The notes beneath the pieces were generated by a model. It was not told the DNA's origin and did no database searches. It worked only from the letters and a program-made list of their open reading frames with translations. The position numbers and the translations under genes are program-made. Source: Oscillospiraceae bacterium (GTDB lineage: Bacteria; Bacillota; Clostridia; Oscillospirales; Oscillospiraceae). From it: a DNA stretch of 64,000 bases. Numbering within the stretch: position 1 is the stretch's first letter; each line of letters begins with the position of its first letter. The stretch lies in assembly GCA_022779345.1 (NCBI GenBank), contig JALFTG010000027.1, positions 10,275 to 74,274 of the forward strand, in the 5' to 3' direction. This document shows positions 1 through 64,000 of this stretch, piece after piece.

Positions 1-9040: not shown

Positions 9041-9535
9041 TCATTCCCCTCTCTCAATGGCGATCACATAGCCGGTGCCGGCGTAGCAGGGGCCGGTCAC
9101 ATGGACCTGGGTGCCCACGGTGACGACGAAGCCGCTGTCCGTGGTCAGGCTGCTGCCGGAGGTGTTCATGCCGGACTCGATGGTGATGATCACATTCTCA
9201 TACCGGTCCAGGGGGGCATTTTTCACCTCGCCGGTGCTCTCGTCCGCCACCTGATAGGTATAGGGCGCGGCCTGGGCGGACACGACCTTGCCCATGGCGT
9301 AGTTCCGGGCGCCGTCGGACACGCTGTCCCCCGGCTGGATCAGTTCCGCCGTTCCGGCGGGCAGCTGCTGCAGTTCCACGGTGTACTGCATCACGGTGCC
9401 GGACGAGGCAGTGTTGTCCGCCGCGGTTCTGGACGGGCGGAAGACGAGAATCACCGCCGCGGCCGCCAGGATCACCACCGCCAGGATGATGATATCAAAG
9501 ATGCTGATTTTCAGCTTTTTCTTTTCCGGTTCCAT
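9041..9535 (-). CDS. DUF4330-like membrane-anchored protein
   Basis: MEPEKKKLKISIFDIIILAVVILAAAAV...; same architecture as 8560-9036. Confidence 0.7.
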   Translation of the reverse strand: MEPEKKKLKISIFDIIILAVVILAAAAVILVFRPSRTAADNTASSGTVMQYTVELQQLPAGTAELIQPGDSVSDGARNYAMGKVVSAQAAPYTYQVADESTGEVKNAPLDRYENVIITIESGMNTSGSSLTTDSGFVVTVGTQVHVTGPCYAGTGYVIAIERGE

Positions 9536-9537
9536 AT

Positions 9538-10650
9538 TCAGACCTCCAGTACTTTGTCATAAACCGCTTCCACATTCCGGGCGAAGATCTCGCCGGTGAA
9601 GCGCTGGGAATAGATTTCTCCGGCCCGCCGGCCCATGCGGTGCAGGGTGTCCGGGTCGTCCATGAGCTGTGCGATTTTTGCCGCCAGGTCGGCGCTGTCC
9701 TGATTGGTGAACAGCAGCCCGTCGTCCCCGTCGTCGATGACCCAGGGATTCCCGGCGCAGTTGCTGACCACGGCGGGCAGGCCCATGCTCAGCCCCTCCA
9801 GCACCGACAGGCTGGAGGTCTCCGTCACATAGGAGGCGTTCAGCTGCAGGTCCAGCAGGGACAGAAAGCGGTCGATCTCCGTGACCAGACCGAAAAACCG
9901 CACCCAGGGGTCCAGCCCCATCTCATGGCACAGGGCCTTCACTTCTTCCTCATATCCGCCGGTGCCGCCCACCAGCAGATACACCTCCCGGCCCTGATCC
10001 CGGAGGAGCCGCAGGGCTTCCAGAATGTACCGGTGGCCCTTGTATTCCTCGATCCGGGCCAGAATGCCGGTGACGAAGGCGTTGTCCGGGATGCCGTAAG
10101 CTTTCCGCAGGGCGGCGCATTCCGACGCGTCCAGGCGGGGGACCGGCTCCACGCCGTTCATCATGGTGTCGATCATCTCCGGGTCGATGCCCCCCTCCAG
10201 GAGATTCACCCGGGAGGCTTCGCTGACGGCGATGATCCGGTCGGCGAACAGCTCGTTCACGGTTTTGTACACGAACCGGCCCAATCCTTTCTGCATCCGG
10301 GGGGACAGGGGAAAGGCGGAATGCCGGGTGTAGACGATTTTTGCCCCGGTGCCCCGGGCGGCGATCCGGCCGGACATGGCCCCGTGGGTGTGGACAATGG
10401 CGGGCTTTTCCGCCCGGATGATCTTCCGCAGCGCCCGGATGCCGGTCAGGGACAGGGACTGTTCTCCCAGCCCGTCCGCCTCGATGACGGGGACGCCCAG
10501 CGCCTGCACCTGGGGGGCCAGCAGGCTGTCATGGGGCAGGACCACCTTCACCTCAAACCGGGAGCGGTCGTAGTATTTCAGAAAATTCAGCAGGCACCGC
10601 CCGGCGCCGCCGATGTTGGTGTCGCTGATGACATTCAGGACTTTTATCAT
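9538..10650 (-). CDS. family 4 glycosyltransferase
   Basis: MIKVLNVISDTNIGGAGR..., an EEYKGH region and ETSSLSVLEGLSMGLPAV (E-x7-E). ATGA overlap with the upstream gene. Confidence 0.85.
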   Translation of the reverse strand: MIKVLNVISDTNIGGAGRCLLNFLKYYDRSRFEVKVVLPHDSLLAPQVQALGVPVIEADGLGEQSLSLTGIRALRKIIRAEKPAIVHTHGAMSGRIAARGTGAKIVYTRHSAFPLSPRMQKGLGRFVYKTVNELFADRIIAVSEASRVNLLEGGIDPEMIDTMMNGVEPVPRLDASECAALRKAYGIPDNAFVTGILARIEEYKGHRYILEALRLLRDQGREVYLLVGGTGGYEEEVKALCHEMGLDPWVRFFGLVTEIDRFLSLLDLQLNASYVTETSSLSVLEGLSMGLPAVVSNCAGNPWVIDDGDDGLLFTNQDSADLAAKIAQLMDDPDTLHRMGRRAGEIYSQRFTGEIFARNVEAVYDKVLEV

Positions 10651-12086
10651 GCTCCGGCCTCCTCTCTGTGCAGCTTCGTGAACAGCAGATAGATGCCCAG
10701 AAAGCCCCAGAACATGAACATGACCCGGTAATTATAAAAGGTATAGTCGAACATGCTCTGGACCATGAAGCCCGCCAGGGCGGCGATGCCCGCGGTCTGG
10801 AACATCCGGTTTTCCCGGCAGGTCTCGTTCTGCACGGCGGTGGCCAGGGTCCGCACGGCGGAGAACACGATGACCACGATGAGCACCAGCCCGCAGATGC
10901 CCGTGTCCGCCATGATCTGGAGGAACAGGTTGTGGGCATGGGACGCGGAGGCCGCGCCGTAGGCATAGGTGCCGTAGAGCTTGTTGAAGGCCGCCTGTCC
11001 CGGTCCCACGCCGCAGAACCAGAATTCCCGGAGCATGGCGATGGAGCCCATCCAGATGCTCACCCGGTAAGAGGTGGAGGAGTCGCTCATGTCGCCGATG
11101 CTGGTCAGCCGGGCCATGATGGAATCGGGCAGGACGAAGGGAGCCGCGATGAGCACCGCCACACCCACCAGAATGAACCGCCGGTCATACATGACCATGA
11201 AGATGGCGGCGGCCAGACAGATGCCCAGCCAGCAGCCCCGGGAATAGGTGAGCACCATGCACAGCATCATGATGCCGAAGCACCCGGCCCAGATGATCCG
11301 CTGGAACCAGGTCTTTGCCGAAAACAGGAAGCCCACGCACAATGGGATCACCAGCAGGAAGTATTCTCCCAGCACATTGGGGTTTTCCAGGGTGGAGTAC
11401 ACCCGGAAGCCGATGGAGAACATATCCTCGTCCACCCAGGCGCCGATGCGAAGGCCGCTGGGATTCAGGAACTGGAGAATGCCGTACAGGGCCACGGCCA
11501 CGCCCGCAAACACCAGAATGCCCGACAGGACCTTCAGCTGTTTATAGGTGGTGACGCTGTTGGTCAGCAGGATGAAGAACAGGGAAAAGGCGCAGAACAT
11601 AGCGCTGACCTTCAGACTGGCCGCCGGCGTCACGGAAGTGAACGCGGAGACCAGATACACGAAGGCGAAGCAGTAGACATACTTGTTCACCGGGAAGAAC
11701 ACCAGCTTCCGCTCCCCGTCACACCCGAAGGTGAGGGCCAGGGAACACACCGTCACCAGCACCAGGGCCAGCACCCCCATGGTGGGGGCCGCCGGGGCCG
11801 CCGCCAGGGCCAGTCCCGCCCACAGCACCGGCTTCCGGAATACGCTGTGTTCCGTGATCCGGTCCAGATGCAGGAAACAGCACAGTTTGTTCAGCAGCCG
11901 GTGGAGCAGGCAGAACAGCCGGTAGAAGATACTCTCCCGGGACCGGTCCTCCCGGCCGGGCTGCCGGAGAAACCACCCGATGATGGGGCTGCGCTGCCAC
12001 TGCCGGGAAAACCACCCGGCGATCACGGCGAGGATGTGATAGATCAGGCTCTGCTGGACGCTTCCGATGATAAAACCGTAATTCAT
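10647..12086 (-). CDS. O-antigen ligase / Wzy-like polytopic membrane protein
   Basis: Start at MNYGFIIG, preceded by AAAGGAGGG. About 10 or more hydrophobic segments. The upstream 125 codons of the track ORF are antisense to crcB and were rejected. Confidence 0.75.
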   Translation of the reverse strand: MNYGFIIGSVQQSLIYHILAVIAGWFSRQWQRSPIIGWFLRQPGREDRSRESIFYRLFCLLHRLLNKLCCFLHLDRITEHSVFRKPVLWAGLALAAAPAAPTMGVLALVLVTVCSLALTFGCDGERKLVFFPVNKYVYCFAFVYLVSAFTSVTPAASLKVSAMFCAFSLFFILLTNSVTTYKQLKVLSGILVFAGVAVALYGILQFLNPSGLRIGAWVDEDMFSIGFRVYSTLENPNVLGEYFLLVIPLCVGFLFSAKTWFQRIIWAGCFGIMMLCMVLTYSRGCWLGICLAAAIFMVMYDRRFILVGVAVLIAAPFVLPDSIMARLTSIGDMSDSSTSYRVSIWMGSIAMLREFWFCGVGPGQAAFNKLYGTYAYGAASASHAHNLFLQIMADTGICGLVLIVVIVFSAVRTLATAVQNETCRENRMFQTAGIAALAGFMVQSMFDYTFYNYRVMFMFWGFLGIYLLFTKLHREEAGA

Positions 12087-12171
12087 CCAAACCCTCCTTT
12101 GCAATTTGAAAAATACATGGAAAAACCCGCCATGCCGGTATATAATGTCCCCAAAAGGGGGATGTGTCGAA

Positions 12172-12540
12172 ATGTGGAAACTGCTTTGTGTGGGCGCCGG
12201 AGGCTTTCTCGGCTCCGTGTGCCGGTATCTGCTGGGGCTGCTGCCCGTGGGGACCTCCGGGGGCTTCCCGGTGAAAACCTGGGGCATCAACATCCTGGGC
12301 GCCTTCGTCATCGGCATGGTGACCACCATCGCCGCCCGGAACCAGGCCCTGGACTCCGGCTGGACCCTGTTTCTGAAAGCGGGGGTGTGCGGCGGGTTCA
12401 CCACCTTCTCCACCTTTGCCTTTGAGACGGCGGACCTCCTCCAGCGGGGCAGCACCGGCACGGCGCTGGTCTATGCCCTGTCCAGCATGGTGCTGGGCGT
12501 CCTGGCAGTATTTGCCGCCTCCTGGCTGTTCCGGGCATAA
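12172..12540 (+). CDS. crcB: fluoride ion channel CrcB
   Basis: MWKLLCVGAGGFLGSVCRY...GVCGGFTTFSTF. Confidence 0.85.
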   Translation: MWKLLCVGAGGFLGSVCRYLLGLLPVGTSGGFPVKTWGINILGAFVIGMVTTIAARNQALDSGWTLFLKAGVCGGFTTFSTFAFETADLLQRGSTGTALVYALSSMVLGVLAVFAASWLFRA

Positions 12541-12671
12541 GACTCGCTGACATCTTATCATATCAGAAAATGCCCCGTTTGTAAATCCGGGAAAGGGGCG
12601 ATCCCTTTTAACTTAATGTGTTGGTTTTAGGCTTTTGGAAAATCCTTCGTCGAAATGACGGAAAAGGGCAT

Positions 12672-12712
12672 AAGAAAAGGCACCCTAAGATTTTGAAATC
12701 TTGTGGTGCCTT
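12672..12712 (-). terminator. terminator of the low-GC lipoprotein gene
   Basis: AAGGCACC..hairpin..GGTGCCTT followed by a T-rich run on the minus strand. Confidence 0.6.
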
Positions 12713-12717
12713 CGTCA

Positions 12718-13491
12718 TTATTTTACACGAACTCCATTCAGTGAAATGCCTTCAACTGTATACTCTGTGCCGTTGGCAATAAACCAAACGGAGAAAAGAA
12801 TATCATCTTTTACCCCAAACCCATTTTTAGCAGTTACCTTACCTAAAATTTGATATTTCTCATCACTACGACCTATTTTCCAATCAAGTGCGCCAAAATC
12901 AGCAGTATCAGGATAATTTAAATACTGTTTCACAGCACTTGTTGCCAATGACTGCAACTCTCCATACACTTCAAGTGTAACTTCTTTTTCGGGGACATGA
13001 ACATCTGAATAATTTTTTAGAAATCCTCCATTTTCACTGTCATACAAATCTTCACCACTGAACCCAGCGTAAAACAGCACACCATCTTCAGTTGTAAAGA
13101 AGAACCGTCTATCCTTATCAGTATATCCATTTGGATAGCAGACTACGGAATTAAGTCCGCTCTCTGCTTCACCAGTCATACTCTCAATCTCAATCTCGGT
13201 TATGCCTACAGTATTCAAAATTTCCTGTATAGCACTTGCGTGATCAATACTGTATCCTGTAGCTATCAATGTATCAGTAACTGTGCTGTCAATTTGCTCC
13301 AAGTCACTCAGGGGTTCCGTTGGGACAATAAATGCTCCATTATCTTTGTTAGAGTTGGTTTCTACATCATTTGATGATGTAGAAGCACTGTTTCCTGCAT
13401 TATCTTTATTCTTTTGACCATCTGATGCGTCGCAAGCACATAAGGACAAAAGCATTGCTAATGCTACACCGTATACAGCCAATTTTTTCAT
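12718..13491 (-). CDS. lipoprotein, function unknown (low-GC gene)
   Basis: MKKLAVYGVALAMLLSLCAC lipobox. The gene is visibly AT-rich compared with its flanks. Confidence 0.7.
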   Translation of the reverse strand: MKKLAVYGVALAMLLSLCACDASDGQKNKDNAGNSASTSSNDVETNSNKDNGAFIVPTEPLSDLEQIDSTVTDTLIATGYSIDHASAIQEILNTVGITEIEIESMTGEAESGLNSVVCYPNGYTDKDRRFFFTTEDGVLFYAGFSGEDLYDSENGGFLKNYSDVHVPEKEVTLEVYGELQSLATSAVKQYLNYPDTADFGALDWKIGRSDEKYQILGKVTAKNGFGVKDDILFSVWFIANGTEYTVEGISLNGVRVK

Positions 13492-13601
13492 CCAAACTCC
13501 CTCCGGTTCTTTGATGATATTTTAAGTATAGCATCATCAAAAGAATTTGTCGAGAAGTATAAGCAAGGCACAGAAGGCGGTTGACCTCTGTGCCTTGTAT
13601 T

Positions 13602-13850
13602 TTATTTGCGTTCCCTGATTACGGACTCAATGATTGCGATTTCATCTGGTGTCAGTCCATATTTCTGGTATAACTCTTGGTCGGTAAACTTTGCTTACAA
13701 TCCACTTCATTGGTATATCAACTTCTCCCATGTATCCCGAAAAGAAGTGCACCCCGTCATTTTTTACAGGTATATAAGCTGGCTGATATGGATTTTTGGA
13801 CAGGTTTTGGTAAAATCGCCGGAGTTTAGACCACCAACATTTTAAGTTAA
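13602..13850 (-). pseudogene. frameshifted 3' remnant of a larger gene, restriction-modification-like tail
   Basis: One frame ends ..DQELYQKYGLTPDEIAIIESVIRERK*, the LY.(K/L)YGLT.(D/E)EI..IE tail common in R-M methylases and endonucleases. The upstream part (..IPVKNDGVHFFSGYMGEVDIPMKWIVSKVY) is in another frame and is cut off at the A-family repeat. Confidence 0.35.
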
Positions 13851-13932
13851 TTGGGACAAGGGGCGCATCAGACTTCTCAACAAAACCCGGCGCAGGGGGC
13901 GTATGCCCCCCCTGCGCCGGGTCAACTTGACG

Positions 13933-14100
13933 AAAAAGCTTCGCAGAATTTGCGCCGAATGGCGCAAACAAATCAAATCTGTTTTTTTGTGCGGCTTTGC
14001 TGTGCAAAAAAACACTTCTCGGCCGGCGCAGTGTGCCCGAAGGGTGCATGGAGCGGCCGCAAAGTCTCTGTCGAAAAGCCCCAAAGGGGTTTTTCGACAG
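13933..14100. repeat. A-family repeat, copy 2 (+), bracketed by related hairpins at 13885-13922 and 14105-14140
   Basis: About 95% identical to copy 6 across the shared blocks. Terminal hairpin CTGTCGAAAAGCCCCAAAGGGGTTTTTCGACAG. Confidence 0.85.
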
Positions 14101-14104
14101 ACTC

Positions 14105-14140
14105 ACCCGGCGCGGGGAGTGTACGCTCCCCGCGCCGGGC
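14105..14140 (-). terminator. GC-rich hairpin downstream of greA and the small ORF
   Basis: ACCCGGCGCGGGGAG-TGTAC-GCTCCCCGCGCCGGGC. Confidence 0.5.
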
Positions 14141-14143
14141 GTC

Positions 14144-14218
14144 TTATTTCATCATCAGATTCATCACGCCGGAGATGCCGTTGAACACGCCGATCAGACG
14201 ATTGTCCGGTTTTTTCAT
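14144..14218 (-). CDS. candidate 24-aa small ORF (MKKPDNRLIGVFNGISGVMNLMMK)
   Basis: ATG lies 7 nt after GAGGAGGAG, 12 nt downstream of the greA stop, and is followed by the 14105-14140 hairpin. Too short for the ORF track. Confidence 0.3.
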   Translation of the reverse strand: MKKPDNRLIGVFNGISGVMNLMMK

Positions 14219-14230
14219 CGCGTCTCCTCC

Positions 14231-14734
14231 TCAGTACCGGCTGATGGGCAGATCCTCGTCATCGGTGCCTTTTTCGATTTTGATGATCCTGGCGTCATAG
14301 CCATATTTCTCGTTCACCTGAATGTGCACGGCGTCCCCCACCTTGTGACCCATGAGGGCGGCGCCCACGGGGGATTCCTTACTGATCAGTCCCTCCAGGG
14401 GGTTCTGCCGCAGGGTGGTCACGATGCGGAACACGGATTCCTCGTTCTCGTCCTCCATGAATACCGTCACCGTGTCGAACAGGCCCACCTCGTCGGCTTT
14501 GGAGGTGTCCTCAATGACCACGGCGGTGCGGATCATATTCTCCAGATAGCGGATGCGGCTGTCGTTGTGGTTCTTCTCCCGCTTGGCGGCCTTGTACTCG
14601 AAGTTCTCCGACAGATCCCCGAAGCCCCGGGCGATCTTGACTTCTTCGATCAGCTTGGGCCGCAGCTCGTTCCGGCGGTATTCCACCTCGGCCTGCATCT
14701 TTTCAATATCCACTTTTGTCAGTTCGTCATGCAC
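14231..14734 (-). CDS. greA: transcription elongation factor GreA
   Basis: ..ARGFGDLSENFEYKAAKRE.. coiled-coil plus C-terminal FKBP-like domain. GTG start preceded by AGGAGGG. Confidence 0.9.
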   Translation of the reverse strand: MHDELTKVDIEKMQAEVEYRRNELRPKLIEEVKIARGFGDLSENFEYKAAKREKNHNDSRIRYLENMIRTAVVIEDTSKADEVGLFDTVTVFMEDENEESVFRIVTTLRQNPLEGLISKESPVGAALMGHKVGDAVHIQVNEKYGYDARIIKIEKGTDDEDLPISRY

Positions 14735-14850
14735 GGTCCGTCCCTCCTGTTGTCTGGAAGTGTATCACGATTTTCCCGGAACCGCAAGGGGCGGAACCGG
14801 GAAAAAAGAGAAAGCGCCGGCAGGACACCGGCGCTTTTCACGAACAGTCT

Positions 14851-15393
14851 TTACTGAAAATTGTAAGTAGCGGTGAAGATGTGATCTTCCAGATCGTCAT
14901 ACAGGAAGCTGCCGTCGATCTCCACGGTGACCGGCGTCTGGGTGTCCTTCAGCGCATAGAACAGGTACACATCCAGGGACTCGCCGTCCGCCACGACCGT
15001 CATGGGCGTCGCACTCAGATCCTCTCCGGTTTCGTTCCAGACCCCGTCGGGCAAATCCTTGCTGGAAACCATCTCCAGCTGCTCACTGCCCTGGGTCACG
15101 GTCTCATGGCAATCGGTCATATAGGTCAGATCATACCCGGACTGGTTGGTCATGGTGAACTGCACGCGCAGGATGGGATTGCCGTTGGCATCCTCCCGGA
15201 CGGCAAACTGGATCAGACCGGACTCCTCCTGGGCTTCCGGTGTGGATTTCTCCTGGGGATCGGCCTGCTGGGTCGTTTCCGGGGATGCTGTGGGGTCATC
15301 CGGTGCGTCCGTTTCTTCCGCATCGGCTCCGCCGCAGGCGGCCAGACACAGGGTCAGGCAGACGGCCAGCAGCATGGACATGAATTTTTTCAT
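14851..15393 (-). CDS. lipoprotein, function unknown
   Basis: MKKFMSMLLAVCLTLCLAAC lipobox. Confidence 0.7.
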   Translation of the reverse strand: MKKFMSMLLAVCLTLCLAACGGADAEETDAPDDPTASPETTQQADPQEKSTPEAQEESGLIQFAVREDANGNPILRVQFTMTNQSGYDLTYMTDCHETVTQGSEQLEMVSSKDLPDGVWNETGEDLSATPMTVVADGESLDVYLFYALKDTQTPVTVEIDGSFLYDDLEDHIFTATYNFQ

Positions 15394-15489
15394 AATCAGG
15401 CCTTCTTAAAAAGATTTTCCGGGGGTTCCCCCGGCGGTGAGCCATTATAGTCACGGCCGCCCGGAATGTCAAGATGGGATACTATAAAA

Positions 15490-15526
15490 TACAAAAATAA
15501 AACGGCATGATATAAGTCATGCCGTT
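15490..15526 (-). terminator. intrinsic terminator
   Basis: AAACGGCATGA-loop-TCATGCCGTTT followed by TATTTTTG on the minus strand. Confidence 0.7.
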
Positions 15527-15536
15527 TCTGTCTGTC

Positions 15537-16289
15537 TCAATGACTGCCGCAGCTGTGGGAGCCGCAGGCGTGGCCCTCCCCGTGACCGTCGTGATGGTCA
15601 CAGGTGGCGCCGGCGGTATAGGCCAGCTCTCCCGCCAGCAGGGCGGCCACCGCCCGGTCCGCATCGCCGGACACCCCGGCATAGAACCGGATGCCCGCTT
15701 CGGTCAGGGCCTGCTGGGCGCCGCCGCCGATGCCGCCGCAGATCAGCGTGTCCACCTGATGGGCCGCCAGAAATCCCGACAGGGCGCCGTGGCCGCTGCC
15801 GTTGGTGTCCACCACCCGGCTGGCCGCGACTTTGCCGTCGGCGATGTCATAGAGTTTGAACTGCTCCGTATGGCCGAAGTGCTGGAACACCTGGCCGTTT
15901 TCATAAGTGACTGCAATGGTTTTCATAGATGTTTCCTCCTGTTGACCCGGCTCCGGCGGCTGATACCGGCACCCCCGGCCCGGACAACCGGGCTGGGCAC
16001 CCTCGCACAACACATAATCTCCCCCCCGGAGCTGCAATTCCTTTCCGTTCACGAGACAGTCCGCCAGTTTGCCCCGGGCGCCGCTGTAGATGGCCTGCAC
16101 CGTGGTCCGGGCCACCCGCATCTGTCCCGCCGCCTCCTCCTGGGTCAGTCCCTCCAGATCGATGAGCCGGATGGTCTCAAACTCATCCAGCGTCATGACG
16201 ACGGCCTCCGCCACCCGGTCGTCCCGGGGACCGAAGGTCCGGCAGTCCGGCTCGGCGCAGATCCGCCGGCGTTTACAGGGCCTTGGCAT
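15537..16289 (-). CDS. DUF134 (UPF0251) DNA-binding domain fused to a NifB/NifX-type cofactor-binding domain
   Basis: MPRPCKRRRI...TLDEFETIRLIDLEGLTQEEAA (DUF134), then MKTIAVTYENGQVFQHFGHTEQFKLYD (NifX-like), with a His/Cys-rich tail. Confidence 0.8.
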   Translation of the reverse strand: MPRPCKRRRICAEPDCRTFGPRDDRVAEAVVMTLDEFETIRLIDLEGLTQEEAAGQMRVARTTVQAIYSGARGKLADCLVNGKELQLRGGDYVLCEGAQPGCPGRGCRYQPPEPGQQEETSMKTIAVTYENGQVFQHFGHTEQFKLYDIADGKVAASRVVDTNGSGHGALSGFLAAHQVDTLICGGIGGGAQQALTEAGIRFYAGVSGDADRAVAALLAGELAYTAGATCDHHDGHGEGHACGSHSCGSH

Positions 16290-16359
16290 AACTGTCTCCT
16301 CCGTTTTTGACTTATGTCATTAATCGAAGTATAGCAGACAGGACCGGAAATGTCAACGG

Positions 16360-16406
16360 TGGGAAAAACAAAAACTGACAGCACCGGGTATCCCGGTGCT
16401 GTCAGT
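16360..16406 (-). terminator. intrinsic terminator
   Basis: ACTGACAGCACCGGG-AT-CCCGGTGCTGTCAGT followed by TTTTTGTTTTT on the minus strand. Confidence 0.75.
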
Positions 16407-16410
16407 CTGT

Positions 16411-16860
16411 TCAGTTTTCGGCTGCTTTCCAATGGTCCAGCTCCGGTAGCTTTGCGGCAAAGTAGGCGCGGGCCTGCTCCGGGGGCCAGGTTTCGCCGGA
16501 CATATGCTCCACCAGAAAATCCGTCAGCTCCGCCAGACTGGTGTACACAAATTTTCCGTCGGCATAGCACCATTTGCAGTAGTCCTCGTTGAAGCTGCCG
16601 TCCGGCTCCCGGCTGAGGGAGGCGTCATCCAGCGGCATACCGCAGCACTGACAGATCAGCGTCCGGGGAGACCCCAGCAGCGTATTGATGGAGATGTCAA
16701 ACAGCATGGAGAGCCGCTTGAGGGTTTCCGTATTCGGCAGGGTTTCGCCGGTCTCCCAGCGGGAGACGGCCTGCCGGGTGACATAGAGCTTTTCCGCCAG
16801 CGCATCCTGAGAGAGGCCGTGCCGGGTCCGCAGTTCAAAAATAACATCCTTTGTATCCAT
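16411..16860 (-). CDS. XRE-family HTH regulator with C-terminal zinc-ribbon domain
   Basis: MDTKDVIFELRTRHGLSQDALAEKLYVTRQAVSRWETGE.. then CQCCGMPL...YCKWC. Confidence 0.75.
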   Translation of the reverse strand: MDTKDVIFELRTRHGLSQDALAEKLYVTRQAVSRWETGETLPNTETLKRLSMLFDISINTLLGSPRTLICQCCGMPLDDASLSREPDGSFNEDYCKWCYADGKFVYTSLAELTDFLVEHMSGETWPPEQARAYFAAKLPELDHWKAAEN

Positions 16861-16990
16861 ATCGCTCACCACCTTGCGGACAGTATACCATGGCAGCCAT
16901 GGAAAGCCAAGCAACACGCTGTTGCGGCGGGGAGAAACCTGTTATCCGGAAATAAGAAAAAGCAGCCGCCCGATGGGCAACTGCTTTTTC

Positions 16991-17067
16991 TGGTACGCCG
17001 TAAGGGATTCGAACCCCTGACCTTCTGGTCCGTAGCCAGACGCTCTATCCAGCTGAGCTAACGGCGC
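16991..17067 (-). tRNA. tRNA-Arg (anticodon ACG), CCA encoded
   Basis: Folded by hand as a cloverleaf. Anticodon loop CTACGGA, T-loop TTCGAAT, D-loop AGCTGGATA. Positions 1:72 form a G:U wobble. Confidence 0.9.
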
Positions 17068-17166
17068 ATACTCTCTTTAAGAGTGCTTTAGTATAATAGC
17101 ACAGCCGGATAGGGAATGCAAGCCTTTTTTTACAAAAATCCCAAAAATTATTTTTTCTGCCGCATG

Positions 17167-17321
17167 GCCTCGCAGAGTTCGCGTCCGCAGATGCGAAAAA
17201 AGTCCAATCCTTTTTTCCGGCAGCTTTGCCGCCGGAAAAACACTTCTCGGCCGCAAGTGTGCCCGCAGGGCGCACGCAGTCGGCCGCATCTCTCAATCAA
17301 GGGGCATCGCCCCTTGATTGA
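17167..17321. repeat. A-family repeat, copy 3 (+), divergent variant
   Basis: Keeps GCCTCGCAGAGTT, CACTTCTCGGCC and GGCCGCA. The central hairpin is changed to TTTTTCCGGC...GCCGGAAAAA (compensatory). Confidence 0.6.
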
Positions 17322-17327
17322 CTCTTT

Positions 17328-37187: not shown

Positions 37188-38037
37188 TCTTGTCCACTTC
37201 TTCCTTGATGAGTCTGCCCTCCCGGAGGAGCTCTTCCAGCCGGGGGCGGTCGCCGCCGGCGAGGGCGGCGCGGTATTTGGTGAGGTTATCCATAAAGGTA
37301 TCCAGCTCACTGAGCAGGTAATCCTGATTGTCCAGGAACAGTTCCGCCCACATGGTCTCATTCAGCCAGGCCACGCGGGTCATGTCCTTGTAGCTGCCGG
37401 CGGAGTAGCCCTTGTGTTCCCGGGCGGTGGGACTTTTCACGAAGGCGTTGGACACCACATGGGCCATCTGGGAGGAGAAGGCGATCATGCGGTCGTGATT
37501 CTCCGCGGTGGTGATGGTCACCCGTCCGAACCGGCAGGGGGTCAGCAGGGACTTGATGTGATCAAAAAAGTCGATGTCGTCAAATTCCGGCGGGACGATG
37601 ATCATGGAGGCGTCCTTATACATGGTGGGACGGCTGTATTTGTAGCCGGAGAACTGGGTGCCCGCCATGGGATGCCCGCCCACAAACCGGAAGCCGTGTT
37701 CCTTTGCCAGGGCGAAGCAGGCCTCGCATACCTGCCGCTTGATGCCGCAGGTGTCCATGACGATGGGGCGCTGCCCGATGTACGGGGCCATCTCTTTGAG
37801 ATAGTCAATGGTGGCCTGGGGATACAGGGCGATGATCACCAGATCGCAGGTGCCGATGTTGTCCTTTGACAGTTCCCCGGACACCACGCCGTTCATCTCT
37901 GCCAGTTCCAGGGTGTCCCGGCTGCGGTTCCAGGCCAGGACCGTGTGGCCCGCGGCGGCGTACGCCTTGGCAAAGCTGCCGCCCATCAGGCCCAGACCGA
38001 CCACGCCGACGGTCAGCTGCTGAAAGTCACTCTCCAT
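37168..38037 (-). CDS. tyrA: prephenate dehydrogenase
   Basis: MESDFQQLTVGVVGLGLMGGSFA... Rossmann fold, GGHPMAG. Confidence 0.85.
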   Translation of the reverse strand: MESDFQQLTVGVVGLGLMGGSFAKAYAAAGHTVLAWNRSRDTLELAEMNGVVSGELSKDNIGTCDLVIIALYPQATIDYLKEMAPYIGQRPIVMDTCGIKRQVCEACFALAKEHGFRFVGGHPMAGTQFSGYKYSRPTMYKDASMIIVPPEFDDIDFFDHIKSLLTPCRFGRVTITTAENHDRMIAFSSQMAHVVSNAFVKSPTAREHKGYSAGSYKDMTRVAWLNETMWAELFLDNQDYLLSELDTFMDNLTKYRAALAGGDRPRLEELLREGRLIKEEVDKIDYRSR

Positions 38038-38042
38038 GTCGC

Positions 38043-39050
38043 TCACCCTCTCATGGCCTCCAGGATGCGGCCCACGCTGGCCGTGACCTGATCGAACTGG
38101 TCGGGGGTGAGGGACTGGGCGCCGTCGCACTTGGCATGGGGAGGATCGTTGTGGACCTCGATCATCAGGCCGTCAGCACCCACGGCGGCAGCGCCCATGG
38201 CCATGGTGGGCACCATGCGGCTCAGGCCGGTGGCGTGGCTGGGATCCACGATGATGGGCAGGTGACTCAGCTCATGGACAGCGGGGACGGCGGACAGGTC
38301 CAGGGTGTTGCGGGTGTAAGTCTCGTAGGTGCGGATGCCGCGCTCGCACAGGATGACCTCATGGTTGCCGCCGGCCATGATGTACTCGGCGCTCATGAGC
38401 CACTCCTGGATGGTGTTGGCCAGGCCGCGCTTGAGCAGAATGGGCTTGCGGCAGTGGCCGATCTCTTTCAGAAGCTCGAAGTTCTGCATATTCCGGGCAC
38501 CGATCTGGATGATGTCGATATCATCGAACAGGTCCAGGTGCTTGATGTCCATCAGTTCGGTGACGATGGGCAGGCCGGTCTCTTTCTTGGCCTCCAGCAG
38601 CAGGCGGATGCCTTCCTCGCCCATGCCCTGGAAGGAGTAGGGGGAGGTGCGGGGCTTGAACGCGCCGCCGCGCAGGATCTGGGCACCGGCGGCCTTCACC
38701 CGCTGGGCGCAGTAGATGATCTGTTCTTCGCTCTCCACGGAGCAGGGGCCGGCCATGTAGACGAAGTTGCCGCCGCCGATCTTCGTGCCGTTTTTCAGTG
38801 TAATGACGGTGTCATCGGGGTGGAACTTCCGGTTGGCCTGCTTGAAGGGCTCGGAAACCCGTTTTACAGATTCCACAATGTCCAGGGCCTCGATCAGCTC
38901 GGTGTCGATCTTGCTCACATCGCCCACCAGACCCATGATGGTGATATCGGTGCCTCTGGAGATGTCGGGTTCCACGCCCTTGGCCTTGAACCAGTTGCTC
39001 AGGTTCTCAATCTGTTTTTCGGATGCGCCTTGTTTCAGAACTACGATCAT
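38043..39050 (-). CDS. aroF: 3-deoxy-7-phosphoheptulonate synthase (type I-beta with N-terminal ferredoxin-like extension)
   Basis: MIVVLKQGASEKQI.. then GPCSVES...GAFKPRTSPYSFQG. GGGAGG RBS. Confidence 0.9.
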   Translation of the reverse strand: MIVVLKQGASEKQIENLSNWFKAKGVEPDISRGTDITIMGLVGDVSKIDTELIEALDIVESVKRVSEPFKQANRKFHPDDTVITLKNGTKIGGGNFVYMAGPCSVESEEQIIYCAQRVKAAGAQILRGGAFKPRTSPYSFQGMGEEGIRLLLEAKKETGLPIVTELMDIKHLDLFDDIDIIQIGARNMQNFELLKEIGHCRKPILLKRGLANTIQEWLMSAEYIMAGGNHEVILCERGIRTYETYTRNTLDLSAVPAVHELSHLPIIVDPSHATGLSRMVPTMAMGAAAVGADGLMIEVHNDPPHAKCDGAQSLTPDQFDQVTASVGRILEAMRG

Positions 39051-39065
39051 GTCTGTTTCCTCCCT

Positions 39066-39106
39066 GAAAAAAATCAAGCCGTACAGCGATCATGCTGTAC
39101 GGCTTC
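39066..39106 (-). terminator. attenuator terminator in the aro operon leader
   Basis: Minus strand: AAGCCGTACAGC-ATGATC-GCTGTACGGCTT (12-bp stem) followed by GATTTTTTT, ending 13 nt before the aroF RBS. Confidence 0.7.
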
Positions 39107-39140
39107 TTACTTTCTGTGTGTTGAGTCTGAGGTCCGTATT

Positions 39141-39221
39141 TTATGCAGCACAAATCGCTATTACTTTGTTCTTCGTAAAGTAATAGGTAAAGTATGCATA
39201 AAAGTAAGAAACGAACTTCAT
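39141..39221 (-). CDS. Phe/Tyr-rich leader peptide (26 aa: MKFVSYFYAYFTYYFTKNKVIAICAA)
   Basis: ATG lies 8 nt after AAAAGGAG. Nine of codons 3-15 are Phe (4) or Tyr (5). Sits between the promoter and the terminator upstream of aroF. Confidence 0.6.
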   Translation of the reverse strand: MKFVSYFYAYFTYYFTKNKVIAICAA

Positions 39222-39251
39222 GGAATGGACTCCTTTTGATTTGCTGGAACT

Positions 39252-39280
39252 AAGATACACCAAACATCGGGTCTTGTCAA
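39252..39280 (-). promoter_or_regulatory. sigma-70-type promoter of the aro leader
   Basis: Minus strand: TTGACA (39280-39275), 17 nt, TATCTT (39257-39252). Confidence 0.55.
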
Positions 39281-39366
39281 CACTTTTTATCACTTTGCAG
39301 TAAGAAAGTTTTTTCAATCCCGCCGCCAGGCATCCTCTTTGACCTGCTTCAGCAAGTCCTGCAGGC

Positions 39367-40437
39367 TTACCGATGATCTTTAAAAACCCACTCCCGCTGG
39401 ATGGTGAAGCTGATGAAGAACAGGCAGGTGTCCACCACCACTTTCAGAAGGGTGGCAATGATCTTGCTGCCCGGGGCGATGAAGCGGTCCAGCAGGGACA
39501 CCAGCAGGGCGGACACCAGCATCTGGGGCACCGCCAGAGCGTAGTACCGGAACAGGTTTTTCCCATATCTGCCGCCACTGCCGAACACCACTTTCCGGTT
39601 CATATTGAAGTTCCAGAAAGAGGACACCGCCCGGGCCAGCACCGTGGCCCACAGAATCTGATACGGTGACCGGGGCAGCACCGTCAGCAGCACATAGAAC
39701 ATGGCAAGATCCACCGCCGTGGCGGACAGGGAGGAGGCCATGAACACGAAGATCAGCTTCAGGATCTTCAGGGAGTCCACGATGGGGCGGAAATGGGTGC
39801 CCTCGTTCTGCCCGTCATACACCGTCTCAATGGGCACTTCCAGAAAGCCGATGCCCAGCCGCTTCATGGTCAGCAGCATATTCGTCTCGTACTCAAACCG
39901 CTCCCCCTTCACCTGACAGAATCCGGCCAGATACTGCCGGGGGATGGCCCGCAGGCCGGTCTGGGTGTCCGACAGGCGGATACCGCAGCCGATGCGGAAC
40001 AGGGCGGAGGTGAATTTGTTCCCGGAGCGGCTTTTCGGCGGTACCTGGGGGGCATTGAAATCCCGGCAGCCCAGAATCACCTGATCCGGGTGCTCCAGCA
40101 TCGTCCGGGCGCAGGCGATGATGTCCTTCGTCCGGTGCTGCCCGTCCCCATCGATGGTGACGGCGCCTCTGGAATGGGGACGATGGGCAAGCAGGTATTC
40201 AAAGGCCGTTTTCAGCGCCCGGCCCTTGCCCCGGTTGACCGTATGGGTCAGCACCGTGCAGCCGGGCAGGGCGGCCGCTTTTTCGAACCAGACCAGCCGG
40301 TCCGGATCACTGCCGTCATTCACAATGAGAATATCCGTAAAGCCTGCGTCCGCCAGCTCCGTGACCACCCGGAGGAATTTTTCATCCGGGTTCAGGGAGG
40401 GCAGGACGACGGTGATATCCGTTCGGTAATCTGCCAT
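39367..40437 (-). CDS. family 2 glycosyltransferase fused to a GtrA-like membrane domain
   Basis: ITVVLPSLNPDEKF...IVNDGSD (GT2). C-terminus has 4 TM helices of GtrA type. Confidence 0.8.
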   Translation of the reverse strand: MADYRTDITVVLPSLNPDEKFLRVVTELADAGFTDILIVNDGSDPDRLVWFEKAAALPGCTVLTHTVNRGKGRALKTAFEYLLAHRPHSRGAVTIDGDGQHRTKDIIACARTMLEHPDQVILGCRDFNAPQVPPKSRSGNKFTSALFRIGCGIRLSDTQTGLRAIPRQYLAGFCQVKGERFEYETNMLLTMKRLGIGFLEVPIETVYDGQNEGTHFRPIVDSLKILKLIFVFMASSLSATAVDLAMFYVLLTVLPRSPYQILWATVLARAVSSFWNFNMNRKVVFGSGGRYGKNLFRYYALAVPQMLVSALLVSLLDRFIAPGSKIIATLLKVVVDTCLFFISFTIQREWVFKDHR

Positions 40438-40447
40438 AACAGTTTCC

Positions 40448-41506
40448 TCAGAACAGTTTCATGTTGGCCACCCGCCAGCCGGAGGCGGTCTCCGTCAGGA
40501 GGATGCACATCTCATTTTCCGTGGCGCCGGTGCCAGAGGTGAGGGTATAGCGGGCATCGCACAGCACGGCGGAGCCGAAATACCGGAAGTTCTCCAGGGT
40601 CAGGCCGCTCATGGAGGCGGTGACGCCCTGGACCCAGCTCAGGCCGTCCTGGGCGGCGGTCATCCGCTGAGACAGGGCGCTGCCGGGGATCAGATAACTT
40701 TGCACCTCGCCAGGCTCCTCCACCGCATGGGAGGTGAAGGCGATGTAGGCGGTGACAAAGTTTTGGGCATAGCTCCGCAGCACCGGTTCCAGCTCCGCCG
40801 GGAACACCTGGGATACGGACACCGTGCCGTCCTCCCCGGTCTCCACCAGACAGGGATGGCCCGCGGCGTCAGCGGCAGTGACCTCCGCCGGACCGTACAG
40901 GTCGGTCACCGTGTAGGTGACGATGCCTTCCGCATCCGCCAGATCGTCCGCGAATTCCGCCAGATCCGGATGCAGTCCCCCGGCCTGGGCGTCCGCGGCG
41001 TTCAGCGCCGCTCCGTTCACGGACACCTCCGCCCCCTCCGGGGCCAGAATGGTCAGTGTGGAGGCGCAGGCGGAGAAATCCCACGCCGGTTCCCCGGCGC
41101 TCCAGGTGTTCATGCCGAATTTTCCGTCACCGGCAACCAGTGCCAGCGTCCCCACCGGCTCCGTGCCGGCCCGGAGGGTATAGACCGGGGCCGAATCGGT
41201 GTATGTGCCCACGGCTTTCCGGTAAGTGACCGGGGCGTCTTCCAGCTGTCCAGTCAGATCGTCCGCAATGGACTGGGCGGACTGCCGGGCGCTGGCGTGC
41301 TCCTCCGCCCAGCGGGCAATGCCACCGGACAGGGCGTCGTCGCTCCGGGTTTCTATCCACGCATCCATGGTGCCCTCGGGGCGGGCTGCCTCATAGGCGG
41401 CCATATACTGCCAGAACACCGCCAGACCCACGGCGATCACCGCCAGCATCACCAGAATATAAATGAGCAGTCCTTTCCAGAACCGGTTTTTTCGTTTCGT
41501 TTCCAT
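40448..41506 (-). CDS. membrane-anchored hypothetical protein
   Basis: METKRKNRFWKGLLIYILVMLAVIAVGLAVFW, preceded by GAGGAGGAG. Confidence 0.6.
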   Translation of the reverse strand: METKRKNRFWKGLLIYILVMLAVIAVGLAVFWQYMAAYEAARPEGTMDAWIETRSDDALSGGIARWAEEHASARQSAQSIADDLTGQLEDAPVTYRKAVGTYTDSAPVYTLRAGTEPVGTLALVAGDGKFGMNTWSAGEPAWDFSACASTLTILAPEGAEVSVNGAALNAADAQAGGLHPDLAEFADDLADAEGIVTYTVTDLYGPAEVTAADAAGHPCLVETGEDGTVSVSQVFPAELEPVLRSYAQNFVTAYIAFTSHAVEEPGEVQSYLIPGSALSQRMTAAQDGLSWVQGVTASMSGLTLENFRYFGSAVLCDARYTLTSGTGATENEMCILLTETASGWRVANMKLF

Positions 41507-41517
41507 GGCTCTCCTCC

Positions 41518-42540
41518 TCACTTCACCAGAAATCCCGTGGGGATGGGCCGGATGCCGATGACGGAGGCACAGCGGTTCACATAGCCGTCCTCAAACCACA
41601 TCATGGAGGAGGAGCCGCCGTCCAGATTGCAGGCGTTCACCGCCCCGTATTCCAGCATGATGTCCGCCAGATCGGAGAAGGTGGCCCCCAGACTGTAGGC
41701 CTGGCGGCCGTCCACCACCAGCAGCAGCACGGCGCCGTCGGCACGCTGGCCGATGGCGGTGCGGGGATTCACCCCGGAGGCGAGGGTTGTGGTGTCCAGC
41801 GGCTCCCCGTTGGACACCAGCACCGGACCGAAGGAGCAGCCGAACTGAATATCCTTCTCCGTGGCCTCCTCCGCCGTCATCTGACCGGTGTGGAGGATGT
41901 AATTGCTGTCAAAGCCCACAAAATTATAGGAGGTGCCCTCACTGGCGTAATAGACCCTGCCGTCCAGAATGGCCATGCCTTCGGGGATGCCGCCGGTGCC
42001 CTGGCCGTTGGGATCATAGAAGCCGCCGCCGTTGATGCCCGCCACGCAGTCATAGGTTTTCACCATCTGCTCCACGGTCAGACCCGTGCCGCCGAAGGTG
42101 GAGGGGGTGCCCAGCATGATCCGGGACGGGTCCAGCACCACCATCATGTAGCCCACATAGCCCGGGCCGTTCACCGTCTCCAGAATGATGCCGTCCCCGT
42201 CATCGTCCGTCAGGCCGTAGTCATCCGTGCCGGTGCCCACCTGGACCAGGGAGGGATCCGTCTCCTCCGCGTCCGCCCCGGCGGTTTTCCCGGCCTCAAT
42301 GATGGCAATCTCCTCGTCGGAGAAGTACAGATTCGCCAGCCAGCCCATGGCGCTGGTCTCCCGCACGCTCATGACGAACAGATCCCGGGCCGTGGGACTG
42401 GGGCCTTTTGTCAGGACGAACATGACCCCGTACAGGGCCAGCACCAGCAGCAGCGCCGTCACCAGCACCACCGTCAGTGTCCGGCCCAGAAATTTCAGCG
42501 CCCGCTTCCCGGAGGCGGGGCGGTTTTCAGTGGTTTTCAT
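41518..42540 (-). CDS. phosphodiester glycosidase family protein (DUF2233-like)
   Basis: N-terminal TM, ..AGINGGGFYDPNG.. and ..NLDGGSSS.. motifs. Confidence 0.75.
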   Translation of the reverse strand: MKTTENRPASGKRALKFLGRTLTVVLVTALLLVLALYGVMFVLTKGPSPTARDLFVMSVRETSAMGWLANLYFSDEEIAIIEAGKTAGADAEETDPSLVQVGTGTDDYGLTDDDGDGIILETVNGPGYVGYMMVVLDPSRIMLGTPSTFGGTGLTVEQMVKTYDCVAGINGGGFYDPNGQGTGGIPEGMAILDGRVYYASEGTSYNFVGFDSNYILHTGQMTAEEATEKDIQFGCSFGPVLVSNGEPLDTTTLASGVNPRTAIGQRADGAVLLLVVDGRQAYSLGATFSDLADIMLEYGAVNACNLDGGSSSMMWFEDGYVNRCASVIGIRPIPTGFLVK

Positions 42541-42755
42541 GGTTTTTGCAGAGTTTCCTTTCTCGTGAGATGTACCGGACAAGTTCCGGTACAATCACAT
42601 TTTAGCATCGGAAGCAGGGAATCACAAGTGCTGTTTTCGACGCTTTTCGGGAAAACCGGTTGTTTTCCACGGAAAACCGGACTATAATATTCTGTTGTAA
42701 TTTTTACGGAAACTTCACGCATTGTTTGCGTTTCAAAAGTAAAGGAGGCACTGCA

Positions 42756-45014
42756 TTGAATCCTGCTGATCCGCAGATGCGGCGGGAAACTGTCCGCTCC
42801 CTGCTGGCCGGGGCGGTGTTCTGGTTCGTGACGCTGCTGTATCTGGAGACTGTGCTCCATGTGATCATCTTCGGAGGACTCACCCTCCGGTATCTGTATC
42901 TGATGGGCTTCACCGCGGTGATTGCCCTGGTCCTGGCGGGTCTGATGCTGTTCACCCGGCGGATCAATGCCAATCTGGCCACAGTGCTGGTGACGGCGCT
43001 GAGCGTGGTGTATGCGTCCGAAATCGTGTACTACCACATTTTCGGCTCCCTGTATTCCCTGTCCATGATCTCCCTGGGCGGCGACGCGGTGACGGCCTTC
43101 TGGAAGGAGACGCTGCTGACCATCCGGGAGCATCTGCCTTCCCTGATCCTGACCATTCTGCCCATCCCGGCGGTGTGCCTGGTGCGGAAGTTTTTCGGGG
43201 ACACGGTGTTTGCCCCGGTGCGGAAGCCCCGGCTGCTGTTGCTGGTGCTGGCCGCGGCGGTACACCTCGTGCTGCTGCTGACCCTGCACATCGGCGGCAC
43301 GGGCTTTTTTACCGTGTACAGCGTCTATCACGGCAGCGATGCCACCATCGGCCAGACCACGGACACCTTCGGCCTGGCCACCGCCTGGCGGCTGGAACTG
43401 CAGCATATGCTCCGGGGGGATACGGCCACGGAGACGGGGTATTTCGTGGAACCGGACGCCGGGTTGGAGCAGACAGAGACGGAGTACGGCTGGAATGTGC
43501 TGGACATCGATTTTGACGCTCTGAACGCGCTCACCGACGACGAAAAGGTCCGGGCCCTGAACGACTACTGTGCCTCCCTCACCGGCACCCGGAAAAATGA
43601 ATATACCGGGATGCTGAAGGACTATAACCTGATCGTCCTGTGCGCTGAGTCCTTCTCCACTGCAGCCATCGATCCGGAACTGACCCCTACCTTATATAAA
43701 TTGTCCCACGAGGGCATCGTGTTCAACAACTATTATAATACATACCCCAACACCACCACGGACGGGGAGTACTCCCTGTGCATGGGCCTGTTCCCGGACA
43801 CCACCCGGGGCAAGACGGCTTCCAGCTTCTATGCCTCCCGGGACAGCTACCTGCCCCTGTGCCTGGGCAATCTGTTTTCCCAGCAGCGGGGCATCCAGAG
43901 CTACGGCTACCACAACTATTACGGCAGCTATTACGGCCGGTATCTCACCCATCCCAACATGGGCTATCAGATGAAGTTCGCCGGGCAGGGCATGACCTTC
44001 ACCACCTCCTGGCCTGCTTCCGACCTGGAGATGCTGGAGCAGTCCCTGCCGGATTACCTGTCACAGGATCAGTTCCACGCCTATTACATGACCTTCTCCG
44101 GCCACTATAAATACAACACCTCCGTCAATCCCATGGCGGAGCGGAACTACGCACAGGTGAAGGACCTGCCATATTCCGAGGCGGGCAAGTGCTATCTCAG
44201 CTGCAACATCGAGCTGGAAAAGGCCATGGCCTACCTCATGGATCAGCTGGAGCAGGCCGGAGTGGCGGACCGCACCGCCATCGTCCTGGCCGGGGACCAC
44301 TATCCTTACGGCCTGACCGACGATGAGTATGACGAGCTGATCGGCCATGAGACCGGCTACTTTGAGCGGTACAAGGACACGCTGATTTTCTGGGTGGGCG
44401 GTCTGGAGGAACCCATTGTGGTGGACGAATACTGCTGCAATGTGGACATCCTGCCCACGATCCTGAACCTGTGGGGCTTCGACTATGACTCCCGTCTGCT
44501 GGCGGGCACGGATGTGTTCTCCGGCGGCACCCACGCCGCCATTCTCATCGACCAAAGCTTCCTGACGGAGCGGGTGTGGTTCAATGCCAACACCAACACC
44601 GCCACCTGGCTGGGGGAGGAGGATGACGCCTATCTCCAGAGCATGATCCGGCTGGTGAAAAACAAATTCTCCTTCTCCACGGATATTCTGAACACTGCGT
44701 ACTATAATTTCGTGTTCGATCAGGGGACCGTCACCATCAATACGGACGGCTGGATCACCGAAGAGGAGTGGAACGGCACCGCCACGACCACGGACGATCA
44801 GTCCGGGACGGAGGAGACGCAGGACCCGCCGTCCGAAGAACTCCCGCCGGAGGAACCCGTTGACGGGGAAGTGCCTGCGGAGGACACCGGTGTGCCGGAG
44901 GAGCAGCCGCCGGTTGAGGAGCCGCCTGTGGACGGGGAAGCCCCGGCGGAGGACACCGGTGCGCCGGACGCAGTTCCTGTGGAAGACGGGGAAGCGGCGG
45001 ATGAGACCGCGTGA
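42756..45014 (+). CDS. LTA synthase family (sulfatase-domain) membrane protein with acidic repeat tail
   Basis: TTG start 7 nt after AAAGGAGG. N-terminal TM helices, an extracellular sulfatase-like domain, and a tail with EEP(P)VDGE(V/A)PAEDTG(V/A)P twice. Confidence 0.8.
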   Translation: MNPADPQMRRETVRSLLAGAVFWFVTLLYLETVLHVIIFGGLTLRYLYLMGFTAVIALVLAGLMLFTRRINANLATVLVTALSVVYASEIVYYHIFGSLYSLSMISLGGDAVTAFWKETLLTIREHLPSLILTILPIPAVCLVRKFFGDTVFAPVRKPRLLLLVLAAAVHLVLLLTLHIGGTGFFTVYSVYHGSDATIGQTTDTFGLATAWRLELQHMLRGDTATETGYFVEPDAGLEQTETEYGWNVLDIDFDALNALTDDEKVRALNDYCASLTGTRKNEYTGMLKDYNLIVLCAESFSTAAIDPELTPTLYKLSHEGIVFNNYYNTYPNTTTDGEYSLCMGLFPDTTRGKTASSFYASRDSYLPLCLGNLFSQQRGIQSYGYHNYYGSYYGRYLTHPNMGYQMKFAGQGMTFTTSWPASDLEMLEQSLPDYLSQDQFHAYYMTFSGHYKYNTSVNPMAERNYAQVKDLPYSEAGKCYLSCNIELEKAMAYLMDQLEQAGVADRTAIVLAGDHYPYGLTDDEYDELIGHETGYFERYKDTLIFWVGGLEEPIVVDEYCCNVDILPTILNLWGFDYDSRLLAGTDVFSGGTHAAILIDQSFLTERVWFNANTNTATWLGEEDDAYLQSMIRLVKNKFSFSTDILNTAYYNFVFDQGTVTINTDGWITEEEWNGTATTTDDQSGTEETQDPPSEELPPEEPVDGEVPAEDTGVPEEQPPVEEPPVDGEAPAEDTGAPDAVPVEDGEAADETA

Positions 45015-45352
45015 GCCGGGCCATGTACTATGTCTATATCCTCCGGTGCACCGGAGATCAGCTCTACACGGGTATTACCACGGATGTGACCCGGCGGGTG
45101 CGCCAGCATCTGGGACAGATCAGGGGCGGCGCCAAATACACCGCCAGCCATCCGCCCCGGGCCATCGCCATGGTGTGGCAGGCCCCGGATCAGCCTGCCG
45201 CCGCCAGACTGGAGCGGGCCGTCAAGGGCCTGAAGCGCCGGGACAAGGACCGGCTCCTGGCCGATCCCGCCCTGCTGGGAACACTGTGCCCGTCGGTGGA
45301 ACCGGGAATCTATGCTCCCCGCCCGGATCTGACAGCGGAAACCATCGAATAA
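45011..45352 (+). CDS. GIY-YIG nuclease family protein
   Basis: MYYVYILRCTGDQLYTGITTDVTRR. GTG at 45011 (GTGA overlap) or ATG at 45023. Confidence 0.75.
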   Translation: MSRAMYYVYILRCTGDQLYTGITTDVTRRVRQHLGQIRGGAKYTASHPPRAIAMVWQAPDQPAAARLERAVKGLKRRDKDRLLADPALLGTLCPSVEPGIYAPRPDLTAETIE

Positions 45353-45359
45353 CAGAAAC

Positions 45360-45396
45360 AAATACCGCTTCGGCCGTATGGCCGGAGCGGTATTTT
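45360..45396 (+). terminator. intrinsic terminator
   Basis: AAATACCGCTTCGGCC-GTAT-GGCCGGAGCGGTATTTT. Confidence 0.7.
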
Positions 45397-45493
45397 GTAT
45401 TTCACAGCAGTCTGACCCAAAGGGGACAGGCTTTTTTCACCGTTTTTAGACAAATTTTCCATAGAAATACTCTATGGATTCCAAAAATTTTCT

Positions 45494-46402
45494 TTATACC
45501 CCCGCCGTTTCCGGGGTGGCGAAGGGACTGCGGGACAGGACGAACTGTTTGAAATCCTCCACCACCGGGGACTGGGTCAGGGAGGGGTCCGTGACCATAT
45601 AGAACCGCCGGTCTGGCACCGGCCGGGCGATCTGGAGGATCTTCACATTCAGCCGCAGGAGCATCTCCATATAGGGCACGATGGCGATGCCGAACCCGTG
45701 GGACACCATGCCGGCCACCACCTGGTCCTCCTGAATCTCATAGGCGGTGGGGGGCGTTTCGTCCCCGATCTGCTTGAACAGATCGTCCACCACATACCGC
45801 AGGCCGGAGCCGGGGGCGAACTTCACATAGGGTTCGGAGAGGGTGTCCGCCAGGTCAATGCTGTGGTATTTCGCCAGGGGGTGGTCCGACGGCACGATCA
45901 GCACCAGGTCCTGCCGGGTGACGGGCTGACACAGGAACCGGTAACTCTCCGGAGCCTCGGAACTGAACACAATGTCCAATTCCCGGCGCTTCAATTTGTC
46001 CAAAAGTGCATAAGTCACATCCGTGTGAAAGGTGAAATCGATCTGTTTGTCCGGCCGGGCGGCGATGAAATCTGCGGCCAGCCGGGGCACATAGTCCACG
46101 CCCAGCGTCCGCAGCAGACCCAGCCGGATCAGGCCGTTGCCCTGGGCGCACCGGTGGAGATAGTCCACGCTCTCGTCCAGAATTTCCAGGGACTGTTCCA
46201 CGCTTTCCAGAAACCGTTCGCCGAATACAGTCAGCTCCACATTCCGGTTTCCCTTCTCAAACAGGGGGACGCCCAGCTCCCGCTCCAGCTGGGAAATGGC
46301 ATGGCTCAGGCTGGGCTGGGTGATATACAGCTGTTCCGCCGCCCGGGTGAAGTGCCGGGTATGGGCCAGCTGGACGAAATATCGCAGATGGGACAAATTC
46401 AC
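45494..46402 (-). CDS. LysR-family transcriptional regulator
   Basis: ..LSHLRYFVQLAHTRHFTRAAEQLYITQPSLSHAISQLE... GTG at 46402, 6 nt after GAAGGAGGG (alternative ATG at 46423). Divergent from the hydroaromatic locus. Confidence 0.85.
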   Translation of the reverse strand: MNLSHLRYFVQLAHTRHFTRAAEQLYITQPSLSHAISQLERELGVPLFEKGNRNVELTVFGERFLESVEQSLEILDESVDYLHRCAQGNGLIRLGLLRTLGVDYVPRLAADFIAARPDKQIDFTFHTDVTYALLDKLKRRELDIVFSSEAPESYRFLCQPVTRQDLVLIVPSDHPLAKYHSIDLADTLSEPYVKFAPGSGLRYVVDDLFKQIGDETPPTAYEIQEDQVVAGMVSHGFGIAIVPYMEMLLRLNVKILQIARPVPDRRFYMVTDPSLTQSPVVEDFKQFVLSRSPFATPETAGV

Positions 46403-46644
46403 AAAATTCCCTCCTTCAGACATGGTTCTCTATGTCATTTTTATCACAATGCTTGGCTTGATTATAGCACAGAAAATAGAGGAAATCTATAAAATTATAA
46501 AATTTATTGATTTGTTAATTGTCAAACGAAGTGGTACAGTAGGGCCAGACAAAGCAAAAGGCCGCCGGCGGGTCCGGAACACCGCCGCGGACCTTCCAGG
46601 CATCCCGGGTGCGTGGAACCAAAACTGTGAGAGGAGCGCAAGCT

Positions 46645-47511
46645 ATGAACATCACCGGAAAAACAAGACTGCTGGGATTGATCGGCACCCCCGTTGACCA
46701 TTCCAAGTCTCCGGCCATGTACAACTACTGTTTTGAAAAATACGGACTGGACTGTGTGTATCTGGCCTTCGATGTGGACCTGGAGCACACCGCCGACGCC
46801 ATCCAGGCCATCCGCACCTTCAACCTCCGGGGCGCCAATGTGACCATGCCGCTGAAGAGCGCGGTGGTCCCGTACCTGGACGAACTGAGTCCCGCCGCCA
46901 GGGCCATCGGTGTGGTGAACACCATTGTCAATGACGACGGCAGGCTCACCGGCTACTGCACCGACGGTCTGGGCTACACCGGCGACCTCCGCCGCCACGG
47001 CATCGGGGTGGCAGGGAAGAAGATCACCCTGCTGGGCGCGGGCAGCGCCGGCCGGGCCCTGGCCATCCAGGCCGCCCTGGACGGCGCCCGGGAACTGGCC
47101 GTGTTCAACCGGAAGGACAGCTTCTGGAATGTGGCGGAAGAAAAGCTGGAGGTCATCCGGCAGGAGGCACCGGAATGTGTGATCCGTCTGTATGACCTGG
47201 AGGACGCCGACACCCTCCGCCGGGAAATCGCGGACAGCGATATCCTCACCAACGCCACCAGCGTGGGCATGATCCCCATGGACGACGCCAGCCCGGTGCC
47301 GGATGTGACCATGCTCCGGCCGGACCTGATCGTCACAGACATTATCTACAACCCCGTGGAGACCAAGCTGTTGCAGGACGCCAAAGCCGTGGGCTGCCGC
47401 ACCTTCAACGCGCTGGGTCTGCTGCTGGGCCAGGGAGCCGCCGCCTTTGAACTGTACTCCGGCGGACTGGAGATGCCCCTGGACGAAGTGTACGAACAAT
47501 TCTACAAATAA
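46645..47511 (+). CDS. quinate/shikimate dehydrogenase, YdiB-like, paralogue 1
   Basis: NTIVNDDGRLTGYCTDG, FNRKDSFW, ILTNATSVGM. These match the E. coli YdiB signatures NTIVNDDGYLRGYNTDG, FNRRDEFF and ILTNGTKVGM as I recall them. Confidence 0.85.
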   Translation: MNITGKTRLLGLIGTPVDHSKSPAMYNYCFEKYGLDCVYLAFDVDLEHTADAIQAIRTFNLRGANVTMPLKSAVVPYLDELSPAARAIGVVNTIVNDDGRLTGYCTDGLGYTGDLRRHGIGVAGKKITLLGAGSAGRALAIQAALDGARELAVFNRKDSFWNVAEEKLEVIRQEAPECVIRLYDLEDADTLRREIADSDILTNATSVGMIPMDDASPVPDVTMLRPDLIVTDIIYNPVETKLLQDAKAVGCRTFNALGLLLGQGAAAFELYSGGLEMPLDEVYEQFYK

Positions 47512-47527
47512 GAAAGGGAGAGAGACC

Positions 47528-48760
47528 ATGACAAGTACCGAAACCAGCATGAAACGCTACTATCCCACTGCCCTGGCCCTGTATATCACCTACTTCGTTC
47601 TGGGCGTGGCCGCCTCCATCATGGGGCATTACAAACAGGAATTCGCCGCCCTGTGGGGCGCGCAGCTCCTGTCCGACGGAACTTATGATGTGTCCACGGT
47701 TGTGGCCGTCATCGCCGCCATCGGCCTGGGCCGTCTGATCGCCTTCCCCTTCGCCGGTCCTCTGTCTGACAGAGTGGGCCGCCGGGTCCCGGCACTGATC
47801 GGCTGTGTCATGTACGCGGTGTTCCTGCTGGGCATCACCTACACCCGCAATCTGTATCTGGGCTACGCCATGGCCATCATCAGCGGCATGGCAAACTCTT
47901 TCCTGGACACCAGCATCACCCCCTCCTGCATGGAGATTTTCAAGGAAAAGGGCACCATCGCCAACATCTTCACCAAACTGTCCATCTCCATCGCCCAGTT
48001 CCTGCTGCCCTTCGCCATCGGATTTGTGGCCGCCCGGAGCCTGCCTTTCAATCTGGTGTTCCTGGCCACCGCCGTCATCATCATCGTGGACGGCATCGCC
48101 CTGTGCTTCCTGCCCTTTCCGCCCTTTGAGAAGCCGGAGAAGGCCGAAAACGGGGAGAAGGAGAAGATGCACTTCACCCCCTCCGCTGTCATCCTGGTGA
48201 TTCTGGGCTTCACCACCTCCACCACCTTCATGCTGTGGATGAACTGCAACCAGGAGCTGGGCCTGCTCTACGGCCTGTCCGACCCCAGCAAAATCCAGTC
48301 CTTCTACGCCGTGGGCATCGTGCTGGCCCTGTTTGTGAACGCCGCCCTGCTGAACCGGGGCCTGAAACCCAGCAAAATTCTGATCATTTATCCCACCATC
48401 GCCCTGGTCACGCTGGCCGTGGTCTACTTCGTCCAGACCCCCTGGATCTGCCTGGCAGGCGGGGCACTGATGGGCTTCTTCGCCGCCGGCGGCGTGCTCC
48501 AGCTGGTCACCGCTGTGGCCAATGAGATGTTCCCGAAGAACCGGGGCGTCATCACCTCCATCGTGATGATCTCCTCCAGCATCGCCAACTTCACCATTCT
48601 GAATGTGGCCAGCCTGCTGACCCGCATGGGCGGCACCAACGGCCCCCGGCTGGTGCTGCTGCTGAACATCGCTGTCACCCTGGTCGGCATCATCCTGGCC
48701 GTCATCCTGAACACCCGCATCGAAAAGGACATGGAAAGTCATTCAAACCTGTCGGTTTGA
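47528..48760 (+). CDS. MFS transporter (12 TM)
   Basis: ..FAGPLSDRVGRR.. loop motif. The last 7 codons and the stop lie inside A-family repeat copy 4. Confidence 0.8.
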   Translation: MTSTETSMKRYYPTALALYITYFVLGVAASIMGHYKQEFAALWGAQLLSDGTYDVSTVVAVIAAIGLGRLIAFPFAGPLSDRVGRRVPALIGCVMYAVFLLGITYTRNLYLGYAMAIISGMANSFLDTSITPSCMEIFKEKGTIANIFTKLSISIAQFLLPFAIGFVAARSLPFNLVFLATAVIIIVDGIALCFLPFPPFEKPEKAENGEKEKMHFTPSAVILVILGFTTSTTFMLWMNCNQELGLLYGLSDPSKIQSFYAVGIVLALFVNAALLNRGLKPSKILIIYPTIALVTLAVVYFVQTPWICLAGGALMGFFAAGGVLQLVTAVANEMFPKNRGVITSIVMISSSIANFTILNVASLLTRMGGTNGPRLVLLLNIAVTLVGIILAVILNTRIEKDMESHSNLSV

Positions 48761-48899
48761 ATGAGAATTTGCGGACGCTCCATGCACTCGCTGCGCTCGC
48801 ACACTCCGCCGTCCGATCAGTGTTTTTTGGCACAGCAAAGCCGCACCAAAAAACAGATTGAAATTTCTTTGTGCCTATCGGCACAAATTCTGCGAAGCA
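48739..48899. repeat. A-family repeat, copy 4 (- orientation)
   Basis: The reverse complement carries GCTTCGCAGAATTTG, TTTTGGTGCGGCTTTGCTGTGCCAAAA and a terminal hairpin TCATTCAAACC..GGTTTGAATGA. Confidence 0.8.
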
Positions 48900-48947
48900 A
48901 TTTCAAAAACCGGGAAAACCATACAATTAAAATTGGAGGACACAAAC

Positions 48948-49796
48948 ATGAGTAAGAAACATCCTGTTACCGTCAGTTCCTGGACCCTGGGCGATCAGTG
49001 CACCTTTGAAGAGCGGGTCCGCGCAGCAAAAGAGGCCGGTTTTGAGGGCATCGGCCTGCGGGCTGAGACCTATGTGGACGCCCTGAACGAGGGCCTGTTC
49101 GACGAAGACATCCTGGCCATCCTGGATAAATACGACATGAAGGTCACGGAAGTGGAATACATCGTCCAGTGGGCGGAGGACCACCGGTCCTATGAGCAGA
49201 AGTACAAGGAGCAGATGTGCTTCCATATGTGCGAACTGTTCGGCGTGGACCACATCAACTGCGGCCTCATGGAGAACTACTCCGTAGAGCACACTGCCCA
49301 GAAGCTGAAAGAGCTGTGCCACCGGGCGGGCAAGTACACCATCGGCGTGGAGCCCATGCCCTACAGCGGTCTGCCCGATGTGAAGAAGGCCTGGGCCGTG
49401 GTGGAGGCCTCCGGCTGCGAAAACGCCAAGCTGATCCTGGACTCTTGGCACTACATCCGGGCCGGTCAGCCCTGCGACCTGTCCGTGTTGGAGGGCATCC
49501 CCGCCGACAAGATCGTGTCCATCCAGATCAACGATGTGCAGGCACACCCCTATGCCAGGAGCATTCTTCGGGACGAGTCCATGCATGACCGGATGCTCCC
49601 CGGCACCGGCTACGGCGACACCACCGGCTTCGTGAAGATGATTCGGGACAAGGGCATCTCCCCCGCCGTGGTGGGCGTGGAAGTCATCAGCGACGAGATC
49701 CTCTCCGCCGGTGTCCCCGCCGCCGCACAGGCGAACTTTAAAGCCACCCAGGCTGTACTCTCTAAATCCTGGCCCGAAGTCATGGCCGGCTGCTAA
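48948..49796 (+). CDS. xylose-isomerase-like TIM-barrel protein (sugar phosphate isomerase/epimerase family); candidate 3-dehydroshikimate dehydratase
   Basis: 282 aa with ..AGFEGIGLR.., ..GVEPMP.., ..LDSWH.., ..GVEVIS... Fold, size and context resemble AsbF/QsuB-type enzymes. The specific activity is inferred only. Confidence 0.7.
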   Translation: MSKKHPVTVSSWTLGDQCTFEERVRAAKEAGFEGIGLRAETYVDALNEGLFDEDILAILDKYDMKVTEVEYIVQWAEDHRSYEQKYKEQMCFHMCELFGVDHINCGLMENYSVEHTAQKLKELCHRAGKYTIGVEPMPYSGLPDVKKAWAVVEASGCENAKLILDSWHYIRAGQPCDLSVLEGIPADKIVSIQINDVQAHPYARSILRDESMHDRMLPGTGYGDTTGFVKMIRDKGISPAVVGVEVISDEILSAGVPAAAQANFKATQAVLSKSWPEVMAGC

Positions 49797-49797
49797 T

Positions 49798-49964
49798 GTC
49801 GTTTGAAGCCCCGCAGGGGCTTCAAACGAGAAAATTGCGGCCGCTGCGCGCACCCTGCGGGCACACTCCGCTGGCCGAGAAGTGTTTTTTGGCACAGCGA
49901 AGCCGCACCAAAAAACGGATGAAAATTCATTCGGTGCTGACGCGCCGAACTCTGCGAGGCTTTT
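49798..49964. repeat. A-family repeat, copy 5 (- orientation)
   Basis: Terminal hairpin GTCGTTTGAAGCCCCGCAGGGGCTTCAAACGA(g), then GGCCGAGAAGTGTTTTTTGGCACAGCGAAGCCGCACCAAAAAA. Confidence 0.8.
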
Positions 49965-49991
49965 TAGCCAAAGTATAAGGAGGAAACAACA

Positions 49992-50867
49992 ATGGAAAAC
50001 AGAATCAACGGACATACCCGCCTCTTCTGCCTGATCGGCTCCCCCGTGGGCCACTCCGGCTCCCCCGCCATGTATAACTACAGCTTCGACCGTCTGGGTC
50101 TGGACAACGCCTACCTGGCCTTCGACATTCCTCTGGAAAAGACCGGCGAGGCCGTGGAAGCCCTGAAACTGCTCCATGTGGGCGGATTCAACATCACCAT
50201 GCCCTGCAAGACCGAGGTGGCCAAATACCTGGACGATCTGTCCCCCGCCGCCCGTCTGATCGGCGCCTGCAACACCGTCACCGTCAGCGAGGACGGCAAG
50301 CTCACCGGCCACAACACCGACGGCGTCGGCTTTGTCCGCAACCTGAAAGAGCACGGTGTGGATGTGGCCGGCAAGAAGATCGTGGTTCTGGGCGCCGGCG
50401 GCGCCGCCACCGCTGTGACCATCCAGTGCGCTCTGAGCGGCGCCAGCGAGGTCCATATCTTCAACCGCAAGGGCTACAACTTCTATGAAAACGGCGAGCA
50501 CACCGTGGAGAAGATCCGCGCCAATGTCCCCGGCTGCCAGGCATCCATCGACAATCTGCTGGATTCCGCCGCCCTGGCCGAGGCCGTGGGCAGCTGCGAC
50601 ATTCTGGTCAACGCCACCAAGGTGGGCATGGCCCCCCTGGACGGCGAGACCCTCATCGATTCCAGCCTGTTCCGCCCCGATCTGGTGGTGGCGGACACCG
50701 TGTATAACCCCCGGGAGACCCGCATGATCCGGGAAGCCCAGGCGGCCGGCTGCAAAGCGGCCATCGGCGGCATCGGCATGCTGCTCCAGCAGGGCGTGGA
50801 GGCCTTCCACCTGTTCACCGGCAAGGATATGCCTGCCCAGGAGGTTATGGAGAAGTTTTTCTCCTGA
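49992..50867 (+). CDS. quinate/shikimate dehydrogenase, YdiB-like, paralogue 2
   Basis: ..GSPAMYNYSF.., NTVTVSEDGKLTGHNTDG, FNRKGYNFY, ILVNATKVGM, FTGKDMP. Confidence 0.85.
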   Translation: MENRINGHTRLFCLIGSPVGHSGSPAMYNYSFDRLGLDNAYLAFDIPLEKTGEAVEALKLLHVGGFNITMPCKTEVAKYLDDLSPAARLIGACNTVTVSEDGKLTGHNTDGVGFVRNLKEHGVDVAGKKIVVLGAGGAATAVTIQCALSGASEVHIFNRKGYNFYENGEHTVEKIRANVPGCQASIDNLLDSAALAEAVGSCDILVNATKVGMAPLDGETLIDSSLFRPDLVVADTVYNPRETRMIREAQAAGCKAAIGGIGMLLQQGVEAFHLFTGKDMPAQEVMEKFFS

Positions 50868-50908
50868 GCCGCAGACCCGCAGCGGGGTGGGACGACCTGC
50901 CGTGCCGA

Positions 50909-51037
50909 CCCTCTCCGCCTCGCTACGCTCGGCACCTCCCCCAGAGGGGGAGGCTCCGGATGTGCGGCTGCGCCGCCCAGTTTGGCTCCCCCTTTGCGGG
51001 AGCTGGCGCCAGGCGTAGCCTGGTGACTGAGAGGGCC
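50909..51037. repeat. B-family composite repeat, copy 2 (module order inverted)
   Basis: CCCTCTCCGCCTCGCT..GGCACCTCCCCCAGAGGGGGAGGC, then ..GGGAGCTGGCGCCAGGCGTAGCCTGGTGACTGAGAGGGCC. Confidence 0.7.
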
Positions 51038-51057
51038 GCCCACCAACGCACCCCGTT

Positions 51058-51173
51058 CCTGTCATTGCGAGGAGCGAAGCGCCGTGGCAATCCGCATCCC
51101 CTTGGGTGCGTGACGCATCGCAGAAAAAGAGAACGGATTCCCACGTCGGCCTGCGGCCTCCTCGGAATGACAG
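51058..51173. repeat. MITE-like unit with ~37-nt terminal inverted repeats
   Basis: CCTGTCATTGCGAGGAGCGAAGCGCCGTGGCAATCCG (51058-51094) against the reverse complement of CGGATTCCCACGTCGGCCTGCGGCCTCCTCGGAATGACAG (51134-51173). Confidence 0.55.
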
Positions 51174-51242
51174 AATCCAGGTTGCGAAGCAAGTATCCCG
51201 GAAAAAACAAATCAGAAATCGAAAAGAAAGGGGTCACTGACC

Positions 51243-53174
51243 ATGAAATATCCCACCATGTTCTCTCCCATCCAGATCGGCACCGTCACTGTGCCCAACC
51301 GCTTTGTGGTGCCCCCCATGGGCAACAACTTCGCCAATACCGACGGCACCATGTCCGACCGCTCCGCCGCTTATTATGAGGCCCGTGCCAAGGGCGGCTT
51401 CGGCCTGATCACCATCGAGTCAACCGTGGTCTACGCGGAAGCCAAGGGCGGCCCCAGAAAGCCCTGTCTGTTCACCGATGACACCGTGGACAGCTTCAAA
51501 AAGGTGGTGGACCGCTGCCACGCCTACGGCGCCAAGGTGAATATCCAGCTCCAGCACGCCGGTCCCGAGGGCAACAGCAAGCTCACCGGCTATCCCCTGA
51601 AGGCCGCCAGCGCCATGGCCTCCCACTGCGGCGGTGAGATCCCCGTGGCCATGCCCACGGAGGAGGTCTACAAGCTCATCGAGTGCTACGGCGACGCCGC
51701 CGCCCGTGCCCAGCGGGCCGGGGTGGACATGGTGGAAGTCCACTGCGCCCACGGCTATCTGGTGAGCACCTTCATCTCCGCCCGCACCAACAAGCGCACC
51801 GACGAGTTCGGCGGCTGCTTTGAAAACCGGATGCGCCTGCCCCGGCTGATCATCGAGAACATCCGCCGCAAGACCGGTGGCAGCCTGCCCATCCTGTGCC
51901 GCATCAACGCCCGGGACGAGGGCGAGGGTGGACTGACCGTCCAGGACGCGGCCGTCATTGCGGCCTATCTGGAGCAGGAGTGCGGCGTGGACGCTTTGAA
52001 TGTGTCCCGCTCCATCCACCTGCATGACGAGTTCATGTGGGCCCCCAACAACACCCACGCCGGCTTCAATGCCGACCTGGTGACCGAGATCAAGAAGGCC
52101 GTGTCCATCCCCGTGATCACCGTGGGCCGCTACACCGAGCCCCAGTATGCGGAGCTGCTGGTGAAGCAGGGCCGGGCGGATCTGGTGGCCTTCGGCCGTC
52201 AGTCCATCGCCGACCCCGAGCTGCCCAACAAGGCCCGCACCGGCCATCTGGAGACCCTGACCCCCTGCATCGCCTGTCTGCTGGGCTGCGTGCCCAATAT
52301 GCTGGCCGGCCGGCCCATCACCTGCGCCATGAACCCCACTGTGGGCCGTGAAGCGGAGATCGTCCCCGCCCAGGTGAAGAAAAAGGTGCTGGTTATCGGC
52401 GGCGGCCCCGGCGGTATGTACGCCGCCTGGATGTGCGCCAGACGGGGCCACAGCGTGACCCTGCTGGAAAAGGGCAGCGAGCTGGGCGGACACTTCCTGG
52501 TGGCCTCCTATCCTCCCGCCAAGGGCGAGATTGCTCCCGCCATCCGCAGTCTGATCGTCCGCTGCCGGGAGGCCGGTGTGGACATCCGGCTGAACACCGA
52601 AGCCACTGCGGAACTGGTGCAGGAGATCGCTCCCGACGCCGCCATCGTGGCCACCGGTTCCACCCCGCTGATCCTGCCCATCCCCGGCCTGGCTGAGTGC
52701 GGCTATGTGAACGCCGAGGATATGCTCACCGGCAAGCAGACTGTGGGCAAGCGCGTCCTGATTGTGGGCGGCGGCATGGTGGGCGCCGAGGCTGCCGAGC
52801 ATCTGGCCGAGCGCGGCCACGAATGTGATATCGTGGAAATGAAGCATGTGGTGGGCGAGGACATCATGCCCGAACCCCGGAAGTACATCATGGCCAGCCT
52901 GGAGCACCACAAGGTGGGCCAGTTCACCGACGCAAAAGTCAGCCGTTTCTACACCGACGGCGTGGCTTACACCTCCACCGTGGACGGCAGCGAAGGCGAG
53001 CTGCGGGGCTACGACAGCATTGTTCTTGCCATGGGTTACCGCTCCAACAACCCCCTGGAAGAGCAGCTGAAGCCCCTGGTTCCCCAGGTCATCGTCATCG
53101 GCGAGGCCCGTCAGGCCCCCGGCAACTCCATGATCGCCACCGGGGACGCCCTGAACGCCGCCCTGGCCATCTGA
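51243..53174 (+). CDS. 2-enoate reductase family flavoprotein, paralogue 2
   Basis: MKYPTMFSPIQIGTVTVPNRFVVPPMGN (OYE-like), CIACLLGC...C cluster, VIGGGPGGMYAAWMCARRGHSV. Confidence 0.85.
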   Translation: MKYPTMFSPIQIGTVTVPNRFVVPPMGNNFANTDGTMSDRSAAYYEARAKGGFGLITIESTVVYAEAKGGPRKPCLFTDDTVDSFKKVVDRCHAYGAKVNIQLQHAGPEGNSKLTGYPLKAASAMASHCGGEIPVAMPTEEVYKLIECYGDAAARAQRAGVDMVEVHCAHGYLVSTFISARTNKRTDEFGGCFENRMRLPRLIIENIRRKTGGSLPILCRINARDEGEGGLTVQDAAVIAAYLEQECGVDALNVSRSIHLHDEFMWAPNNTHAGFNADLVTEIKKAVSIPVITVGRYTEPQYAELLVKQGRADLVAFGRQSIADPELPNKARTGHLETLTPCIACLLGCVPNMLAGRPITCAMNPTVGREAEIVPAQVKKKVLVIGGGPGGMYAAWMCARRGHSVTLLEKGSELGGHFLVASYPPAKGEIAPAIRSLIVRCREAGVDIRLNTEATAELVQEIAPDAAIVATGSTPLILPIPGLAECGYVNAEDMLTGKQTVGKRVLIVGGGMVGAEAAEHLAERGHECDIVEMKHVVGEDIMPEPRKYIMASLEHHKVGQFTDAKVSRFYTDGVAYTSTVDGSEGELRGYDSIVLAMGYRSNNPLEEQLKPLVPQVIVIGEARQAPGNSMIATGDALNAALAI

Positions 53175-53284
53175 AGTTCTCTCCTCCTCAACTTTACCAA
53201 TCACTTACCTTTCCATTTCCTTTCAAACCTACCTTTCAAACGCCAGTTCTCTCCATCCATTACCTCATTATATCTCTTTCAAAC
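53175..53284 (+). repeat. G-depleted C/U-rich 3' tract with internal direct repeats
   Basis: No G across 53177-53241 or 53247-53284. CTTTCAAAC occurs 3 times (about 53220, 53233, 53276) and AGTTCTCTCC twice (53175, 53245). Confidence 0.7.
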
Positions 53285-53329
53285 GGGTCTCCCGGAGGAT
53301 TCTCTCCCCTCCGGGAGATTCCCGTTTTT
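53281..53329 (+). terminator. intrinsic terminator after enoate reductase 2
   Basis: AACGGGTCTCCCGGAGG-loop-CCTCCGGGAGATTCCCGTT followed by TTT. Confidence 0.7.
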
Positions 53330-53388
53330 CTGACGCGTTGCATTTTTTGACAAAGATTGTCGGAAAAGATTGTACTGTTTGACCGTTG

Positions 53389-53417
53389 TTGACAAGGAGT
53401 TTCCCGGGATGTATTAT
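53389..53417 (+). promoter_or_regulatory. sigma-70-type promoter for enoate reductase 3
   Basis: TTGACA (53389-53394), 17 nt, TATTAT (53412-53417). Flanked by GACAA-AGA-TTGTC, AAAGATTGT twice, and downstream ATATCAG-AAAC-CTGATAT. Confidence 0.5.
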
Positions 53418-53490
53418 ATAAAGTAACTAATGTCAAGAAAATATCAGAAACCTGATATGTGGGGAGCTCCCCCGGGAAAGGAGAAGAACC

Positions 53491-55485
53491 ATGAAATACC
53501 AGCATATTTTCTCACCGTTGAAAATCCGCGACTGCACGCTGGAAAACCGCATCGTCATGCCCTCCATGGGCACCCTGATGGCCAGCGACCACGCCTTTGT
53601 GACAGATCAGGTGATCGATTATTATGTGGAACGCGCCAAAGGCGGCGTGGGCCTGATCATCACGGAATGTGCCTCCATCTGGCCGGAATCCACCCAGGGG
53701 TATGCCCTGGGCATCTCTGACGACAAGTTTATCCCCGGCCTGAAGCGTCTGGTGGACGCCGTCCACGCCGAGGGCTGCAAAATTGTGCTGCAGATGTACG
53801 AGGCGGCGGAGTGCTGCATGAACGGCCATGCGGACACCAGCAAGCTGCGGATTATGTCCCCCATCGACAAGTACGGCGGAATGTGGAAGGCCATCCCCAC
53901 CGAGGAGCTGCCCCTGATTGCCGAGGCCTTCGGCAAGGCCACCGCCCGGGCGGATGCCGCCGGGTTTGACGGCGTGGAGATCCACTGCGGCCACACCTAT
54001 CTGATCCATCAGTTCCTCTCCCCCCACTACAACAACCGTACCGACGGTTACGGCACCACCAAGGAAAACTGCATGAAGTTCCCGCTGATGTGCCTGGACG
54101 AGGCCCGGAAGAATCTGTCTCCCGGCAAGCCCCTGTTCATCCGTATCAGCGCCCATGACGACTATACATACGACAAGGACGGCAATTTCGACGGCCTGAC
54201 CCTGGACGATATGGTGGAATTCTGCTGCCGGGCCCGGGATCTGGGTGTGGATGTGGTGGATGTCAGCCGTGGCAACTATGACAAGGGCGGCATCTACGAA
54301 GTGCCCGCCATCGGCATCCCCTTCGGCTTCAACAAGGACAACGCCCTGTATATCAAGGAAAAGACCGGCCTGACCGTCATGACCGTGGGCCGTCTGGGCC
54401 GTCCGGAGCTGGCGGAGGCCGTGCTGAAGGAAGGCGTGGATCTGGTTGGCTGGGGCCATGCCCATCTGGCCGATCCCCAGATCGTGACCAAGACCCGGGA
54501 AGGCCGGGAGGATGAGATCTGCTACTGCATCGGTTGCGATCAGGGCTGCGCCGAGGCGTACTATCACGCCGACTGGCCCCATATCTCCTGCCTGCGGAAT
54601 CCCACTGTGGGCCGGGAGAAGGAAATGGCCCTCGTCCCCGCACAGACGCCCAGGACCGTGCTGATCGCCGGCGCCGGCGTGGGCGGTCTGGAAGCGGCCC
54701 GCACCCTGGCCCAGCGGGGCCATAAGGTCATTTTGTGTGAGAAGAACCCCTCTATGGGCGGACAGTTCCGTCTGGCGGGCGTGGCCCCCAATAAGGAAGA
54801 TTTCGCCGCGGCGGTGGACTGGATGGAACGCATGGCGGCCAGAGAGCCCAATGTGGACATCCGGGTGAACACCCCCGTGACGCCGGAATTGCTGGAGGAG
54901 CTGAAGCCCGATCATCTGATCATTGCCACCGGCGGCCACACCCGGCCTCTGACCGTCCCCGGCGGGGAGCTGGCGGTGACCTGCACGGACATTCTGGCCG
55001 GACGGAAGCATCCCTTCGGCAAGTGCGTGGTCGTGGGCGGCGGCATCACCGGTGTGGAGATTGCCGAGTATATCAACGCCCGGGGCCTGCCTGTCTCCGT
55101 GGTGGAGATGGCGCCCCAGCTGGGCCGGGGCCTGAGCCATGGCCGGGCGGAGCTGCTGAATGTGTATCTGGAGGAGCACCCGGAGGTGCAGGTCTACACC
55201 AGCTCCACTGTGGAGAAGCTGGAGCCGGGCAAGGTCTTTATCCATGTGTATCAGACCAGAACCAACCGCCGCACCAAGGAAGTCACCGTGGTCCGGGACG
55301 AACATCTGGTCCTGCCGGCGGACACCATCGTGGCCTCTGTGGGCACCGTGTCCAACGATTTCAGCGACCTGACCGCCGCTGCGGAGCGTCTGGGCATCCC
55401 CTATGACATCATCGGCGACGCCAAAGAGCCGAGAGTGGCCCTGGACGCCATCCGGGAAGCCGCAGAACTGGCAAGAAAGATTTAA
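53491..55485 (+). CDS. 2-enoate reductase family flavoprotein, paralogue 3
   Basis: MKYQHIFSPLKIRDCTLENRIVMPSMGT, CIGCDQGC...C, IAGAGVGGLEAARTLAQRGHKV. Most similar to paralogue 1. Confidence 0.85.
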   Translation: MKYQHIFSPLKIRDCTLENRIVMPSMGTLMASDHAFVTDQVIDYYVERAKGGVGLIITECASIWPESTQGYALGISDDKFIPGLKRLVDAVHAEGCKIVLQMYEAAECCMNGHADTSKLRIMSPIDKYGGMWKAIPTEELPLIAEAFGKATARADAAGFDGVEIHCGHTYLIHQFLSPHYNNRTDGYGTTKENCMKFPLMCLDEARKNLSPGKPLFIRISAHDDYTYDKDGNFDGLTLDDMVEFCCRARDLGVDVVDVSRGNYDKGGIYEVPAIGIPFGFNKDNALYIKEKTGLTVMTVGRLGRPELAEAVLKEGVDLVGWGHAHLADPQIVTKTREGREDEICYCIGCDQGCAEAYYHADWPHISCLRNPTVGREKEMALVPAQTPRTVLIAGAGVGGLEAARTLAQRGHKVILCEKNPSMGGQFRLAGVAPNKEDFAAAVDWMERMAAREPNVDIRVNTPVTPELLEELKPDHLIIATGGHTRPLTVPGGELAVTCTDILAGRKHPFGKCVVVGGGITGVEIAEYINARGLPVSVVEMAPQLGRGLSHGRAELLNVYLEEHPEVQVYTSSTVEKLEPGKVFIHVYQTRTNRRTKEVTVVRDEHLVLPADTIVASVGTVSNDFSDLTAAAERLGIPYDIIGDAKEPRVALDAIREAAELARKI

Positions 55486-55497
55486 AAATGTAAACAG

Positions 55498-55535
55498 AAA
55501 TCCGCCCTGCTGCGACTGCAGCAGGGCGGATTTTT
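55498..55535. terminator. bidirectional terminator
   Basis: AAATCCGCCCTGCTGC-GAC-TGCAGCAGGGCGGATTTTT. Confidence 0.8.
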
Positions 55536-55546
55536 ATGGTTGCATT

Positions 55547-64000: not shown

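Follow-up and report, generated by a model that had tools for sequence, protein, structure and literature searches.

Six copies of a multi-hairpin element in the window

The element under study, at the position shown above, lies between two copies of a GC-rich hairpin that forms the terminator of a greA gene transcribed from the - strand. The stretch of DNA analyzed here (64,000 nucleotides; 'the window') is contig C46 of a metagenome-assembled genome (MAG) of 1.92 Mb, with 60% G+C and 93% completeness. The original prediction, made from the letters alone, described an 'A-family' of six intergenic copies of a ~170-nt multi-hairpin sequence with compensatory stem changes, consistent either with a family of structured-RNA genes or with a mobile element of REP/MITE type. 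Our covariance model of the family, R1, recovers exactly six copies in the window, at 135-166 bits, with coordinates identical to those first proposed or a few bases off; no seventh full copy was found with this model. All six are indeed intergenic. Their mean column identity is 70% over about 170 nt, and the blocks first quoted as conserved are common to all of them. Table 1 lists these copies with their modules and neighbors.

Table 1. A-family copies and associated features in the window (position 1 is the first letter of the window), and derivative copies at other loci
Feature	Position	Strand	Model hit	Remarks
Copy 1	139..334	+	R1, 161-334, 160 bits	Sense; a gene ends before it (stop near 117) and a metallo-beta-lactamase-fold gene (Pfam) starts after it (354)
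Upstream duplicated target hairpin of copy 2	13885..13921			greA terminator, read on the - strand; T-run follows on the - strand
Copy 2 (reported copy)	13922..14104	+	R1, 13934-14104, 157 bits
Copy 2, left terminal repeat	13922-13939
Copy 2, P0	13940-13948
Copy 2, P1	13949-13968
Copy 2, P2	13981-14013
Copy 2, conserved block	14014-14024
Copy 2, P3	14020-14059
Copy 2, P4	14068-14100
Copy 2, right terminal repeat	14086-14104
Downstream duplicated target hairpin of copy 2	14105..14139			Direct-repeat score 18 (control maximum 11.5)
tRNA gene	16994-17067	-	65.7 bits	About 100 nt from copy 3
Copy 3	17163..17324	+	R1, 135 bits	Divergent subfamily; 3' end 4-8 nt off the stop of a - strand ORF (17328-17549)
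Copy 4	48736..48902	-	R1, 153 bits	Antisense; in a spacer, with an MFS transporter gene (to 48760, +) on one side and a xylose-isomerase-like TIM-barrel gene (48948-49796, +) on the other
Copy 5	49796..49964	-	R1, 145 bits	Antisense; spacer flanked by the TIM-barrel gene and by one for shikimate dehydrogenase (49992-50867, +)
Upstream duplicated target hairpin of copy 6	57548..57581			34-bp terminator hairpin; direct-repeat score 21.5
Copy 6	57582..57768	+	R1, 57593-57768, 166 bits	Between convergent genes 56619-57485 (+) and 57805-59421 (-)
Downstream duplicated target hairpin of copy 6	57769..57802			Terminator hairpin; direct repeat with 57548-57581
Derivative copies	G000:C62 near 3670 (-); C61:8571-8653; C24:46438-46516; C99:927-970; C177:28-243			See text

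Two boundaries had to be revised. The figure of ~170 nt holds for the aligned part, but the terminal repeats bring the element to about 183 bp, as in copy 2. In copy 1, the R1 hit begins at 161 and not at 139; here the P0 mini-hairpin region is present twice in tandem, and positions 139-161 are the 23-nt extra copy. Such a duplicate (AAAAAGCTTCGCAGAAATTAGC) precedes the normal start in one subfamily and is also present at G000:C88:2402-2567. Copies 4 and 5 occupy two spacers of the same operon (MFS - TIM-barrel - shikimate dehydrogenase), both in antisense orientation.

A conserved, covarying and strand-biased core

We built a structure alignment of 54 sequences, 35 from the source genome and 19 from other Oscillospiraceae. 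RNAalifold predicted four helices, to which we added the mini-hairpin P0, giving five stems (P0-P4) and 35 pairs. The 5' half of the element comprises a terminal repeat, P0 (YTC-GCA-GAR), P1, a linker AAT-CYG and P2 (a T6...A6 stem); the 3' half comprises ACACTTCTCGGCC, P3 (an outer GGCC stem and an inner stem of variable length), P4 and the second terminal repeat. The compensatory changes announced from the window copies are borne out in this larger sample: the 35 pairs are 95.9% paired, versus 41-51% when partners are slid by 1-3 columns. Changes on both sides are found in 21 pairs, and 211 cells of the 54-sequence alignment carry one. None of 500 column shuffles equaled the real alignment on any of five measures.

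The G:U pairs that had suggested a better fit to RNA in the central hairpin turn out to be a general property, the given strand being more stable than its complement. This strand folds better in 44 of the source genome's 53 copies (mean -75.3 versus -68.0 kcal/mol, p = 1e-7) and in 18/20 foreign copies. Several pairs are G:U on the given strand, and one U:G is retained in 53 of 54 sequences. From these pairs and the strand-biased folding, we infer that selection acts on one particular strand in a single-stranded form. The core P0-P3, which is conserved, covarying and strand-biased, must act single-stranded, be it as top-strand DNA in transposition or as RNA.

May the core then be a functional structured RNA, either a small RNA or a cis-acting UTR module, carried by the element for the benefit of the host or of the element itself? 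The 21 covarying pairs, the near-invariant U:G, the more stable folding of the + strand and the conservation of unpaired blocks in 36 of 61 genera all argue in this direction. However, G:T pairs form in single-stranded DNA too, and the strand bias is equally seen with DNA energy parameters. Rfam searches at the gathering score returned tRNA only and no match for the A-family. At E <= 10, they returned only sub-threshold FinP-like matches (best 35.6 versus 45 bits), mostly on the flanking GC terminator hairpins, with one that also spans P4. A sigma-70-like promoter was not found in the three copies scanned. We consider such an RNA function a real but rather unlikely possibility, to which we return below with the arrangement of the core in larger elements and the orientation of older copies.

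Terminal repeats, target duplications and empty sites

Alignment with 40-nt flanks shows the same GC hairpin, specific to each locus, on both sides of many copies. The insert between these direct repeats measures 169-187 bp, and copies differ by many insertions and deletions, which agrees with the initial remark that no reading frame is conserved. Its terminal inverted repeats are imperfect: the left end, TCAGCTTGTCGAAAAAGC, matches the reverse complement of the right end, TGAGTCTGTCGGAAAAC, at 13 of 20 positions. The repeats share the core TGTCGAAAAAG, and TGTC(G/A)AAAAAG is retained in other genera. Flanking direct repeats were detected in 22 of 61 near-full copies, with scores of 12-32 as compared to a maximum of 11.5 for control pairs made of mismatched flanks. 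Two window copies, 2 and 6, are among them; no flanking duplication was detected at copies 1 and 3.

Perfect duplications are 23-32 bp long, and the whole set ranges from 19 to 38 bp (mean 29.7 bp, SD 4). Duplications end where the palindrome does, leaving a slack of 0-3 nt at its 5' foot and usually of 0-1 nt at its 3' foot; duplication length equals that of the palindrome plus 0-3 nt and tracks the palindrome of each locus. These offsets were read directly, since A/T tracts extend the helix in RNAfold hairpin spans computed with 8-nt margins. Insertion targets are palindromic DNA, mostly intrinsic terminators, and the lone apparent non-hairpin target (C28, 32 bp) is on inspection an imperfect palindrome. 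The same hairpin-duplication footprint is seen in Dysosmobacter, Oscillibacter and several uncultured genera.

At two loci, G000:C142:16373-16529 and G000:C34:1120-1285, the duplication extends 7-10 nt beyond the hairpin, and the extra bases (CAGCTTG..., CAGCTTATCA) resemble the element's own left end. By analogy, these overlong duplications may result from insertion beside a repeat-like sequence, a behavior known for IS30. In copy 2, the two hairpins differ at several positions while both keep full pairing (CAGGGGG/CCCCCTG versus CGGGGAG/CTCCCCG); either both greA-terminator duplicates are selected as hairpins or there is conversion between arms.

Duplications of this length recall the IS1202 subgroup, which makes unusually long duplications of 27-28 bp in Firmicutes (bioRxiv 10.1101/2022.12.17.520857; PMC10132070), close to the A-family mean. 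That a transposase of this subgroup moves the A-family is nonetheless very improbable: its duplication length is fixed, whereas perfect A-family duplications vary with the palindrome they follow; its ends are TGT...ACA, unlike those of the A-family; no hairpin targeting is reported for it; and no ISNCY_2 or rve hit was found in the genus. It was the palindrome-tracking length that led us to drop this candidate.

Presence/absence at an orthologous site, suggested at the outset as a check, was observed at copy 6. In three sister species (G001, G002 and G005) the site is empty and holds a single bidirectional terminator hairpin without any element. A fourth sister species has an element with one hairpin. 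We also found derivatives in the form of internally deleted copies and of one copy with an insertion: a solitary P4, copies devoid of P0-P2, one copy lacking P2 and half of P3, and one with a 47-nt insertion in P3. Taken together, ends, duplications, empty sites and derivatives identify the element as a MITE, with a duplication length dictated by the structure of its target.

The initial suggestion of a 'REP/MITE-type' element thus survives in its MITE half, with terminal inverted repeats, target duplications, presence/absence at an orthologous site, internally deleted derivatives and, as described below, an IS30-family relative with the same ends. The REP half does not fit: A-family insertions are flanked by duplications, which REP elements do not make. 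REP/REPIN elements, marked by a GT[AG]G head and an associated RAYT gene, were rejected; no GTAG head is present in the copies read. We regard it as very probable that the A-family is a hairpin-duplicating MITE.

Spread of the A-family in the genome and in Oscillospiraceae

A search of the 1.92-Mb genome with nhmmer yields 79 hits, 53 of them full length. The family amounts to about 70 copies in this genome, a density of about one copy per 27 kb that is far above chance. Matches to a conserved 17-mer occur in more than 50 Oscillospiraceae contigs, including those of the cultured Pseudoflavonifractor capillosus and Colidextribacter, and R1 finds the A-family in 36 of the 61 genera sampled in the bacterial family, often with at least 44 copies per genome. 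Conservation across genera extends to P0-P3 with their unpaired blocks and G:U pairs, for which plain MITE status gives no account.

The subfamily with fresh duplications in the source genome has a right end that we did not find in other species, and an exact 19-mer of the A-family right end produced chance hits only in public genomes. In a single-cell assembly of candidate division KSB1, this 19-mer is located ~30-60 nt from four contig ends (L100-L103). R1 detects no A-family element on these contigs, and the occurrences are possibly a library or assembly artefact.

A candidate transposase in the IS30 family

The 93%-complete source MAG contains no IS30-clade transposase, rve domain or inner repeat detectable by family searches, tblastn or motif search. 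A terminal-repeat pattern scan for a parent element returned nothing, and an all-against-all proteome search revealed no multi-copy protein family. In relatives and in metagenome contigs, we found an IS30-family clade that carries the MITE-type terminal repeat (TTGTCAAA.AAG), with TTGTCAA..AAG common to inner and outer repeats. Transposases of this clade combine the rve and HTH_38 domains (PF00665 and PF13936; precomputed Pfam, P0001-P0120) and have NF033563 hits; some sources name relatives 'IS30 family transposase'.

Several genomes and contigs physically link this clade to the A-family. In G049, which has 66 R1 hits, seven contigs are broken at a multi-copy IS30 element with the ends CTCAGCCTGACAAAGAAG... 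and ...CTTCTTTGACAAGCTGAG. The second of these is identical to the right end of that genome's MITEs, and the A core is joined directly to the IS30 body in several contigs. A peptide-pattern search of genome contigs for the G049 transposase retrieved distant relatives only. In G253, the transposase gene sits between P1 and P2. One contig runs from a terminator hairpin through terminal repeat-P0-P1 and GGTAGATTTACAATACAAGTGCAAC into the 5' part of the gene, which encodes a 338-aa transposase; a second has this gene followed by GTTGCACTTGACTTGACAATTCGCC, P2-P3-P4-terminal repeat and a terminator hairpin. The two sides match nhmmer model positions 2-44 (left) and 43-170 (right). A modules also adjoin the transposase gene in metagenome contigs L197 and L198. 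At 29 further loci of the clade, drawn from four sub-lineages, R1 hits lie at or overlap the ends of the transposase gene in 12 cases, against about 1.5 expected from copy density by our rough estimate. The transposase body is found in the P1-P2 linker or in the P4 loop, in either orientation.

In a short form of the element (L204), the order is hairpin, GAGACTGTCAAAAAAGG...body...CTCTTTGACAAACTG, hairpin, with the junctions GAGACTGTCAAAAAAGGCCGTCG before and CGACGGCTCTTTGACAAACTG after the body, each abutting a hairpin on its outer side. The outer ends of the candidate autonomous element are therefore of the MITE terminal-repeat type. Judging from its sequence, the MITE hairpin P4 is itself a pair of abutted terminal repeats. 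This configuration is reminiscent of the IR-IR junction, a known intermediate of IS30. In L198, a JGI metagenome contig of 1692 bp, P2-P3-P4 copies in inverted orientation lie to either side of the transposase gene. They amount to terminal inverted repeats of about 150 bp, and the terminator hairpins that their outer ends abut are different. We recovered no complete IS30 copy between two duplicates of one hairpin; in both L204 and L198, the hairpins at the two ends differ from each other.

The same arrangements may be read in another way. The MITE could be moved by some other enzyme, with the IS30 clade a frequent guest that inserts into palindromes and repeat-like sequences; that the body occurs at two sites and in both orientations also fits an IS30 element that merely prefers A elements as landing sites. 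Identical transposases are found with and without adjacent A modules (P0108: 2/8 loci), and many A-rich genomes have no IS30: the near-complete genome G072, with at least 34 A-family copies, has no rve domain, and A-family and IS30 show no co-variation in presence over the 61 sampled genomes, although insertion sequences are lost from MAGs. Within the family sample, the other IS30 loci (L116-L126) have neither A modules nor the shared repeat. Against a mere guest stand the TTGTCAA..AAG common to inner and outer repeats and the MITE-type outer ends that abut hairpins in L204. Moreover, no other transposase family was found adjoining the elements, the source genome offers no multi-copy protein family as a substitute, and a hairpin-duplicating member is already known in the IS30 family. 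On this balance, we judge the guest scenario unlikely and the tie between the A-family and one IS30-family clade probable. Our preferred description, in which we place somewhat better than even confidence, is that the A-family is a non-autonomous, hairpin-duplicating MITE of ~170-190 bp whose enzyme most likely belongs to this clade.

These composites also bear on the function of the core. In IS30 composites, the core is either divided, with P0-P1 away from P2-P4, or turned around with respect to the transposase gene. It is thus neither a fixed mRNA leader nor one fixed transcript, which speaks against a carried functional RNA. The core may work in cis as a folded DNA single strand, or it may be an RNA. 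A bolder proposal, which we consider quite doubtful, would make it no passive cargo but a single-stranded cofactor, either RNA or top-strand DNA, on which the IS30-clade transposase depends or by which it is steered to hairpins. If true, this would amount to structure-guided transposition in which a folded non-coding module travels with its enzyme gene or apart from it.

Comparison with known elements

Among the closest parallels is IS1630 of Mycoplasma fermentans, a member of the IS30 family. Later articles summarize it as targeting inverted repeats whose sequence varies and leaving them duplicated; in strain M64 the duplications measure 16-26 bp (Calcutt et al. 1999, J Bacteriol 181:7597, cited through PMC3317919, PMC7648426). 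Going by these summaries, IS1630 shares with the A-family the long, variable duplication of inverted-repeat targets, and with its candidate enzyme the same IS family (HTH_38 and rve). In the same accounts, IS1630 is an autonomous mollicute element of 1.2-1.4 kb, whereas the A-family is gene-less, 170-190 bp long and found in Oscillospiraceae, and differs from the element so described in its duplications of up to 38 bp, its tens of copies per genome and its conserved multi-hairpin core.

IS1272/TnSha1, of the IS1182 family in staphylococci, also targets terminator hairpins, which it recognizes by shape and not by sequence (PMC4923244, PMC5678879). Unlike the A-family, it leaves its target unduplicated and removes part of the hairpin, and its transposase is of another family. 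Because the A-family duplicates whole hairpins, IS1182/IS1272 was rejected as its source. Correia, RUP, BOX, ERIC and REP/REPIN sequences are likewise small, non-coding, multi-copy, intergenic and hairpin-folding, and are often co-transcribed with their neighbors (reviewed in PMC3184786). Classical MITEs and interspersed repeats of this kind differ from the A-family in having duplications of 0-9 bp or none. We know of no classical bacterial MITE or repeat that duplicates a whole terminator or covaries this deeply across genera. The probable link between an IS30 clade and a hairpin-duplicating MITE is the new contribution of this work.

Proposed mechanism and effects on host transcription

IS30 itself makes duplications of 2-3 bp. 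Since A-family duplications equal the palindrome plus 0-3 nt, a short-stagger attack is the simplest model. We propose that the palindrome would be extruded as a cruciform or hairpin and that a DDE transposase with an ordinary short stagger would attack both strands at its base. DNA synthesis along the two arms during repair would then leave the whole palindrome on either side of the element. The enzyme would most likely come from the one IS30-family clade (HTH_38 and rve) to which the shared repeat motif and physical linkage point. Whole-palindrome duplication would be a rare footprint of structure-guided target choice by a DDE transposase, and a named candidate clade opens the mechanism to laboratory tests.

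Insertion into a terminator should affect the upstream gene. The first copy of the hairpin loses its T-run, and the upstream transcript should read through to the second copy. At copy 2, greA transcripts (- strand) meet, in this order, a hairpin without T-run, the antisense element and a hairpin with T-run. A crude gene caller places a gene end on the P4 side of the element in 43 of 59 cases. With equally crude gene calls, antisense copies outnumber sense copies 24:10 between co-directional genes, and by about 20:5 among copies without detectable duplication. These ratios hint that the sense-strand fold is selected against inside operons; for the older copies, they also suggest that the sense RNA matters, as would be expected of a functional structured RNA.

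A-family elements are located at gene ends, in tens of copies in the genera that carry them, in abundant gut bacteria (Oscillospiraceae), where insertions strip the T-run from one terminator copy and lengthen the 3' UTR, or fill an operon spacer. The family therefore probably rewires transcription ends on a large scale. Its elements also break MAG assemblies and could pass for small-RNA genes, and the covariance model should thus be useful for annotation. Lastly, several REP-like GC hairpins headed by GTAGGGG are present at G000:C150, ~100-230 nt upstream of an A-family element at 2344-2514; they constitute a separate repeat family.

Follow-up and report, generated by a model that had tools for sequence, protein, structure and literature searches.

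A probable Phe/Tyr leader-peptide attenuator upstream of the aroF operon of an Oscillospiraceae bacterium and its relatives

T-box leaders are the usual amino-acid sensor in Firmicutes. The 64-kb stretch of Oscillospiraceae DNA analysed here (the window) carries a mini-ORF rich in Phe and Tyr codons, followed by a terminator and by an operon for aromatic amino-acid synthesis. This raises the question of whether the mini-ORF is the leader of a ribosome-mediated attenuator of the aro-tyrA-pheA operon, as was proposed in an initial annotation made from the sequence alone. Comparison with related loci strongly supports this proposal: the leader recurs, its alternative pairings are specific to each locus and no T-box is found. 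We conclude that the leader is, in all likelihood, a classical ribosome-mediated transcription attenuator sensing charged tRNA-Phe and tRNA-Tyr.

Layout of the leader and of the operon behind it

The elements of the locus are collected in Table 1. On the minus strand they run from the promoter through the Shine-Dalgarno (SD) sequence, the 26-codon ORF and the 12-bp terminator with its U7 tract to the aroF operon.

Table 1. Positions of the leader elements and operon genes in the window
Feature	Position	Strand	Remarks
Sigma-70-type promoter	39280-39252	-	TTGACA (39280-39275), 17 nt, TATCTT (39257-39252)
Leader SD sequence	39235-39230	-	AAGGAG, 8 nt 5' of the ATG at 39221
Leader ORF	39221-39141	-	26 codons and UAA (39143-39141): MKFVSYFYAYFTYYFTKNKVIAICAA
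Region 1 (regulatory codons)	39215-39177	-	4 Phe and 5 Tyr in codons 3-15; core is codons 6-15 (39206-39177)
Region 2	39167-39132	-	Pairs with region 1; holds family-conserved block GUAAUAGCGAUUUGUGCUGC
Antiterminator (2:3)	39153-39090	-	UUGUGCUG (39153-39146) and UACGG (39138-39134) with CCGUACAGCAUGA (39102-39090)
Lineage-specific 13-bp long-range pairing	39212-39102	-	GUUUCUUACUUUU (39212-39200) with GAAAGUAAGAAGC (39114-39102)
Intrinsic terminator (3:4)	39105-39067	-	12-bp stem, AAGCCGUACAGC (39105-39094) with GCUGUACGGCUU (39087-39076), -21.0 kcal/mol; 6-nt loop; then GA and U7 (39073-39067)
aroF (DAHP synthase), first structural gene	39064-38043	-	SD GGGAGG (39064-39059); ATG at 39050; NF006421
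tyrA (prephenate dehydrogenase)	37168-38130	-	Longest-ORF limits
aroB	36120-37361	-	Longest-ORF limits
aroA	34891-36198	-	Longest-ORF limits
aroC	33917-34894	-	Longest-ORF limits
pheA CM-PDT (CM-prephenate dehydratase)	32735-33910	-	Longest-ORF limits
aroE-aroK fusion	31492-32718	-	Longest-ORF limits
aroQ	31061-31546	-	Longest-ORF limits

The promoter was found as claimed, with 10 of 12 matches, and is the only promoter-like match within 38500-40000 (1.5 kb). The closest relative has TTGACA-17-TATCAT, so that the hexamers and the 17-nt spacing are kept while the spacer has diverged. A copy of the repeat TTTCTTACT upstream of the -35 box (39306-39298) was considered as an operator and rejected as it is not kept in this relative. 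The claimed ribosome binding site and Phe/Tyr ORF are likewise present, with Phe at codons 3, 7, 11 and 15, Tyr at codons 6, 8, 10, 13 and 14, and no Trp. This is the sole aromatic-rich mini-ORF of the window (at least 7 aromatic residues in 12 codons). The terminator stem with its U7 was also as described, but the gap to the aroF ribosome binding site had been given as 13 nt; the distances from the end of the U-tract are 2 nt to the aroF SD and 16 nt to the aroF ATG. Folding of the leader, which had been suggested as a check, gave -54.8 kcal/mol (z = -5.07), and none of 200 shuffles was equally stable.

The first structural gene matches NF006421 with 482.7 bits (cut-off 335). The real start codons of tyrA and aroB probably lie further inside the longest-ORF limits given in Table 1. 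A hairpin (30993-30966) is found downstream of aroQ. The family assignments bear out the claim that the operon holds shikimate genes, pheA and tyrA, and trp genes are absent from aroF through aroQ. The order aroF-tyrA-aroB-aroA is common to most related loci.

Rfam searches of the window gave no gathering-score match to a T-box, a riboswitch or a known leader family. On the minus strand from 38800 to 39600 no match to T-box, Phe_leader, Trp_leader, His_leader or Leu/phe-leader was obtained at E up to 10. The only matches were two weak ones on the plus strand. One, to the trpB-motif, scores 24 bits where gathering requires 59 and is produced by the antisense reading of the terminator hairpin; the other, to the FTX_2 lncRNA, was taken as chance. 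Twelve related loci, mostly without a clear leader or terminator, were also scanned at gathering thresholds and gave no match, T-box included. The initial annotation had named a fitting T-box or other riboswitch model as an observation that would speak against attenuation, and these scans gave no such model.

Recurrence of the leader and its alternative pairings

A scan of genome contigs provided 80 species-level aroF loci, of which 71 have leaders and 65 were used in some of the tests; the closest relatives of the window locus are Oscillospiraceae and other Clostridia. Cultured carriers of the leader include Angelakisella massiliensis and Hominicoprocola fusiformis. In 68 of the 80 loci the upstream DNA includes 12 consecutive codons of which at least 7 are F/Y; the corresponding rates are 1.4% for control segments and 3.3% for shuffles. 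An ATG and an SD-like sequence are present in almost every one of the 71 leaders. A terminator follows the leader in 68 of the 71, and in 62 it reaches -14 kcal/mol or lower, a stability found in 1.1% of shuffles. The last F/Y codon and the terminator are a fixed distance apart (interquartile range 58-72 nt). The orthologue search suggested in the initial annotation thus finds the F/Y mini-ORF with a terminator in about 70 of 80 loci, and the terminator stem covaries, with compensatory changes at 9 of 11 pairs in an alignment of a 22-sequence subfamily. A profile of this subfamily, the window itself included, matches 39227-39069 with E = 5e-23.

The cores of 65 leaders contain on average 3.8 Phe and 3.9 Tyr, with at least two of each and no Trp, and the F+Y fraction is 0.73 in frame versus 0.17-0.18 in the other frames. 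The presence of Phe and Tyr and the absence of Trp fit the operon, which includes pheA and tyrA and lacks trp genes.

The alternative pairings were examined in the window and across the loci. In the window 1:2 structure (-20.9 kcal/mol), AAAGUAAUAG of region 2 (39167-39158) pairs with the Tyr-Tyr-Phe codons CUAUUACUUU (39186-39177), UGCAUAAAA (39147-39139) with UUUUAUGCA (39203-39195) and ACGGAC (39137-39132) with GUUCGU (39216-39211). Across the loci the gain from 1:2 pairing is -12.4 kcal/mol for cognate and -6.4 kcal/mol for non-cognate partners (p = 3e-15). The inner 1:2 helix is 98.6% paired in the 22 sequences, the outer consensus helix only 67%.

The 2:3 antiterminator likewise gains more from cognate than from non-cognate partners, -8.4 versus -4.9 kcal/mol (p = 3e-9). 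Pairing reaches 84% in its consensus helix and 28-61% in slid controls; double changes occur at 2 pairs only, so support for this helix comes mostly from conservation. The pairing of UGCUG...UACGG with CCGUACAGCA, put forward as a second complementarity, exists and is the best antiterminator in the window, at -14.1 kcal/mol versus -5.4 kcal/mol for the family-consensus register. The consensus register is thus weak in the window, which uses a shifted one instead. Taken alone, the window antiterminator is only marginally better than shuffles (p ~0.06).

Region 2 contains the block GUAAUAGCGAUUUGUGCUGC in 22 of the 65 loci. The stop codon lies inside region 2 in 18 of the 22 subfamily members, and 16 have a tandem UAA-UAG. 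In the window lineage the conserved block is read through in another frame and the antiterminator register is shifted; here the UAA sits between UGCUG and UACGG. The 20-nt block is near-invariant although AroF is 65-70% identical between species, a conservation that exceeds the strict needs of pairing.

The other complementarity that had been proposed, UUCUUACUUU with AAAGUAAGAA, is real and extends to a 13-bp duplex of -14.8 kcal/mol, but it is unique to the window. As a family element it was rejected, being absent in the closest relative and no better than non-cognate pairings over 65 loci (p = 0.71). As part of the bolder reading given below, which we consider doubtful, this helix could add a third state reporting whether the leader is translated at all.

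Proposed mechanism and competing explanations

The leader combines an SD sequence and ORF, a cluster of cognate codons and a terminator before aroF. The 1:2, 2:3 and 3:4 pairings are mutually exclusive with the regulatory codons in region 1, and a ribosome at the stop codon would block the antiterminator. For ribosome occupancy, kinetics and the response in vivo we infer the following sequence of events. Transcription would start from the promoter of Table 1 and a ribosome would load at the leader SD and ATG. With Phe and Tyr plentiful, the ribosome would cross the nine F/Y codons and reach the UAA, where its footprint would cover UGCUG and UACGG of region 2. After its release region 1 would pair again with region 2. 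The 5' arm of the terminator would thus be left free, the 12-bp terminator with U7 would form and RNA polymerase would halt before aroF. With Phe-tRNA or Tyr-tRNA scarce, the ribosome would stall in codons 6-15 and occupy region 1, and during the stall the 5' arm of the terminator (39102-39090) would be taken up by region 2 (39153-39134). This would block the terminator, and the whole operon, aroF-tyrA-aroB-aroA-aroC-pheA-aroEK-aroQ, would be transcribed.

The effect of ribosome occupancy was examined by folding. Equilibrium folding of the full leader with ribosome masks gave the terminator every time and was therefore uninformative on occupancy; it was replaced by folds of the nascent transcript. 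For the window without a ribosome, the 5' arm was wholly free when the transcript was cut at the end of the arm; with the loop included, the long-range helix peculiar to the window took up about two thirds of it. Placing a ribosome at the stop codon left the arm only partly engaged, in the same 13-bp helix. Placing one on F/Y codons 8-15 put nearly the entire arm into the antiterminator. Across the loci, sequestration of the 5' arm was 0.66 with a stalled ribosome versus 0.55 with no ribosome (p = 4e-4) and 0.49 with one at the stop codon (p = 3e-5); these MFE-based effects are modest in size. The suggestion that a ribosome at the stop codon masks the second complementarity therefore agrees both with the position of the UAA within region 2 and with the lower sequestration across loci.

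Four other explanations were weighed. In the first, the ORF would be incidental and the switch would be worked in trans by an RNA-binding protein or an uncharged tRNA that reads either the U-rich UAY/UUY repeats or the block AAGUAAUAGCGAUUUGUGCUGC. The repeated triplets do resemble TRAP-type binding sites, and a factor of this kind would account for the excess conservation of the block. However, an ATG, a spaced SD, in-frame F/Y codons and a stop are kept in about 70 loci, and the codon signal is frame-specific. ORF and terminator are retained in the two thirds of leaders that have no such block. The block is moreover constrained by pairing with the Tyr-Tyr-Phe codons, by pairing with the terminator arm and by the stop codons, and no T-box or other Rfam match was found. 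Given these observations we regard a trans-acting reader as improbable.

The leader might instead sense general translation capacity, such as a slowdown, antibiotics or the stringent response, in the manner of erm- or vmlR-type leaders. A stall anywhere in region 1 would indeed release region 2, and expression of the Corynebacterium glutamicum aroR leader is, in the accounts cited below, affected by Phe only and not by Tyr, which indicates that specificity is incompletely predicted by codon content. Against a general sensor stands the specific enrichment of the core, about 73% F+Y with Phe and Tyr balanced and zero Trp, before an operon making exactly Phe and Tyr. No macrolide-type arrest motif was noticed by eye. 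The probability of this explanation is low.

It is very improbable that the product of the mini-ORF is a small hydrophobic peptide with a function of its own and that the hairpin is no more than an mRNA-stability element or a constitutive terminator that leaks. A hydrophobic peptide does recur in many genomes, but only its composition is conserved and not its sequence or its length, which varies from 14 to 79 aa, and eight leader peptides scanned against NCBIfam and Pfam matched no family. Lineages differ in the frame in which they translate the same RNA block, or have the stop codon within it, which points to selection on RNA pairing and F/Y codons and not on the peptide. The leader is also invariably placed immediately 5' of aroF. 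Lastly, a chance ORF beside the terminator of the upstream glycosyltransferase gene (39367-40437), which is on the same strand and has no strong terminator of its own that we found, is effectively refuted: the hairpin lies 260 nt beyond the stop of that gene and 3' of a conserved promoter, the closest relative keeps leader and terminator despite a separate terminator after its upstream gene, and the leader persists although 79 of 80 loci have a different gene upstream.

Wider readings and known systems

The attenuator reading of the leader is thus preferred, and as predicted from these sequences the Phe/Tyr leader-peptide attenuator is widespread in gut Clostridia. By such an attenuator this uncultured Oscillospiraceae-type gut bacterium and most of its relatives would match the entire shikimate/Phe/Tyr pathway to the supply of aminoacyl-tRNA, needing neither a protein regulator nor a T-box. 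As neither Rfam nor the NCBIfam and Pfam libraries searched contain the class, its mini-ORFs are likely to be missed or called hypothetical. The leader is also a ready-made part, predicted to respond to Phe/Tyr, for the engineering of gut anaerobes.

Indirect support for attenuation comes from premature termination at C. difficile aroF, reported by term-seq. The Bacillota have been described as showing 'runaway transcription', with RNA polymerase ahead of the ribosomes, and this would hamper ribosome-mediated attenuation. Fuchs et al. argued that runaway transcription does not apply to C. difficile. The proposed mechanism requires a ribosome near RNA polymerase, so its prevalence in Clostridia bears on this debate. 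A bolder reading is that the gut-clostridial aroF leaders go beyond uORF-13 (see below) and form a much larger, structurally distinct system that is the dominant Phe/Tyr control in Oscillospirales and Lachnospirales. It may be present in about 90% of the nearest species with obligatory dual sensing of Phe and Tyr, it may be built on a sequence duplication of the type 'region 1 = region 3, region 2 = region 4', and a stop codon, usually the tandem UAA-UAG, may be an embedded part of its region 2. We consider this reading doubtful; if true, its prevalence would be direct genomic evidence of transcription-translation coupling in Clostridia, unlike the runaway transcription reported in B. subtilis.

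Among known systems, T-box leaders share with the window leader the choice between terminator and antiterminator 5' of amino-acid genes. The window sensor, however, is a translated ORF, and no T-box match was obtained in the window or in related loci. The enterobacterial pheL-pheA leader (Rfam Phe_leader) is alike in its end-product codons and alternative 1:2, 2:3 and 3:4 hairpins but contains Phe codons only, controls pheA alone and has no sequence or structure similarity to the window (Rfam, E up to 10). In C. glutamicum a Phe-Tyr-Phe leader, aroR, likewise lies upstream of a DAHP synthase gene, aroF, and it is reported from experiments that stalling on Phe limitation raises read-through (Neshat et al. 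2014, as reported in PMC11802643 and PMC3890552). It differs in belonging to the Actinobacteria, in having only three regulatory codons as against nine and in that Tyr is reported to be without effect. Stav et al. describe its peptide and RNA structure as distinct (PMC6429828).

Further leader-peptide attenuators are known in Firmicutes. The Acholeplasma uORFC-13-1 is a Phe-codon uORF by an intrinsic terminator, exclusively upstream of aroF (PMC8632094). It is limited to Acholeplasma and environmental sequences with 24 representatives (Brewer et al. 2021, PMC8632094) and, unlike the window leader, is described with at least one Phe and no Tyr-rich run (PMC8632094).

Closest to the window leader are the F/Y-rich 'aromatic amino acid attenuators' uORF-12 and uORF-13, which Stav et al. 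(2019, BMC Microbiol 19:66, PMC6429828) predicted in Firmicutes; the view in the initial annotation that a classic attenuator would be unusual there is thus outdated. A search of the literature found no follow-up on uORF-12, uORF-13 or 'aromatic amino acid attenuator', and no experimental test. uORF-12 shares with the window leader an F/Y-rich peptide, Firmicutes hosts and some association with shikimate and Phe/Tyr genes. It lies mostly 5' of amino-acid transporters and has a more complex structure with the peptide just before stem P1, whereas the window leader lies upstream of aroF with a simple 1:2, 2:3 and 3:4 layout. uORF-13 has 336 representatives, about half of them upstream of aroF with tyrA next, from Clostridiales, Bacillales, Thermoanaerobacterales, Negativicutes and metagenomes (PMC6429828). 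Its authors suggest a mode of action like that of the trp attenuator and give neither an antiterminator nor an experiment (PMC6429828). One difference is that its F-Y-F lies 'within the loop of P1', while the Tyr-Tyr-Phe codons of the window form the 5' strand of the inner helix. In both, a short ORF with an F-Y-F-type consensus stands directly 5' of a terminator stem and upstream of aroF/tyrA. The comparison is by description, as the uORF-13 model is not in Rfam 15, and in ORF, terminator, aroF/tyrA context and Firmicutes host the window leader agrees with that description. The window leader is therefore a further case of an already predicted class.

Leader anatomy and family searches

The promoter, Shine-Dalgarno (SD) sequence, Phe/Tyr-rich ORF lacking Trp and terminator listed in the initial annotation are all present on the minus strand between 38900 and 39500, but the U-tract and the aroF SD are separated by 2 nt and not by the 13 nt given there. 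The promoter is the sole promoter-like site within 1.5 kb and, apart from the leader ORF, the 64-kb window has no aromatic-rich mini-ORF. The leader fold, at -54.8 kcal/mol, is much more structured than shuffles (z = -5.07). The downstream genes encode DAHP synthase, prephenate dehydrogenase, AroB, AroA, AroC, chorismate mutase-prephenate dehydratase, an AroE-AroK fusion and AroQ, bearing out the earlier reading of the operon as the whole common shikimate pathway plus the Phe (pheA) and Tyr (tyrA) branches without trp genes. The upstream neighbour is a glycosyltransferase gene unrelated to the pathway. Convergent with the operon is a large OYE-type Fe-S flavoenzyme gene (28772-30928, plus strand), whose best match, the bile-acid enzyme BaiCD, scores 630 bits, short of the 825-bit cut-off; it is thus a paralogue and not BaiCD proper.

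Features of the leader and of the window
Feature	Position	Strand	Remark
Promoter TTGACA-17 nt-TATCTT	39280-39275, 39257-39252	minus	sequence reading of 38900-39500
Leader SD AAGGAG	39235-39230	minus	sequence reading
Leader ORF, 26 codons, MKFVSYFYAYFTYYFTKNKVIAICAA	39221-39141	minus	4 Phe, 5 Tyr, no Trp
Region-2 block GUAAUAGCGAUUUGUGCUGC	39166-39145	minus	columns 88-108 of alignment A2; almost invariant in the 22 leaders
Terminator, 12-bp stem, then GA + U7	39105-39094 with 39087-39076	minus	
aroF SD	39064-39059	minus	begins just past the U-tract
GC-rich hairpin	30993-30966		between flavoenzyme gene and aroQ
tRNA gene	16994-17067	minus	sole Rfam gathering-level match in the window

A recognisable T-box or other riboswitch model had been named beforehand as evidence against an attenuator. 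Searching the leader region against Rfam 15 gave no minus-strand match, even at E up to 10, which excludes T-box, riboswitch and Phe/Trp/His/Leu leader families, and no NCBIfam or Pfam model matched the leader peptide. A weak plus-strand match to the 'trpB ncRNA motif' (39032-39114), which scores 24 bits where the gathering threshold is 59 (E = 0.66), is an antisense reading of the terminator hairpin which, being flanked on both sides by A/U-rich sequence, looks bidirectional.

Recurrence upstream of aroF

A single search of species-representative genomes, with the window's AroF as query, gave 80 loci (64-90% identity), nearly all from Clostridia (Oscillospiraceae, Lachnospiraceae, Christensenellaceae, Anaerovoracaceae and others), the closest being an Oscillospiraceae MAG. 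Conservation of the mini-ORF upstream of orthologous aroF genes, a check proposed in the initial annotation, was borne out. At 68 of the 80 loci the 450 nt preceding aroF contain a stop-free 12-codon stretch with at least 7 Phe, Tyr or Trp codons, compared with 1.4% of 1,608 control segments and 3.3% of dinucleotide shuffles. A leader ORF could be defined in 71 loci, counting the window, with ATG and SD in nearly all, and in 68 of these a hairpin and T-run separates it from aroF. The hairpin reaches -14 kcal/mol or below in 62 (1.1% of shuffles), and the distance from the last Phe/Tyr codon to the terminator has an interquartile range of 58-72 nt. Within the codon cluster the Phe + Tyr fraction is 0.73 in frame but 0.17-0.18 when read out of frame. 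In a set of 65 non-redundant cores, no core has fewer than 2 Phe or fewer than 2 Tyr (the averages are 3.8 and 3.9), and Trp is missing from all of them. The order aroF-tyrA-aroB-aroA follows the leader in most loci. By this estimate, most of the clostridial aroF operons nearest to that of the window carry the element.

Six loci (L003, L011, L025, L043, L045 and L076) showed no obvious Phe/Tyr leader upstream of aroF and no Rfam match, T-box included; in some the leader may lie farther upstream or use a non-ATG start. Contigs L055, L066 and L080 bear the labels Alloprevotella, Victivallaceae and Victivallales, but their AroF is of clostridial type (66-70% identity) and they are probably mis-binned MAG contigs; the leader is clear at L066 and weak at most at L055.

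Alternative folds and their conservation

The Phe/Tyr codons, the downstream partner and the terminator 5' and 3' arms are called regions 1 to 4. At equilibrium the terminator (3:4) won every time, as expected for a kinetic switch, and the nascent RNA was therefore folded instead, cut before the terminator 3' arm and with a ribosome at different positions. Folding with and without a constraint on the leader codons had been proposed in the initial annotation. With no ribosome, or one past codon 15, region 1 (39216-39177) pairs with region 2 (39167-39132) at -20.9 kcal/mol; the 5' arm is entirely free when the transcript is cut at its end, and in a transcript that extends through the loop about two thirds of the arm is taken into a window-specific long-range helix. 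With a ribosome on Phe/Tyr codons 8-15, UUGUGCUG (39153-39146) and UACGG (39138-39134) pair with CCGUACAGCAUGA (39102-39090) at -14.1 kcal/mol. This is the second complementarity noted earlier, UGCUG...UACGG with the 5' arm, and a stall on these codons would let region 2 capture that arm as an antiterminator. The footprint of a ribosome modelled at the UAA (39143-39141) would span both halves of the region-2 segment, so that the terminator could form, in line with the masking suggested previously.

Across loci, sequestration of the 5' arm was 0.66 with a stalled ribosome, 0.55 with none (p = 4e-4) and 0.49 with a ribosome at the stop codon (p = 3e-5). In an alignment-free test, each locus's own partner was set against partners taken from the remaining loci. 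Pairing of region 2 with the cognate terminator arm gives -8.4 kcal/mol versus -4.9 for non-cognate arms (p = 3e-9), and pairing of the Phe/Tyr region with the cognate downstream region gives -12.4 versus -6.4 kcal/mol (p = 3e-15).

The region-2 block GUAAUAG-CGAUUU-GUGCUGC is common to 22 of the 65 leaders, the window's among them. In this subfamily the Ala-Ala-Gln codons GCNGCACAG preceding the Phe/Tyr run are identical in sequence to the terminator 5' arm and region 2 (UUGUGCUGC) is similar to the 3' arm (CUGUGCNGC); region 1 thus resembles region 3, and region 2 region 4. Helix conservation was scored on the 22-sequence alignment, A2. The terminator is paired in 94.6% of cells with compensatory changes at 9 of 11 pairs, and the inner 1:2 helix (CUAUUACUUU with AAAGUAAUAG) in 98.6%, mostly invariant. 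The consensus 2:3 helix is paired in 84% versus 28-61% for slid controls, support coming mostly from conservation, and the outer 1:2 helix is weak (67%). In the window and its closest relative, L001, the antiterminator register is shifted (-14.1 versus -5.4 kcal/mol in the consensus register). The ORF stops inside the block at UAA in 18 of the 22 members (tandem UAA-UAG in 16 of those), and in the window, L001, L024 and L049 the block is read through in another frame to give a K-V-I-A-I-C-A-A tail, which argues for selection on the RNA and the Phe/Tyr codons and not on the peptide tail. An A2 profile search found one copy only in the window and about 17 more aroF leaders at E < 1e-3, every one directly upstream of aroF, which points to one diverging family.

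The first complementarity, leader codons 4-7 with the segment abutting the terminator, is real in the window, where 39212-39200 pairs perfectly with 39114-39102, overlapping the terminator base (minus strand; 13 bp, -14.8 kcal/mol). It is not conserved, being absent from L001 and 64 other loci and, over 65 loci, no better than non-cognate pairings (p = 0.71). In some folds this helix shortens the terminator stem at its base by 2-4 bp, or is present without a ribosome; on this comparison it is treated as lineage-specific. A 9-mer of codons 4-6, TTTCTTACT, also occurs just upstream of the -35 box (39306-39298, minus strand) and, as it is not conserved in L001, its recurrence is probably chance.

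Relation to known attenuators

The leader itself is a real finding. Its recurrence, the cognate pairings, the conserved helices and the lack of an Rfam family support the proposed Phe/Tyr attenuator well, and the sequence evidence makes ribosome-mediated control very probable. The leader bears on transcription-translation coupling in Bacillota, classed as 'runaway' at phylum level, which is disputed for C. difficile.

The expectation that a classic attenuator is out of the ordinary for Firmicutes is not borne out. Stav et al. 2019 (PMC6429828; Fig. 6b, Additional files 1 and 3) reported a pair of 'aromatic amino acid attenuators' identified from Clostridium novyi, and His and Leu leader peptides are also known in Firmicutes; an aroF uORF has been described in Acholeplasma (Brewer et al. 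2021). The pair consists of uORF-12, whose 1,258 representatives mostly precede transporter genes, and uORF-13 (336 representatives, about half upstream of aroF, tyrA next), C. difficile being listed as carrying both. For uORF-13, in which a short ORF encoding an F-Y-F consensus lies ahead of a terminator, trp-attenuator-like action was proposed (PMC6429828). It is not in Rfam, and our literature search turned up neither later work on it nor an experiment that tests it. Term-seq in C. difficile shows unexplained premature termination at aroF, and in C. glutamicum the aroR leader, which contains F-Y-F and precedes aroF, is reported to be Phe-responsive by experiment. By comparison with the published description, the window element has every feature described for uORF-13. 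It is a fresh member of a known, predicted class, to which are added here an explicit antiterminator and occupancy logic, the dual Phe + Tyr rule, the duplication by which region 1 resembles region 3 and region 2 region 4, the placing of stop codons within region 2 and an estimate of prevalence in the nearest aroF operons of Clostridia.

Follow-up and report, generated by a model that had tools for sequence, protein, structure and literature searches.

The locus examined here raises the question of what quinate/shikimate-type dehydrogenases do next to genes for ene-reductases. It lies in a 64,000-nt stretch of Oscillospiraceae DNA (the window), where the original prediction had placed a divergent regulatory gene and six genes in the plus orientation. 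An ORF check of the window found all seven at the predicted coordinates, Pfam and NCBIfam agree with the proposed domains, and the N-termini of homologues agree with the start codons chosen earlier. Besides the AroQ of the aro operon, neither a dehydroquinase nor a ring-cleavage gene was detected in the locus or the other ORFs scanned, which cover the window except for 12.5-14.2, 19.5-21.4 and 59.4-61.5 kb; the predicted lack of such genes in the locus thus holds. The separate aro operon is also real: it is located at 31061-39077 on the minus strand, approximately 14 kb from the locus, and encodes AroQ, an AroE-AroK fusion, PheA, AroC, AroA, AroB, TyrA and DAHP synthase. The best-supported explanation is that the region 45494-53174 represents a hydroaromatic-acid operon of the qui2 type.

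The regulatory gene (45494-46402, minus strand) encodes a QuiR-type LysR protein with HTH_1 and LysR_substrate domains, which is orthologous to Lmo2233 (QuiR2) of Listeria monocytogenes (48% identity over 291 aa) and shares 50% identity with its Clostridioides difficile counterpart. Among solved structures, it best matches the effector domain of Listeria QuiR/Lmo0488 (5ted, 124 bits), and a LysR gene is present in 61 of the 62 related loci. In the divergent promoter/operator region (46403-46644), the inverted repeat TTGA-N11-TCAA at 46507-46525 is a candidate LysR-type site. L010 and L014, the closest relatives, have kept it and L011 has kept part of it, with no conservation across wider relatives.

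The first gene of the operon (46645-47511, plus strand) encodes SDH1, a YdiB-like, NAD-type quinate/shikimate dehydrogenase with the domains Shikimate_dh_N and SDH_C; its paralogue SDH2 (49992-50867, plus strand) is the positional equivalent of Lmo2236 (SdhD). The best NCBIfam match of both is PRK12548, for which SDH1 (419 bits) falls just below and SDH2 (438 bits) just at the curated cut-off of 432 bits, followed by the YdiB model (269 bits for SDH1). In the PDB, SDH1 is most similar to the NAD-dependent Listeria enzyme 3tnl (309 bits) and then to YdiB. Altogether the best matches of the two proteins are quinate/shikimate enzymes at 250-310 bits, and the 5-ketofructose reductase 7cok is also among their PDB matches. 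The identity to Lmo2236 is about 56% for SDH1 and 56.5% for SDH2. SDH1 has the N-R-K-D motif of YdiB, which is replaced by N-R-K-G-Y in SDH2, in this lineage only. SDH1 belongs to an upstream clade, with such a gene present in 45 of 62 loci, and SDH2 to a downstream one; a dehydrogenase gene follows the dehydratase gene in all 67 loci. Both proteins fall into the YdiB-like clade, well separated from the AroE of the window, in line with the prediction that the locus is of the quinate/shikimate type, under LysR control and additional to the biosynthetic genes. Between them, the MFS_1 protein encoded at 47528-48760 (plus strand), an orthologue of Lmo2237 (54% identity; 58% to the C. difficile transporter), is presumed to be the hydroaromatic-acid importer.

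The gene at 48948-49796 (plus strand) encodes a single-domain, xylose-isomerase-like TIM barrel (PF01261), which is the orthologue of QuiC2/Lmo2234 (54% identity) and matches PDB 2g0w with a phmmer E-value of 3e-94. A Foldseek search with its AF2 model (pLDDT 92) retrieved 2g0w (TM 0.93) and QuiC1 (5hmq, 0.81), then IolI, AsbF and IolE, all of which act on keto-cyclitols. The invariant residues of the family include E135, D165, W167, H168 and E245. The proposed relationship to dehydroshikimate dehydratases is supported by these sequence and fold matches. The class is that of QuiC2 and not AsbF/QsuB: the QuiC model gives only 35 bits (cutoff 1200), and the fold of AsbF matches only distantly (TM 0.72, 13% identity). 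The long gaps between operon genes contain a repeated element of approximately 105-120 nt, one copy of which precedes the dehydratase gene (48784-48903; repeat families D2/I1/I3). The second copy, at 49861-49965, is 77% identical to 48799-48903 and 95% complementary to 57636-57695.

The two OYE/Fe-S/FAD reductases, named R1 and R2 here, indeed share the predicted architecture; they are not close paralogues, with 36% identity to each other. R1 (51243-53174, plus strand; 643 aa; Oxidored_FMN and Pyr_redox_2) is an orthologue of Lmo2235, with 60% identity over the full length, and is 62% identical to the C. difficile enzyme. Lmo2235 is annotated as "NADH oxidase". R1 retains the His/His/Tyr ene-reductase triad, and the motifs H167-x-x-H170-G-Y172 and C-x2-C-x3-C-x11-C as well as the substrate loops are kept in all R1 orthologues; its sequence also reads as having an NADH-type Rossmann motif (G-x-G-x-x-G...V-E). 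R1 does not reach the cut-off of the BaiCD, the BilR or the mycofactocin model, and it forms its own tightly conserved clade, equidistant from all three. R2, a BaiCD-like protein (686 bits with the BaiCD model, under its cut-off of 825) that is 34% identical to Lmo2235, is encoded by a 664-aa ORF at 53491-55485 on the plus strand. A terminator-like hairpin is located 3' of R1 ahead of it, and the predicted promoter of its own is a genuine consensus match (TTGACA-17-TATTAT at 53389-53417, 11 of 12 positions). The R2 adjacency recurs in only one of 58 loci (L070). R2, which had been regarded as a pathway member, is a separately transcribed neighbour outside the conserved module. In assembly L092, R2 is split over two ORFs. 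The window encodes a third reductase with the architecture of R1 and R2, at 28772-30928.

The conservation of the locus was analysed in 80 species-level genomes (Oscillospiraceae, Anaerotignum, Megasphaera and others). In 62 of the 67 loci of sufficient length, from Oscillospiraceae, Megasphaera and Anaerotignum-like genomes, the dehydratase gene has an adjacent R1 orthologue (within 4.5 kb), so the ene-reductase was correctly predicted to belong to the locus. The remaining five have other OYE/Fe-S reductases together with SDH and MFS genes immediately upstream. Between the MFS and TIM-barrel genes, 40 of 62 related loci harbour a gene of the shikimate kinase family or, as seen in Anaerotignum, a chorismate-mutase-kinase fusion; in the window, the repeat element at 48784-48903 occupies this slot. 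The Megasphaera cluster adjoins aroE/aroK-like genes. R1 is a conserved, never-characterised Fe-S flavin ene-reductase, which accompanies the pathway in nearly all genomes examined.

In Listeria, SdhD converts shikimate to dehydroshikimate, QuiC2 is a dehydratase forming protocatechuate from dehydroshikimate, and QuiR binds and responds to shikimate (bioRxiv 10.1101/2025.04.08.647683). By orthology, a QuiR-like regulator would control the operon of the window and the MFS permease would import shikimate and/or quinate. The YdiB-like dehydrogenases would oxidize shikimate to 3-dehydroshikimate, as shown for the Listeria orthologue, and possibly quinate to 3-dehydroquinate, which AroQ encoded elsewhere would dehydrate; since the operon lacks a dehydroquinase, quinate use would depend on this biosynthetic enzyme. 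The QuiC2-class enzyme could catalyse beta-elimination of water from the keto-cyclitol. R1, probably a cytoplasmic NADH-dependent enone reductase that turns the route into an electron sink, would reduce the C=C bond of 3-dehydroshikimate or of its dehydration product, and a dehydrogenase could then reduce the ketone. The net products would be dihydroshikimate or compounds of the dihydroxycyclohexane-carboxylate type, with NADH consumed fermentatively and protocatechuate as the alternative, non-reductive outlet.

The kinase genes and the keto-cyclitol fold neighbours link this route to shikimate, and the adjacency in 62 of 67 loci with the kept triad and Fe-S motif links R1 to it. Further, conversion of shikimate to protocatechuate generates NADH and the reductive branch uses it, which together with the Rex control of qui2 provides a redox logic. 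Reductive use of hydroaromatic acids is, as we infer, the most coherent reading. The regular company of R1 suggests that reduction of plant hydroaromatic acids serves as an electron sink, in addition to their aromatisation. We give a shikimate/quinate operon running via 3-dehydroshikimate, with R1 reduction as the NADH sink, about an even chance. Against it, the reduction step is pure inference for R1, Lmo2235 and the orthologues; in Enterococcus, no R1 orthologue adjoins the dehydratase-SDH-MFS set; and the window promoter has no convincing Rex box.

The accumulation of protocatechuate, the documented product in Listeria, also counts against reduction and raises the possibility, which we regard as rather doubtful, that protocatechuate is the true end product, exported for example for microbe interactions. 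The reported QuiC2 activity and the conserved metal ligands of the 54% identical dehydratase are in line with this. R1 would then be accessory and might regenerate NAD+ for the dehydrogenase or reduce quinone or protocatechuate oxidation products; quinones are common substrates of OYE enzymes. However, a merely accessory role is unlikely for a 640-aa Fe-S flavoenzyme that has highly conserved substrate loops and adjoins the dehydratase in 62 of 67 strict-anaerobe loci, and in the anoxic gut an "NADH oxidase" would find no electron acceptor. The NADH formed by the route fits poorly to Rex de-repression at high NADH, and even the authors of the Listeria study describe the part played by protocatechuate as enigmatic.

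The kinase genes of the relatives, a further argument against the reductive reading, point to a salvage branch independent of dehydratase and reductase. Imported quinate or shikimate would pass via the dehydrogenases and shikimate kinase to chorismate and on to the aromatic amino acids, so that the aro pathway is spared; this agrees with the chorismate-mutase-kinase fusion, the aro-like neighbours in Megasphaera and the nearby aro operon of the window. As the main function this is improbable: the kinase gene is absent here, and the most conserved members are the ene-reductase and a dehydratase that destroys the precursor, neither of them needed for salvage, so a side branch is more likely. Similarly small is the chance that the same oxidise-eliminate-reduce logic acts on a different carbocyclic polyol or keto-cyclitol, inositol-like or a plant cyclitol, in place of shikimate or quinate. 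SDH proteins can take other substrates, as 7cok illustrates, those of the cluster score at or below the curated cut-off, and the dehydratase is close in fold to IolI and IolE; but shikimate and dehydroshikimate were the compounds tested on the Listeria orthologues, QuiR binds shikimate, related clusters embed shikimate-kinase and chorismate-mutase genes, and the SDH proteins match quinate/shikimate enzymes best. Least probable is the wider version of the original prediction, with both reductases acting on cinnamate, caffeate or protocatechuate-derived compounds. Clostridial 2-enoate and cinnamate reductases share the domain architecture, and chlorogenate hydrolysis yields quinate and caffeate (PMC11572103), but no esterase was found in any cluster examined, R1 belongs to a clade of its own, R2 stands outside the module, and in Listeria and C. 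difficile R1 is kept with shikimate genes only.

Instead of the Corynebacterium qsuRABCD arrangement, to which this gut-anaerobe locus had been compared, the closest known system is L. monocytogenes qui2, which is orthologous gene by gene; C. difficile carries the identical module. Thus a related gene set, the reductase aside, has been described (bioRxiv 10.1101/2025.04.08.647683). According to published RNA-seq data Rex represses qui2: in a Listeria rex mutant lmo2234-2238 are up 7-23-fold, together with adhE, pfl and fumarate reductase (PMC8389512 S1 Text). Nine Rex boxes with at most one mismatch were found in 1.37 Mb of fetched loci, six of them in the LysR-operon intergenic regions of Listeria, Megasphaera and two Clostridia, whereas the best match in the window promoter has three mismatches. 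Shikimate reduction by gut bacteria also has known enzymes: in Eggerthella lenta and Sutterella, shikimate is respired to hydroshikimate by flavin reductases of the fumarate-reductase type, a family other than that of R1. A further precedent for the proposed chemistry comes from lactic acid bacteria, in which quinate serves as a hydrogen acceptor and is reduced through shikimate to dihydroshikimate (PMC13204703).

All seven ORFs of the original prediction were recovered with unchanged boundaries, and the divergent orientation of the LysR gene was confirmed. The LysR regulator, with the domains HTH_1 and LysR_substrate, is encoded on the minus strand (45494-46402). The plus strand carries two YdiB-like dehydrogenases, SDH1 (46645-47511) and SDH2 (49992-50867), an MFS permease with the domain MFS_1 (47528-48760), a xylose-isomerase-like TIM barrel of 282 aa consisting of a single domain (48948-49796), and two reductases, R1 (51243-53174) and R2 (53491-55485). 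Both dehydrogenases contain the N- and C-terminal shikimate-dehydrogenase domains and match the NCBIfam model PRK12548 (419 bits for SDH1 and 438 bits for SDH2), with YdiB-type models next, and each reductase combines an Old-Yellow-Enzyme (OYE) FMN domain with a pyridine-nucleotide-disulfide-oxidoreductase domain. The separate aro operon is real; it is located on the minus strand at 31061-39077 and encodes AroQ, an AroE-AroK fusion, PheA, AroC, AroA, AroB, TyrA and DAHP synthase. Apart from AroQ, which within the window is found only in this operon, no dehydroquinase and, as predicted, no ring-cleavage gene was detected either within the locus or in the remaining ORFs of the window that were scanned. 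Protocatechuate dioxygenase and beta-ketoadipate genes were not found among these ORFs, a type II dehydroquinase is absent from all 88 related loci, and no qui1 operon (YdiB + AroD + QuiR) was seen in the window.

The gaps between the genes of the operon are unusually long. Two of them hold copies of a repeat of approximately 105-120 nt (48784-48903 and 49861-49965), and an inverted copy lies 8 kb further downstream (57592-57710), the identity between copies being 77-95%. The gap before R1 (50868-51242; 375 nt) is crowded with GC-rich palindromic motifs. The exact sequence of R1 was found only on short contigs of independent assemblies, each breaking approximately 100 nt upstream of the gene in this repeat-rich gap, presumably due to the repeats; identical copies of the TIM-barrel protein and R2 were also searched for, with zero matches. 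In another part of the window, the G+C content drops to 0.46 at 12001-14000, compared to about 0.6 elsewhere; this stretch follows a polysaccharide-synthesis set (6331-12461) with Wzy_C, glycosyltransferases and a pyruvyl transferase.

Judging from sequence, every core protein of the locus is orthologous to its counterpart in the qui2 operon (lmo2233-lmo2238) of Listeria monocytogenes. A phmmer search of solved structures matched the TIM barrel to Lmo2234 (PDB 2g0w) with E = 3e-94, and in pairwise comparisons the two proteins are 54% identical over 278 aa. The corresponding values are 48% for the LysR regulator and Lmo2233, 56.5% for each of SDH1 and SDH2 and Lmo2236, 54% over 395 aa for the MFS permease and Lmo2237, and 60% over the full length (639 aa) for R1 and Lmo2235, while R2 is only 34% identical to the latter. 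Of all LysR structures, the one that matches the window regulator best is the QuiR (Lmo0488) effector domain from Listeria (5ted), and the best structure match of both dehydrogenases is the NAD-dependent quinate/shikimate dehydrogenase of Listeria (3tnl), followed by YdiB. In Listeria, LysR is accompanied by QuiC2, a 636-aa OYE/Pyr_redox_2 protein (lmo2235, annotated as 'NADH oxidase'), SDH, MFS and MFS. Clostridioides difficile holds the same module (R1 62% identical), with a more divergent dehydratase (56%). The loci of these two species were reached by a separate protein search; the genome scan described below gave only relatives with at least 77% identity. QuiC2 (Lmo2234) was described as part of the qui2 operon together with SdhD, uncharacterised genes and the divergent lmo2233 encoding QuiR2 (bioRxiv 10.1101/2025.04.08.647683). 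For work on qui2 this preprint cites Prezioso et al. 2018 as well as Xue et al. 2020, and the latter study is also cited in PMC9324987.

The placement of the TIM barrel among relatives of dehydroshikimate dehydratases was corroborated by its AlphaFold model (pLDDT 92), which superimposes on 2g0w with TM 0.93 and rmsd 1.4, and the protein belongs to the QuiC2 class. Residues E135, D165, H168 and E245 are invariant in this family. The next fold neighbours of the model are two further dehydroshikimate dehydratases, QuiC1 (5hmq; TM 0.81, 19% identity) and AsbF (3dx5), together with IolI and IolE, which act on inososes; keto-cyclitols are the substrates of them all. The predicted likeness to AsbF and QsuB did not hold: the QuiC model gave 35 bits against a cut-off of 1200, and the window protein has a single domain. 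An AsbF-type enzyme was rejected, 3dx5 being missed by phmmer at E <= 1 and matching by fold alone (TM 0.72, 13% identity). In a neighbour-joining tree, the dehydrogenases of the clusters form the expected YdiB-like clade, which is far from AroE and contains an upstream-type and a downstream-type subclade. The motif N-R-K-D in SDH1 versus N-R-K-G in SDH2 is a lineage-specific difference and was therefore dropped as evidence for distinct cofactors.

The substrate loops of R1 (PPMGNNFANTDG; IQLQHAGPEGNS) are near-identical in all orthologues including Lmo2235, and R1 shares with its orthologues the triad H167-C-A-H170-G-Y172 and the motif C-x2-C-x3-C-x11-C. Such a His/His/Tyr triad is typical of classical ene-reductases, which bind a free carbonyl or carboxylate. 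As read from the sequence, the second Rossmann motif of R1 ends in V-E, the usual NADH signature. The three-domain architecture is common to R1 and to clostridial 2-enoate reductases, BaiCD/BaiH, BilR, FadH and 2-naphthoyl-CoA reductase, but R1 forms an own clade with Lmo2235, apart from the BaiCD, BilR and mycofactocin OYE_2 models. Assignments to BaiCD (497 bits, cut-off 825; NF041087), BilR (460 bits, cut-off 750) and the mycofactocin-associated OYE_2 (491 bits, cut-off 793) were discarded on these scores and on the different genomic context. A FadH-like, CoA-dependent enzyme was also rejected: R1 keeps the His/His pair, and CoA ligase or transferase genes are absent from every cluster. Nor is R1 of the fumarate-reductase type; it belongs to the OYE family, and FAD_binding_2 covers a short dinucleotide-binding stretch alone.

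The original prediction considered R1 and R2 as paralogues in one pathway. This was upheld for R1, an orthologue of which is present in 62/67 loci, and not for R2, which recurs in 1/58 loci and is 36% identical to R1. The H-x-x-H-x-Y motif, the four-Cys [4Fe-4S] motif and the FAD and NAD(P)H domains are present in both proteins; the substrate loops of R2 differ from those of R1. R2 indeed has its own promoter (53389-53417), which is near-consensus and preceded by a terminator-like hairpin. For these reasons we treat it as a neighbour and not as a pathway member. Since R2 reaches 686 bits (cut-off 825) with the model of the bile-acid reductase BaiCD, and is thus nearer to BaiCD than R1, its substrate may be steroid-like or another 3-oxo-delta-4 compound. 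In an independent metagenome assembly (L092, 2348-4341) its counterpart is split into ORFs of 194 and 470 aa, either by a frameshift or by an assembly error. A third OYE/Fe-S/FAD reductase (28772-30928, plus strand, 718-aa ORF) is located beside the aro operon. At its 5' end, a Rex-box-like sequence with 2 mismatches, TTGTCATACATATCACAA, was noted (28800-28817); because the Pfam domain begins at residue 42, the true start of this reductase is possibly downstream of the site.

A scan with one genome per species revealed relatives of the dehydratase in 302 genomes, and the loci of the best 80 of these were compared; their MAG taxon labels are partly unreliable. In the best 80 of 302 the dehydratase is 77-89% identical, and they span Oscillospiraceae (Oscillibacter, Dysosmobacter, Agathobaculum, Avoscillospira), Anaerotignum, Megasphaera elsdenii, M. 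massiliensis and Anaerovoracaceae. Such identity across distantly related taxa suggests that the module was spread horizontally among gut anaerobes. Some MAG labels among L009-L088 are implausible (E. coli, Collinsella, Streptococcus and Prevotella bins), probably by mis-binning or mislabelling. With an R1 orthologue defined by at least 55% identity within 4.5 kb, and with the loci long enough to tell as denominators, the core of the gene neighbourhood recurs: an SDH gene follows the dehydratase in 67/67 loci, the R1 orthologue is found in the proportion mentioned for it, and LysR is upstream in 61/62. An upstream SDH1-type paralogue is present in 45 and a shikimate-kinase-family gene in 40 of 62 loci. 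An R1 orthologue is missing from five loci, each belonging to the Anaerotignum lactatifermentans type; directly upstream, these loci encode two different OYE/Fe-S reductases, an additional SDH and an MFS protein. The kinase gene of the related operons is a genuine PF01202 member between MFS and the dehydratase (for example L001, 9469-9975, and L047, 8174-8977), and the protein of Anaerotignum lactatifermentans is a fusion with a chorismate mutase domain, which ties the related operons to shikimate. The window lacks the kinase gene, and the repeat element occupies its position.

Several additional features were observed in the vicinity of these operons. A variant of the operon, seen in 11/79 loci, encodes a 95-aa ABM-fold protein 3' of the dehydratase (L005, 10865-11152; L047, 9865-10152). 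Its sole NCBIfam match is to the LsrG-type hydroxy-diketone isomerase (47.7 bits, below cut-off), so that a diketone or enol intermediate may undergo tautomerisation or isomerisation. In Enterococcus casseliflavus (L091, 7865-18852), LysR is followed by dehydratase, SDH and MFS, with no R1 orthologue; downstream are hydantoinase_A-like genes, an SDR and a protein of more than 970 aa with OYE, FMN_bind and FAD_binding_2 domains, and a perfect Rex box is found at 18261, inside or near the gene of the latter. The genes thyA-folA are located approximately 6 kb from the window operon (61509-63045, minus strand) and also flank the operon in L005-L007 (3657-5018); they are a remnant of a shared chromosomal context, the flanks being otherwise different.

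In Listeria, lmo2234-2238 are repressed by Rex, their expression in a rex mutant being increased 7-23-fold in the stationary phase and 2-5-fold in the mid-log phase, and they stand alongside adhE, pfl and fumarate reductase among the Rex-repressed genes (PMC8389512, S1 Text Tables A and B). A search of the entire fetched DNA (1.37 Mb) for the Rex box TTGTKAAN4TTMACAA, in which a single mismatch was tolerated, gave 9 sites, 6 of which are located in LysR-operon intergenic regions, corresponding to about 1.6% of the sequence. These six belong to Listeria (58 nt upstream of quiC2), three Megasphaera loci (2/3 perfect) and two Clostridia MAGs. The promoter region of the window (46403-46644) contains no convincing Rex box, the best match having 3 mismatches, and the boxes of the other loci therefore bear on the window only indirectly. 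Rex control is an associated, not a defining feature of qui2-type operons. A candidate LysR site of the T-N11-A type, the inverted repeat TTGA-N11-TCAA, is present in the divergent promoter region (46507-46525); it is conserved in L010 and L014, partly in L011, and nowhere else among the relatives. In the literature searched, we found no description of how widely the module occurs in gut anaerobes, of the near-obligate linkage of Lmo2235-type reductases to QuiC2 or of the recurrence of Rex boxes at these operons, and no function assignment for R1 or lmo2235.

What could be the function of this module? Response of this LysR family to shikimate, conversion of shikimate to 3-dehydroshikimate by SDH, and dehydration of dehydroshikimate by QuiC2 are properties that are either shown or can be transferred by orthology to tested proteins, and from its sequence we infer that R1 is an enone/enoate reductase. 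The combination of dehydrogenase(s), a dehydratase performing beta-elimination on keto-cyclitols and such a reductase suggests a route of oxidation, elimination and reduction. SDH would oxidise shikimate to 3-dehydroshikimate, with quinate as an alternative entry, R1 would reduce the C=C bond of dehydroshikimate or of its dehydration product, and SDH would then reduce the ketone. Such a route would on balance consume NADH and lead to dihydroshikimate and possibly to 3,4-dihydroxycyclohexanecarboxylate. It is tempting to speculate, though we regard it as less likely than not, that plant hydroaromatic acids are reduced in the cytoplasm at the expense of NADH by the enzymes of qui2-type operons, including that of the window, in a pathway that would proceed from 3-dehydroshikimate by ene-reduction (R1/Lmo2235), QuiC2-type dehydration, a second reduction and ketoreduction.

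The main competing explanation is that protocatechuate is the true product and R1 is accessory. In its favor, protocatechuate was reported as a product of aerobically grown Listeria. The reductive route fits the Rex control seen in several lineages, whereas the protocatechuate branch alone would yield NADH, and it also fits the partnership of R1 and the dehydratase, which is nearly always kept in the strict anaerobes examined (62/67 loci). Alternatively, the operon could serve the salvage of shikimate, with which the kinase genes in related loci are consistent; salvage is probably a side branch. The reductive route has chemical precedent in lactic acid bacteria as well as in Eggerthella lenta and Sutterella, and with the wide occurrence of the module, the near-obligate linkage and the recurring Rex boxes, a reductive function becomes a concrete hypothesis that can be tested.

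Quinate is supplied by the chlorogenic acids of coffee, fruit and vegetables, and both quinate and shikimate arrive in the colon in large amounts. Brewster and colleagues reportedly described the reduction of shikimate by gut microbes, with cyclohexanecarboxylate as the product from which the host forms hippurate. Hippurate that originates from these acids is in wide use as a marker for metabolic health and the diversity of the microbiome (PMC5651863), yet recent work still describes the bacteria and enzymes turning quinate into its precursors as unidentified (PMC12655642). Quinic acid is also the point at which a 2024 review on polyphenol enzymes of the gut ends, and no enzyme acting on it is listed there (PMC11572103). 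With the present analysis, a compact five-gene module that was partly studied in Listeria is found across abundant gut anaerobes. The R1-type reductase, its one uncharacterised enzyme, is the partner that is inherited with it most faithfully, and it becomes a specific candidate for anaerobic hydroaromatic reduction, for which cultivable carriers are at hand. If the reductive pathway exists, it would supply genes for two processes known for a long time, quinate reduction in lactic fermentations and the gut conversion of quinate and shikimate to the cyclohexanecarboxylate from which the host makes hippurate. Moreover, the protocatechuate of Listeria, which this bacterium cannot use, would be an aerobic side outlet of a module whose anaerobic purpose is NAD+ regeneration.

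Among known systems, the window locus is a qui2-type operon that has an additional SDH and a different arrangement of genes and lacks both the kinase and a clear Rex box. It shares with Listeria qui2 the divergent LysR, the QuiC2-class dehydratase, the OYE/Fe-S/FAD reductase, the YdiB-like dehydrogenase and the MFS permease (48-60% identity). It differs in the order of genes (LysR / SDH1-MFS-TIM-SDH2-R1 versus LysR / TIM-reductase-SDH-MFS-MFS), in the additional SDH paralogue, in the Rex box and in its host, a strictly anaerobic gut member of the Oscillospiraceae. The parallel drawn in the original prediction to Corynebacterium was not sustained. A LysR-type regulator, a transporter, a quinate/shikimate dehydrogenase and a dehydroshikimate dehydratase are a common logic with qsuR/qsuABCD of C. 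glutamicum and the qui-pca clusters of Pseudomonas and Acinetobacter. However, those clusters encode the two-domain QsuB/QuiC1 (TIM barrel plus HPPD-like), a dehydroquinase and protocatechuate ring cleavage, whereas the window locus has a single-domain dehydratase and, instead of the latter two, an ene-reductase, and therefore it does not belong to the aerobic qsu/qui-pca clusters.

The proposed outcome is of the same kind as in E. lenta and Sutterella wadsworthensis, in which a shikimate-derived C=C bond serves a gut anaerobe as electron acceptor. These bacteria respire the C=C bond of shikimate, yielding hydroshikimate, by fumarate-reductase-type flavin enzymes induced as single genes (bioRxiv 10.1101/2022.12.26.521950). 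In contrast, R1, a cytoplasmic enzyme of the OYE/Fe-S/FAD type, is encoded together with dehydrogenases and a dehydratase, and thus its presumed substrate is the keto form (enone), not shikimate. According to earlier work cited in PMC13204703, quinate serves lactic acid bacteria as a hydrogen acceptor and is reduced by way of shikimate to dihydroshikimate. The chemistry of lactobacilli resembles the proposed route in that a dehydrogenase, dehydration and C=C reduction act on a cyclohexene carboxylate and NAD+ is regenerated. We know of no genes assigned to quinate reduction in lactobacilli, for which the formation of dihydroxycyclohexanecarboxylate in Lactobacillus plantarum is said to have been described by Whiting and Coggins in the 1970s.
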